A stretch of 64,000 nt of DNA from NCBI GenBank assembly GCA_964016885.1, contig OZ024740.1, positions 299,956,001 through 300,020,000 on the forward strand, in the 5' to 3' direction. The position numbers were made by a program, and so were the translations under genes. The notes under the pieces were generated by a model. It was not told the origin of the DNA. It did not search any database and saw only the letters and a list, made by a program, of their open reading frames with translations. This DNA is from Eledone cirrhosa (taxonomy: Eukaryota). This document shows positions 1-64,000 of the stretch, in pieces; the stretch's first letter is position 1, and each line of letters begins with the position of its first letter.

Positions 1-584
1 GAGTAAGTGAATGTGTGCTGAGTGCGGGCGTACATATGTGAGTAGGTGATTGTCTTTGTTTCTGTGCCTGAAGTTTCGTCAAACTATGCCTGTGTGCGTA
101 AATTGTAAAAAAATATAGATAGGTGTATTGACATTTAGAAATGCTACAACCAGTCAGAAAATGGAGAATCAGGGAAGTTTTAGTAGTAGATATATCATAC
201 ATATTACAATGTATTACTGGGCCAATTTCCTGCTTGATGTTTTTGTTTTTAATAAACGACATGTATAACCAATATCTATCTCCTACACTTCTTCCTTTTC
301 CATCAATGAGATTTTCACGTTTTTCCATTGCTATTATATTCACTAGAATATCAGGAATCTCAGCCAAACTATTGTGGCTTAATATAATTTCGATACTATT
401 TTCACGGCACCCATCTATATTCGACATTGTTTATTTTAATTTTTGTTTTGTACATTGTATTTGGCAACAATGTCATTTCATTTCTGTCACTCTCTCTCAT
501 ACGCTCTCTCTCACGCACTTTCTCATTTTCTCATTCTTCCTCTCCTTCTCTTATTCCCTCCCACTATCTCGCATTACCTCTATA

Positions 585-840
<256 letters not shown>

Positions 841-1420
841 GGTTATACTTTGGGAGGGTCATGTTGCCAATAAGAAACAAACGCACCAGTTGATTTGACT
901 TCAATTTATTATAATATATTCTTACCCATACGAAGTCGTCCTCTGGCTAGCTGGATTCGAACTTTGATAATACGAAAATACGAATTTCATTGGTCAATGA
1001 ATGAGTAAGGAAACGACTGAAGCTATGTACGTTCTATTTAAGATGGTGTTTATCTTATCAAATAAAAATGAAATACATTTAAAAGAATTCAATCTTTACG
1101 AATTTTTTTCTATCTCTGCTGTCGGCAGATCAATTTTCTTTACAATTCAATTTTTGGAAATCGTTTGGATTTTATGAACGGATTTCATATGTTTCTCATT
1201 TCTTCATCCATATTTTGTTATTGCTTGACTGGCTACGTTTCTTTATATTTCTTTGTTGGAAGATCCCTACAGGTATCTATGGATTACTTGTTGCATCATC
1301 TTTCATGATGTTTACAAAGACTTTTCACTTAATATGCGTAGGTTTTAATTTAATGCAACCATTTGCAAAGTTTGAAAAAACAGTCTTTATTGAACATAAC
1401 ATACCAAGTGATCGGCTCAT
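841..1420 (-). mobile_element. Highly decayed putative PLE 3' end
   Basis: Bounded by (TA)n. The minus strand shows faint resemblance to a GIY-YIG C-terminus; no intact ORF. Confidence 0.25.
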
Positions 1421-1437
1421 ATATATATATATATATA

Positions 1438-1514
1438 AGAGAGTATTGAAGTTTGCTTGAAGCATTGTGAAATAATAAATAAATATCTTTAAGTCGTTTG
1501 GAAGCCTCGACAAT
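1438..1514. repeat. Short dispersed repeat (family B), also at 40049-40270
   Basis: gagagtattgaagtttgcttgaagcattgtg...ggaagcctcgacaatg is near-identical to 40049-40125. Confidence 0.85.
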
Positions 1515-1538
1515 GCAAATATAAATATAAATATATAA

Positions 1539-1620
<82 letters not shown>

Positions 1621-1623
<3 letters not shown>

Positions 1624-2010
1624 AACCAGTAAGACCCCGACGGCTGAGCTCAAGCCGTTTCGACGGCTAATTCTGGACCGCATGGTGCGGGTGAAATGAA
1701 TTGAGCTGAGCGGAAAAGTCTGGATACGGCGTGGTAGGGTCGGAAAGTGCTCTACTACGGGAGTAGGAGCTAGATAACGAAGGAAATGTGGTAAGGAACC
1801 AGGTGGACCTAACGCACCAAAGTACTCAATACTTGGGGTAGTAGAGTGGGTAATAGGAACCAGTAAGACCCCGACGGCTGAGCTCAAGCCGTTTCGACGG
1901 CTAATTCTGGTCGGGGTCTTACTGGTTCCTATTACCCACTCTACTACCCCAAGTATTGAGTACTTTGGTGCGTTATGGTCCACCTGGTTCCTTACCACAT
2001 TTCCTTCGTT
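1621..2010. mobile_element. PLE pseudo-LTR module (family C): two minus-strand HHR-like copies plus an inverted tail
   Basis: Direct repeat 1621-1676/1855-1909; inverted repeat ~1776-1872/1910-2010; same motif as the ends of the PLEs at 16069 and 19331; flanked by (TA)n. Confidence 0.85.
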
Positions 2011-2160
2011 ATATATATATATAACTAATTCATCGCCGTTATATATATATATATATAACGGCGATGAATTAGTTTTACGAGATTTTGATATGAAATCGTG
2101 TTTCGAAACAAATATTGTTATACTTGGGGAGGGGGGGGGGTATGTATATATACATTCACG

Positions 2161-2430
2161 TTTGTTGGTTGGTTCAGCACAGGATAGAACTGGTCATTCC
2201 CTATAGTTAACCATGATGTAATACTAGGACAAGCACTCGACGTAATGCAACTCACCCATCTTCGTTCATGTTGAATCTTATTGGTGGTGCGGGAACAGAG
2301 TTAAATAAAATTGTGTAAAATGACAGGAGGCTGGACTGGTGAAATTCTTTAAAGGTTTATTATGAACACTATGCACATTTCAATGACCGGGCTCTGCAAG
2401 AACCCAGTGACATCATCAGGTGTTACGAAA
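2161..2430 (-). mobile_element. PLE pseudo-LTR-like module (family D)
   Basis: Diverged inverted copy at 4890-5150; contains an HHR. Confidence 0.75.
2365..2424 (-). ncRNA. Type I hammerhead ribozyme (family D)
   Basis: Minus strand: AACAC-CUGAUGA-[stem II CUGGGUUC/GAGCCCGG]-GAAA-UGUGCA-UA-GUGUU. Canonical core, 5-bp stem I, AUA site. Confidence 0.8.
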
Positions 2431-4894
2431 TTTATCTAATAAAGGAATATAATAATGGTAGACAGAATCCAAGGGGATGAAAAGTAGAGAGAAATGTTTA
2501 AGACCTGAAGGCGGCCAGAGCAAGCAGTTGCCAGCCAAGGTGTATATATATATACAAAGCCGTCATTGCTCCAACATGTCTATACCCCTTCAATAACTAC
2601 CTCAGATATACATACACTTACACTATACATATATACGTATATAACCGACCCAATCATGAACTAAACCGACAAAATCATGAACAAAATGTCTATATTAGAT
2701 CTAATACATGCCACGTAATCCCTACCTCTGACATGCTTATATTGCAACAATCACTAACCTGCTCAAACCATGAGCATCGCAGAGATGGACACTTTCAAGC
2801 TGCAGTTGTCAAATTATGCAGTTTCTTTACACATTAAATAGCTATTATTACCTACAGCGACTACAACCCCATTACGTAATAGGCCTTGTACCAACCTCTC
2901 CCATATTCTGTTGATATTAAACGCTAAAGCAATTCAACAAAGATGATCTGTTGCCGCGCATTGGTGGCCCACATTTCAAATAAACACAATATACATAATG
3001 GAAAGCAAAAGAAAGTTAAGATTAAATACTAACCTATAAAAAAAGATAATATATATATATATATATATATAATATAAAACGAAAAATGAGTGATGCATCT
3101 GGACTCAATTGATTGTGTGTTACAATTATTTCGCCGGCAGACAGCTCGACACACTATCATTGTAACGATCTGCCTGATTCCAGAACTGCAGGTTCCTCGG
3201 ACACTGGCAATAATTTCAGAACAAATTTTCTCTTTGCTCAATTAATGTTGAGCACTTCAAAATGTAATATTGGACAGCGGCATTGACTTCAGTGTACAGC
3301 TATTGCCAGCATGGGATTAACTGCTCTACTTACCATTCTGATTTTGGCTGCTCTGTGCTTTATCTACCGCCACCTGATACTACTTCCGATTCCGACGAAA
3401 CTCTACGTATTATACTAAAACATGTATTGTATTGACTGAATTCTCTACTCTATACCTCAGGACTTTTTGTGACTCACACTGAATTCGGAGACCCGAACTT
3501 TACACTAAGTACCACCTGTTAACATTCTATCTCTTCCATCCTATATATCTATATGTACAACCTGTATTATCTTACTACAACTTGATCTATATTGTATTTC
3601 CCCTACACTGTGATTCCTCCGATACGTTCTTATATACTTCCATCTTTCTACACCCCTAGCTATTTACCTTTATTAATTTGTTTATTATTTTATTAATGTA
3701 TTTTTATCAATGTATTGTATCTTTATATTTGTATTTTATCTTTATATCCTGCTTTTATTATTTTTTTGTAACTTTCCTTACGCAGGTCATTATGCACCTT
3801 TCATAGCCCCCTACCCACCTAAGAACCACACTACTTATAACCCCGACTAACTGGGACTTTAAAATAACTATGGTCTACTTGCACTTTTCATTGGGTTGCT
3901 ACCTTCCACTTATGTGGTGGCCTTTCCCGGCAGCTGCGCGCTGGGCACTCGGAAAGTTCAGCCCTCCTTGAGTGCTCGGTAAAATAAATTTCTCCTCTTT
4001 CGTTAAACGAAATTACTCGGAGCGACGTGCTTTGCTCCGGTCCCACCGCGCCGCCTGTTTTGGCCGCCATATTATACTTATACCTATAAACTCCAGGTTT
4101 AGGCATAACTATTAGCTGTTTCATGCCTCTACTGGCACATAAATAAACCCCTCATGTGTGATTTAATAATATTCGTTTGGTATAGACGATGGCTTGTCGA
4201 AATTGTGGAATTCCCGCTAGCGCTCCCGGGGCCTAAGGTAGCTACGTTCCTAGAGTACTCGGAAAAATCAATTTCCATTTCTTTCGCTGGACGATACCAC
4301 TCGAGACTGGCTGACTCATGGTAGGGGTGTTGGCTGGGACTCGCAATCGAATTCTTTACTCTATATCCCATCCTGATATCTTATCGAGATAAATTTGTTC
4401 ATATAAGACTCTCTCCGTAAGTTCATTAAATAAATCTCGCTACCTTAACCTTTAATTTTCTAATAATTTATTTTTCAATTTATCATTTTCCAATTTAATA
4501 TTTTTAATTTAAGTTAATTTCATCCTATAACTCGCAACATAATTTTAACGTTCCAAACTTCGGTTCACACATTAGTCCATACAGACACCCATTATAGATT
4601 CTTTGGAGTAGCATTTTTTTCGCGGCATTTTCTAGCATGAATGTAGTGTGACCCTTACGCTGACATCTTTCTTCCTTTTACTTCTTTCTTCCTTTCTTTC
4701 TTTCTTCCCCTTTTTCTTTGACGGAGAGGTGGTAGTGCATTATAAGCCTTCGCCCCCTCACCGGATGATGATTAGTAGATAGAGTTGCCACCACTTTGAG
4801 GGCGACTGGCCGAGGTAAAGGTAGCTAGTTGGTCAGTCGTCCTCTTTGTCTCTGTCGCTGATTTTTCAGACCCATGGTTTGTTACATATTCCTT

Positions 4895-4950
4895 TACCTG
4901 ATGATATCACCGGATTCATATGGAACCCGGTCATTAAAATGATAATAGTA
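4895..4950 (+). ncRNA. Degenerate hammerhead ribozyme (family D, GAAA mutated to AAAA)
   Basis: UAC-CUGAUGA-[CCGGAUUC/GAACCCGG]-AAAA-UGAUAA-UA-GUA, within the module 4890-5150. Confidence 0.6.
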
Positions 4951-5150
4951 TAATAAACCTTTCAGGGATTTACACCAGTCCAGCCTCCTGTTATTTTATT
5001 TTATTTATAATTAACTCCGTATTCGCACCACCAACTACACAAACGAAGATGGGTGAACTGCACTATGTTGAGTACTCTCTACAATATTACACCAAGATTG
5101 ACCATACGGAATGACCAATTCTATCCAGTGGTGAACCAACAAACCTAAAG

Positions 5151-5209
<59 letters not shown>

Positions 5210-5320
5210 CAAAGGAATTCCAACTTTGTCTGATTTACTCGTTTTATTTACAATCCTTTAAAATTTATAATGGTATTAGAATGAAATAGTATGGTAGAAT
5301 ATTAAATGTTAAGTGTTGAT

Positions 5321-5359
5321 TGAACAAGTACTTTCATGATTTCGCAATCTTCAGGTTCA
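5321..5359 (-). ncRNA. Minimal type I hammerhead ribozyme (family G), in module 5213-5398
   Basis: Minus: UGAAC-CUGAAGA-uugcgaaaucau-GAAA-GUAC-UU-GUUCA; palindromic stem III, weak stem II. Confidence 0.65.
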
Positions 5360-5397
5360 TATTCTGTAGTGATAGTCACCTTTGTAATTTTCAACTG

Positions 5398-5429
<32 letters not shown>

Positions 5430-5432
5430 TAT

Positions 5433-8400
5433 ATTTGCAAACCCACTGACACCACACCAATACTTAAATTTCCGGTCAGCACACCCCTCACATACGAAAA
5501 GGAACATTCCCTTCAACATGGCAAGGCGCAGCTGCACTATAGCAACACAACCCCGTACTACAAGAAAAAAGATTATGTGACCTGAAAAAAATTCCTTAAT
5601 AAACAAGAATACCCGATGAAACTCATCAACGCAGCCATCTCCAAGGCTAAGAACATCCCAATAACAACACTGAGAAAACCAAAACCCACAACATAGAAAA
5701 GAAAACCCTGCTATCTCTTTTGTCATCACTCACGACCCAGGGAACGTCAACATTGTGCAAACTGCTAAGCAGTATCTCCCGATTCTACAGCAATCTACCA
5801 AAATGAATGCACTCTTAAAAAACACACAGATAATACACCAAGCACCCAACCTTAAAAACTAATTACCAAGGCAAAATTTACGACCAACATGGAATCAATT
5901 AAAGTGACGAAATGCGGGGAACCTAGATGTGGAACCTGTAAACTCATCGAAGAGGTCAAACAGTTGTCCTTCAAAAAACCATCATAATGTCAAGGTCAAT
6001 GCAAACATGAACTGCAAAACGAAAAACCTAATATATTGCGCAACATGTCCACAGTGTAAAGAGTATTACATTGGGGAAACCGGAACGGGACTACATGATA
6101 GAGTCCGGGTACATAAACAACAAATTTAAAGACCCCACAGTCAGAAATACCACATGTAGCGCACACTTTGCATCATGCGGGAAGGGAAAATTCACAATCT
6201 TCCCTTTCTTCAAGATATGGTCGGATAACGAACATTTCCGCAGATGTAAAGAAGAATTCTTCATTGAAAAATTTAAAGCACTACTGAACACGAAAAAATG
6301 AATTAACACTCGGAGGTAAAATTCCATTTCACTACCCCCCCCCCCTCTCTCTTCTTATGTGTACCAGCAACATACGACTCAATTTATACAATTTTTATTT
6401 TTTTTATTTTTTCTAATCCGGAAAAAAAATTCTTTTGGGATTTTGTGAAGAAAATAAATTTGTTGAAAGCACAAGTGAAGCCATTTTTTTCTTCCCCCCT
6501 GTCTTAATATACCTAACTGTACCAAGGATTACACACATTTTCCAATATTCTATCCCCTTGTACAAGACAGAATGGCTAACACACGTTCAAAATCCTCTAC
6601 TGAATCCCTCAAATCGGAGACACTACTACAGGAAATATCAGAAAAACTCACCATAATAATAGATAAATATGATTCCCTTACGAATGCCGTACAAGAAATG
6701 TAACAACAAACACGCAGCTATAGGGAAACACTTGATTCACTAATTACAGACCGACAAAAACAAGAACAAACCTTTTCCCTTGAAATAGCTACATATGAAC
6801 AGAACTCCATCACCAATAATGCATTCAAAGAATGGAATGAACTGAATCTAGAAAAAGAAGCCTACAGAAAAAGAAACCAAATGAAAAACATTTGGAACCA
6901 ACTATTAAATCAAAGAAAACAGGCATACTGGAAAGCCTTGAGGAGTGAAAACAGACACATACGAAATATGGCGTAGCAAGGAACCAGTTATCCTCCCGAG
7001 AAAATTCCGAATTAAAGAAATACCATCGGAATCAAAGGAAGAAACTGCAACAAGACTAAATCTAGCACTCCAAACACTTGAGACCGAAATCACCCTACTC
7101 CGCCTAAGAGTGCCAAAATTCAAAGAGAAATTTGAAAAATGCGACACCACCCTCCAAGAGGAAATAAACAAAAGAAGCAGCGGCAATGTACGTGAAAAAC
7201 TCCTTAACTTATGGCAGACAGATACAACTAGAGAGGAGTTAAAATCAAAGAAAATCTTGGAATCAAGAGCTCAATGGCTTCAAGAATATGAAGATAACTA
7301 TGGGAAAGATCAAATAAAACCCAGAAAACAAACCCATAGGAAACCCCAGAACTCAGGAAAAACACAACAACACAAGAAATGAAGCACCCACACACAATAA
7401 ACCAACAACAACCAGATATCGGGTAACCCCAAACACACAACTACATACAGACCCAATACTCAACACCAGAACCAGATACAACCACTGCCATAACACCAAG
7501 AACAATTACCGGTAACAAAATCAAAGACACATGAATACTGAACGAAACAACAGAAGAACGAGACCCCCATACAGCAAAGACCACGCAAGAGTCTATCGCC
7601 CAACCAGTTACCGGTATGAAGTTCCGGCGGGCCAAAGGTTTCACCACAACAGAAACACCGCTATCCCAAATGGCACCCATTTTTTAGGACTAGGGGCCTT
7701 GCACCAAATGAAAGAAAAAAAGAAAAAAGCACCACCTTTCAAGTGGCACCTGCCGAGAAAGAACCAATCGAACCAAAAATAATCAATATATCAGCCAAGA
7801 AATTAACACAACCACAAAATACAACTGTTAGAAACTGGACTGAAGTTCACTCCCACTCCGAAAGCAGATACAGCCGATGTTATAAAAGACACATAAGAAT
7901 ACTGTCGAAAATTACGCTTAGGAGAATTCTTCCAGGGTGTACAATACGAGGAAGAATCACTGGTGTAAAACAAAAAGTACTTCACACCCCCGCTAAATAG
8001 AGATACATACCTGGAGGAGTACATAACCTGCCTTCGCCGATCAGCACGTACAAATACGGCCGAGACGAAACACAAACGCAACATCCCTACAGACCAACTA
8101 CTAGTATTGAACAAGCTACAAAGGGATTCCTCAATAATAATAAAAGAAGCGGACAAAGGTGGAGCAATGGTCATCATGGACATAAACCACTACAAAGATA
8201 TGGCTCTAGCACACTTGGATGACGAAAACTGCTACAGGAAAATAACTAAAAACGAAGAAAGGAAATCGAGGAACCAAATAGGCAAACTAACAACAAAGTA
8301 CCAAAACAACCTATCACCAAAAGAAATAGATTACCTAACCAACTTCGAAATGAAAACCAGCAATTTCTATGGATTACCAAAAATTCACAAATCCATAGAA

Positions 8401-10214
8401 ATCCAAAACAACATAAAAGGGAAAAAATACATCATACATCGAAGCACCAAAACCGACAGACTTAAAATTACGCCCCATTATTGCTGGCCCAGCCTCAAGC
8501 ACACAACGTCTAAGCAACCTATAAGACATCATACTCAAACCCCTATGTAAAAAAAATTCCAAGCTACATCAGAGATGATATGGAATTCCTTAACTATATC
8601 CCCCAAAAAGTACACCAGGATACAATCCTAGTCAGTTTTGATGTAATAAGCCTGTACACTAACATCCCACACGACCTAGGGATTGAAGCTGTGGACTTCT
8701 GGATTACAAAACACTCAAGTCACATTTCAGAAAGATTCCCCAAAGAATTCATCTTGGAAGGACTTAAATTAGTATTGGAAAACAACCACTTCCTCTTTGA
8801 CAACGAACTTTATCTACAAATAAAAGGAACAGCCATGGGTACCAAAGTGGCCCCTACATATGCAAATAGTCGTTATGGGTCACTTAGAGGCAAAATTATA
8901 TTCCCAACTACAGATAACATTCAGTCACGACTTCGCCTTCTACATTAATAAAAACTGGAAACGTTACCTAGATGACTGCTTCATCTTCTGGAACAGAAGC
9001 CAAACAGACCTACAAAAATTTTATTCGATCTTAAACAGGCTTCATGAAGCTATACAATTCACTATGGAATGTAACGACAAGGAACTGCCCTTTCTAGATA
9101 TCCTCATCATTAAAGAAGGGGAAAATATCATAACGGACCTATTTTGCAAACCCACTGACACACACCAATACTTAAATTTCCGGTCAGCACACCCCTCACA
9201 TACGAAAAGGAACATTCCCTTCAACATGGCAAGGCGCATCTGCACTATAGCAAGACACCCCGTACTACAAGAAAAAAGATTATGTGACCTGAAAAAATTC
9301 CTTAAAAAACAAGAATACCCGATGAAACTCATCAACGCAGCCATCTCCAAGGCTAAGAACATCCCAATAACAAAACTGAGAAAACCAAACCCACAACATA
9401 AAAAAGAAAACCCTGCTATCTCTTTTGTCATCACTCACAACCCAGGGAACGTCAACATTGTGAAAACTGCTAAGCAGTATCTCCCGATTCTACAGCAATC
9501 TACCAAAATGAATGCACTCTTAAAAAACACACAGATAATTTATAGCAGACGCCAAGCACCCAACCTTAAAAAACTAATTACCAAGGCAAAATTTACGACC
9601 AGCATGGAATCAATGCAAGTGACGAAATTTGGGGACCCTAAATGTGGAACCTGCGAACTCATCGAAGAGGGCAAACAGTTGTCCTTCAAAAACCATCATA
9701 ATGTCAAGGTCAATGCAAACATGAACTGCAAAACGAAAAACCTAATATATTGCGCAACATGTCCACAGTGTAAAGAGTATTACATTGGGGAAACCGGAAC
9801 GGGACTACATGATAGAGTCTGGGTACATAAACAACAAATTAAAGACCCCACAGTCAGAAATACCACATGTAGCGCAGACTTTGCATCATGCAGGAAGGGA
9901 AAATTCACAATCTTACCTTTCTTCAAGATATGGTCGGATAACGGACATTTCCGCAGATATAAAGAAGAATTCTTCATTGAAAAATTTAAACCACTACTGA
10001 ACACGAAAAAATGAATTAACACTCGGAGGTAAAATTCCATTTCACTAACCCCCCCCCCCCCTTTTCTTATGTGTACCAACAACCAACGACTCAATTTATA
10101 AAAAAAAAAAAAAAAAATTTATTTCTAATCCGGAAAAAAATTCTTTTGGGATTTTGTGAAGAAAATAAATTTGTTGAAAGCACAAGTGAAGCCATTTATT
10201 TCTTCCCCTCTGTC

Positions 10215-10220
<6 letters not shown>
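5433..10220 (+). mobile_element. Near-complete Penelope-like retrotransposon in partial tandem, inserted in (TA)n
   Basis: 5433-6510 is a direct repeat of 9141-10220 (RT C-terminus, GIY-YIG and 3' UTR); both outer ends abut (TA)n. Confidence 0.95.
6500..10014 (+). pseudogene. Frameshifted PLE polyprotein: N-terminal extension, reverse transcriptase and GIY-YIG endonuclease
   Basis: IIKEADKGGAMVIMD, FYGLPKIHK, SFDVISLYTNIP, GTAMGTKVAPTYAN, WKRYLDDCF, LPFLDILI, CxxC linker, NLIYCATCPQCKEYYIGETG. Several frameshifts; start approximate. Confidence 0.93.
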
Positions 10221-10259
<39 letters not shown>

Positions 10260-10294
10260 TTGAAAATTGAAAACTTGACTGTCACCACAGAATA

Positions 10295-10330
10295 GAACCT
10301 GAAGATTGCGAAACATGAAAGTACTTGTTC
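10295..10330 (+). ncRNA. Minimal hammerhead ribozyme (family G), in module 10258-10440
   Basis: GAAC-CUGAAGA-uugcgaaacau-GAAA-GUAC-UU-GUUC; the module is the inverted copy of 5213-5398. Confidence 0.65.
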
Positions 10331-10473
10331 AATTTGCACTTACCATTTAATATTCTACCAAACTATTTCATTCTAATACGATTATAAATTTTAAAGGATT
10401 GTAAATAAAACGAGTAAATCAGACAAACTTGGAATTCGTTTTATTAATATATATATATATATATAAATATATA

Positions 10474-10506
<33 letters not shown>

Positions 10507-10507
10507 G

Positions 10508-10613
10508 GTACGGTTGTCCTTCCTGTTCTGTATAACCATGTCCATTACGAGTTGAGGATTCGCTAAGGTGAAACAATTGTTTTCGGTATGGTGAACTAAC
10601 TTTTGTGTAACCA

Positions 10614-10617
<4 letters not shown>
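10508..10617 (+). mobile_element. Solo PLE pseudo-LTR fragment (family E) with mutated HHR at 10548-10585
   Basis: CGAG-UUGAGGA-...-GAAA-CAAUUG-UU-UUCG; matches the copies near 25250, 53008 and 61190; between (TA)n. Confidence 0.85.
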
Positions 10618-10653
<36 letters not shown>

Positions 10654-11223
10654 TAATTGGAAATTTAGTAAAATCGAATCTCTGGCGGTTTGCAAGCAAA
10701 TTCGGCCTACTTATATGAAATGATGAGTTAGCAAAGCACTCGATAAGTTAGGTCCTTAGAGTAATAACATACGTTTAAATAGCTTGACAAATCGAACATT
10801 GTGGTAGGCACAATCTAACACACAATAATATACCAAAGTAACGATAGAACTAACAGGTTGAGAAAAATACACCTGGACAAATCAAACGATTATACGTTTA
10901 AAGTGTTTCTTTGAATCAGAAATCAAATATCAGACTTACGTGACTGGCAAGCTCGTGGTATTCATGATCGAACGGAGGATTCAGATTTTCAAAAGGCTTT
11001 TCGTTCTACCAAGAAAAGGGGTGATAGTGTAAATGTTGCTGGTAAATGCAGCGTATCGTATTTATAGCTGCCACATGTTAATTCCAGCAAGGGAAATAAC
11101 CCCCGGTTTGTGGCGGGTCATTCAAAACGTTAGACAAAGGAAATATTTTAATTTCCGCTAATCATCACGATAAGCTCTAAACTAGATGTTATAAAACAAA
11201 CACAAATAATTAACCAATCAACA

Positions 11224-11332
<109 letters not shown>

Positions 11333-12523
11333 TTTGTATGTATTTATGTATGTGTAGAATATTTCCCATTTAACGATGAGAAATCCTATTCCAACTAGAA
11401 TTACGATCCAATGACCCACATTGTCTTTGGATGGTGTAGCTATGCAAGTGAATCATTTGTAATGAAAGATGATGCGTAACAACATATTTATATCTAAATA
11501 GTTTTGTAGTAGACATTCTTCTTGGATTGAAAACGCTTAATAAATGTGTTTGTGAAACATTTATTTGTAAGTGGAACCAATATGTACGTCTATTCAGACT
11601 TTTAGTAATACCATACAAATTATTGCAATATATTATTTGGTTTCATCGGAATCATGGTGTAGCTGCTAACGTTTATATATTTCATTAACTATCAAAACAT
11701 TATATATTAAAACATTTAAATATATATAAAAAATACATTGCGCAATATATCCCGAAATCCAAACATTTTCTTGGGGATAGGATAGTATTTCGATAGAAAA
11801 TATGTTTCGGTTTTTCGTATAGTTTAATTCAAGATTGTTGCACGAGGAATACCAGCTGATAAATATTATTGCAAATTGCTCGGCTTCAATTTAAAGTATA
11901 AATATAATTACTATTCCTGCTTTATATCAGTTGAAAACTAGCAACAATAACAGCAGGAAGAGTGTTCTACATTTTTGAAACAAAACAAAAAAAGAAAAAT
12001 ATGTTTATTTACGACGACGAACTACAATATGATAAAACAGTTCGTACCCTTCGCGCATTAGTTTTAATCACTTCACCGATTTCATTTCGACACCAGCCTT
12101 CCAAAAAAGAGAAAATATATCATTGTCTGAAATAAATGTCATATTTAGCATTTCAAATGCAGACTCTTCTTAATATTGAAATATGAAATGAGCAGGATGA
12201 CAGCATTAGAAAGCTTCTAAAGGTCAAATCAATTTTCAAGAAGTTTGCAAGTCAGACAAAGATAAATGTTATTTTTGTTCCATTAAATTCTGAGATTTTT
12301 TTCAGCCAAATATAGAAACTCGACGAAAAATTGAGTTGATACAAAAAGAACAAATGAAAACTACAAATAATACGTTATTCGTTTATAAGTGTAACTGATA
12401 AAACAGATACGTATGTTAGAAACTTTTCTATTTCTCTACCTCTCTCTCCGTGTTTTCTATAAGTTATCTTTATATAATTTCTACGCATGAGTGCTTTCTT
12501 CATACTTATAAAAATACATATAC

Positions 12524-12580
<57 letters not shown>

Positions 12581-13670
12581 GGTATCCACAGTAAGTTGTG
12601 GGGTCTATTCTACATGAAGAACTCGATGTAATCCATATGTTGAAAATGTTGTAGGTTAAGATAAATCACGGAAAATAATAAAGCATTAAAAGGAAAACAG
12701 AGTCATGATATAAGTTAAAACAATGAAATAAAAAAAATCAAGTCATTAGAGATATACTTCACTGCTAGACGATCGTTTCTATTGATGATAATACATTGTA
12801 GCTATACTTCGTTATTGATCTATGTAAGGTTAGTTACAAAATATCAGATAAAGAGAATATTTACTTACATGCATATCACCAGCTGTTTTCAAAAGCAATA
12901 ATAATTTTATTTAGAATTAGTAGTATGTTAGTATCATGTCCTTATTTGCAGGTAGTTGAAGAACTAACCAATCAAAATTGTTTTTTTTTTCATATGGTGC
13001 TAAGATGAAAAGTAATACACTTTAGTTGAGGTCATGACCCTTTGAAAGGAATGGCTGAATGGTGTTAATAGTAGAATTGGCATAAAAATCTATTAGGAGG
13101 AAAGGGATTGTCAAACTGGTAGTTGAATGTATCTGGTATAGTGAAGTTTAAAAGGAATATCAAAATAATTGGTGGTTAGTGTTGTATTGAGTTTTTAGGT
13201 GAATATAAATTAAGGTTATGGCTAGGAAAGATAGTATATTAAAAGATGAAAATTATAATGAGATAATGAAATACAATAACGCGATAATATACAACATAAC
13301 CAACACAATATAGTACGGTGTGGTAAATTGCACTTAGTATAATACAGCATATTATACGCTCTAAAATACTATCAAGTATGTTTATGTATAAATAATCAAA
13401 CTCAGATAAATACATGTTAGCATAGTTAAAACACATAAATTTCATAGATTACAAAGTGCATATATCCACACTATATATAGAGAGGTACAGTTATATTGAT
13501 ATCCAACCAAAAATATACATACGCACAAACAGATGCAAACCTAAATACACATTTACACATGTGCACATAATCATATACACACATATCCATACATATCTAT
13601 ATCTACATATACACACCTATACCCACATATATACATATATATATACATATATATATACATATATATATAC

Positions 13671-13772
<102 letters not shown>

Positions 13773-13786
13773 GTGTGTATGTACAC

Positions 13787-15001
13787 TCCCAATCTCCAAA
13801 TCCCCGAAAAATCCTTTGAAATGCTACATAAACATTTTCCACCAAACCACAGATACCACCAAATATTTAACAAATATACTGTTAAATTCTCATACTCTAC
13901 ATCAAGCAATCTCCAGCAAAAAATAAGCAACTACAACATTTATAAACTTAAAAATAATATGACTACACCACCACAACATAAATTAAATAGGACTGCACCT
14001 TTTAAAAAGGCAAATAATACAATCCTTCAACCTAGAAAACACAACCAACCAAATCACCAACACAAAAACAACAGAACACAAAATCACAATATAACCCTAG
14101 CACGAAACCACCCACAAGGCAACCTTCATTCTCCTGCTATCATCAATTTACGGGGTCGATAAAATAAAGTACCAGTCATGTACTGGGTAATTGTTGGCCT
14201 TGTGCCTAAAATAGAAACAATTAATTACAATAGGAATAGCTCAAGGATTAATGAGAATAGTATAGGCACCGCCACCAACCATCTTACGTATGGCTGTGAT
14301 TGCAGAAATAGAAGCATTTGCTCCTTAAATGACAACTGTCTAATTAATAATTGTTTCTACTTTTGGCACAAGGCCAGCAAATACGCAGTATAATACTGGT
14401 ACTTTATTTTATCGACCCCGTAAGGATAAAATGCAAAGTTAACCTCGGCGGGATTTGAACTCAGAATGGCGGGATTTAAACTCAGAACTGTCTGATTAAT
14501 AATGTAAATAGCTCAAGGATTAATGAGAATAGTATAGGCACCCCCAACAATCATCTTACCTATGGCTGTAATTGCAGAAATAGAAGCCTTTGCCCCTTAA
14601 ATCGTAAGTGTTTGATTAATAATGTAATATATAAATGCACTGTGTCTACTAGAGACTGCAACAAAACATATATAGGATCTACATCAAACACATTTAAGAA
14701 AATATTTTACGCACACTCTAGTAGTTTCAACAATACTAAACTAGCTAACACCACATCTTTAGCTGAAGCGGTAAATAATTATAAAAAGAAAAGAATAGAT
14801 TTCAATTTATCGTGGAACACCATTCTACAAAGAACTCCATATCTTGGGAACAGGAGGGAATGCAGATTATGTTCAGGGGAGATCTTGGAAATTACTAAAT
14901 CAAAGGACGATTTATTAAATAAAAGGCAGGAACTGATCATAGTTTGTAATCACCGTATACGAAGAACATTTAAATACTATAAACCTAATCAAATATACTA
15001 A
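13787..15001 (+). pseudogene. 5'-truncated PLE (RT C-terminus/linker plus GIY-YIG), interrupted by SINEs
   Basis: [24 protein letters not shown]; CNCR..CPL..KC; NVIYKCTV..KTYIGSTSNTFK; CRLCSGE; LLNKRQE. Confidence 0.88.
14350..14490 (-). mobile_element. tRNA-derived SINE fragment (another partial copy on + at ~14125-14220)
   Basis: Shares gagttcaaatcccgccgaggttaactttgc...ccttacggggtcgataaaataaagtaccag with the other copies. Confidence 0.85.
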
Positions 15002-15221
15002 ATAGCAACTCACTATAATTCTATATAGAGTAACATTTATTTGTATCCCTTTCCCCCAAATATATGCATTCATGCTTATTTTTAACCTTTTAATATTTTA
15101 GCTTCCTTAGGTTTATGCGTTAATGATTAAAGGCAACATGGTACACCCGGAATTGCATGTGTAAATATCTATCTATGTATGATATGGAAACATATTTATG
15201 TGTGTATATATATATATTTAT

Positions 15222-15263
<42 letters not shown>

Positions 15264-15382
15264 GTATGTGTGTGTGTATGTGTGTATATATATATATGTG
15301 TGTTTGTGTGTGTGTATATGTGAGTATATGTGTATGAATGTTTATATATGAGTGTGTGTACATGTATGAGGAGTGTACATAC

Positions 15383-15416
<34 letters not shown>

Positions 15417-15652
15417 GTATATATATGTATATATATATATATGTATATATGTGTGTATGTGTAGATATATATATGTATGTATATATGTGTGTATGATTAT
15501 GTGCATATGTGTAAATGTGTATTTAGGTTTGCATCTATTTGTGCGTATGTATATTTTTGGTTGGATATCAATATAACTGTACCTCTCTATATATAGTGTG
15601 GATATATGCACTTTGTAATCTATGAAATTTATGTGTTTTAACTATGCCAACA

Positions 15653-15832
15653 TTGTTTCTCCTTTTGGTACAAGGCCAGCAATACCCAGTACATTACTGG
15701 TACTTTATCGATCCCGTAAGGATGAAAGGCAAAGGTAACCTCGGTGGGATTTGAACTCAGACCGTAAAGGGACGTAACTATGATGGAAAGCATGGCGTCC
15801 GACCCTCCACCGATACTGCCAATTCACCGCCC
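15653..15832 (-). mobile_element. tRNA-derived SINE (Meta-domain-like)
   Basis: A-box-like TGGCAGTATCGG, B-box GAGTTCAAATCC, central gcctttcatccttacggg..cgataaa motif. Confidence 0.88.
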
Positions 15833-15861
15833 AGTAACATTAAGACACATGCTGACGTTAT

Positions 15862-15980
<119 letters not shown>

Positions 15981-15993
15981 CGTCAGCATGTGT

Positions 15994-16061
<68 letters not shown>

Positions 16062-16068
16062 TATATAT

Positions 16069-18038
16069 AGGAAAATATTTAACCCCGACGGCAGAGCTCA
16101 AGCCGTTTCGACGGTTATTTCTGGACTAAATTAGAATTTTTAGCGTTTTAAATAAATAGCAGATCTTTTCAAGGCGTAATTCCTTATATGGGAAGATTGG
16201 CGTTGTGAAAAGGATTGGTCAAAATTTCTTGTAAACACAATTAAATCTTTCATGTCATTGGGAGAGAGGTGGGGTGGTTGAACTTGCTTGTAGAACAATG
16301 AGGGAGTGGGTGCAGCCGGTTAGGCGTTGAAAGTGAACTCTATACAGCAAATTCTAATGAGTGTGTAAGAATTTAGGATAGTTAGGGAGAAGGCGAAAAA
16401 GAATCTGGAGAAATTAGAGAGGGGACTTTATATAATAGGTTAATAAATTGAGATTGAAAGATAAAAAATAAATTTAAAATTATATAAAAATAATAAAAAA
16501 TAGATAGTAAAAAGTAATAAAAAATCTCGAGAGACAAAAGCAGCTGCTATATTTATTTGGTCGGGTAATGCTATATATAATTAACTGGCGTGAGGGTACT
16601 GATGCTCCAAAAGCCCGATGGGCTGCCTCGGGGTAGGCGAAAGAGGAAAAAGGAAAAGGAAGAGGAGAGGGAGTGGAAGGAAGTGATAGGAAGGGATAAA
16701 GGGAAGAAGAAAATAAAAAGGAAAAGAAAAGAAGTACATCTACCTTTGTTAGCTGAGGTTTTCCCTATCTTGTTCGGCAAGTGGGGAAAAGAAGGATGTT
16801 ACAGCCATTGTCTACCCACCCGGGTCATGAGGGGGTTTGAGGGCGAGGTAAGTCCTACGCAAACCGTGTTTACACGCAGTTAGAAGTTCGTCTTTTTTGT
16901 TTAGGAGTTGGTCTTCGTAAACAGCATTTGTAGTGTTTCCTCCGAGCATAAGTTACACGGACAGGGTCTTAACGTGTAGGAGTTAGCCCTGGAGACAGGA
17001 AGCACCAAGTAAGATTGCATGTTATGTTATTATCTTGGAGGTTATTTTCGGCCGAGGTGACCGATCTTATAAGATTATTCCTACTATATAAACTCGCCGA
17101 AATGTTTCCTGCATTCGGCGTGGATTGTACCGAGACGATGGGCTCCTTACCCTCAAAGGGTACAACGCCAGTAGTACAGACCGGGTCCGTAAACAAATAA
17201 TCAACTTCTTCCGGGACTGGGAAATTACAATCACCCTACAAAAGTCCCTAACCCGAGTCAATTTCCTGCACGTTACCCTCTGCCTCGAAAATGATCTTTA
17301 CTACCCATACAGGAAAACTAACGACAACTTGCACTACATCCTACGTGCTCTAACCACCCTAGAAATATCACCAATAACCTGGTTAAAAACATCTCCCTCC
17401 GCATATCTCGATTGTCAGCTAATGAGCAGATATTCGATGACCATGCGCCTCATTACAACCAGGCCCACAAGCGAAGTGACTTTCGGGAGGAAATATTCCT
17501 TTTATCCAGCTTCCCTTAGTGGAACCAGCGGGCGACGCCGCCGCTCACGCCACGTAACGTGGTAAACCCTTCCCACAATGCCGAGGTGGCCACACCTATC
17601 GGGAAAATCTACTTTAGACTCCTCGAAATACACTTCCCACCACAACACCGTTACCACAACATAATCAACAAAAACAGTATCAAACTCTCCTACTGCTCCT
17701 TACCCAACTTCGCACAAAATCATCGCCTCTTCAAACAATAAGAAACTCCACCCCTATGGAAGAAACAACCTAGACATTAGTTGAGAGCCGACCAGGAGGT
17801 GTAACTGACCTGATAGATCTACGCCCCCCTCAACAACAGATGCCGAGAACGTAACATGATCTACCAATGCAACGTGGGGACGGAAACCTCCAACAAAGCC
17901 TATATAGGATTAATCGCTTGTGACTTTAAGTTCCGGCTCTACCAACACCGACATACGTTCCGAAACCCGGCCCAGCGACATGCCACTACACTTTCGGGCC
18001 ACATCTGGGATCTCCAAGATAATAACATAACATACAAT
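16069..18038. mobile_element. PLE (family C) with internal inversion
   Basis: Minus 16069-17041 is the GIY-YIG tail, 3' UTR and HHR-like motif. Plus 17042-18038 has LYRDDGL, VNFL, HFPPQHRYHNIINKNSIKLSY and IYQCNV..KAYIG. Confidence 0.9.
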
Positions 18039-19162
18039 GTAGCATGTGACTTGTATAGTAATGCGGGAAGATGAGAAGGCAATGACATTCTGGGATTATG
18101 ATTTTGAAAGTGATTGTGTAATTGAGCATCACGGGCCGGTCATTTTCGTATTAATCAAGAAATACAAATAATGTCATATCATCGACTGGGTCATACAAAA
18201 TGATACTAATATTGTGAGTAAGAAGATTGAAATATCAACTACTCTGAATTGGTAGTGTAAATTAAGATGGCCATGGCACTGTCAAATATGGGAACTGAGG
18301 GATAAATGTATACAATAAACGATTAAAGGGGACATCCTGGTTTAGTTGTCCTCTAATATTAAATAACAATGAGATGTTCATTTTGCAGCAGAGAAACATT
18401 AAGGGTAAGGCAAGGTCTGAAGTTTTCTGATAAATTCTGAAACACAAAAATGGAAGCATACACACCCAAACACACAAAGCACCAATAACTTACACATGCC
18501 TTTGTCCAATATATCGTTCTCAGACTTAAACACATACTACACTGCTCCCAAACACGGCTAAATACAATAAGCTCTGTAAATATTATACATACATAAAACA
18601 TACACCATTAACAAAACATATATTACACTCCACCTATATTAATAATATACACAAATACACTCCTCTACACAATACAGACGCATTAACAATTACAAAAATA
18701 ATCACATTCCTAAATAACAAAAGCATCAAATTTATTGTTACAATATTACCCTCACCCTGTAATTGAAATAATGCTGGTCATTTTTGTATTGCTTGAAGGC
18801 AGCATATAACTGTGTTATGAAAAAAAATATATACACAGAGAGAGAGAGAGACAAATACACACACACACACACACACACGCACACACACATAAACACATAC
18901 CCACATATATACATATACATTAAAAACCACAGATGGCCGAACTGGAAACTCTCTTTAAAATTTTAATTCTCCAGAATTAAAATTCTAAAGAAATTTTCCA
19001 ATCTGGGCTTTTGTTGTTCTTAGGGAATATTCAACTCCTTTCCTGCACCAGCCACGGGATACCACATCTGCCATAGATGATTTGCATAACGTCGAGTGGT
19101 TTATTTGTTGCATCATTATTTACTAACCTGTCTAACCTATTGGTAAACAACGTAACATAACT

Positions 19163-19305
<143 letters not shown>

Positions 19306-19330
19306 CAGTTATGTTATATATATATATATA

Positions 19331-21921
19331 TAGGAAAAGGTATGGCCCCGACGGCAGAGCTGAAGCTGTTCCGTCGGCTATTTCTGAACTAAATTAGAAT
19401 CTTTAGTCTGGTAAATAAATAGCCGAACTTTTCAAGGTGGTACTTCCTCATATAGGAAGATTGTAGTTGTCAAGCGGATTGGGCAAAATTTGCTGTAAAC
19501 ACAAATAAGTATATCATGGCAGTTGGAGGTGGAGTTTGCTGAACTTGCCTGTAGAACAACGAGGGAGTGGGTGGAGCCGGTTAAGCTTTGAAAGTGATAT
19601 CAATACGGCAAATTCTAAGGATTGTGTATGAAAATAGGCCAGAGGAGGTAGGCGAAAAAAGGTTTCTGGAGAAAATAGCGGAGGTACGTTATAGAATGGG
19701 TAAATCAATTGAGATTAGGTGACAATAAAAAAAAACTAATAAAAAATAAGAGAAAGCTATATATAAATATAAAATTGGATAGTGAGAAGTGATAAAAAAC
19801 AAAAACTATAGAGTCTTAAAGAGCTGCTATATTTAGTTGGTGTTGCTTTTTCGGTCAATTTTATAGAATTGAGTTGAGAATAGAAGATACTAAATAAGAA
19901 TTATTGAAATTGTAGAATTGAGTAGTAAAAAGTAATACAGAATCTCTGGGATCTAACACAGCTGATATGATTAGTTAGTATAGCGTATTCGGCCAATGCT
20001 ATCTTTAAGTTACTGGGGTTAAGGTACTGAGGCTACAGAGGCACGATGGGCTGCCTCGGGGTAGGCGTAAGTGGAAAAAAAGAGAACGAGGCGAAGATCG
20101 GTTGTGGAAGGAGGGGATAGGAGGAGGAGACAAAGGGAAGAAGAAAACATAGAGGAAAAGAAAAGAGGTACATCTACCTATGTAAGCTGGGGTTTCCCCT
20201 ATCTTATTCGGCCAATGGGGTGTTTCAACCCTTGTCTACCCACCCGGATCGTTAGGGGATTTGAGGGCGAGGTAAGCTTTACGCAATCTGTGTTTGCATG
20301 CAGTTACCAGTTCGTCTTTTTTGTTTAGGAGTTGATCCTTCGTAAACAGCATTTGTAATGTTTCCTCCGAGCATAAGTTACACGGACGGCGTCATCACGT
20401 GTAAGAGTTAGCTCTGGGCAGTAGGCTCCAAGTAAGATTATAAGTTATATTATTATCTTGGAGGTCCCAGATGTGGCCCGAAAGTGTAGTGGCATGTCGC
20501 CGGAGCGGGTTTCGGAACGTATGTCGGTGTTGGTAGAGCCGGGTCTTAAAGTCACAAAGCGGTTAATCCTATATAGGCTTTGTTGGAGGTTTCCGTCCCC
20601 ACGTTGCATTGGTAGATCACGTTACGTTCTCGGCATCTGTTGTTGAGGGGGCACGTAGATCTATCAGGGCAGTTATACCTCCTGGTCGGCTCTCAACTAA
20701 TGTCTAGGTTGTTTCTTCCATAGGGGTGGAGTTTTTTGTTGTTGGAGGAGAGATGTTTTGTGCGATGTTAGGTGTGGTGCTGTAGGAAAGTTTGATAGTG
20801 TTTTTGTTGATTATGTTGTGGTAGTGGTGTTGTGGTGGGAAGTGTTTTTCGAGGAGTCTAAAGAAGATTTTTCCGATAGGTGATGCCACCTCGGCATTGT
20901 GGGGGAGGGTTGCACCACGTTACGTGGCGTGAGCGGCGGCGTCGCCTGCTGGTTCCACTAAGTGAAGTTGGATAAAAGGATATTTCCTCCCGGAAGACAC
21001 TCCACTTGAGGGCCTGGTTGTAATGAGGCCTATGTTCGTCGAATATCTGCTCATTAGCGGACAAACAAGATATGCGTAGGGAGATGTTTTTAACCAAGTT
21101 ATTGGTGATGTTCCTAGGATGGTTAGAGCGGCGGTGAATGTAGTGCAGGTTGTCGTTTGGTTTCCTGTATGGGTGGTACAGATAATTTTCGAGGTTGAGG
21201 GTAACATCCAGGAAATTGACTCGGGTTAGGGACGTTTGTAGGGTGATATAGACACCAGGGATTTTGCATTACTTTTTCTACCCAATTCTACAATTTCAAT
21301 AATTCTTATTTAGTATCTTCTATTCTCAACTCTATTATATATAATTGGCAGCTGTTTTAATCTCTATTGTTTTCGTTTTTATCACTTCTCACTATCCAAT
21401 TTTATATTTCTATATATCTTTCTCTTATTTTTTTACTATTTTTTTCATTGTCTCCTAATCTCAATTGATTTACCCATTCTATAACGTCCCTCCTCTATTT
21501 TCTCCAGAAACCTTTTTTCGCCTACCTACTCTGGCCTACTTTCATACACAAACTTAGAATGTGCCTCATAGATTTCACTTTCAACGCTTGACCGGCTCCA
21601 CCCACTACCTCATTGTTCTACAGGCAAGTTCAGCCACCACCACGCCCCACCCATGCCATGATAGACTTATTTTTGTTTACAACAAATTTTGACCAATCCT
21701 CTTTACAACTACAGTCTTCCTATATAAGGAAGTACCCCCTTGAAAAGTTCGACTATTTATTTACCAGACTAAAAGTTCTAATTTAGTTCAGAAATAGCCT
21801 TCGAAACGGCTTGAGCTCTGCCGTCGGGGTCATACTTTTTCCTATTACCCTCTCTACTACTCTAAGTATTGAGTACATTAGTGCGTTATGGTCCATCTGC
21901 TTCCTTACCACAATTCCTTCG

Positions 21922-21923
<2 letters not shown>
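19331..21923 (-). mobile_element. 5'-truncated PLE (family C) with inverted pseudo-LTR at ~21250-21923
   Basis: Minus ORFs SPIGKIFFRLLEKHFPPQHHYHNIINK; homologous to 16069-18038; both ends in (TA)n. Confidence 0.9.
21786..21830 (+). ncRNA. Aberrant-core hammerhead-like motif (family C)
   Basis: CAGAAAUA-GCCUUC-GAAA-CGGC-uugagcucu-GCCG-UC-GGGG. Stem III and the GUC site are intact; the CUGANGA box is non-canonical. Confidence 0.5.
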
Positions 21924-21974
<51 letters not shown>

Positions 21975-24080
21975 GCGTGTGTGTGTATGTATCTCTATGT
22001 ATGTGTATGTACATGTGATTGCTCTCGTTCGTGTGCGTATGCAATATCAGCCATTTATATATAACATTCTGTCACCCGTTTACTTACTGCATCAAGCAAT
22101 CACCTTGTGTATCACCATAATTTTACAAACGCTAATCTATATGGGGATGTCTCTGAACCTAAAGATGAGATTCCGTGTAACTGCTGTATAATTTTAATGA
22201 ACTGCGATATATTCTTTTCACTATGATAGCCATGAAACATTCTATCGATTTATACGAATGTCTTACCGAGAATTATTTATCTGATAACCTATACTTAAAC
22301 TAGGCATTCAATCACTTAACATTCAATTGATTCCGCAATATTCGAGTCGCTTATCAAGATCTATTTTTGTGTGGAGATATTATATGCGTTAATATTGGCT
22401 GTCAGTCCAGCATAACTTAAAATTATGTCTTCACTGATTTTTAAAAGGAAAAGAGATTCATATATAATCCCCATTAGTTTCTATAGCTGGAATGCAATAT
22501 CCTTTGAAAGTCATAGAAAAAAGATATCTCTGGTAGATCTGTAGTGAACATACCAATTAACATATACGTATGTGACTATATATCTTCTATTCCATCAAGT
22601 TTTATAATACTATCATGAAAGGTACTGGCAATCCTCAGATGAAAATAAGAAACACATTTTTATTTTAATTTGTCACTAAGTTACATCACGAAATTTATTT
22701 ATCCAGAGAGTTACAACTCTGAACAATTCAGTTCAATCCCAGTAAATGACAACATTAGATAATACACTTTCGGTGTCGGTAAATTAACCTACCAGTGTCT
22801 TGCTGGGGTTCATGACGAATACGTTATTTTTAGGGTGGCGATAACGGACTATCCCCTAGCCACCAAATTTCCAGATTTTTAACCAAATAAGAAATCATGA
22901 TTTTCTCCTGCGTTAAGATGTCAAATCTGGCTGGGATCATTTTGGATTCCATTCTTCCAGCGTCGATAAAATTAATACCAGTGAAGTATTATTTTCTTTT
23001 TTATCGATTATTCGCTGTCACAAAATTGATGTTTTGAGTTTACTAGAACACAATATTCTCTGAACGATTGTGTTGATGGGAGGAAAAATATTAGATGAAG
23101 TTTAAGAAACCGAAATCATCTCGCAGAGATAGTTCCATATTATTCAGAACATCTCCTTTATAGAGACAGAGCTGGTCACTATGTTTTATTCTGATATTTC
23201 AGATTTAACTCGATCATGATATTTTAAGTTTCCGCAATACCGAGGTTTGAAGTCAATGACTGATACAAAAGCAGCAAATATTCTCATTATAAAGTAGGTA
23301 CTTTATAATGTTAATAAACACATAGCAAATCATTGTCACCTGAATAAACCATATTCTGTTGACTGAGTTAATATCCAATCATTGACAATGTGAAGTGGAA
23401 TGGGCTAAGACCAAGAACTTAATCAGAGATATTGACCATTGATAAATTGATATTAACATGCAATACGAAGCTGCAAGTAGAGACGCATTACTTTATTTCA
23501 TTTGTGACCTTTACTAGCTTTTAATAATTAGAGGCAACATGCATTGGCGTATAAAGCAAAGAGCATAATGCACTGTAATGAAGTCAATTTAACATTTATA
23601 GCTTTAACATAAACACTCACATATACATATATATTTAGTACATACAAACATGCCAATATATATACATGGCAATTGAATGGTTCTCCGTTAGTTTAGCGAT
23701 GGCTTTTTCAATCAACTAAATTACCTGCTTATAGAATTACAGTGTGAGTAGAAAGGTATTGCATGAAAATGTGTACCATTAACGTAATCTTCAGGCAGAA
23801 TTAGCGTGACACTAAGTTACACAATACTTGACCTTTGAATTTCTACTGCAATTCATCCTATGGTCTGGCTCTAGCTTACGGTTTCTTTCTGCACAGTCTC
23901 TCACTCACGACTATACCTGAATTATAATGCCCAGAGGTGAAAATAACTGAAATTCAATCAAAATTTCCTTTTTATTTCACTTGTGATCCAGGTGAACTCT
24001 AAGCCAACTAATCATTGATGAAAGGCACTTTAATCACATCTATATCCTCTTTCGTGGGGGGAATTTTAAATCTATATTAA

Positions 24081-24265
24081 GGTAGTTTGGCAGTATCGGT
24101 AGAGAGTTGCACACCATGCTCTGCAGCAAAGAGTTACGGCCCTTGCCATTCTGAGTTCAAATCCAGCCGAGGTTAACTTTGCCTTTCATCCTTACGGGGT
24201 CGATAAAATAAAGTACCAGTAATGTACTGGGATAATTGCTGGCCTTGTGCCAAAAAGTAGAAACA
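24081..24265 (+). mobile_element. tRNA-derived SINE (Meta-domain-like)
   Basis: TGGCAGTATCGG A-box, GAGTTCAAATCC B-box, gcctttcatccttacggggtcgataaaataaagtaccag core. Confidence 0.9.
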
Positions 24266-25133
24266 TATTATTTAATGTGATGTTTCCAATTTTAGGACTC
24301 TGGAGTTAGGATTTTATAGAGGTGTGAATGATATTAGTATGTAACCGATTACCAATATTTGGGAGTTTTACTGGTAGAAATTGATATGCGAAAATTGAAA
24401 GTAATTGTCAAGCATGTAAATCTTTCCATTAAAAAAGAGCTGAGAATTGTAACGTTTCTGAATAATTGGTTAAGAATACCGGAGACAGTGAAATGGTGCT
24501 GCAAATATAGAATTTATTGTGACCTATGTCCAAAGTTCTTCGATTTAAATAAAAATCCGACCAGCACCCTTGTTGCCTATCATCCTTAACATTATCATGC
24601 ATTTACAATTCACGAATAAGATATATTTATATATAAGAAAAGGGAAGTAAGGTTCTATACAAAACAGTGGATATACAGAAAAGAAGTTGGAAATAGCATG
24701 GAACATATATTTTAGATTCTGTTTTCCTTTTTGTTCCCTTCTTTGATTCGTCAGAAAGACATTAATGAAAAAAATGTGAGGCACAATTCTTTTAAAAAAG
24801 AGTTTTATAATGTATATAATGTATATAAAGTATATAAAGTATTACCGGTTTCGATATATTATTAAAATTCATTTTATCAAATGTTGAGTCTTAAAAAGAG
24901 TTAATAAGAATTGAAAACTAAAAATTAAAGATTTAAAATTACGTGTTGCGGTAAGTTTTTTTCCCATCTTCCTTGTTAAGAAGGGGACTCGAAACCGGTA
25001 ATATTTTATATACAGTATAAAATTCGGTTTTAAAAGAAATGACCCTCTCATTCTTCAAATAATATCACTTTGGCGAATCAAAGAAGGGGAAAAAAAGAAA
25101 AACAGACCCTAAAATATATTTTCCGCACTATGT

Positions 25134-25169
<36 letters not shown>

Positions 25170-25178
25170 TATATATAT

Positions 25179-27365
25179 AGTGGCAGCACACTGGAAGGTA
25201 ATATCCGAAGTGGTAGAGCACTCAGTATATGGGACGAGTTAGGTAGAAGTGGTTACACAACAGTTAGTTCACCATACGGAGAACAATTGTTTCACCTTAG
25301 CGTTTCCTCAGCTCGTAATGGACATGGTTATACGGAACAGGAAGTACAACTGTATGAACGCGCATGCGGAGAATCGGTCACTTCACTCAGGCAATACTAA
25401 TTTGCGTGCGAGAGGTGTAAGGGAGGTAACTGCGAAAGTCCGAAAGTTTCTAGTTGATAAGAAAATTAGGATGTTGTTGTAATTCAATACGAGGCTTTGT
25501 AATTATGTAAGAGGTGTTTCCAGACGTGTGGACATCGTGTGATGGCTTTACATTGAATGGGACCATACGTGGCTCGCGAGTTTCGTGGATGAAAGTCTGT
25601 CCCGGTACCTAAAGGTCGACTGGTGGTTCAGGAAGCGTTCCTTAAATCGGCCCTCTGCCATACGCACATAGAATTTGACCTCCTGTGGTTGATTTGGCCG
25701 GTTGGAAGTTACCAAAACTTCATAAACTACAGCAGGTGTGTTGCATTGCTGTTGAAGGGGACAAGCTTCGGGATTACGGAAAGAGCACCCTGGTGGGGTG
25801 TTGTTCTTAGGGCCGTTGGTGATGTGGGCCTTCATGTTCTTAGCGCAGGAGTATGCTAGTTTTACTTTGTGTCGGTTAAAGATGGAGCGGTATTTATGAC
25901 CTATGGTAAAAGTGTCTATCTAAGAGGGCTAGAAATGTTTAGCCTACATTGGTTTTAACGTTGAGTGAGAAGGGAGGAGAGAACCAAATAGTTTGTCTAT
26001 TGTTACGCTTTGTTTTCTTATTGCTGTTGTTGTTAGTGGGAGAGTAAGTGATAGGTTGCGAGAAGTCGCTGTTAGCTAACGCCGTCTTATAGTAGGGTTC
26101 CACTCTGTCAAAGATAGCCTTATTAGAGGAGAGGTTTGAGATTCTAGTACTGATATTATTTACGAAGTTTCTAAAACCTGTGGGAGGGTGGCATGAGACC
26201 TTGTGAATATAATTGAGTTTTTCGTTAAGCTTACGGAAGGGTCTGTAGGTGTGTGTGCGAAGGTCTAAATTAATATCTAAGAAATCTACTCTAGAGAGGT
26301 TGGTAGCTACTGTTATCCTAAGACCTAAATCCTTGAAGGTAGAAGCTAAGTCTTTTTTAAACCGGTCGAATTTGTGACCACTTTTATGGCTTGATAACTT
26401 CAGCCCATCGTCGCGGTATATCCTGTGTGGAAGTCCGGGAATCTAACACGTAATATGTCTAAAATAAATAGGCCAACCGAGTCGCATACATCAGCACTGT
26501 CAAACGATCCCATCGAGACGCCGAAAAGGTCTGAATTTGTTGACTTCTTTGCCCAAGCTACCCCGTTTTTGAAGAGAAGGGTTTTCTGGCAGTGTGCGAT
26601 GATTTTCCTGTCTAAACCATGGACGGTAGTGTAAGTGGTAGCAAAGTCTAACGCTTTGTTTAGCAGGGTCTCTGAGATCGACGGGCAAAAATCAACAATG
26701 TCAAACTGTGTGAACTTCGCTTTTTTAGATTTGAAGGAGTTAAACCACCTGATTAGGGAGTCGCTGTCCTCCCACTGGGACAGGTTGGACTTGGTCCTAA
26801 TGGTCTTAACTATGTTTCTAAGTATGGCTTTACTGACTAGTCCCATATCTGTGCGTGCCGGGTTTAGTAGTCTACATGTGTGGTTAGAAGTAAAGTCTAC
26901 CTTGTGATCTTTCAGGGTGAAGAACGTCTCCCGCTTAGCTAGAGATTGTAGCTTCTTATCTACCTTAAGGGTGGCGGCAAGTTCTTTGGCTTCTGTATTA
27001 ATGTCGTGGTAGGCCATAGGTTTAGCTTTCTTATATTTGGAAGTAATAGCGTTATGGGCTAAGTGGCTGTAAGTGGTGTTGTCGACTTTGTACATATTAT
27101 TAGTTTTGTCGGCAAGAACGAAAGTGTTATTAGAAGACCTAAATTTTTTAATATCATTTCTAAGATTAGTTTGAAAGGTGTTATGGTGTTTGCGAAAGGA
27201 AATGTTAGCGACTAAGTCAAGAAGGTCCGCCTCGAAAGGAGCAAAATCAGTTACCTCAGGAGGGTAGGCTCTCGATTTCAGGTTGAAGGTGTTATTGGGG
27301 CCTGTAATTTTGCCGTCAAAGCTTATTTCGAAGTTGCAAGGCTTATGTATAACGTAATTCTCGTC
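25179..27365 (-). mobile_element. 5'-truncated PLE (family E): RT, GIY-YIG and pseudo-LTR
   Basis: LADKTNNMY, TLKDHK, CRLLNPA, QFDIVDFCPSISE, MGSFDSADVCD; VVYEV..FYV..AEGRFKERF.NH. Confidence 0.92.
25279..25314 (-). ncRNA. Minimal hammerhead ribozyme (family E)
   Basis: GAG-CUGAGGA-aacgcuaaggu-GAAA-CAAUUG-UU-CUC. Confidence 0.7.
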
Positions 27366-27771
27366 AGACAAAATGCATAGGAGATGCAGGATTCTTTAGA
27401 AAAAAAAAAGATAATAATAAAATAAAATAATGGTCTTCAAGCTGAGGTGCCTGTCCTAAAGAGAAAGCTAATCATTGCTATGATAAAGTTAAATGAATGT
27501 TGTTTCTGATCCACCCGAAGGGAAAAAGGCAATGTACAAGTCAGGTTTACACACACACATCTTCTCACTCATCAGCTCTCAAACCAGCAACATGGTTTCG
27601 CAGGATTTAATTAAGAGCACTATCTTTAAAAGCTGGATCGTGCAACATAAAACTAAATCTTCCTGCTGGCATGATGTATGTGTAGTAAAACAAACAACAT
27701 TGTCTCTCTGTTGATAATGTTAAAATAACACTACTCTTTTCGCATGAAACATCAATAATAATAATGATAAT

Positions 27772-27980
27772 AATTGTTTCTGATTTAGGCCAGCAATCTG
27801 AAGGAGAAGGGAAAATTGATTAAATCGACCCCAGGGCATTTCTGGGGCTTTATTTTATCGAGCGCGTAAGGATGAAAGGCAAAACTAACCTCAACGGGAT
27901 ATGAGCTCAGAACGTAAAAACATGGGCCGTAACTCTATGCTGCAAAGCATGTTGTCTGACGCTCTACCGATACTGCCATT
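27772..27980 (-). mobile_element. tRNA-derived SINE, diverged
   Basis: Same family motifs (aaggatgaaaggc, gctctaccgatactgcca). Confidence 0.8.
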
Positions 27981-28008
27981 CCATAACAATAATGATCATA
28001 ATAATAAT

Positions 28009-28067
28009 AGAAGAAGAAGAAGAAGAAGAAGAAGAAGAAGAAGAAGAAGAAGAAGAAGAAGAAGAAG

Positions 28068-28097
<30 letters not shown>
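28009..28097. repeat. (GAA)n microsatellite
   Basis: Perfect trinucleotide run. Confidence 0.97.
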
Positions 28098-28098
<1 letters not shown>

Positions 28099-28628
28099 GG
28101 ATTTACAAATATATAATATATACTGGAAATGATTCGCGAATGGGAAAATGTAGGCGAGAATTGGACGACAAATTATAGAGGAAGAGAGAGATTTATTAAA
28201 AGGGGAAATGTGAGATCGAAGTATGCTTGGAAATTGAGTGTGAGTGAATGGCATGTAATATCACAGATTTAAAAAAAGCGAAACATCTATGGACACACAT
28301 ACACTTATCCACATACACATATTAGTAAATTTGCACATACGGACAAATACAATTAGAAAATCAGAAGTGGGAAGTAATAAATGAAGGAAACGTGATAGAA
28401 AAATATGTAAGAAGGAACATATCAAGGAAAATATTTCTAGTGAAGAAAACATTAGTTCCAAATGGAAGATACAAATGAAAACTGAGACGAAATTAAATGA
28501 CAATGTGTAAAGTTAGAAGACTGGAAAATAACGAATTTTTACACGACAGTATAATGTAAAGGTTGGCATAATCATATCAAGAATTGAACAAATATCTATC
28601 AATATATTACTAAAACTGTTGTGTTCAA

Positions 28629-28742
28629 ATGAGTTCAAATCCCGCCGAGGTTAACTTTGCCTTTCATCCTTATGGGGTCGATAAAATAAAGTACCAGTAA
28701 TACACTGGATATTTGCTGGCCTTGTGCCAAAAGTAGAAACAA
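28629..28742 (+). mobile_element. 5'-truncated SINE with flanking direct repeat
   Basis: B-box to tail; caatatattactaaaact occurs on both sides (~28600 and ~28740). Confidence 0.85.
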
Positions 28743-29679
28743 TATATTACTAAAACTCTGTGATTGCTTGCTTACTTGTCTGTAATGCAATACAGCCAAA
28801 AGGGCGCATAATGGGAAAATACTTTGAAAGGAAGATGCCCCTGAAATGGAAATACACATGGAATAAAACAAGTTTCGTGTAACTTGGAGCACGTGTTCCC
28901 GAGATATGGGGTTTTCTGGGTACCTTCATAAATAGAGAAAGAGAGAGAGAGAGAAGGATAGAGAAAAAGAGATAGTAGTTGTGAGAGAGTAGATTGAAAG
29001 AGAAACATAGAGAGAGGGAGAGGAGACAGAGAAGGAGAATAGAAGAGAGAGAGCTGGTGGTGTTGTCGTATATATATATGTGAGTGTGTGTATATATATA
29101 TATGTGTGTATATGTGTGTGTGTGAGTCTATGACCAGTGCATATAAATCACAGGCGCCCACATATATATATATACACACACACACATACACACACATATG
29201 TATACATACAGACACGTATATATATGGACCTTCCAGTTTCATTTCACATTATATACATGTCTGTGTATATTTTAATTATTCAAAAATGATTTTTAAGTGA
29301 ACATGTTTTAAAAAATTTATTTTGAAGTGAATGTGAACCAACGGGTTACGGGTAGTCTATTAGTTAATGAAGATAAAAACAGAAATTATTTACAATACAG
29401 AGATTTAAGATTTTTGCAGAGATAGGAAGAAAGAATGTAAGGGAAATTTTGAAAAAAGGTATGAGTGATCTTAGAATGATCTTAGAATGATCTTAGAATG
29501 ATCTTAGAAACTATGGCCACGTCACTAGTGTAATAAGTAAAGTGAATGAAAAAGAATAAATATAAAAAAAGAGAAAAAGTAAAAAAAAAGGGCTGTTGTA
29601 CAATCATGAATGCAGATTTGATGAAAAGGCTGTGAAAACGAAAATGAATTTAACAGTGGGAACGCGGGGGAAATATCGA

Positions 29680-30300
<621 letters not shown>

Positions 30301-32039
30301 GAGTGTTAGAAAGCTAGAATATATAAGGAATCGTATTTTAGGGATAAATAAAAGAATGAACCAATAACAATCGCAAAAAAATAGAAGACAACGATGGCAA
30401 TGAGCTATTGAGAAAGAAAAGGGGAGAAAAAGGAGAGGATGGAAAAGAATAAGGAGAGAAGAAAGAATAATATTGTGTGTATAGAAGAAAGGGAGAAAAT
30501 AAATATTCATACGAAAGAAGGAAAGAATAAATAGAAAGCTAGTATGAAAGAAAGAGGAAAATGGATAGAAAATTACTTCGAAAGAAATGAACAAGGATGA
30601 AGAAAAGCGTTAGCATTAAATGAAATGAAAAAGAAAGACGAATGCATTTAGTTGGAAAGAAAGATTGTAAAAAAAAGTAGAAAAAATAAAGGTTAGGAAA
30701 GAAAAAGAGAAGGAACACGGAAAGAAGTTATTATTAACAGAAGAGAGAAAGAAAGAAGAAAAACGCTATTGGTAAATAGAGGCAAAATAAAGAATAAGTT
30801 GATATGAAAGACAACGAGAAAGAAATAAAGAATAAGTTCAAAAGAAAGAACTTCTGAAAAAATGAAACAAGATAGAAATGTTGGTAAATGAGCTAGAAGG
30901 AAAGAAAATGGCGGTCAAAGAAAATAAGGAAAGTGGGAGAAGCAAAGAAACAAAGAACGAGAGGAGGAAGAGAAAGAATGAGAGAAGAGGGTGAATAAAA
31001 AAGACAGAAAAAAAGACGAATAAAATAAATATAACATGCGTAAATGCTATCTGGCAGACGCACGCATATATAAGTGCATACATTCACACATTCGCACGCA
31101 CTAACACATACAAATACATTCTCATGTACGCCCGCGTATGCTGAAGCACACACCATCTACTTTGAGAAATTAGATAAAAAATTTGCTTAGAAAATGAGTG
31201 CAAATGTAAAATCAATTTGATGGTTCTCTAGCAATATGACTAAGCTAGCATTAGATTAAACGGCATGACTTTCTGCTGCTAAACCGATTAGAGTTATCGA
31301 TCTTGCTTCGATTAGGCTAGTCAACTGTGTAGAAAATTAGTCTTCGATTGAGCTACAACGATGATGCTAGTGATTATGGTGCTGATTGATTGTTGTGGTG
31401 GTGTTAGCAATGTTAGAGATGTGTTAGTGTTGGGGTTGGTGTTGGTGTTGGTGGTGAGTGGATCAGTATTGCTGACAGTAGTAGGTGGGAATTGTTGGGA
31501 TATTCATGAGGTGTTTGTGTTAATGATATATTTCTAGTCTTGCAGAGGTGTTGGTGTTGTTAGCAGTGTTGGATCAGTGACCTTACAGCAGTTTTGATCA
31601 TAATCATGGTAATAATATTGCCGTCTTTTGTTTAACATCAAAGCGGCACTGGTCAGACAGGCGTATGCTTAATGCCATCCATGAATATTCCGTTTTATAA
31701 AAGATATTTTCTATTCCATACTACATTATCTAATGCCAGTGGTTAAGTAAACCTCATATACTAGACCTAACCGCATTTTAGTCATATGCACGGGAGAAAT
31801 TTGTCCGTGCAATATAACGGTATTGAATACATTCATACGAGAATCAACGAATCTTATAGTTTGATACTTCGCGACATTTCTTTCTCCATTACTTCAGTCA
31901 CCGTTGTTTCCCTCTTTTCATCCCTTCATCATTGCTAATGTTATTAATCAATATATCAAATAATCAATCTATTAATTAGTTAATTTTCACAATCCAAACT
32001 TTCTATATTTCAGACTTATTTTTATTTCATGTAACTCAT

Positions 32040-32262
32040 GTTGTTGTTATTGTAGTAATAACAGTATTTTTTGTTATTGTTGTGGTTGTTGTGGCTGTTT
32101 TTGTTGCTGTTGTTGTTGTTGCTGTTGCTGTGGTTGTTGTTGTTGTTGCTCTTCTTCTTCTTCTTCTTCTTCTTCTTCTTCTTCTTCTTCTTCTTCTTCT
32201 TCTTCTTCTTCTTCTTCTTCTTCTTCTTCTTCTTCTTCTTCGCCGTCGTCGTCATCTTCTTC
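32040..32262. repeat. (GTT)n/(CTT)n microsatellite
   Basis: Direct trinucleotide runs. Confidence 0.96.
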
Positions 32263-32602
32263 TTCGTCTACTCATTCATGGTATTCTTCCACTTCTGCCC
32301 ATTCCATATATTGATATTTCTGTATGTCCACTATCATCTCCGCCGATTTCCCACCTCTTTTAGCAGCAAACACTTCTTTGCTCCTGTATTCTTTATTTCT
32401 ATTCCATATACTCCAAACAAACAGAGACACGCACGTACACACCCACGCACATATACATATATACATTATCAAGGCATCACCATTTTATATTATATGCTAA
32501 ATACTTTGTTCTATCTCCTACTACAATCATTTATTTTTATTTCTCTATCTCACAGTGGTTATCACTAAAATAATCCCTCCAGATAATTATGTATGTATGT
32601 AC

Positions 32603-32722
<120 letters not shown>

Positions 32723-32920
32723 AGGGATGTATTTAATTATGTATCATATAAAATAATACAACTGGCTATCCGCAAAATACGTATAGTTAGCACCCCAAAC
32801 GTATAATTGGGATTATAAAAAGGTATATCCTAATGTTTGTTGAGTGAGACGGAAGGCGGTCGGAGTATTGCTTAAAGCTTTCTCTGTTTGTATATATATA
32901 TATATATATATATATATAAT

Positions 32921-35900
32921 CTATCTAAGGCGGGTAAAATTCCCGAGATCCATGGACGAGTTCTCTGCAGCGGTCTCTGTCCCTCATTATCGCTGCCATG
33001 TCCTGCGTCTCCAACAGACCAGTGTCTGTCCTTAGGGCATCAACATACGTTAACCTTGGTCTTATTCTTCTAGTGTGTCCATGTAGGGGCTCCCAAAGGA
33101 ACACTGAGTGCAATGTCAACTCTGGATGTCGGTGAGCATGTCCAGCTAACCTCAGTCTCCTCTCTGTCACTTTTGAGCTGACTTTTGGGATGCTCCCATA
33201 CAGCTCTGAGTTTTTCATCCTCAGTGTATACTGATTAATGTTCAAAGCCATCCTCAGCATTCTCGTGTAGCCCCCATCCACCATCTGGGTGAGTTTCTTG
33301 GTCAGTGTCCAAGTCTCAGACCCATACAGCAGCACAGACTCCACTACATCAATGAAGAGGCGGATTTTCAGGTCTCTACGAAGGTCCGACTTCCACACCG
33401 ATCTCAAGCTGTGGCACGCCGCCCAGGCCTTGCTCTTCCTCTCAACCACATCATCTTCCGTATTCCCAATCTTTGCTCCCAAATACAGGAAGCCCTCAAC
33501 CAATTCTAGCGGCTTCCCGCCTTCATTAGTGATACCCTCTTGCTTCTCAACATTCTCTACCAGATATTTTGTTTTAGTCTCATTCATTCTCAGCCCCACA
33601 CTCATCGACACAGTCTCAACCTCCCGCATCAAATCCTCTGCCTCCCTCACTGTATTTGTCACCAAAACTATATCGTCGGCAAATTCAGCATCCGATACCT
33701 TTTTCGCCCTAACTCTCCTGCTCTGAGCCGGTGCCACAGTAAAGCCAGAGTCCTGGTGTTTCTCCAGTGCAAGGCGCATACAATAGTCCACTACGATGAT
33801 AAAAAGGTAGGGAGCCAATGTATCTCCCTGGAGCACTCCAGCCAGTATCTCAAAGAACTCTGTCATCCCATCAGGTGTAATGACTTGGGCTTTGGTGTTG
33901 GTCTAGAGCAGTGATATCAGGTCCACTATCTTCTTGGGGATTCCATAAGCCTGTAAGATCTTCATCAGGCAGTAACGGTCCACAGAATCAAAGGCCTTCC
34001 TAAAGTCAATGAAAACCATGACAGCAGGAAGGCACTTTGCTCTAGCTCCTTCTAAATATCCTCCTCAGCATCAGGATGTGACTGGTGGTTGATCTACCCT
34101 CTCTAAAGCCGTTCTGGTTGTCCCTGAGCTTCTTCTCCATCTCAAGCTGGATCCTGTTAAGAATCATCCTGTTGAGGGTCTTTGCCACAAGTGACGTCAG
34201 TGAGATCCCCCGGTAGTTGTTGGTGTTAGAGAGATCTCCCTTCTTGGGCACTGGGACGATGTTACTGATCCTCCACTGATTCGGGGCAACTCCTTTCTCC
34301 AGTGCCCCGTTACAGAACCCCAGGATGATATCATCAAAATCACACCTCTTCATCATCTCTGATGCCACTCCATCTTCTCCATGAGCCTTGCCCTCCTTGA
34401 TCCTCTTCTTGGCTCTTTGAAGCTCCTCTCTGGTGAAGGGCTCTGTCTCAACATCCAGTTCCTCAAACAGCCGCCTGATCTCCCCAGTGCTCTGGGCTGT
34501 GGAGGGTGGCTCTCCTAGTAGGGTCCTAAAATGGTCTAGCCATTTCCTCTTCCTATCCTCGGGCCCCGTTCCCTGGATCTGACTCGAACACCTTTTCTTC
34601 CTCCCTGTGATCTCGTTGATGATCATCCAGCTCTCCTTACATCCAGATCTGTCAACCGCTCTCTCCACACTTCTGATCTTCTCTATCAGTGCCTCCTCTC
34701 TGACCTCAGTGTAAGCGGTACAGAGCTCTTCCCTCATCACCTCCACAGTCTCCATCCTCTCTTCCGTAGGATCAGCATAGAATTGGTCCTTGGCAGCTTT
34801 CAGGTGTTCTCTGGCTGCACACACTTTTGGGTTTGCAGAGCTGACGTGCTTCCCTTTTATTCTTCTTCCTCGGCACCGGGGTTTCACTTGCTTCCGCCAC
34901 TGCATTGGTGAAGTGCCCGTACCTCCTCGTCACACTCTCATCAGTCCATCCAATCTCTCTCTCCCCTGACTCTCTACACAGAGCACTAAACCTGTTTCTC
35001 ACTTCCACTGTGAACCTCTCCTGTAACCTATCATCTTCCTTGAAAGCTCCCCAGTCATAGATTGCTCTCCGGGGCCGAGCCGTGCTCTTTCTTAAGCTCA
35101 CCCGGACCCCACTCATAACAAGCCGGTGGTCACTACCCAGTGTACTGAAATAGTTGTATGGTTCTGTGTTCAGAACACTATTCCGCCACTTTTTCCTCAC
35201 CAGAATGAAATCAATCTGGGACTTGGACAGGTGCATATCTGAGATGTAGGTCCACATCTTCCCCAGATTCTTCCTAAACCTTAGGTTGGTCGCCATCAAG
35301 TTCGCCTCCAGCAGGGTGTCTCTCAGTAGTCTTCCATTTCGGTTGGTGTTGTTATGTAAGTACCAGCAAGGATCTTCACTGCCCTCCTTACTCAGATGTG
35401 CATTGAAGTCCCCCAAAACAAGCAGGATATTGTGTGCCTGAGTGGTGTTGACAGCTCTACAGACCTCCTCATGGAACTCTTCCGCACTCACATCACTGTC
35501 CTCCTCAGTTGGACTATAGGCTGAGATGATTGTCAGTCTTGGGTTTCCATTGAAGGTCACCCTCAACACTCACGGGGAGATTATTTCCCTCACCAACAGA
35601 TTGGTTTTTGCACTGAACACAAAACCCACTCCTCCTACTGCAGCATTTGTTGTGTTCTTCACTGCCGATGTAGCGATGCGCTGGCTACTCTTCCCGATCA
35701 TCACACTCCTCACGGGCTCATCGTGTAGGATCCTGTGTTCTTGGATCGCAAGTATCTGTATACCACTCTCCTCGATCAGATGTCCCAACTCCTCTCTCTT
35801 CTCCAGCGTCCGAATAGTCCTCACTTTCAAAGTGCCCATTTTGATGGCTCTTCTGCAGGACAAAACTGCATTCTTTATATTTGTCTCAGAGACAGCTGAT

Positions 35901-36244
35901 CCATCATCCACTGGCCCTCTCTGTGGCTCTAAGCCAGCAGAGTCATAACGACCAGGCTGCTCCTTGACAGTGTAATTAGGGGCTCTAACCCTAGTGCTGT
36001 TAGATCGACTCTCCATATTTATTTTCAATGGCTGATGATACCTTACCGGCGCCACTCGAATAAGGTAGTTATTTAACCCATAAATGGAGCCCTAACAGGT
36101 ACTACCACCCCGGGCCAGGGCAGACTTGGGAGTCAAGACAACTAAGGGGTAACTCCACATTCCCCACAACTCCTGAACTCCCGACCTGGAGCCTTGCCAC
36201 TGGATGTAGTTGCCACTGGATGTAGTTTAATGTCATACCCAGAA
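32921..36244 (-). mobile_element. Near-full-length RTE-like LINE (AP endonuclease plus RT), frameshifted
   Basis: APE: GTLKVRT, LAIQEHR, ISAYSPT, LGDFNAH, SQIDFILV, GSDHRLV. RT: PVPKKGD, NYRGISL, QNGFREGRST, GVLQGDTLAPYLF, EFADD. Short (TAGA) tail; GC-richer than flanks. Confidence 0.95.
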
Positions 36245-36258
36245 CAATATATATATAT

Positions 36259-36306
<48 letters not shown>

Positions 36307-36905
36307 ATGAGAGAGAGTGAGAGAGATAGAGATAGATAGATAGATGGTACACGATGAGCTGTGAATGTAATGTTTGCATGTGCTAGTAGTTGTGTTATCT
36401 CAACTGAAGGTATGTGTTTTTTATAATGATACTGTCGGTTCAAGTGCTTCAATAAGAGCTAGTTCTGCTTGTATTTCTGGGTGTTCATGAGTCTTGTTGA
36501 TGAGGTTTGTGTGGATCAGTGCTCGTTTGTACATAAATGCTTTTCTGTATTTATTACTGAGTGCTAAAAGATCTGCTATTGAACTTTGTGTGGAGTTGTG
36601 CTCGTTTGTGGCTATGTGCCATGTAGCCCTACGTATGTATCTACCAGTGTCGATCCATTAAATGTAGTATGGTGATCTAAGGTGGCTGTTGCGGTGTATG
36701 TAAAATGAATGGTGGGAAAAGTGTCTTACCCTCGTGGATCATGAGAAGGTCTGAAGTTGTGGTATGTTTAGTAAATACCGTGTTTGCATGAGGTCACGAG
36801 TTCATACTTTTTATCCTGAGAGGTTTGTGTGAGCAGAGTCCTCAGACACCCCTTCCAGCGGGTCCTGTTAGAAGCAAGCGTCTCTATTATCGGAGCTGTG
36901 ACCTC

Positions 36906-37340
36906 TTAATTCGGAGAAGTAGTGGTTCTATCTGGAGTGATTCTCTGATCTCCGAGTAACATTTCTCCAAATATCCTTAGGAGTAACCCTATTTCGGTTA
37001 CTTGTATACGCGTTTGTATTCTTTCGATCATTACCCAGAATTCTCGACTATAGGTAAGGGTTGGCACGAATACCGAATTGAAGATAATGTGTCTTGCTTT
37101 TACACCTACTTCCCTTCGTCTGATTTTCGAATGTTGATGCCGGCGCATTACAGTACCAGTTCCTGCAATCCTTGCACTTCATTCTGCTTCCTGCCTCGGA
37201 TCAGTCATGACCACAGCCCAAGGTTACTTGAAATTCTCCACCTGCTTCAGTGGAAATCCATGTTCATTTGGAATACAAAGCCCAGGCGTCCTTGAGAATG
37301 CGAATGTCGTAGTCTACGCGGCACCGATTTTCTTTCCAGC
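36906..37340 (-). mobile_element. Old decayed RTE-like RT C-terminal fragment
   Basis: IFNSVFVPTLTYSREFW..RIQVTEIGLLLRIFG resembles the RTE PxLxYGxExW region. Confidence 0.7.
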
Positions 37341-37512
37341 CATCCACTGTGGTAATTGTTGGCCTTGTATCAAAGGTCGAAAGGATTATTAAATATCATA
37401 TATCTTGTGAGACACGAAAACATAGTTGTACATTTGGAGGATCACATCTTTTCCTTTGGGGCTTGCTGTGTAATATGTCACTGTATGATTAATTATATTG
37501 TTTATGATATAT

Positions 37513-37675
37513 ATATCTATCTATCTAAGGCGGGTATAATTCCCGACGAGATCCATGGACGAGTTCTCTCCAGCGGTCTCTGTCCCTCATTATCGCTGCC
37601 ATATCCTGCATCTCCAACAGACCAGTGTCTGTCCTTAGGGCATCAACATATGTTAACCTTGGTCTTCCTCTTCTA
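37513..37675 (-). mobile_element. 3'-terminal fragment of the same RTE-like family as 32921-36244
   Basis: Near-identical to 32919-33073, with (TAGA)n tail. Confidence 0.92.
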
Positions 37676-40048
37676 GTACAGAATAACTCTAATGGAAAGA
37701 ATCAGAGGATCGTGACCAAGCCGTTCAACTGGTAAGAGCTCAGCCGTTTTTTCCCCGACTCTACTGTATATATATTGAAATTGAATTCTAGATAGCCCCA
37801 GGAGAATATATTTCTGTATTTTAGAAAAGGTGGATGAACACCATTTATGCATGGACTTTAAACAAAAATGAATATGTAATGGAACATTTATAATCATTGG
37901 TGACTATATTTTGTCATCGGTAAATCCAGGCCTTTTACTCTTGTTTGCTATATTCCATGGTTAGTAATTGAATTCGTACGTAGACTTGTATATTTGATTA
38001 CATAGATAGTGGGAAACAGGCTTAGAAATGCACTGTTGCACTTGTAAAACAATATGTGGTGTATAATAAAGTACCATAATCGTAACCCCATAACTAGATA
38101 TGAAATCGATAATGTTACGTTCCGTTTGTATTATTTACCTATAAATAAAATTTTCTGTTTTTTCTTGACCAAGCACTATTTCGATACTCTATCAGATAAT
38201 GGTAAGCTGTTTTTATGAGAATCATCAAACCTGACACTAATGTTGACATAACGCTATTTCGAAAATAGAAAAAAATAAAATGCTACCATGATAATGTAAT
38301 GACATGAAATAATAGTTAACCTTAACTTTACTGAAATCAAAATGAGATCAAAAACCTACCTATATTGTGTACGATACACAAGGGACATTACAATAATTAT
38401 GGTTGGCAGTATTTTAGTGAAACTACTAACAGTCATTTCTGGAGCAGGTTATATTTTAGAAATAATTTTTTCTTTACATTCTATCCCCTTAGTATTATTT
38501 TCAACATGGTATGTTAAATAACTCTCAAATTTTTATATTCTGCAAAATCTAATAAATGTTTGCTGTAATCTCAGGGTCCACCATTGTGATGAACGAATTT
38601 CAAAATGTACTTTGTTGTGGCTTTTATTGCCAGCATACAATTAAATTATTGAAATATATCAAAAGGCCGTAAGAATAAATTGAAAATACCAAAATATTCT
38701 ATAAAATATCTACATAAATTACCCACATTTGCTGAATCAATGTAATATTGTATTTATGATTATATGCTTAAATAACACGATTGAGGCCATACATGTCTGC
38801 GCGTATAATGACTCACACACAAAAACACACACACACACTACACCCATGCACTCATGCACTCACATAATATCATATTCCTGAACAAACACGAGCTATTTTG
38901 CCTACATTAACATCTAGTACATCTCATTCTTCCATTGTTGTATAGACTTGACTTTTCCAGGATTCTCCTTTTTTTATTTTATGGAAGACTATTTTATCAT
39001 TCTGCTGCCAGATTCTATTTGCCAGGACTGTGATGGCCTTCATTTCAGGGTCTCCAAAAGAATAGACATGGTAGTAGATCGATGGTTAAATCGATCGTGT
39101 ATCATACGCACATATATTACACTGTTTTCTACATAGTTGATGGTGATAAGTGTTCGGCCAAATATATAATTAGTTTGATATTATAGTTCTACTGCGGTGG
39201 ACAATTTTCCTTTATCCTACAAGAATATCATAGGGTTTGTTTTAGCAGTTATTTTTCATCTTTTGGATGATCCGAATGAGTAGTATATCTTCACAGATGG
39301 CTTACTAAATATGTTACTGTAACTATGTGGTGGTGGTGGGGAAATATTCGTCTATCAAAACTCAGAAAAATATAATGGATAAATATTGCACGATATTACC
39401 AAAGATTAGATTGCTGCCGTGTTTGTAATGATGCTCAAGAGAACACTAAGACGCTGAATTGCTCAGAAATTGTCAATTCCGATATTTGCAACAACATTCG
39501 ATACTCTTTTTTCAGTCATGTCTGTTTTATCGGTAATCAAGGGAACTTTACTTTATTTTCTCAGTTATTGATACTGATCGATTACGATAACCTGTGCACG
39601 TACAAATTTGAAATATCAAAATTACTCGATGTTTCTGAAGTCAAGATGGAATTATATTTTTATTTTAAACTGTATTATTTGTTTGCAGTACATACTTTTA
39701 ATATACTGTAGATTTTTATACATTAATATACTTTTGGACAACAAAAAGCTTTACAAATACCAGATGTTATCCTATATATAGTATGTGAGCTATTTAAGGT
39801 GTAATTCCTGAGGTAACCAGACCTAAAAACTCGCTCGAAACATTAGTAGAGTATAGGCATCTTAACTTTATATAGGACTAGAACTGTTTCATTCGTATGA
39901 AATGAAGATCCCTTTAAACAATTTTCATTTTCAGGTAAAATCCTTATGGTGAAACAGTTCTAATCCTGTAGAAGTTATTTCTATGTATGTACATACACAC
40001 ACACGTACACACATACACACACACACGCCCCCCCCCCCTATATATATA

Positions 40049-40270
40049 TGAGAGTATTGAAGTTTGCTTGAAGCATTGTGGAACAATAAGTAAATATCTT
40101 TAAGTCGTTTGGAAGCCTCGACAATGTCGAGGCTTCCAAACGACTTAAAGATATTTACTTATTGTTCCACAATGCTTCAAGCAAACTTCAATACTCTCTT
40201 ATCCTTACACCTGAGCCAGGAATTGTTTGCATCCGTAAACATTGTCGAGGCTTCCAAACGACTTAAAGAT
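40049..40270. mobile_element. Palindromic short element (family B), PLE pseudo-LTR-like architecture
   Basis: ~75-bp inverted arms centred near 40124 plus a partial direct repeat at 40239-40270; in (TA)n. Confidence 0.65.
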
Positions 40271-40293
40271 ATATATATATATATATATATATA

Positions 40294-40840
40294 AAGAATT
40301 AATATCTAGTAACATATATATACATACAGATGCATATCAATGCTGGCAAATATATAGGTTTTGTCTTAATAACATTGTGGTTCAATGCATGGGGTTGCAG
40401 AACAATAATATGAGAGACGTAAAATAAGAAAATTATAAAATTAACTTACTTACTAAAATATCACTTCCAACTAATTAGTTTCTGGAATGGAGTAAATATA
40501 TTTTCCGAAGAAAATACAGGAGAATCATTCCGTCGTCAGGGAAGTCTATTCTCATCTAAGTTTCCAGGCAAAGCGAGGACTCTGGAAACTTATTAAAAAA
40601 TAATTCAGTGGATAGGAAATAGCAAAGCGTGGACTGAATTCCTAGCCATTGAGAAAATCACTGCCTCTACGTCTGTGACAAATTCAAAAAGAATCAATCA
40701 CGTGACATCGAGGTCAATCAGTGGAAAGTAGTTTGCTAATAAGACAGCGGCCTGCCTACTACCATTCCAGAAACTAATTAGTTGGAAGTGATATTTTAGT
40801 AAGTAAGTTAATTTTATAATTTTCTTATTTTACGTCTCTC

Positions 40841-40842
<2 letters not shown>
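40294..40842 (-). mobile_element. PLE pseudo-LTR module (family F) with inverted partial copy at 40762-40842
   Basis: Homologous to 45042-45730; in (TA)n. Confidence 0.8.
40463..40545 (-). ncRNA. Hammerhead ribozyme with extended stem II (family F)
   Basis: ACUUCC-CUGACGA-cGGAAUG..CAUUCCa-GAAA-CUAAUUAG-UU-GGAAGU. Confidence 0.8.
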
Positions 40843-40872
<30 letters not shown>

Positions 40873-42177
40873 GTATATATATATATGTAACATCCATATG
40901 TAACATTCAGCATGAGTAAATATATACTGTAATACCATCTAAGTATGTAAAGAGAAGGAAGTAATCATTGGTCAGAACATTAAAATTAGCGATAGGCAAT
41001 ATGTTATAAGGACTAAGAAAAGTTAAAGCCTTTAAATAACGCGACGCTGTGAACGAGAGAATATAACATAAGAAGGGGAAAGATGAGTGTCACGAGACGA
41101 AGAGATAAGTGGTAATGATAACAAACGAAACAGTTTACGTATTTAGATTGTATAGTCTAGCTGAGACCGTAAATATTATTTGAAATGTAAATGAACGAAA
41201 TCGTGAGTCAGAATAATCTAAATATTGTTTAGAAAGATTCAAGAAAAATAGAGCATTTGGACATTAATGTACTTATGTAAATATTGTATGATTATATAGT
41301 AACGTGTAGTACGGTATCACTCATGAACACACATGTTTGATTTGACAGGTAAGTTTATCAATATTATATCTAAATGCATATTATTTAGGTGAATTAGTAC
41401 ACATATTCTACTCTGCATAATTACCAAGTGTTATCATCAATATTTGTTTAAATATTCATCAGGTTAAATGCAATTGGAACCGTAATATTAATTTGAAATT
41501 TAAATGAACAAATTCAATGTATAGCTAGGAGTCAGAACAAACTATAGGTTGTTTTGCATAGTTAACTATGCCAGAAGAAAAATCAGTTTGTAAACAATAT
41601 CGCCATTTAAACATTAAATGAAGATTTTCTTTATTGTATTAAGAAATATGAGACATTTAAATCAGATATGGCAAGCGGGTTCTATGTAGCTATCTTTAAA
41701 GATTTCTTAAAGTTAAACTAGCAGAGTTCTATTATCAATTAGAGTTACATGTTATAATTCTTTAAATATTTCATGCAGGCAAAGAAGCAGAGTTCAGTTA
41801 GTGTTAACTTATAAACAAATCAATGTTTTCATATTTCGTAGTGATGAGATAATTTACATATTGGTTGTAGTCAGTTATCAATATATTCCAATAACATTCC
41901 TAGTCAGAGTTCAATTAGTATAATTTGGAGATTCCTAGTGATCGATCGCATAATTCACAATGATGCTACCACGAAAAATGTATAATTCATCGCTATTCAA
42001 TGTGTTGCTTAGCGATATATGGTTTACACCTGTACGTGTATGCGTACACACACACACACGCACGCACGAAGCACACATACACATACATATATATATATGA
42101 ATTGTACAATATATGTATGAATTGTACAATTTTTCGTGGAAGCAACATACTAGTTGGTATAACAATACATTATAATA

Positions 42178-42364
42178 GGGCGGTGGATTGGCAGTATCGG
42201 TTGAGGGTCGCATGCCATTCTTTGCAGCATAGAGTTACGGCCCTTTATGGTCTGAGTTCAAATCCCACCGAAGTTAACTTTGCCTTTCATCCTTACGGAG
42301 TCGATAAAATAAAGTACCAGTAATGCAGTGGGATAATTGCTGGCCTTGTGCCAAAAGTAGAAAT
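42178..42364 (+). mobile_element. tRNA-derived SINE
   Basis: Full-length family copy with (AAT)n tail. Confidence 0.9.
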
Positions 42365-42949
42365 AATAATTATAATATTGCAATGCTATAATGTAAGAAG
42401 TAATGTTTCCCAATCATGCATACTCTGCATAAACCGGAATTGCTTACACGATTATCGATTCATCATGAATGGAAAATAGCCCCCAACTCTAAATGCTAAT
42501 AAGAACCTCAAACCTGATGTATCACTGCACTTGATTAGGCGATTGAAGCTAAAAATTACTACGCGTACTCTCGGCTCTGAAATAATAGGGTGGTAGTGGT
42601 GGTGGAATAAGCGGTGTGGTTGGAAAATTGGTAATATTTCTAGGTAGTCTCCCTTGATTGTTTTTTAAGAACCATAATTTTTCGTTTAGTTTACATATTG
42701 AAACTTCTACCCATTCTGTGTGTTGTATAACGTATACATTATTTTTGTAATTTTTTTTGTCATTAATAATGTTTTTTAATGTGTAAAGAATATTAATTGT
42801 CACAGGAATGCAACCTCTTAAAATAAAATTTAATCGGAGATACATTAGAAAAATTCAATAAGTGGTGCTGGGTGGAGGAATAGTTGCGGAGTAGGGGTGG
42901 AGTATATTCGAGACCCGAGAGTATGTGTTAGTCTTCCAATCTATCTTCA

Positions 42950-43830
42950 CAAGGAAACAATATACTTGGCTAAATTATGAGTCTGGCGTGCCGATCAAAT
43001 TGTTATCAAAGCAGGTGATTCGTTGAAAGAATTAATATGTGGGAAAAAGTGGAAGGTGTATTTTGTGTAGGAATGGATGAGGAACCACAAAGTAATATGC
43101 CGTCTAATAATGAAAGACGAAGCATTATCTTCAAGCATTTACGAAATGAAGAACAATTCAGGTGCATTCCTACTCAGCGGAGGTGGGTTTAGAAGGGTCG
43201 AACGACAATGAGACATCAATGTGTAAGTTCAGACACACAATCAGACAACTAATTTATTAGAGTTCTGTAAATTATCATCTTGGCAATTACCTTGCCAAAC
43301 GTGCTTTCAATGTAGATGAAATCGGGATTTCCCCGAAAAATAATGCCTTTCCTTATTTTTATTTCCAAGGATCACAAAAGATGTACTTGTACGAAATTTG
43401 GAACTGTTAATTTACACAACCACTTGGCAATAATGTCTCTGATTCATTTAATTTGATGCAAGGGTTCCATATTCATTCAGTAACCCCTATACTAATGAAA
43501 AAAGAAACATTATCGATAATTCTGCGAGTGATTTGAAAATTAAAGAAAAATGTTTAGGCGGCAATAAATATATTCATACATTAATTTTCATCATATCCTT
43601 GTCCAACGCTGTTTCCGGAAACAAAGAAAATCATTATTTGGGATAGATAACACATGAATCTCACTCTAAAATATGAAAGGCCGGTCTTGCATTTCTTATG
43701 AATCGTTTTGCTTAGCAACAAAACACAACATCATATCCTCAGCTCTGGATCAGTGTGCATTTAATAATGTCAAGGTGTACATTTGTCATTCGTTCAAACA
43801 GCTTGTTGAAGAAACTAGTCGTCAAGTTAG
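42950..43830 (+). pseudogene. Decayed pogo/Tigger-like DDE transposase remnant
   Basis: FNVDEIG..MP (~43305-43350, cf. FNxDETG); TTS..LDQ (~43725-43760, cf. NTTSxxQPLDQ); SxGW-like (~43175). Confidence 0.6.
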
Positions 43831-43874
43831 ATAATCTGATATAAATTTCTTGTATCGTGAAAGTTATAGATAAT

Positions 43875-44092
43875 GGTTTCTTATATAGGCACAAGGCCAG
43901 CAATTTTGGAGGAGGGGAAAGTCGATTAAATCGACCCCAGTGCGTAACTGGTACTTTATTCTATCGACCCCGTAAGGATGAAAGGCAAAGTTAACCTCGG
44001 CGGGATTTAAACTCAGACCATAAAGGGCCGTAAGACTATGCTGACAAAGCATGGCGTCCGACCCTCTACCGACACTACCAATCCACCGCCCT
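43875..44092 (-). mobile_element. tRNA-derived SINE (long variant)
   Basis: Family motifs with an extra ggggtcgatttaatcgac hairpin segment. Confidence 0.9.
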
Positions 44093-45041
44093 GTGAACGT
44101 TATAGATAATATTAATCTGCCAGAGTTAACGTTAGCGAGAGGTGAATGAGAAGAGTTGAAAGCGGCTATGGGCAGGCGCTTGAAACCACGAGCTGGAATT
44201 TTACAACCAGCAAATAACATTGATGTAAGCTATTGACGTGAGAATGTAAAATGTGAAAGTGAAAGATTCGGAGAGGTTATTAGACTCTTAGTTAAATATT
44301 AACTGCTGAAGATCTTCAGCAGAAGTCAGCGTGGAAACGTAGCCAAAATTAATTTTTTTAATCACTAATGTAAAGTTGAGATGAACGAAATATTCTTCGT
44401 CTTGAATTTTGTAGTGACTAAGTTATCAACTTATGTAAAAAATGGGCCTGTTTACTCATGATTACTCTGATTAAGAAAGAGAGACATTGCGGAAAAAAGG
44501 CAATGAATTTGTTCTTCAACTATTTTGTTCGCGAAGTCGTACAGCATTATGTGGATTCATTTAAAAGTAAACAATGAGCGAGAAAGAGGTAGAGCGTGTA
44601 GCCGATTACCAGATAAAACCTCGTGTGTCCTATTTCTCAATGCTGTATTTCAATTCAATTAACGTAGGCTATGCTTTTGTGATTCAATGTGATTAATTTA
44701 ACATGGTTCATAATTTCATTATGACATTACGTTTTAAATAATTAAACTTCGTTTCTAATTTTATTAGAATATGAGACATCACATTGTGTGATGTTATCTG
44801 CAATTAAATGTTTGGATGGTGCGGCAAATTCTTTTTAGTTTATTCACATACATGGTGAAGTCTAACTGTAACAAAACCCTGCGAAACTAATGCCTACATT
44901 ACAAAGGATCCGTTTAACAGTAGTTAGTTCAATTATTACTTTTAGGAACATCGTTATAGAGTTAAGCAAAGTATTACTGTATCCACACGCACGCGCCCAC
45001 ACACCCATATATATATATTTAAATATATATATATATATATA

Positions 45042-45730
45042 AAGAATTAGTATATCTACTAACATATATATACAGATACATACCTATGCCAGCAAATATA
45101 TAGGTTTTGTCTTAGTAAGTTTGTGGTTCAATGCATGGGATGCAGAACAATAATATGAAAGACGTAAAATAAGAAAATTATAAAAATTAACTTACTTACT
45201 AAAATTTCACTCCAACTAATTAGTTTCTGAAAGGGAATAAACATAGTTTCCGAAGAAACGTACGGAGAAACCTTTCATCATCAGGGAAGTCTATTCTCAG
45301 CTAAGTTTCCAGGCAATGCGTGGACACAGGGAACTTATACAAAAATAATTCAGTGGATGGAAAAAAGCAAAGCGTGGACTAAGTTCCAAGCCATTGAAAA
45401 AATCACTGCCTACTGCGTCGGTGGCAAATTCAAAAGAATCAATCACGTGACATCGAGGTTAATCAGTGAGGGGTGTTTTGTTAAGAAGACAGCAGCCGAA
45501 CCGTTACTATGAACTATAGTAGCAGTTTTGGCCAATTTTGCCTCGACAAAATAATTTGGAGATAATTATAAAGAATTAGTATATCTACTAACATATATAT
45601 ACAGATGCATGCCTATGCCAGTAAATATATAGGTTTTGTCTTAGTAACTTTGTGGTTCAATGCATGGGGATGCAGAACAATAATATGAAAGACGTAAAAT
45701 AAGAAAATTATAAAAATTAACTTACTAAAA
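45042..45730 (-). mobile_element. PLE pseudo-LTR module (family F), partial tandem (45042-45200 repeated at 45571-45730)
   Basis: Direct repeat plus HHR. Confidence 0.8.
45209..45290 (-). ncRNA. Hammerhead ribozyme with extended stem II (family F)
   Basis: UUCC-CUGAUGA-UGAAAGG..CCUUUCA-GAAA-CUAAUUAG-UU-GGAG. Confidence 0.8.
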
Positions 45731-46213
45731 TTATATATATATATCATTCACACACGGTAGTGTGTTAATAATATTCTTAAGGTCAACTTTTTCCCAACGA
45801 CATCCACTTCTAGCACTTGTCACTAATTCAGTTCCCAACCAAATTTGATCAGGTTTACTGCACTAGAATAGACTCATCCCACGCTATAGTTTGGTATAAG
45901 GAAATTCAAATTTGGATCAGTAGTAAAAAGGTTACGCTAAAATATGTGTGGTCAATTAGTGGTGGATAAGGCCCCTCATTGACTTTGACTCATCATAACC
46001 TTTTAAATTCCGAATATAATTTCATCCTACCTATCTCAGTAGATAGAACACGATAAGTTGAATCGAAATTTGTCAATATTGAAAAGATTGGTGCGATAGA
46101 AATCGAGTTGTGTGACTTTAAGTGACGAAATCAAATGAAGAGTAACGCTAAGGGACATAACTCTAGTATAAATCCATCGTAGCTGCACTAAGTAGTTTCC
46201 CTTAATTATAGTT

Positions 46214-47317
46214 ATTCACAAAAGGCTTGATGACATTTTTGGAGATCCCCCAAAATGGCTTATCCTTTTGGAAAAATGAATCTTCTTTTGTTTGCTGATT
46301 TGATGCAATTGCCACCTGTAAATGAAAAACCAGTATTTTCTAGAATTTCATCATATGATGCCAAAAGAACAGAAATTGGGATTAGTGGGCATTCATTGTG
46401 GACATACTTTCAATATCATGAGCTAACCATTAATATGAGACAAAAAGAAGACAAAGACAACTACGTTGATATTTTGGGAAGAATTAGGATTGGTTCCCCA
46501 ATAGATTCTGATATTAACATTCTTAAAAAATGATGCCTATTTCCTGATAGAAAAGCATCTGTTGAAGAAATTGCTAAAAAATTGATTGAATTGTATTCTA
46601 TTCCTGAATTAAAATTTTTATGCATTTTACCTTTGAATGAAGCTGTTGATGAGTTGACTAATGAAATGATTTAAAAATGCAACATAAATGTAATGAAACT
46701 TGCTGCAAAATATTCTGGTATGAGACAAGTAAATGGAAGAAAAAAGAAAAATGTTGAAAAAGGCAAAAACAAGAAAACTTCTGATACTGCTGCTAAATGT
46801 TGGAATTGGTGCAAGAGTGATGTTGAAACGAAACATTGATGTAGATCAAGGCTTATGCAATGGTGTTATTGGAACAGTTATTGAATTAATTGGGAATGGA
46901 AGCAATGTTGACAAAATTTTGGTGTCTTTTGATACCAAAAATGACAAACCCATTTTCATTGGAAGAGTTCAAGCAGACTATGAAATTTCTCCTGGTGTTT
47001 TTGCCACCAGAACACAATTTCCATTGTCTCTTGCTTACTCTATAACAATTCACAAATCACAAGGAATTTTTGTGGATGGAATAATTGCTGATTTAGGAAA
47101 TCAGATATTTTCTGATGGTCAAGCTTATGTGGCTCTTGCAAGAGCCAGAAAACTTTGCAATGTGGATCTCTGTGACTTTGATCCAAGATCATTGATCATG
47201 GTTGACAAATCTGCATGGCAAGAGTACAACAAACTACGGGCTAGTACTGGAAGAGCAGATTTGCCCCCATTGCCACCTTTCAGGCAAAAAGCATCCTTGC
47301 ATTGCAAATGTTTCTAG
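46214..47317 (+). pseudogene. PIF1-family (SF1B) helicase C-terminal half, Helitron-type, disrupted
   Basis: IHKRLDDIFG, PFG..LLLFADLMQLPPV, LTINMRQ, VGIGARVMLKRNID..GLCNG, QFPLSLAYSITIHKSQG, GQAYVALARAR. Confidence 0.92.
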
Positions 47318-48257
47318 CATGCCCAAGAAAAAAAATGAAAAGACTTAATTTGGAAGAAAATTCAAACCAACCTGCCAAAAAGAAGAAAAAAAATGAAAAC
47401 AGCCAAACTTTAATCCCTAAACATCAATTGATCAACCAAAGAAATGCTTGTTTTGCAAATTCAGTTGTGCAATCACTGAATCAATTGCCTGAATTTGTAG
47501 AGTATTTGCATAATGTTAACAACATGAATGAAGTACATCAAGAATTAAGCAATATCATTTGTAATAATCATAATAATGTCTCTAACTTCAGAAGAAGAAG
47601 AATTGGAGGAAGATTTCATGATGGAAATCAGCAATGTGCTCATGAATTTTGGAAAGAACTGTCTCTACATTTGGACTTGGTATTTAGAGAAAAACTTCAA
47701 TTTATTCAAACTGATCATACTAGATGCATCCGATTGCTTTAAATAACAATGTTTGCAATTGTAATTCAAGACCTGGATGTGGTATAGAATCTGAACTTCC
47801 ATTTCAAATAAAAGAGGATTTGATATTAAATCCTATTAATAACACACAACAATTTAAATCTCTACTTTCAACAACAAATACTTTGACTAAATACTGTGAT
47901 ATTTGTTCTGAAAATACTGAGCATCAAATAACTTCAAGAATTGAATTTACTAACGATTTCAAATATCTTGTCATCTCAATTAGTAGATTTTTCATTAATA
48001 ATGAAGGAAAACAAAGAATTAATTGTGATATTATGAACTTTAGCTCAAAGAAGCAGCAAATATATGGCACAAATTTCACATTAAAAGCTGCTATTCTTCA
48101 TGAAGGAGTATCATCTACGGGAGTCCATTATACTTGTCTGGTAAAAAGTGGTGCTGAAAATTGGGATGAAATTAGTGACAACATTATCTAAAAAAGGCAC
48201 AATAAATTTCCTCCTAAGTTACCTAATATGGTTGTATTGTTTATGGAAAAAATTTAG
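47302..48257 (+). pseudogene. Ubiquitin-specific protease (peptidase C19/USP) domain, disrupted
   Basis: Cys box LINQRNACFANSVVQSL; QQCAHEF (cf. QQDAHEF); CDIC zinc knuckle; YLVISISRF; His box LKAAILHEGVSSTGVHYTCLVK..W.EISD. Intronless. Confidence 0.85.
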
Positions 48258-48261
48258 ATTT

Positions 48262-48515
48262 TTGATTTTGGACTATTGATCTTGGACTACCAACTTATAA
48301 TTAGGAATAATGTCAATTCTGGACTATTTCATTTTGTTTTGGACTTGCTGATTATTTTGGACTAAATGCTGATTCTGGACTACTTAATTTTATTTTTGAC
48401 TACTTGCTGATTATTTTGGGCTAAATGCTGATTTTCGACTACATAATTTTATTGTGGACTAAATGCTAATTCTGGACTACTTAATTTTATTTTGGTCTAA
48501 CCGCTAATTATGGAC
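48262..48515 (+). repeat. Degenerate minisatellite (GGACT-containing ~15-20 bp units)
   Basis: Repeated tggacta/gctgattattttggactaaat units directly after the USP stop. Confidence 0.8.
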
Positions 48516-48920
48516 AAATTATTGTTGAATTTGAGCACACTGTTGATTGGCATTTTATTTATTTACTACTTAATTTTATTTATTTTTGACTCAGTTATTT
48601 TAATTGCTTGTTTTTCTAGCATCTTTAATAACTTCACTTGTTAAGTTAAACTCTAAATTGATCATTAGAGTATAGTCAATTATAGCTTTGTCTCTATGGG
48701 CACACCTGAAGGCTTGTAGTAAGGGTGTTCAGAAAAGGCAAATATCTCTATTGATTATATTCTACAAAATACCTTTTCAATTTTAATATTTTGAATTTTA
48801 TAGAAATATTGAAATGAAAAATTATGTTTTATTGATGAAAAAAGGATTGTAAATGCCTTAGCAAATGGTCAAGGTAATTTAAATAAAATAATTTGCTGCA
48901 ATGCCTTAAAAAAAGGGGGA

Positions 48921-50080
48921 TTAGACCGAAAAATGCGGGCGCATGTGTATTAATATTCTTAAATAATAATTGTTTCTACTTTTGGCACAAGGCCAGCAAT
49001 CCTTGAATAATAATAAACCTGGAAAAGTACAGGCCAAGTAGAATTAACTCTTAAAATATTGAAGATGGAATTTGAATTTAATGAATTAAATGTACAATAA
49101 TAAGCCTATGACATCACACTTAATCACAAGGAAGTGAAGGTTGTTAAGAAGGCATGGAACAGGACGTTTCGGTGCAGGCATTTCTGTGCCAGCGTTTCGG
49201 CACTGGCATGTGGAATGGTCATTCCTAGCTCTTTCATGGATAGATTTAGAATAATACAAGAATGACATAAAGACAACCAAGATCATTTTTTACTTTAATT
49301 ATTAATTAACTAATTAGAAACGATCTATAAATCCCATTGATTCATTAGGAATGGTCTAGTTAATCTTTGGTGCTAATCTCGAAAGGTTAGTCTCTGCTTT
49401 CCTCATAAGAAAGGAACAGTAATCCAGATTATCAATCAGAATGATATCGCATTTGATCACTTAATTTTCTTTTTGAAATACAGTTGACTATCGCTAATTG
49501 TCACTCAAAGGAACTGTAAAAATGACTGACAATTAGGGAGAGTCACAAAAAATAAAAGTTGGGCCAGAAATGGCGCTGACAATTAGGAGAGTTAACTGTA
49601 ATTCGATCTTGACAAATTTTGGCTTAACTTTTTTTAAAATGAATTTAGATTAATAATTTTAATATGATGACAATTTATGCAAAATTTAGCTCATTACTTT
49701 TTACTATTAATTTCAATTAATTTATAATGTCAATTTTTAAAGTAATACAGTATAATTAACCCACTAAAGGGAGAAAAAAGTGACAACTTAAATGGACTGA
49801 CAATTTATGTACAAAAGATTGATGACATTAATTGCATTTGGTTGGCAAAATTGTGATTGCTGACTTAGGTAAACTGATGACTTAATATCTAATAAATCCC
49901 CTAATTCATTATTATTTCTTATTATCTTTTGGCATTGCTAATTTTACTGTACATTGAATTCATCAAATTCAAATTCCAGCTTCAATATTTTAAGAGTTAT
50001 ATTCTACTTGTCCTGTACTTTTCCAGGTTTATTATTATTTAGGAATATTAATACACATGCGCCCGCATTTTTCGGTCTAG
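48921..50080. mobile_element. Paired inverted Helitron-like 3' termini (arms ~48921-49098 and ~49948-50080)
   Basis: ATGCGccCGCAT hairpin (50057-50068), then CTAG (50077-50080) followed by T. The mirror copy ends CTAA|T at 48921. Confidence 0.7.
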
Positions 50081-50107
50081 TACATATATATATATATATA
50101 TACACAC

Positions 50108-50138
<31 letters not shown>

Positions 50139-50207
50139 CATATATACATATATATACATATATATTTATATATTTACATATATATTTATATATTTACATA
50201 TATACCT

Positions 50208-50301
50208 AAAGAAAGGGTGGTAAGAAACCATGTGGGCCATAGTTCGGATCTAGCTGTCGAAACGTCGGAGCTCAGCCGTCGGGCTCCTGATCCTTTTCCT
50301 A
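50208..50301 (+). mobile_element. Diverged family C pseudo-LTR fragment
   Basis: CGGAUCUA-GCUGUC-GAAA-CG..gagcuca..CG-UC-GGG, ending ttcct(AT)n. Confidence 0.65.
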
Positions 50302-50849
50302 TATATATATATATAAGAAAACAAATAGAAAATGCAATTGGAGTCTTTAAATATTTGAATTTACAACATTATCGGTATCACAGTTGAGTGATTTTCAAAA
50401 TTTAAGTTAGATGAGGGATGTATGTGTATGCCGTGATGCATTTGACTAGTGGGAACATTTTCGTTTTCTGCAAAAGAAACGTGTCTCTGACTGCTATCTT
50501 TTTAATGTAAATTTGATTGGTTGTGGATGATCACGCGATTAGGTATAGGGTGTTTTTGTGTTTTTGATGTTACGCCAAAAATTGATGATCACTTCATTAG
50601 GAATAGAATTGTAGCAGTTTTTGCGTCGAAAATTGTGATTGTAACGGTTCAGAGAAAGTGGCTCTGTCTGCTATCTTTTTAACGTACAGTTTGATTGTGG
50701 ATGAGTACATGATTATGTAAAGAGTGTTGTAGTTATTGTTAAAAAAATGATGATCACCTCATTAGAAATAGAATTCGATTGTTTCTGCACCAGGAAGATC
50801 TTCTAGGAATGAGAATGCATGTTTAATTTGAAATAAATACACAGGATAT

Positions 50850-50950
50850 CAAGGATAAAACAACATTGTGGACATGACTTAAGCAAGGCGATTTGAAACC
50901 TGAAACTGAAAGCCTTATAGTTGTATTGCAATACCACACTCTTGCTGCCT
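50850..50950 (+). pseudogene. R4/Dong-like LINE fragment
   Basis: LWT*LKQGDLKPETESLIVVLQ..L resembles the WLxxGxLKxETExxIxAAQDQAL motif. Confidence 0.6.
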
Positions 50951-50994
50951 ATTCACGGAATTATAATAACTACAAACCTTCCGAAACCCCGATA

Positions 50995-51850
50995 CTAGGC
51001 AAAGCTAAACTCGGCGGGATTTCAACTCAGAGCGTAAAGGCCTGTAACTCTATGCCGCAAAGCATTTCGTCTGACGCTCCACCGATATGGCAACCCACTA
51101 ACCTAATTATAGAAATTGTAATAATAATTGTGTTTACTTTCAGGTCAGGCACAAGGCCAGCACTTTGAATGGAAAGGGAAAGTCGATTAAATCGACCCCA
51201 GTGCTTACTGGTAATTTATTGTATCGATCTCGTAAGAATGTAAGTCAAAGCTTAACACCGGCGGAATTTCAACTCTGTGCGTAAAGGGTTGTAACTGTAT
51301 GACACAAAGCATTTGGTGTGATGCTCTACCGATGCAGCCAATTCACTAACCTAATTATAACAATTGTAATAATAATTGTTTCTACGTTTGGCACAAGGCC
51401 AGCATTTATCCCAATGCATTACTGGTACTTTATTTTATCGACCCCGTAAGGATGAAAGGCAAAATTAACCTCGGCGGGATTTAAACTCAGATTAGAAAAG
51501 GGCGTAACTTTGTGCTGCAAAGCATAGCGTCTGACCCTCTACCGATACTGCCAATCCACCACCGTATAATAATAATTCTTTCTACTTTTGGCACAAAGCC
51601 AGCAATTATCCCAGAGCATTACTGGTAATTTATTTTATCGACCCCGTAATAGTAATAATAATTGTTTCTACTTTAGGCACAATGCCAGCAATTATCCCAG
51701 TGCATTACTGGTACTTTATTTTATCGACCCCGTAAGGATGAAAGGCAAAGTTAACCTCGGCGGGATTTGAACTCAGATCATAAAGGGACGTAGCTATGCT
51801 GGAAAGCATGGCGTCCGACCCTCTACCGATACTGCGATTCCGCCGCCCTA
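50995..51850 (-). mobile_element. Head-to-tail array of about 5 SINE copies or fragments
   Basis: Repeated family motifs separated by aataataattgtttcta spacers. Confidence 0.9.
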
Positions 51851-52129
51851 ATAGTAATAATAATGATATTAGTTCCATTAGCAAAATGGACAAGAATGTT
51901 ACACGTGCACGTGCGTGGGTGTACATGGTTCTTTGCAAAAGATTCTCGTTAATATTTATTCAGCGAGTCTGGACAAAGGTAATGAGGAAAGACTTCGAAT
52001 TAGGGGGACTTATTTGTTGCACATACGTCTAATTGCCCAGTATGTGGTCTCCTAATTTTTGCTGGGGCCTCGTGTTTTATGGCGATTACTTTTTATTGTG
52101 ATTCTTAGGGTGAGTTTCCTTTTTAACAT

Positions 52130-52815
52130 CCTTTACATTAAATGTAATTCATAAAAATATGAACAGTTAAATTGATATTTTACAAAAAAAAAATAGAGAA
52201 TAAAAAATATAAAAAGTAAAACATTTGTACTGATTTTAATTTATACAAGGTCATTTCAATGAGGTTAACGCATGCTCCACAATTAGAGCGACCACATATT
52301 TTGAATTTTGGTGTTAGGTTTTTGTTGTCTTTTGCTTTTGATTGTTTTATGTGTGTAAAGTGCATTTTTTACAAATGGGTCTTGTCTCAATAGAGGGAAA
52401 TTCTTGAGGATAATGATGTATGCTTCTGTATTTCTAGGGTTTGGTGTTGAGATCTGAATCTTTTTGCTTTTCGCAATTCTTGAATATCTGTTGCTTCGGT
52501 ACATTCTATTCGGTATATTATATTAATGATTATGAGTATTTTCTTCCGAGGAGAAATTATTTTTATATTTGGAGTCTTTTATTCAGCGTTTCATAATTTA
52601 TGGAATTTTAGTCTTCGTTTGATTTGAAGACTTGAGATAGTAAAAGGTATTGTTTAGAATCTGTTGGTTTGTGGTGGATGTCAGTTTAAATGTTTGTGTC
52701 TGTCTTATGATTAGAATATCCATGGATGGAAGCTGGTAATGACTATATTTCATTGTCGATTGGATATTATCACTGATGCTTTTATTAGTATATTTAACGA
52801 ATGCGTAAAAAGACA
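52130..52815 (-). pseudogene. Decayed PLE RT C-terminus and linker
   Basis: STMKYSHYQLPSMDILIIR (cf. FTME..LPFLDILI); CGRSNCGACVNLIE (CxxxxCxxC linker). Confidence 0.7.
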
Positions 52816-52970
52816 ACTAGAAATAGATTTACCCTCGAAGCGATTTATTTTTACTTACATTTTATATTTCAGATCCATTAACAACAGAGGGGATTTCCGA
52901 TGATAAAGAGTTGCGTCGACGAAAGGACAACACATGGCCTTCGTTGTTTACTTTGGGCGTATAACTGAAA

Positions 52971-53009
<39 letters not shown>

Positions 53010-53043
53010 TGGTTACACAACAGTTAGTACACCATACCGAGTA

Positions 53044-53083
53044 CCGAGAACAATTGTTTCACCTTAGCGGATCTTCAGCTCGG
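53044..53083 (-). ncRNA. Minimal hammerhead ribozyme (family E) in solo module 53008-53118
   Basis: CCGAG-CUGAAGA-uCCgcuaaGGu-GAAA-CAAUUG-UU-CUCGG. Confidence 0.78.
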
Positions 53084-53116
53084 AATAGGCATGGTTATAG
53101 AAACAGGAAGGACAAC

Positions 53117-53158
<42 letters not shown>

Positions 53159-54248
53159 GATTTCGTAATACGCTAGTTAGATTTTTAAATATATACATAT
53201 AACGATGGTGATGTTAATGTATCAGAATACAAAACTGGCCAGAAAATTGACCAGAATACAAGTCATGATGATGATAATTAAGACGATGAAGATGACGATA
53301 ATGAGGATGATGACGATTATGACGATGATTATAGAAATGATGTTGATGATAATGATGACAGCATAGAGCACAGTGAATGTGATCTTCAGGATAGTGATTT
53401 CTAGCATAGGTTCATTTAAAGGATGGGTGGAGTCCGATATATCAATCCCTGCACTTGACTAATACTTTAGTGTATGCTTTTTGTATGGCTTTCTAAAGTG
53501 TTATGTTTCATTAACATGCCTATGATGCCTTGAAAGTAAACATAAATAAAGAAATAAAGAGATGTTTAAAGAAATAGAGAAAAGGTGACGTCCGAACGTC
53601 TATACTCCACATTCAACTAACTTACCTTCCACTTATAAGGCCCTGCGACATTGCCTAGATGGACGCTGGAAAAGCCACTCAACCTCGCAGGCCTCGCATC
53701 TGTAGGCGTCCAATAGCACCCCAATAGCAGTGAACTGATAGGTATATGGTCCGGTGGCCATGAACGCCAGAAGTCTGCACAGCAACAGGCGCTACAAAAA
53801 ATCTATTAGAGACCCTCTGATCGTGGTCGAACTCGATATATTGTGATAGCAAAAGCGAACTTACTATAAAACTTAATCTTGGTTCATAAACACGCAAGCA
53901 CACACACGCGCGCATACATAGTAATGATGAAGTTCAATGCCGTTACAGTTGTTGCTGCCGCTTCTGAAAACGATGAGGTTAATTATCATTTGTATACGGA
54001 CTCTGTAGAGAGTTCGTTATAGTACATTTCCAGTGTAACACAGTTCTTCCAAGTGCATAACAACAAACACGTTATTTTATAGATAAAATGAGAAAGATTT
54101 CTTAAAGCCATGTTTTATTACAGAATTATATAACTGCTAATTAAAAATTTAATTAATGGAAACATTGAAATAAAGGTACTATGCAAGTTTACAGTATTCG
54201 AATGTATATCCGTCTCTGTAAGTTTGTCACACCCACACACACACACAT

Positions 54249-54311
<63 letters not shown>

Positions 54312-54862
54312 AACGCACAAACATACATACACACATGAACACAAACACAAACGCAAACGCACACAGCCACACAAACAAACGCACAAACGCTCACTAACAA
54401 ACAAACAGACATACCCGCATGCACACACCACAAACAAACGCACACATACACCCATACACACACCACACATACTCACACATACACATGTGTACAAAATCAA
54501 CCGATATTGCCTCGCCAAGTGCCGACACATGTCGAATTAATTGCGCTTGTCCTCACCAAATAAATGAAGCAAGAATCGCCCCGGCTCAATTTAACTAGTG
54601 AACGACAAAAAAGGAACAAAACCAAAGGGATACATTGAGAGCTAAATAGCATAACGGGGTTTCTGATGCGCTGTTTGTTTATTTCAGTTGCACTGTCAAG
54701 TGCATATTAAATAGTCAATTAAGTAAGTAGTCTTAGACAGGTTCATCTTCCCCAGCGATTGGTTGCCACACTTTTCAAACGCCCCTGCTATTTCCAGTAC
54801 TATTGACATTCTGTAGTACCAGTTTCTGCACAAGCAGTATAACATGATCCTAAGGAAGGAGT

Positions 54863-54946
<84 letters not shown>

Positions 54947-55091
54947 GAATTGGTGCTCTGAAATACCGATATATATATGAATGTATATATAGTGTATTTT
55001 GCAATACACTGTATGCTTAATTAAAAGCATTTCGAAGACCTTACGCTATTGTTTTAGAGTAGTGACAGTCTCACTTACTTTAAACTTTCAC

Positions 55092-55170
55092 CAAACAGGG
55101 GAGATAAAGCTGACAGAGCTCTGTTTCGTACTTTTTGGTACTTATCAAAGCTAAGTACTCCACCTGTTTG
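55092..55170 (-). ncRNA. Hammerhead ribozyme, U3-A8 core variant, GUC site
   Basis: CAAACAGGuGGAGua..AGCU-UUGAUAA-GUAC-caaaaa-GUAC-GAAA-CAGAGCUCUG-UC-AGCU..CUCC-CCUGUUUG. Confidence 0.85.
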
Positions 55171-55302
55171 CTGAAAATCATGAATGTTTGATTCTTATAG
55201 AATTCTAGTTATAATCAGGAACTGATTATACAGTGCGGTTGCCGGTCAAGCAGAAATTGAAAATGGGCATAATTAGGAAAACACACAAAATACACATGCA
55301 CA

Positions 55303-55336
<34 letters not shown>

Positions 55337-55859
55337 TGTGCATGTGTATTTTGTGTGTTTTCCTAATTATACCCATACACTAGATTAACTCATATGTCCC
55401 TCTTTCTCTCTCTACATATACATACATATATAGTTTATTGCAGCTGATATATTGACCTCTTACAACGGAATTCCATATGTGTGCTACACGTTTCTTAAGC
55501 TCTTTTTTTTTATAAAAACATGTAAAAAAATAAGGTTTTATACAAAGTGTGTGAAGTTTCGGAGAATATTCTCAGAAAATTGTAGTAGATTCTCAATATT
55601 TTTTTCCATTATATGGACAGACCTTATTTTGTCCCGTAGTGTAATAAACACAACTGACATTATAGAAAACGATTAACTAACCAAACATTCATTGTTGATA
55701 TTGCAACTGCATAAACTACGTGGTTGTCAATACTTCACAAAATCTGCAATGCCAATGCTGATCGTTAGACCATGCCTTAAATTCATATATTATCATGGAT
55801 AAAAAATTGATAAATTATTTAAGGCAAAAGATAAATGTGGTAATGAATCTATTTCTACG

Positions 55860-56660
55860 CCAGGTGCCTCAACCGTTTGTGGATTGGGACCTCGAGGAAT
55901 CTGTAGCATTTGGGCTGACGATGGTCTTACTGTCCCATAGTATTTAGGTTTTTACCTCAACTGTGACGAAATCAAGTGAAAACTAACTTTCTTGCGGATG
56001 GGATTGTTCCTAAAGCAACACAGTCGCTATAACCAGCGTTCTGCCACGCAACCAAATTGCAGCGCATTTTTCAATTGCAAGCCCCCCCCCCCCCCCCCTC
56101 CCTCCCTATCAACTGATACATCTCCTGATGATCCATGACCACTGCCTCCACATGAGTGAGCTACGCAAATGCCGATATGGAGACCTTGTCGACTAATGTA
56201 GACTACAACCATTATTTTTCTGCCAGGTGGCAGGTAAATTTCTTCGACTCGGTTATTTAAATGACATCTTCAGAATGGGCCTCGAAACGGCAGATTTTCC
56301 ATCACAACTAGAATCTGCCGACTTTAAAAGCAGTGATGGCAAGGGAGCAGACGAGATAATTCGCTTCACGTTCAAGGGAGGTAAATATCTAATATGTGAC
56401 GCCACGTGCGACAATATATTCTCTGCCTCCCACTTTTTCGATTCTCCCACAAATCCGGGTAACACACCCTGTACCTTGCAGTTACATATCGGAACTTGAA
56501 ATACCGTTTCCTTTTTGTGTCGACTGGCGTTGAGACATAGGTTGGGCTAGGTCCCCAATCTGCAAAATCTAGACTAGTGCATCATGAGTTAGAATGGCTG
56601 ACGCAAGAGATGTGGATGACTGTTTTCTGAGGCAAAGCCTTCGTCATTTTGTCCGTGGTG
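55860..56660 (+). pseudogene. Decayed CRE-like non-LTR retrotransposon C-terminus (restriction-like endonuclease)
   Basis: GKFLR...LNDI; DGKGADEI..FKGGKYLICDATCDN (cf. DGKRPDG..W..GK.LVWDATC.DT). Confidence 0.65.
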
Positions 56661-57160
56661 CGTAGCTGAGCTATAGCACCAAGATCGGTCTGTAACATCT
56701 GCCGCTCACCTTTACGTTAAATTTGCAATTTATTTCTTTTTCGTTCGTTCGTGTTTTTTTTCATTCTATTACATTATTTAATGTGTTTTCATTTTGATAA
56801 ATAAAAACATTTACTTTTCCATTCCATTAAAATATGTTTTTGACGGAAGTTTCTCTATGAAATTAATAATTGCATAATTCTAATGCAGCGAAAGAAATTA
56901 ACAAAATACATAGCGTATATGTTAAATGAATATTTACCGTAACACTACATGCTTTTCGGTAAAATGTAAAATTAAGAAGAAAATACTAGACAAAATAAAA
57001 TTCACGTTTTCTGAAAATCGATTTCAACTTCCGATCTTGCCTTTTGAGTAATACCTGAATATTTACGAGTCCTTAAAATGTCACGCCCTTCATACTTCTC
57101 CCACACTCTCTCTTGTAATTGTACCCAATCTCTCTCTATATATCTATATATTGCCTCCCC

Positions 57161-57298
<138 letters not shown>

Positions 57299-58444
57299 AT
57301 ATATATATAAGAAAGTAAGTCCATAGAATCATTTGATAAAATAAATACAGTATTTCTTCTCCCAATCAGCATAATCAACCACCTAAAAAATCAATTACAC
57401 GAGGCTATGAGTTTAAAATGTACCTATGAAGAAACAATAAACAAATAAATGATAACTATTTTATCCGCGATCCACAGCCACAGAATATTTACCTAGTATT
57501 TCTAATAGCCCGTAGAAATAGACTAGACATATAGCTAACCATACACAATTAGGTACAACATCAACGTTAGAAGAAAAAATGACATAAACATACCAAAATT
57601 ATGTTTCTACCCCCGGAAGTTTCATTCGCTTTTTGGAAATATCCGATCATGGATAAATCAACGGGTTTCGAAATCATCAGGAAATAAACTCAATTGGACA
57701 AAGATTTTTCTTAAATGATCCCCGCCAGAAACGAATTCAAAATGGCTAAGAATTGTCACATGGCAGTGGTCAAGTCAGAAAGCTTGTGATTAGAGCCTGA
57801 CGGCTAGTAGGCTGGTTGCTAGAAAGCGCAGCCGAATACTGCCTAAAATTTTACTCAAGCTTACGGGAGTATATAAAATATAGAGGTTTACATATACAAA
57901 ATAGACAGAGCCATATATATATATGTTTTCGGCAATCATTCACGATGTGGCTCAATGACGAATTAATTAATTAAATAATCAACAATCAATATATAAGTGA
58001 ATGGTTGCCAAAAACATATATATATATATATGGCTCTGTCTAGTTTATGTATATGTAAACCTCTATATTTTATATATATATACAATGATATTAAATAAAT
58101 GGAAACTATATTTATAAAACAATATTTATTCTATTATATATTTCAAGGGTACCAAAATTTTGGTACGCCCTCATCAGATAAAATACAAAGTTTGTTTTAT
58201 AAATTGTTACTTAACCAAGAAAATATACCTTAACGATTCAAGTTTTGCTTGGATAATGAATGGAAGGGAGAGGAAAAGTCAGATATTTCAAATTATTAAG
58301 ATGAGTGTGCAAATGAGGTTACGGTATAGGGCTGAAAAAACGTTATTTTAGACGGTATGCAGAATTTATATAATTAGGATATATGTATGTATGAGTAGGA
58401 AGAAGAAAAAAAAGAAAGAAGAGCTTGTATTTACGTTAATTTAA

Positions 58445-58580
<136 letters not shown>

Positions 58581-58630
58581 ATATATATATGTATATATAT
58601 ATATTTATAAAAATAACAGATTATATATAT

Positions 58631-58820
58631 AGGAAAAAGTATGACCCCGACGGCAGAGCTCAAGCCGTTTCGATGGCTATTTCTGGCCAGACATAGCCGT
58701 CGAAATGGCTTGAGCTCTGCCGCCGGGGTCATACTTTTTCCTATTGCCACTCTACTTCCCTAAGTATTGAGTACTCGGGTGCGTTATGGTCCATCTCGTT
58801 CCTTACCACAATTCCTTTGT

Positions 58821-58822
<2 letters not shown>
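58631..58822. mobile_element. Palindromic family C pseudo-LTR pair
   Basis: Inverted arms centred on tctggccaga (~58687); the right arm extends into the tail; in (TA)n. Confidence 0.88.
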
Positions 58823-58896
<74 letters not shown>

Positions 58897-59185
58897 TATT
58901 TATGCCTCAGTAAGCCTTGTTATTCTGGAATTGCACCTGGGAAATCGTAGGATCAGAGTCTTGTGTGATGATCCTGAAAATGCGAAGGTGAAATGCCAAA
59001 GTAAGAAGGCTCACTACATAGCCATAATAAATGAATATTTAACTCTATTACAGTATTGAGGGCTCATTCCCTCGCCAGTCAATAACACACCGATATTTAC
59101 CTATCAACAATATATATATATTTTTATCTCAATCTCTCTCTCTCTCTCTCTCTCCCTCTCTGTATTCTCTTTCTTTTTCTATATA

Positions 59186-59669
59186 TAAATAAATATATAA
59201 GTATCTACACGTACATACACATAGGTATACAGACGTACAGTAGTATGTATATATACATACATGCATGCACACATATATATATGTACGTATGGGTTCACCG
59301 AACATGGATTCACCGAACATCCCTTATTAAGCCGTAGTGTCTAGCAACCATCGTTGCTCGTTTGTTCAACACTGACAAAGGAGCGCTGTACTTGTTTCAA
59401 GCTTATTAGCTATCGTCAGCAACGTATACCTTCCTGCCAGATTGTTGAACGTATATACTTACCTTATGCATATTAACGGCTGAGTAGCCCAATTTGCATA
59501 TCGCGTGGGTTGATCGACCGAGTGCACCGAAAATGATAGACGGAAAAATGAAACGATGGTTGCTAGACACTACGGCTTAATACGGGATGTTTGTTTACAA
59601 ACACACCGAGCATTATAATAAATGTTCGGTGAATCCATACGTACATATATATATATGTGTGTGTGCATG

Positions 59670-59718
<49 letters not shown>

Positions 59719-59768
59719 TACTGTACGTCTGTATACATATATGTATGTACGTGTACATACTTATATTT
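59186..59768. mobile_element. MITE-like/fold-back element with long nested inverted repeats
   Basis: catccc.tattaagccgtagtgtctagcaaccatcgtt (59318-59355) mirrors 59552-59589; outer arms 59186-59303 mirror 59620-59768. Confidence 0.7.
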
Positions 59769-59825
59769 AAGTAACAGCCGTACTAAGAGTGGGAAATGAA
59801 ATTTCGTTTCATTTTTTCCGTTTAA

Positions 59826-59912
<87 letters not shown>

Positions 59913-60545
59913 TATAATTTAATACAATAACAGAGATAGCTTAAAGCTAATCTCTGACTGGTAACCATCTCACTCAACAAACATTAGGTTATATGTTAGT
60001 ATAAACCCAATTTAAGTGTTTGCTAACTATATGTATTTTGTAGAAAGCCAGTTCTATTATTTTATGAGATATAATTAAAGTTAAAATATATCTCTCTTTC
60101 CAAACAATTGTTTCATTATAAGTTTTCTACAAATTGGGAGAATGTTTCCAGTTTATGTAGAAGTCTAACATATATTCATGTAAGAATATATTTAGGTGGG
60201 CACTTATAAATCTTCAGTGGAAGCCCATTAAACTTTGATATAAGAAAACATTCTTACCGCAGTTAAAAATCGTGTCTGCGAAGCTGCTCCTTCACGCATC
60301 GAATGACCGCCAAATTTTAAATTCCAGCAGTCTTTTGACTGAGGAAGTTTCATAGCGTCACGAAGCGGGAAAGGGAGACAACCACGATTCACGAGAAAAG
60401 AAAATAATATTCACGTGGGTTAATTAGTTTTTTCAAAAATATTATCAATCCAACGTGTTAAGAACTCAATTGAAATAAAAAAAATAAATGTATGCATGTA
60501 TTAATTACACACGCATATAGATATTTTCATATATACATATATATA

Positions 60546-61300
60546 TAGTGGTGGAACACTGCAAGGTAATATCCGTAGCGGTAGAGCACTCAGTCCAAGG
60601 GACGAGTTAGGTAGAAGCTTGCCCCCTTCAACAACAATGCAACACACCAGCTGTAATCTATGAAGCTGTGGTCACTTCCAACCGACCAAACGAACCACAG
60701 GAGGTCAAATTCTATGTGGGCATGGCGGAGAGCCGATTCAAGGAGCATTTCCTGAACCACCAGTCTACCTTGAGATACCCGGATAGACGTTCATCCACGA
60801 AACTAGCGAGCCACGTATGGTCCCTCAAGGACTCAAGTATAGGGTACTCCATTCAATGGAAAGCCATCATTAAGTCCAAGCCATACGCAAGAGGGAATCC
60901 GACGTATGGCTTATGTATTGACGAACGAATAACTATCATAAAGAGATTACGCAATATTGATTGCCTAAACACGAGAAGTGAATTTTTCACACGTTTGTCC
61001 ACACGTCACCAAACATCTATTGCATAACTACAAGGCTCAGGACTGATTCTTTGTAATTTAATTTTTAATTTTTTTATTTTATTTTCAACCAAAAAACTTT
61101 CCGGACTTTCGCAGTTATCTCCCTTACACCCCCCGCACGCAGTCTAGTATTGCCTGTAGGAAGTGACCGGCTTCTGCGCATGCGCGTTCGTACGGTTGTC
61201 CTTCCTGTTCCTATAACCATACACATCCCGAGCTGAAGTTCCGCGAAGGTGAAACAATTGTTCTCGGTATGGTGAACTAACTGTTGTGTAACCACTTCTA
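60546..61300 (+). mobile_element. 5'-truncated PLE (family E): GIY-YIG, pseudo-LTR and inverted 5' tail
   Basis: VIYEAVV..FYVGMAESRFKEHFLNH, LCIDER, LNTRSE; HHR-like motif at 61228-61267 (A9 mutated). Confidence 0.9.
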
Positions 61301-61341
61301 TATATATATATTTTTTTTCAAGAGATATCCGTAGGTGTGAA

Positions 61342-61406
<65 letters not shown>

Positions 61407-61863
61407 TTGCATACATAAATACCGATTATTTTTATATATATCGGCTGAAGTTGGTTCTTCAGAGTCTGAAAACAAATATTCAATAAATAGAAATTGTAGA
61501 ATCATGAGACAGATTTTTAATATAACAATCAAAACATCACCAGGAAACGTTCAAAATCTTTAGTATGTATCTGTATTGGGTGTGCTTGATAAAAAGGAAA
61601 ATATGAAAACGGAGAAATGAAATTTAATATTATTCATTTTCTCTGCAGAAACTAAATCTCCGGTGTTTAAAGCGTAATATGGTAGAATGAGCAGCCAAGT
61701 ATGCATATAATATATTGATATGCAAATACACCGGTCTCTAGCTGACTAACGTTCTCGTCAATCGTATCACTTAATTTTTCTCTCAACCTTTCTGCATATA
61801 CGTTCTTAATATTTTATTCTGTCCCTGTTTCTCTGTCTGCCTGACCCCCCTCTCTCTCTTTCT

Positions 61864-61895
<32 letters not shown>

Positions 61896-61896
61896 T

Positions 61897-62022
<126 letters not shown>

Positions 62023-62058
62023 TATATATATATATGTGTGTGCATGTGTTTGTGTGAT

Positions 62059-62106
<48 letters not shown>

Positions 62107-62200
62107 TTTATATATATGTATATATATGTGTGTGTATATATGTGTATGTATTATGAGTGCATATATATATATAGACGTATAACGAATAAAATAAAAGAAA

Positions 62201-62267
<67 letters not shown>

Positions 62268-62676
62268 TAGGTTGCGTACATAAATATACCAAACTCTTTC
62301 AGTGATTAGACGAACATTTCATAATGGTAGACACTCATGATAATTCCTTTATTTACCATCGGTGTTAAAAAGAAAAGAAAATTTCAAAGACTACTTGGAA
62401 ACAGCAATAAATTAATCAACTTTGCCGCACTCTATCACTTAATACACATGTCTAAAATATAATCTATCGACATCAGGTAAATGCAATATAGACGTTTCCA
62501 GACCCATAACTGAATCCGTACATGTTGATTTAAGCGCCTATTGTACCTGTCTGTCCTAAGCTAATAATTTACTCGTGGGAATCGCTTCTATATCTCTTTA
62601 GTTTCAAACTCTTCTTTGTTTCTGCTGCTACTGCTGCTGCTGCTGCTGCTACTACTACTACTACTACTACTACTAC

Positions 62677-62677
<1 letters not shown>

Positions 62678-62718
<41 letters not shown>

Positions 62719-63530
62719 TTTCTTTATTAACCACAAGGGTTTACATAAAGTAGACATTAAGGACAGTGCAGGACAATACAGGACGGTACAAATGGGCATT
62801 TCTGCGTGTAAAAAACAAAAACAGAAGATGTAACAAAAAAATAACAATGAAAAATTCCCCAATAGGGGGGAGAATTCGGAGGGACATTTGTGGAGAAAGC
62901 CCAGTAAAAGGCCACAGTGACCCTGACCACCAAGGCAAGTGCCCTCTCCCAGTTTTCCACCTTTAATTTACAGATATATACTCAGAGTAGGCCCATTCAC
63001 TCGGGCCATTCTTGCTTTTCTCACCCATCTTTCAACAAAATGCTGGGAAGAGAGCACTTCCCTCTCTACTCTGATTTTCCTTTTCAAATGAAATTTGAAA
63101 AAGTCAATCAGAGCATCACCGAAGAGGTAAGTGCTCGTCTTCAGCCCTTTCGAACGTGTCCACCATACTATCTCTTTCGCCATGGCCACCAGACAGATAA
63201 AAACTGCCTGCCCTTCCCAGCTAAAGGAGGAGGGCGGGGCAATCCTCACGATGGACTCAGATGATAGCCGGATCCGTCCTACACGCGACAGCAGGTGTTC
63301 GACATAAACCCACAAGTCATCAATTTTCGGACACTGGACGAGTGCGTGCAGGACAGTATCGTCGCCCTGCGCGCATCTCGTACATGCCCGGCTGACGGCA
63401 CCTCCATGCCTGTAGAGTTTATCCAGAACTGGCAAGGCTCCTCGGTAGCACTTCCAGGCCAGAGATTTCTGTAAGTTGTCCATAGACCCTGGCCCGAAAG
63501 TTCTTCCGAAGAGATTGGTTAGTTGATTTT
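62678..63530 (-). mobile_element. 3' end of an L1/Tx1-like LINE (zf-RVT) with polyA signal and (TTA)n tail
   Basis: LAWKCYRGALPV..CTRC..DTVLHALVQCP..LW; minus-strand aataaa then (tta)n. Confidence 0.85.
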
Positions 63531-64000
63531 CGTCGACGCTTCCCAAGGATCTCCAGTTGATGTTAACTCTGTTTCCCAGGACTTCATAGTTTTGCCCAAC
63601 AACTGTCTGATGTTATCTGCCACCTTGAAGATCTCCAGGCTTTTGGTGATCCAAGAATGAGGCACCATGTCAAATGCCTTTTTGTAGTCTATATATCCCA
63701 TGGCAAGACTAGTGTGTCTCCTCTTGCAATTCCTCATTACCATCTTATCAATAAGTAACTGGTCCTTTGTACCATGTGACTTCTTTCGGCATCCTTTCTG
63801 TTCGTCCGGTAACAAGTTGTTTGTGTGGAGGTGATGGTAGATTTCCTCAGACATAATGCTTGTCAACAGTTTCCACATTACGGACAGACATGTGATAGGT
63901 CTATAGTTGGTAACATCATTACCCTTGATTCGGTCTTTCATTATCAGAACTGTGGTACCTTTTGTCAACCACTCTGGTACCTCACCTGACAACAAGCAGT
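63531..64000 (-). mobile_element. R4/Dong-like LINE reverse transcriptase fragment (continues beyond window)
   Basis: [52 protein letters not shown]. Confidence 0.88.

Follow-up and report, generated by a model that had tools for sequence, protein, structure and literature searches.

The window analysed here, 64,000 nt of the Eledone cirrhosa contig OZ024740.1, holds eight copies of a short hammerhead-like motif, all of which belong to one repeat family ending at (TA)n. The focal copy lies in the inverted 5′ arm (21249–21925, plus strand) of an insertion whose main arm (19333–21247, minus strand) consists of a broken C-terminus of a reverse transcriptase (RT), a GIY-YIG endonuclease (EN), a 3′ UTR of approximately 1 kb, and a complete predicted hammerhead (core at 19435–19429, predicted cut after 19350). 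Within this insertion (19333–21925), the ribozyme is sense to the open reading frame (ORF), in the order RT, endonuclease, UTR, and motif. A second insertion (16069–18038, minus strand) has an arm with the 3′ UTR and a complete hammerhead (core at 16172–16166), and also holds an inverted RT-EN fragment at approximately 17092–18038 (plus strand). Numbering positions from the predicted cut after GUC, with C17 as −1 and the next G as +1, the five other copies begin at −38 to −42. Two of these half-ribozymes, which start at −40 and −38, share a stub insertion (1621–2009) that also contains a jump to the ORF start and an arm of inverted tail; two more stand head to head at 58632–58820, each starting at −38; and the last belongs to an older stub of subfamily B (50205–50302, plus strand), in which it starts at −42 behind a short inverted tail piece. 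Downstream of the focal ribozyme, the tail (21831–21925, plus strand) has two 3′ ends meeting (TA)n, namely CCTA at approximately 21843 and CGTTA at approximately 21925, and a small hairpin. The hairpin motif (21852–21876) is common to Hydra-2_Amil and to the metagenome relatives L382 (2228 onward) and L383.

When the 3.0-Gb animal genome was searched at the protein level, open frames of up to 784 codons were recovered. One locus (L093) is intact, with the order motif, ORF, UTR, and motif and a period of 3,531 nt; the ribozyme is present in both repeats, which were identical at 373 of 373 bases over the stretch compared. Its single ORF of 717 aa, which Pfam matched neither whole nor in its fragments, encodes an RT followed by a C-terminal GIY-YIG domain, with YRDD and VIY...YIG legible in the translation. 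The protein also contains DKT, RWR (RWK with a K-to-R change), and a C-x-C-x5-C linker, all Hydra motifs, and its endonuclease is without CCHH and has only one Cys between VIY and YIG; late in this domain come CxxC and CxH, which in the clade flank the conserved E and N. Further Hydra-clade traits found are insertion into (TA)n, tandem and inverted pseudo-LTRs (pLTRs), and an optional tail, the defining features being taken from Craig et al. (2021; PMC8557442). By these motifs, the element is a Hydra-clade Penelope-like element (PLE); its comparison with Hydra-1_Obim was made by eye. Elsewhere in the genome (G000:C2:356030072-356031892), seven tail-to-ORF junction matches recur with a 299-bp period, a short tandem derivative that is possibly retrozyme-like.

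Several other repeats occupy the window. A further Hydra-like family, whose minimal hammerhead has the canonical core CUGA(G/A)GA, occurs at 25246–25466 (minus), 53008–53117 (minus), 61076–61298 (plus), and 10508–10615 (plus), with a coding remnant at 25548–27395 (minus), 5,351 exact genome matches, and two 3′ ends; its copies are likewise found as head-to-head stubs, whose limit, approximately 70 nt upstream of the cut, is looser. More hammerhead-like patterns of canonical type, at 44306–44341 (plus), 59419–59389 (minus), and 45284–45240 (minus), come from other repeat families. A broken PLE of another type (RYLDD; GIY-YIG, PF01541) spans 6942–10217 (plus), with a duplicate at 5435–6506. In addition, there are a broken LINE in which an endonuclease-like frame precedes RVT_1 (32925–36091, minus), a fragment of a Pif1-type helicase with more frames behind it that may be left from a Helitron (46733–48191, plus), and an abundant SINE-like repeat family of approximately 200 bp (14148–15842, 24076–24275, 27787–28755, 42169–42377, 43887–44102, and 50997–51874).

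Anatomy of the predicted hammerhead

Judging from sequence and modelled folding, the focal motif is probably the 3′ half of a complete predicted type I hammerhead in the pLTR of a Hydra-clade PLE. On the plus strand, the 5′ strand of stem I (21735–21739; ACCCC in the family) pairs with the 3′ strand GGGGU (21826–21830), and is followed by the core UUGAAAA (U3 U4 G5 A6 N7 A8 A9; 21740–21746), approximately 50 nt upstream of the core that was originally proposed. Stem II, of about 10 bp with a 36-nt inner loop, is formed by a 5′ strand at 21747–21758 (G10.1, a small bulge, then CGGCUAUUU in the family) and a 3′ strand at 21792–21802, which contains most of the originally proposed core. Between them lies the long loop II (21759–21791) with a subfamily-specific inner hairpin; it includes the initiator-like TTAGTYC (21783–21789), whose A at 21785 is at −41 from the cut, the boundary at which most short copies begin. 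G12 A13 A14, stem III, U16.1, and C17 occupy 21803–21825, with the predicted cut after 21825; stem III has 5 bp and a 9-nt loop with the palindrome GAGCUC. A short AT-rich, near-palindromic motif approximately 10–20 nt before stem I (approximately 21719–21729) is conserved in all subfamilies.

Only three of the eight window copies (21786, 19346, and 16083) reach far enough upstream to include the core, which in the latter two is again UUGAAAA; the other five lack it because of where they begin, 38–42 nt before the cut site. The focal copy itself carries one G-to-A change relative to the family in the 5′ strand of stem II and one G-to-T change in the 3′ strand. With these two pairs broken, it does not fold as a junction and has probably decayed.

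The pairing of the complete structure was assessed in 30 hand-picked copies spanning subfamilies. Of 629 cells, 92.5% were paired and 35 showed double changes, a result inflated by relatedness, since the covariation reflects a few subfamily splits rather than many independent events; none of 500 shuffles scored as high, and slid controls gave 30–50%. Paired cells amounted to 88.7, 93.3, and 96.0% for stems I, II, and III, respectively. Compensatory changes between subfamilies in stem II included G-C/A-U, U-A/G-C, and U-A/A-U. Comparing the common subfamilies with the older one at 50242, UAGCYG just before GAAA covaries with CRGCUA approximately 45 nt upstream, directly in front of which stands UUGANAA, preceded by the ACCCC that pairs with GGGGU after GUC. 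The pair A15.1–U16.1 was A-U in 29 of 30 copies, G10.1–C11.1 was G-C in 27 and G-U in three, and position 17 was H. The three helices surround the core and are open at stem I, with U4 G5 A6 N7 A9 and G12 A13 A14 in place, as in a type I hammerhead.

In an intact young copy, the MFE fold was the three-way junction, including stem I, with helix probabilities of 0.98, 0.77, and 0.76. Among 14 single copies, the junction was the MFE structure or within 1.6 kcal/mol of it in six, mostly young ones, and RNAalifold favoured a rival structure containing a GCYGU/ACGGC hairpin. Genome-wide, the tail had 29,530 exact matches and the full ribozyme pattern, with its seven core letters left free, 5,694; reversed controls had none. 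Rfam returned no hammerhead match at E up to 10, either on the intact element or at the window sites, which is likely a consequence of the long loop II and the core swap. Apart from this, every sequence and pairing feature examined agrees with a ribozyme that would work like a type I hammerhead. Minimal dimer-dependent PLE hammerheads have a stem III that is absent or of 1–2 bp, in contrast to the 5 bp found here; given the palindromic loop, a dimer form is possible.

The original prediction had placed the 5′ core in CRGANNUA and had proposed a minimal hammerhead with a 1-bp stem II, which was taken to represent a new catalytic core or else a structure that binds RT but is catalytically dead. 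We now regard this reading as highly improbable. Much of what it reported holds: the eight copies do read CAGAAUUA, CAGAAAUA, CAGACAUA or CGGAUCUA followed by GAAA, and ACGGC/GCCGU with the GAGCUC loop and then GUC are present, the exceptions being GCC for GUC in one of the eight (the copy cut after 58724) and GGAAC for GAAAC in the 19346 copy. GAAA, stem III, and GUC were placed correctly, and the assignment to a hammerhead of a PLE was also right. In favour of CRGANNUA as a core, its C, GA, and UA letters are conserved between subfamilies, and short RNAs starting at −41 would hold this half only. In that register, however, the 3–8 pair formed in none of the 30 copies, stem I was paired in 42.7% of cells (65.7% overall), and there was no excess over shuffles, 247 of 500 scoring as high; a near-canonical core with a perfect stem I is found 50 nt upstream in nearly all complete copies. 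The letters are indeed constrained, though not as parts of an aberrant core. UA, with the NN before it, falls in the 3′ strand of the long stem II, which covaries with the upstream strand, and C is part of the TTAGTYC motif; these two features explain the conservation. CRGANNUA is loop plus the 3′ strand of stem II, there is no 1-bp stem II, and neither a new core nor a dead structure follows. A canonical CUGANGA consensus, which the original prediction had named as counting against it, is literally not what was found, the family core being UUGANAA; the claim of a new core fails anyway.

We also considered a canonical-core subfamily in the register of the original prediction. There were 35 genomic CUGANGA matches close before stem III; most of the 30 inspected were inversion junctions, a few were joins to other sequence, and one was an unrelated element. 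This candidate was rejected, as were the type II permutation, hairpin-ribozyme, and HDV-like readings, none of which fitted by eye. Two loci (L111 and L129, at approximately 1500) share the same foreign upstream sequence ending in canonical CUGAGGA, fused to the 3′ half of the present family, which suggests template switches between families at the ribozyme. An unrelated element (L123:1500-1550) has a canonical core and a stem III of identical 5-bp sequence.

Core states and the 3–8 pair

Among the first 100 of the 5,694 pattern matches, read by eye, 77 were UUGANAA, 18 CUGANAA, two UUGANGA, and three others. A tally of 63 fetched copies, from loci unselected on the core (23 rows from core-selected loci were left out), gave U4, G5, A6, and A8 in 63/63 each and A9 in 62/63, with all four letters at N7. 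Position 3 was U in 50 copies, C in 11, and A in two; U3–A8 thus forms a Watson–Crick pair in 50 of 63, and C3·A8 and A3·A8 are unpaired. Forms with G8 amounted to 50 copies genome-wide, seven of which were C3–G8 by eye. Across seven sequence groups, U4, G5, A6, A9, GAAA, and GUC are invariant, and N7 and loop II vary; position 3 stays a pyrimidine and position 8 a purine, and the youngest intact copies have the paired U3–A8. When 86 rows were placed in a tree after masking of the core, C3·A8 formed a grade between older and youngest U3–A8 groups, and U3·G8 occurred in two older groups; with a midpoint root and an unsettled bootstrap, the order of groups is tentative. The C3·A8 mismatch subfamily placed there (L069, L104, L103, and others) has been amplified.

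The U3–A8 combination is a natural hammerhead variant reported to be active in vitro (PMC3088659), and approximately 1,300 Schistosoma PLE motifs with it are described in PMC4209133. The same compensatory 3/8 swap in a PLE pLTR is given there for the Cercyon PLEs of Schistosoma mansoni; the Cercyon forms are minimal and without a real stem III, whereas the ribozyme described here has a full stem III and a monomer fold in the youngest copies. According to Craig et al. (PMC8557442), Hydra-clade type I hammerheads are likewise sense to the ORF, near the 3′ end, and in the pLTR, and share (TA)n targets, the tail motif, G10.1–C11.1, and GAAAC...GUH. All 26 Hydra rows of their File S2 have C3–G8 rather than U3–A8, a stem II of 3–7 bp (here ~10 bp) whose loop does not exceed 10 nt (here 36 nt), and a short stem III (here 5 bp and a 9-nt loop). 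Ribozymes were seen behind relatives in four of eight metagenome loci, three of which are one element, and these, too, are C3–G8. The ribozyme itself is ordinary, combining a published core swap with a published clade: it is a larger-than-usual example of a known variant, missed by Rfam, and the false "new core", a misreading, is hereby corrected.

The 5′ boundary inside the ribozyme

Among the first 90 of the 29,530 exact tail matches, 55 start between −35 and −45, another 25 start further in, two at −48 and −57, and eight run through. The stop rate was 13% per nt in this 11-nt zone, compared to 0.7% before and 0.4% after it, and none of 63 measured inverted arms extended past −45. In subfamily B (first 30 of 1,361 matches), 29 copies end at or inside −46, with a mode of −41; some copies of this subfamily reach −50 to −58. 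Copies most often start with the A of TTAGTYC, a motif kept in all seven groups (TCAGT in one) while the surrounding loop turns over. A non-template base just before this A was found in 9,984 pattern matches; in 100 listed matches, the letter before it was G in 39, C in 53, and A in eight, as counted by eye and with many explained by the inverted arm, and at −42 in the fetched loci it was C in nine, G in three, and A in three. Contig depth steps up at the boundary in two runs of one study, these being contigs of unknown kind that do not show RNA ends. No pile-up of 5′ ends at the cut site was seen in the tail copies, four of the 90 beginning at +1 or +2. Copies bearing the ORF behave differently: of the first 30 of 147 matches, 25 (16 of approximately 21 independent insertions) run through the boundary, one ends at −38, and three end at the cut site; several lie in exact tandem arrays.

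A splice acceptor was rejected as an explanation, as there is no constant upstream exon, and so was an intact hairpin folding back at the junctions, as the natural loop is not kept. The boundary may be a transcription start at the initiator-like TTAGTY, with run-off at approximately −41 leaving the stubs, an interpretation to which we give an even chance. At the modal boundary, TTAGTYC or TCAGTY resembles the initiator consensus, although this consensus is short; also against a start site, ends are spread from −35 to −45 and, in some B copies, −50 to −58, and most ORF-bearing copies run through, only one ending at −38. A plausible competitor, which on balance we do not favour, is that −41 marks a stop of the RT, at bound protein or the folded stem II, or a nuclease cut in loop II. 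In its favour, long copies pass the boundary, and no clear cap-derived G is seen at −42; moreover, the inner hairpin of subfamily A has its apical loop exactly at the outer limit (−45), and in subfamily B the second group of ends is near the apical loop of that subfamily's own hairpin. Yet subfamilies A and B share the same modal A despite having different inner hairpins, and the only subfamily change adjoining it is TTAGT to TCAGT. An enzyme that stalls should do so where it enters the helix (−24) rather than beyond it. Junctions with runs of 16 A or T (L270 and L219) suggest run-off followed by untemplated addition, and −41 is also where copies begin that adjoin flanking DNA directly.

Boundaries and inverted ends have partial parallels among PLEs, as far as the sections consulted of the respective reports go. 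In Poseidon of Anolis carolinensis (PMC11167929), two internal starts downstream of the ribozyme define the "tail", targets are AT-rich, and both strands are extended; it belongs to another clade, and those sections describe no fixed 5′ boundary inside the ribozyme. An internal promoter or initiator-like motif and head-to-head inverted pLTRs with palindromic junctions are known from Drosophila virilis Penelope (PMC2377424) and the pLTRs of Adineta vaga (PMC3846280). The D. virilis start site, however, is upstream of an intron ending at helix I and hence upstream of the ribozyme, unlike the candidate start between the two ribozyme halves proposed here (PMC2377424). A literature search that covered few subscription papers turned up no account of transcription starting, or of a strong stop, within the ribozyme of a PLE, and one for kinetic data on C3·A8 cores yielded nothing of use.

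Templates, stubs, and the possible role of cleavage

Stubs of 58 and 136 nt number tens of thousands in the genome. As a model for their origin, the enzyme would prime on nicked (TA)n at two internal sites, at approximately +17 and +95. Many templates would begin at approximately −41, and copying would then run off the RNA 5′ end after 58 or 136 nt; two such stub cDNAs would usually be joined head to head. Nicking of AT-rich DNA, extension of both strands, and two internal starts behind the ribozyme have been described for a PLE enzyme, and an internal promoter for a PLE pLTR, in PMC11167929 and PMC2377424, respectively. That long copies pass through the boundary speaks against an RNA starting at −41 as the only template; the long copies would come from templates holding the whole ribozyme, either cut and circularised or read-through RNA. 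We lean towards a model in which cleavage by the intact ribozyme, either as a monomer or assisted by the protein that the element encodes, sets free a unit of 3,531 nt; tandem arrays would then arise when this unit is copied in circular form or through template jumps.

The alternative is that the hammerhead fold, though real, is weak or can be dispensed with, being kept mainly as a structural or promoter scaffold, so that cleavage adds little to transposition. The master lineage appears to pass through C3·A8 between two U3–A8 stages, with U3·G8 earlier, the rival hairpin competes with stems II and III, and few tail copies begin at the cut; in addition, Poseidon ribozyme mutants showed unimpaired insertion in vitro (PMC11167929). 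Nonetheless, we consider this alternative unlikely. The core letters, GAAA, and GUC are fixed across the seven groups when N7 and loop II are not, the pyrimidine at 3 and the purine at 8 are retained, and the youngest intact copies are paired. Furthermore, three of the five ORF-bearing copies that end within the ribozyme stop at the cut site, and the exact tandem arrays of 3,531–3,543 nt fit a unit-length or circular template.

A more far-reaching scheme is possible, although on balance doubtful. In it, the element would start its transcript inside its own ribozyme, so that the 5′ end would hold the substrate half and not cut itself, while the complete 3′ copy would cut, leaving a 41-nt terminal redundancy comparable to retroviral R. 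The 58- and 136-nt stubs would then be strong-stop cDNAs for which the jump did not succeed, and some would be non-autonomous elements that carry their own promoter. If true, this would offer a testable origin for pLTRs and inverted PLE ends.

The subfamilies that amplified with U3–A8, U3·G8, and C3·A8 constitute a natural series for examining how far PLE movement depends on cleavage. The sharp internal 5′ boundary points to the place where the template RNA of a PLE begins or where its enzyme stops, and in this way bears on how pseudo-LTRs and head-to-head inverted ends form.

Follow-up and report, generated by a model that had tools for sequence, protein, structure and literature searches.

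Helitrons repeatedly carry deubiquitinases. In the HELIANO survey (Li et al. 2024, PMC11417382), HLE2 elements with a UCH domain are found in subgroups c and d, whose members come chiefly from lungfish and axolotl, and animal HLE2 elements of the Helentron type carry OTU or VTD cysteine deubiquitinases (PMC9741609, PMC4067079). Helitron VTD domains, the only class assayed, are active deubiquitinases (Erven et al. 2022, PMC9741609), and the proposal made there is that deubiquitinases of several classes answer a single need, to keep transposition proteins from being degraded. No test of such a domain in transposition was found in the literature covered. The proto-Helentron of Phytophthora and the FoHeli3-5 "HLE2-reverse" elements of Fusarium are described with an HLE2-type transposase without endonuclease, a 5' stem-loop and short inverted repeats (PMC4067079, PMC11417382, PMC5148889); according to the HELIANO text, none of its 404 genomes contains proto-Helentron-like elements (PMC11417382).

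The window analysed here, 64,000 nt of the Eledone cirrhosa genome (contig OZ024740.1, positions 299,956,001 to 300,020,000), contains a decayed, internally deleted, non-autonomous Helitron of 4.34 kb (45744-50080, A|TC...CTAG|T). It belongs to family A; the related families B1, B2 and C are present in the same genome. From domains and ends, we class these elements as Helitron2/HLE2 without an AP endonuclease and with canonical-looking ends. Like HELIANO subgroups c and d, compared here by description, they combine an HLE2 transposase marked by DUF6570 with a PF00443 domain that is stably kept. In the HELIANO text, however, four domains lie in the RepHel frame, UCH not among them, and the other 17 are in separate ORFs, whereas here UCH is the in-frame C-terminus (PMC11417382). 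Insertion of HLE2 is given there as usually T|T (or T|C), whereas these elements insert between A and T and have TC/CTRR ends; T|T is described as usual, not universal, with the proto-Helentron and FoHeli1/2 as further exceptions. The in-frame C-terminal USP fusion, alternating with OTU and Ulp1 in relatives, is absent from the HELIANO text, as is the long inner copy of the 3' end described below (PMC11417382). The initial annotation had proposed a Helitron-like element that had recruited a C19 USP. The class is borne out by TC/CTRR ends, by insertion without target duplication and by the HUH Rep of longer copies, and the USP does reside in the RepHel. HLE2 with USP is already in print at the domain level (PMC11417382, 2024), which limits the surprise of the pairing. 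On USP-Helitrons in the host group, the literature matches listed contained nothing relevant.

The OTU and VTD Helentrons end in a C-terminal AP endonuclease (Thomas et al. 2014, PMC4067079; PMC9741609), whereas here the USP is C-terminal and no AP endonuclease family matched the intact 2,224-residue family C protein at E 0.01, which places these elements outside Helentrons in the strict sense. The CTAG 3' end and the A|T target are shared with the proto-Helentron, which differs in its TT start and its SET/TIR domains, while the multiple 5' termini of family B1 recall the FoHelis. The repeats of both groups measure 12-16 nt, and neither group is described in the text available as having a USP or an internal mirror of the 3' end 140-220 bp in length. 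Canonical Helitron1/HLE1 elements such as Helraiser have the same 5' TC, 3' CTRR and A|T target and likewise make no target duplication, but they have a stable hairpin before CTRR, where the terminator hairpin is very weak here, and they lack DUF6570 and the short asymmetric repeat, both HLE2 marks.

Structure of the element and its relatives

The element begins at 45744, and not at 46214 as initially annotated; positions 46208..46214 are the joint of an internal deletion of about 3.3 kb, comprising DUF6570, Rep and helicase motifs I-II, all carried by longer copies (L019/20 and L033/34). The window copy lacks Rep because of this deletion. At the 5' end (45744..45768, + strand), A|TC precedes a hairpin whose 9-bp stem encloses a GGTA loop and has, in this copy, one mismatch. 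This boundary is common to the copies, the 5' end being found in 19/20 others and A|TC in 18 of those, and the folding energies of 5' hairpins are -5.5 and -10.2 kcal/mol. The next 12 nt (45769..45780, + strand) are the 5' half of a short asymmetric terminal inverted repeat of the Helitron2 type, matching 50039-50050 at 11/12 positions. Families B1 and C have a repeat at the same position. In these two and in family A it measures 10-13 nt and lies close to the 5' hairpin, and its other half is located 30-46 nt before the 3' end. CTAG|T (50077-50081) is the true 3' end, as had been claimed, and 17/20 other copies have this end (15 as CTAG|T, one as CCAG|T and one as CTAG|C). The hairpin claimed with it is very weak, the last 46 nt forming a 4-bp stem at -1.5 kcal/mol; the 3' hairpins folded are at -1.2 to -1.5 kcal/mol. 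Dispersed copies have sharp ends and an A|T insertion site, with no target-site duplication as judged from flanks that are often TA microsatellites.

Downstream of the joint, a PIF1 helicase remnant (46214..47266, + strand) extends from motif III to motif VI and the 2B domain, with stops and a frameshift, and is 54-55% identical to the intact family C protein. Positions 46234-46530 match PF05970 (E 2.9e-5, just under the curated cut-off), 46733-47314 match Pif1_2B (E 9.3e-8) and UvrD_C_2 (E 8e-4), and the motifs LFADLMQL (III), TIHKSQG (V) and YVALARAR (VI) can be read directly. A basic linker follows (47267..47427, + strand), containing a +2 frameshift and the stretch PAKKKKK (47371-47391), likely a nuclear localisation signal. 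The USP (C19, PF00443) remnant (47428..48257, + strand) contains NACFANS (Cys codon 47449), QQCAHEF, GVHYTC (His codon 48126) and WDEISD, with Ser-Asp at 48174-48179 and a premature stop at 48189; PF00443 matches are at 47245-47739 (E 8.6e-5) and 47724-48188 (E 5.3e-7). Motif VI and the Cys box are 320 nt apart in this copy; they are in frame in 10 of the 14 other copies in which both motifs were found, and free of stops in eight. A minisatellite of 38/59-nt units (48261..48533, + strand), seen in other copies too, is part of the element. The initial annotation had named the helicase motifs, the linker, the USP boxes, the frameshifts, which with stops affect both domains, and the minisatellite (~48260-48530), and these are all present. 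The window copy is dead and without Rep.

Helicase and USP occur together in 20/20 other copies examined, and an HUH Rep joined to PIF1 in one protein was met in the long family A copies, in B1 and in C. Family C is an intact sister family of 12.9 kb with copies 98.6-99.8% identical; of eight young copies retrieved together with both flanks, seven have an open frame of 2,230-2,245 residues. Its ATG ORF encodes 2,224 residues with the Pfam order DUF6570, Helitron_like_N, PIF1, UCH, the last at residues 1946-2203. Family B1 has the same order (DUF6570-Rep-PIF1-USP), interrupted by one TAA. In a contig of run X1, a sense codon is present at this position. The DUF6570 match has E-values of 2.2e-17 (C), 9.2e-18 (B1) and 1.6e-10 (a long A copy). 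Derivatives without Rep in family A, and without both RepHel and USP in family B1, have still been mobilised, so the USP is not needed in cis.

The reading that we favour, to which we give a probability of roughly 60%, is that of a dead HLE2 copy whose intact relatives encode DUF6570-Rep-PIF1-USP, in which the USP probably removes ubiquitin from the transposase or from proteins close to it, aiding transposition, and in which the inner mirror arm and the 3' end would form a duplex acting as terminator. By analogy with Helitron biology, RepHel supplied in trans would nick at the 5' TC, peel the strand off and resolve at CTRR.

A mirror copy of the 3' end

The dominant structure of the window element is an inverted repeat between 48920-49100 and 49944-50081, with pieces of 49 nt (98% identity), 46 nt (91%) and 56 nt (93%); when the element was shuffled 50 times by mononucleotide, no inverted alignment exceeded 46 columns. 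The inner arm (48920..49100, - strand) repeats the final ~141 nt of the element in inverted orientation and includes the base pairing with the target T; its start is found in 20/20 other USP-selected copies. A spacer of 843 nt (49101..49943, + strand), found essentially only in copies of family A, separates it from the outer arm and 3' terminus (49944..50080, + strand), which hold the partner of the short repeat, the weak hairpin (50057-50068) and CTAG (50077-50080), next to the target T at 50081. In the window copy, part of a common repeat interrupts the inner arm at ~48971-48999. The initial annotation had overlooked this inverted copy of the terminus, which is 140-220 bp long and located 0.5-0.85 kb inside the end.

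Four related families have such a copy, with arms 96-100% alike within a family, whereas arm identity between families is 65-72% among A, B and C and 90% for B1 versus B2. Over 170 columns of the B1 and B2 arms, 15 positions are changed in both arms together and none in one arm only. A partner arm is present within 1.5 kb at 26/30 (A), 30/30 (B1) and 19/20 (C-related) arm-selected loci, which count both arms of one element and are therefore not independent elements; at the other four loci of family A, the outer arm lacks an inner counterpart within this distance, which a large insertion explains in one case. Derivatives related to family C have kept both arms around a spacer shrunk to ~165 nt. 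The family A spacer shows no relation to the spacers of B1, B2 and C beyond a single match of 19 nt. The spacer is flipped in 1/39 copies of B1 and in 0/30 of A, and the flipped copy implies that arms recombine. Judged by eye, the family A arms give no clear sign of copy-by-copy conversion after insertion. Outside this genome, the long repeat was seen at none of the metagenome loci examined, 12 out of 80, most of the contigs being short or distant, so that they may miss the element end. No description of a long inner 3'-end repeat was found in the literature covered, which did not extend to Repbase, Dfam and most subscription journals.

In the favoured reading, the helicase would displace the last 140-220 nt, which would then zip onto the inner mirror copy to give a duplex ending at CTAG|T. 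This duplex could stand in for the weak local hairpin as terminator, and arm-to-arm pairing may keep the arms alike. An inner mirror evolving in concert in four families is thereby a candidate alternative terminator for HLE2 3' ends. It is quite possible, even if we lean the other way, that the inner arm is instead a functionless relic of one ancient inverted self-insertion, for which there is a published model (PMC5148889), with arms kept alike by occasional recombination of the kind seen in the flipped copy. The inner arm ends exactly as an insertion would (CTRR plus the target base), and the upstream context common to A, B2 and C points to one origin. A neutral long inverted repeat, however, would be expected to be lost, and the inner arm has survived in four families with unrelated spacers and in derivatives that have lost ~7.5 kb or most of the spacer.

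The USP domain and its function

The domain is assigned to USP/peptidase C19 by its PF00443 match and its predicted fold. The model of the B1 USP (pLDDT 89) has a complete fingers-palm-thumb arrangement and is closest to USP21, USP2 and USP30 (E 1-4e-17, TM 0.76-0.79). In aligned USP domains the Cys and the His are each kept in 17/18, and these residues are also kept in distant animals. The third and fourth polar residues after the His box, read from sequence alone, are Ser-Asp in A and B and Asn-Asp in C; Ser-Asp is among the states given for active USPs, namely USP16/30/45 (PMC10867860). The Cys box, NKRNACFANS, is without the usual glycines.

Ratios of dN/dS for the USP are 0.23 (B1 versus A), 0.45-0.56 (B1 versus B2), 0.46 (C versus an older subfamily) and 0.88 within decaying family A, while Rep and helicase are lower, at 0.10-0.16 (B1 versus B2) and 0.23-0.34 in a second comparison set, all of these estimates being pooled, non-independent and inflated by decay after insertion. 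Across families with saturated synonymous sites, pS is 0.87-0.89 against a pN of 0.37-0.39. As far as such codon comparisons go, they show moderate purifying selection on the USP, weaker than that on Rep and helicase.

Among the matches listed, PF00443 is present in 17/120 homologues, C-terminal to PIF1 in 17/17, and the same C-terminal slot holds OTU (4/4 checked) or Ulp1 (3/3) in relatives. On a helicase tree built with a quick method from 100 of 121 rows (21 were dropped for incomplete cover, and named reference elements were not included), the UCH label needs 11 changes, of which well-supported branches require at least nine, and OTU and Ulp1 are interspersed with it. Labels on this tree are precomputed Pfam assignments, with positions checked for 24 proteins, and 29 of the 100 rows are labelled "none", being RepHels that end without a recognisable protease, some of them truncated. 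The pattern suggests domain swaps between USP, OTU and Ulp1 across RepHels, in a number not countable from the tree, and such interchange suggests that activity matters more than enzyme class.

RepHel is covalently attached to DNA in the course of transposition, and the USP would most likely shield it from removal driven by ubiquitin. More tentatively, and with some doubt on our part, the families may form a distinct animal Helitron2 lineage, in which transposition ends by a long fold-back onto the inner mirror and not at a local hairpin, each arm serves to correct the other, cargo can be exchanged in the loop between them and an active USP shields against a host ubiquitin defence. The intact, near-identical copies of family C constitute a natural single-ORF RepHel-USP, in which a single change of a catalytic residue could probe the role of the domain. 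That the USP of the same element acts on host proteins (for instance histone H2A/H2B, PCNA or repair factors where the element inserts) and not on RepHel seems rather unlikely to us. The basic linker and the fusion would put it in the nucleus, on DNA, and a chromatin role is among the proposals for the Helentron OTU (Thomas et al., PMC4067079); its structural neighbours include USP21 and other chromatin and repair USPs, from which, at 14-19% identity, nothing can be inferred on substrates. Interchange with OTU, VTD and Ulp1, however, fits a general anti-degradation role better than one substrate.

We consider it improbable that the USP is a slowly decaying passenger or a non-ubiquitin protease, acting for instance in RepHel polyprotein processing. 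The dN/dS in the closer comparisons, the missing glycines and the dispensability in cis would all agree with this, and RepHel subunit cleavage has been proposed for the Helentron OTU (PMC4067079), but the catalytic residues are kept across families, where pS far exceeds pN, and in distant animals, and the predicted ubiquitin-binding fold is complete. It is hardly credible that the inverted-repeat block of 1.16 kb represents a MITE-like element of its own, or that helicase and USP come from a virus or a host retrocopy: the block resembles a terminal-inverted-repeat element and locus L208 first resembled a solo block, but 30/30 family A spacer loci continue upstream into element sequence, an HUH Rep, TC/CTRR ends and insertion without target duplication, all seen here, characterise Helitrons, and protein searches found no close host USP, so that a processed host pseudogene, also considered initially, finds no parent there.

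CTAG|T as the end of a separate inverted-repeat transposon was ruled out by element copies sharing borders and upstream sequence, and L208, tried as a solo inverted-repeat cassette, proved to be a whole non-autonomous element with its spacer inverted. A word-index search for a host source of the USP, a method of limited sensitivity, gave no match at E 0.01 among proteins of 157-501 residues; the single match among proteins of up to 1,222 residues, annotated in Octopus bimaculoides, has helicase motif VI at its start, being a piece of a related element and not a host USP. A phmmer scan with the USP gave 117 matches, many of them short or partial, with helicase or RepHel sequence upstream in 11; among the 20 of these 117 that were scanned, several are tandem multi-USP proteins. 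Five matches above 45 bits are 41-88% identical to the query; apart from these and a few short fragments, identities are 23-49%.

The window copy and its close relatives

Pfam searches of the window place PIF1 and Pif1_2B domains at 46234-47314 and a UCH (PF00443) domain at 47245-48188, recovering both halves of the helicase-deubiquitinase element proposed in the initial annotation. Three-frame translation reveals helicase motifs III, V and VI, PAKKKKK, the Cys box, QQCAHEF and the His box, all as proposed, together with WDEISD; they are interrupted by stops and frameshifts, and the expected minisatellite lies at about 48260-48530. By eye, no further piece of the Rep-PIF1 helicase transposase (RepHel) was seen elsewhere in the 64 kb, and reverse transcriptase/endonuclease-like retrotransposon fragments were noted at 7969-10011, 17092-17562, 25942-27395, 32928-36091 and 62971-63998.

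With the USP DNA as query, scoring 40 of 49 candidates in the host genome (animal, 3.0 Gb) yielded 43 matches. Three stand at 68% and the other 40 at 89-100%, a number that takes in the window itself as well as some split pieces. In 16 kb fetched around each of 20 close copies (family A), PIF1 and USP always co-occur. Comparison of these copies upheld the 3' border at 50080 but not the 5' border at 46214, homology stopping sharply at 45744 instead. The 5' end could be located in 19 copies, 18 of them with A|TC, and the 3' end in 17, 15 with the predicted CTAG|T; the local 3' hairpin that was to accompany it is weak (-1.5 kcal/mol). The flanks of the 20 copies are mostly TA microsatellites, with no target duplication visible. 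Two copies contain about 3.3 kb extra at window position 46208/46214, comprising DUF6570, the HUH Rep motifs sought upstream and helicase motifs I-II. It follows that the window copy is a non-autonomous Helitron that has decayed and lost internal sequence. DNA matching the family A Rep at 90% or more occurs at just five places in the genome. Among the 14 other family A copies in which both helicase motif VI and the USP Cys box could be located, the two motifs share a frame in 10, with no stop between them in eight; in the window copy the distance is shifted by 2 nt. The identification of the element as Helitron2-type, with a USP fused in frame at the C-terminus, is in our judgement almost certain.

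RepHel-USP reading frames and their relatives

Two sister families, B1 and B2, account for the 68% matches. The B1 reading comprises 1,904 amino acids, one TAA and 507 further amino acids, in the order DUF6570-Rep-PIF1-UCH; the TAA position holds sense codons in B2 copies and in a contig of run X1. Synonymous distance between B1 (loci L053/54) and B2 (L057-L077) is highest for Rep (0.51), lower for the helicase tail (0.31) and lowest for the USP (0.17), a gradient suggesting that the two families recombined near the 3' end. A protein search of the genome uncovered family C, 12.9-kb elements 98.6-99.8% identical to each other, with open frames of 2,230-2,245 amino acids in seven of eight copies. 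In one copy, an ATG-initiated frame of 2,224 amino acids contains DUF6570, Helitron_like_N, PIF1 and UCH (residues 1946-2203) and no endonuclease domain; the proposed union of PIF1 and USP in a Helitron-like element is supported, with Rep in the same frame. Family C is a candidate for a recently active animal Helitron2 (HLE2). At least seven intact autonomous elements of this family were mapped, at L233:3204-9878 (contig C2, ~253,894,000-253,906,900) and L235-L248.

Families A, B1 and C have a 5' TC with a 5' hairpin, and a 10-13-nt motif near the 5' end whose inverted partner precedes the 3' end by 30-46 nt, an arrangement described for Helitron2 (PMC5148889). Local 3' hairpins are weak (-1.5 and -1.2 kcal/mol). 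Their 3' CTRR and insertion at A|T are those of Helitron1 and proto-Helentron.

The pairing of Helitron and USP is largely known already. In HELIANO, UCH is one of 20 domains that Helitron-like elements carry stably, is nearly exclusive to HLE2 and is enriched in its subgroups c and d; DUF6570 serves there as an HLE2 marker (PMC11417382). UCH is absent from the domains that the main text of that study assigns to the RepHel frame, whereas here it is in frame; the figures and supplement may bear on this point. What is added here is a USP fused in frame, a young family with intact members and a concerted long inverted repeat.

PF00443 is present in 17 of 120 homologues listed out of 316, always on the C-terminal side of PIF1; a sponge and a brine shrimp are among the named sources. 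The same slot is occupied by OTU (4/4 checked) or Ulp1 (3/3) in other relatives. USP labels are scattered among OTU and Ulp1 labels on a quick helicase tree (100 of 121 rows), suggesting repeated swaps at the C-terminus. An annotated Octopus bimaculoides protein is 70% identical to the family C tail, so the lineage is also present in that species. Five database relatives of the element USP (P0128, P0129, P0132, P0144 and P0159) have 2-7 tandem USP domains.

The USP domain

The B1 USP model (pLDDT 89) matches USP21, USP2 and USP30 (E 1-4e-17, TM 0.76-0.79, 17-18% identity). The catalytic Cys and His are each present in 17 of 18 aligned domains. The His box is followed by Ser-Asp in families A and B, the state of active USP16/30/45 (PMC10867860), and by Asn-Asp in C. 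Judged by model and sequence, the domain looks like an enzyme. Its dN/dS is 0.23 when B1 is compared with A; for B1 against B2 it is 0.45-0.56, where Rep and helicase give 0.10-0.16; family C against an older subfamily gives 0.46 (USP), 0.23 (Rep) and 0.34 (helicase), and within decaying family A the USP reaches 0.88. Selection on the USP is real, but weaker than on the Rep/helicase core. Protein searches found no close free-standing host USP.

We favour an explanation in which the USP would strip ubiquitin from the DNA-bound transposase and spare it from removal, in line with a proposal made in PMC9741609, while the inverted repeat would act at the 3' end; taken jointly, these functional steps have a probability of roughly 0.6. 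In the main rival reading the USP would act on host chromatin instead of the transposase.

The long inverted repeat of the 3' end

Families A, B1, B2 and C each carry, 0.53-0.84 kb inside the element, an inverted copy of their own 3' terminus, spanning its last 141 (A), ~190 (B1), 174-229 (B2) or 211-224 nt (C) and including the base pairing with the target T. No description of such a long inner mirror was found in the literature covered (Repbase, Dfam and most subscription journals lie outside the search). The DNA directly upstream of the inner arm is common to A, B2 and C, which suggests a single origin. Arms belonging to one family are 96-100% identical, but the figure is just 65-72% when A, B and C are compared; in B1 versus B2, 15 of 170 columns are altered jointly in both arms and none in one arm only. 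The spacers (843, 738, 665 and 527 nt in the four families) are unrelated except for one 19-nt match.

The B1 spacer occurs in at least 40 near-identical copies, and the 20 B1 loci mapped, all of them picked by this spacer, are short derivatives lacking RepHel and USP but keeping both arms. At loci chosen by arm, where counts take in both arms of some elements, a partner lies within 1.5 kb in 26/30 (A), 30/30 (B1) and 19/20 (C-related) cases; C-related derivatives retain both arms around a spacer reduced to ~165 nt. Gutted derivatives of a Helitron2-type element have been mobilised in trans. The displaced 3' end may pair back onto the inner arm, giving a long duplex that ends at the cleavage site and would take the place of the hairpin terminator. 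Alternatively, the inner arm might be a functionless relic of an inverted self-insertion, a reading compatible with a single origin, to be set against the retention of both arms.

The spacer is flipped in one of 39 B1 copies (L215:7867-8984; contig C3, ~198,310,900-198,312,000) and in none of 30 A copies, so the arms are able to recombine. Loci L195-L232 represent a burst of 3.4-3.6-kb non-autonomous B1 derivatives, mostly >99% alike and of at least two deletion types, many bearing 2-4 stacked 5' termini; the B1 arm gave 938 first-look candidates. The GC-rich B1 spacer (L054:2657-3085) contains a 143-residue frame with a Cys/His pattern, which may be a captured fragment; it has no Pfam match, and the PHD-finger clusters that are its atlas neighbours (score 0.78-0.82) give no more than a lead. 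In family A, a common short repeat, perhaps similar to an octopus SINE, interrupts the arm at window 48971-48999. The same AATAATAAT site was hit recurrently and independently in either arm of other copies, and the repeat also occurs at window 43870-44092 and 51000-51870.
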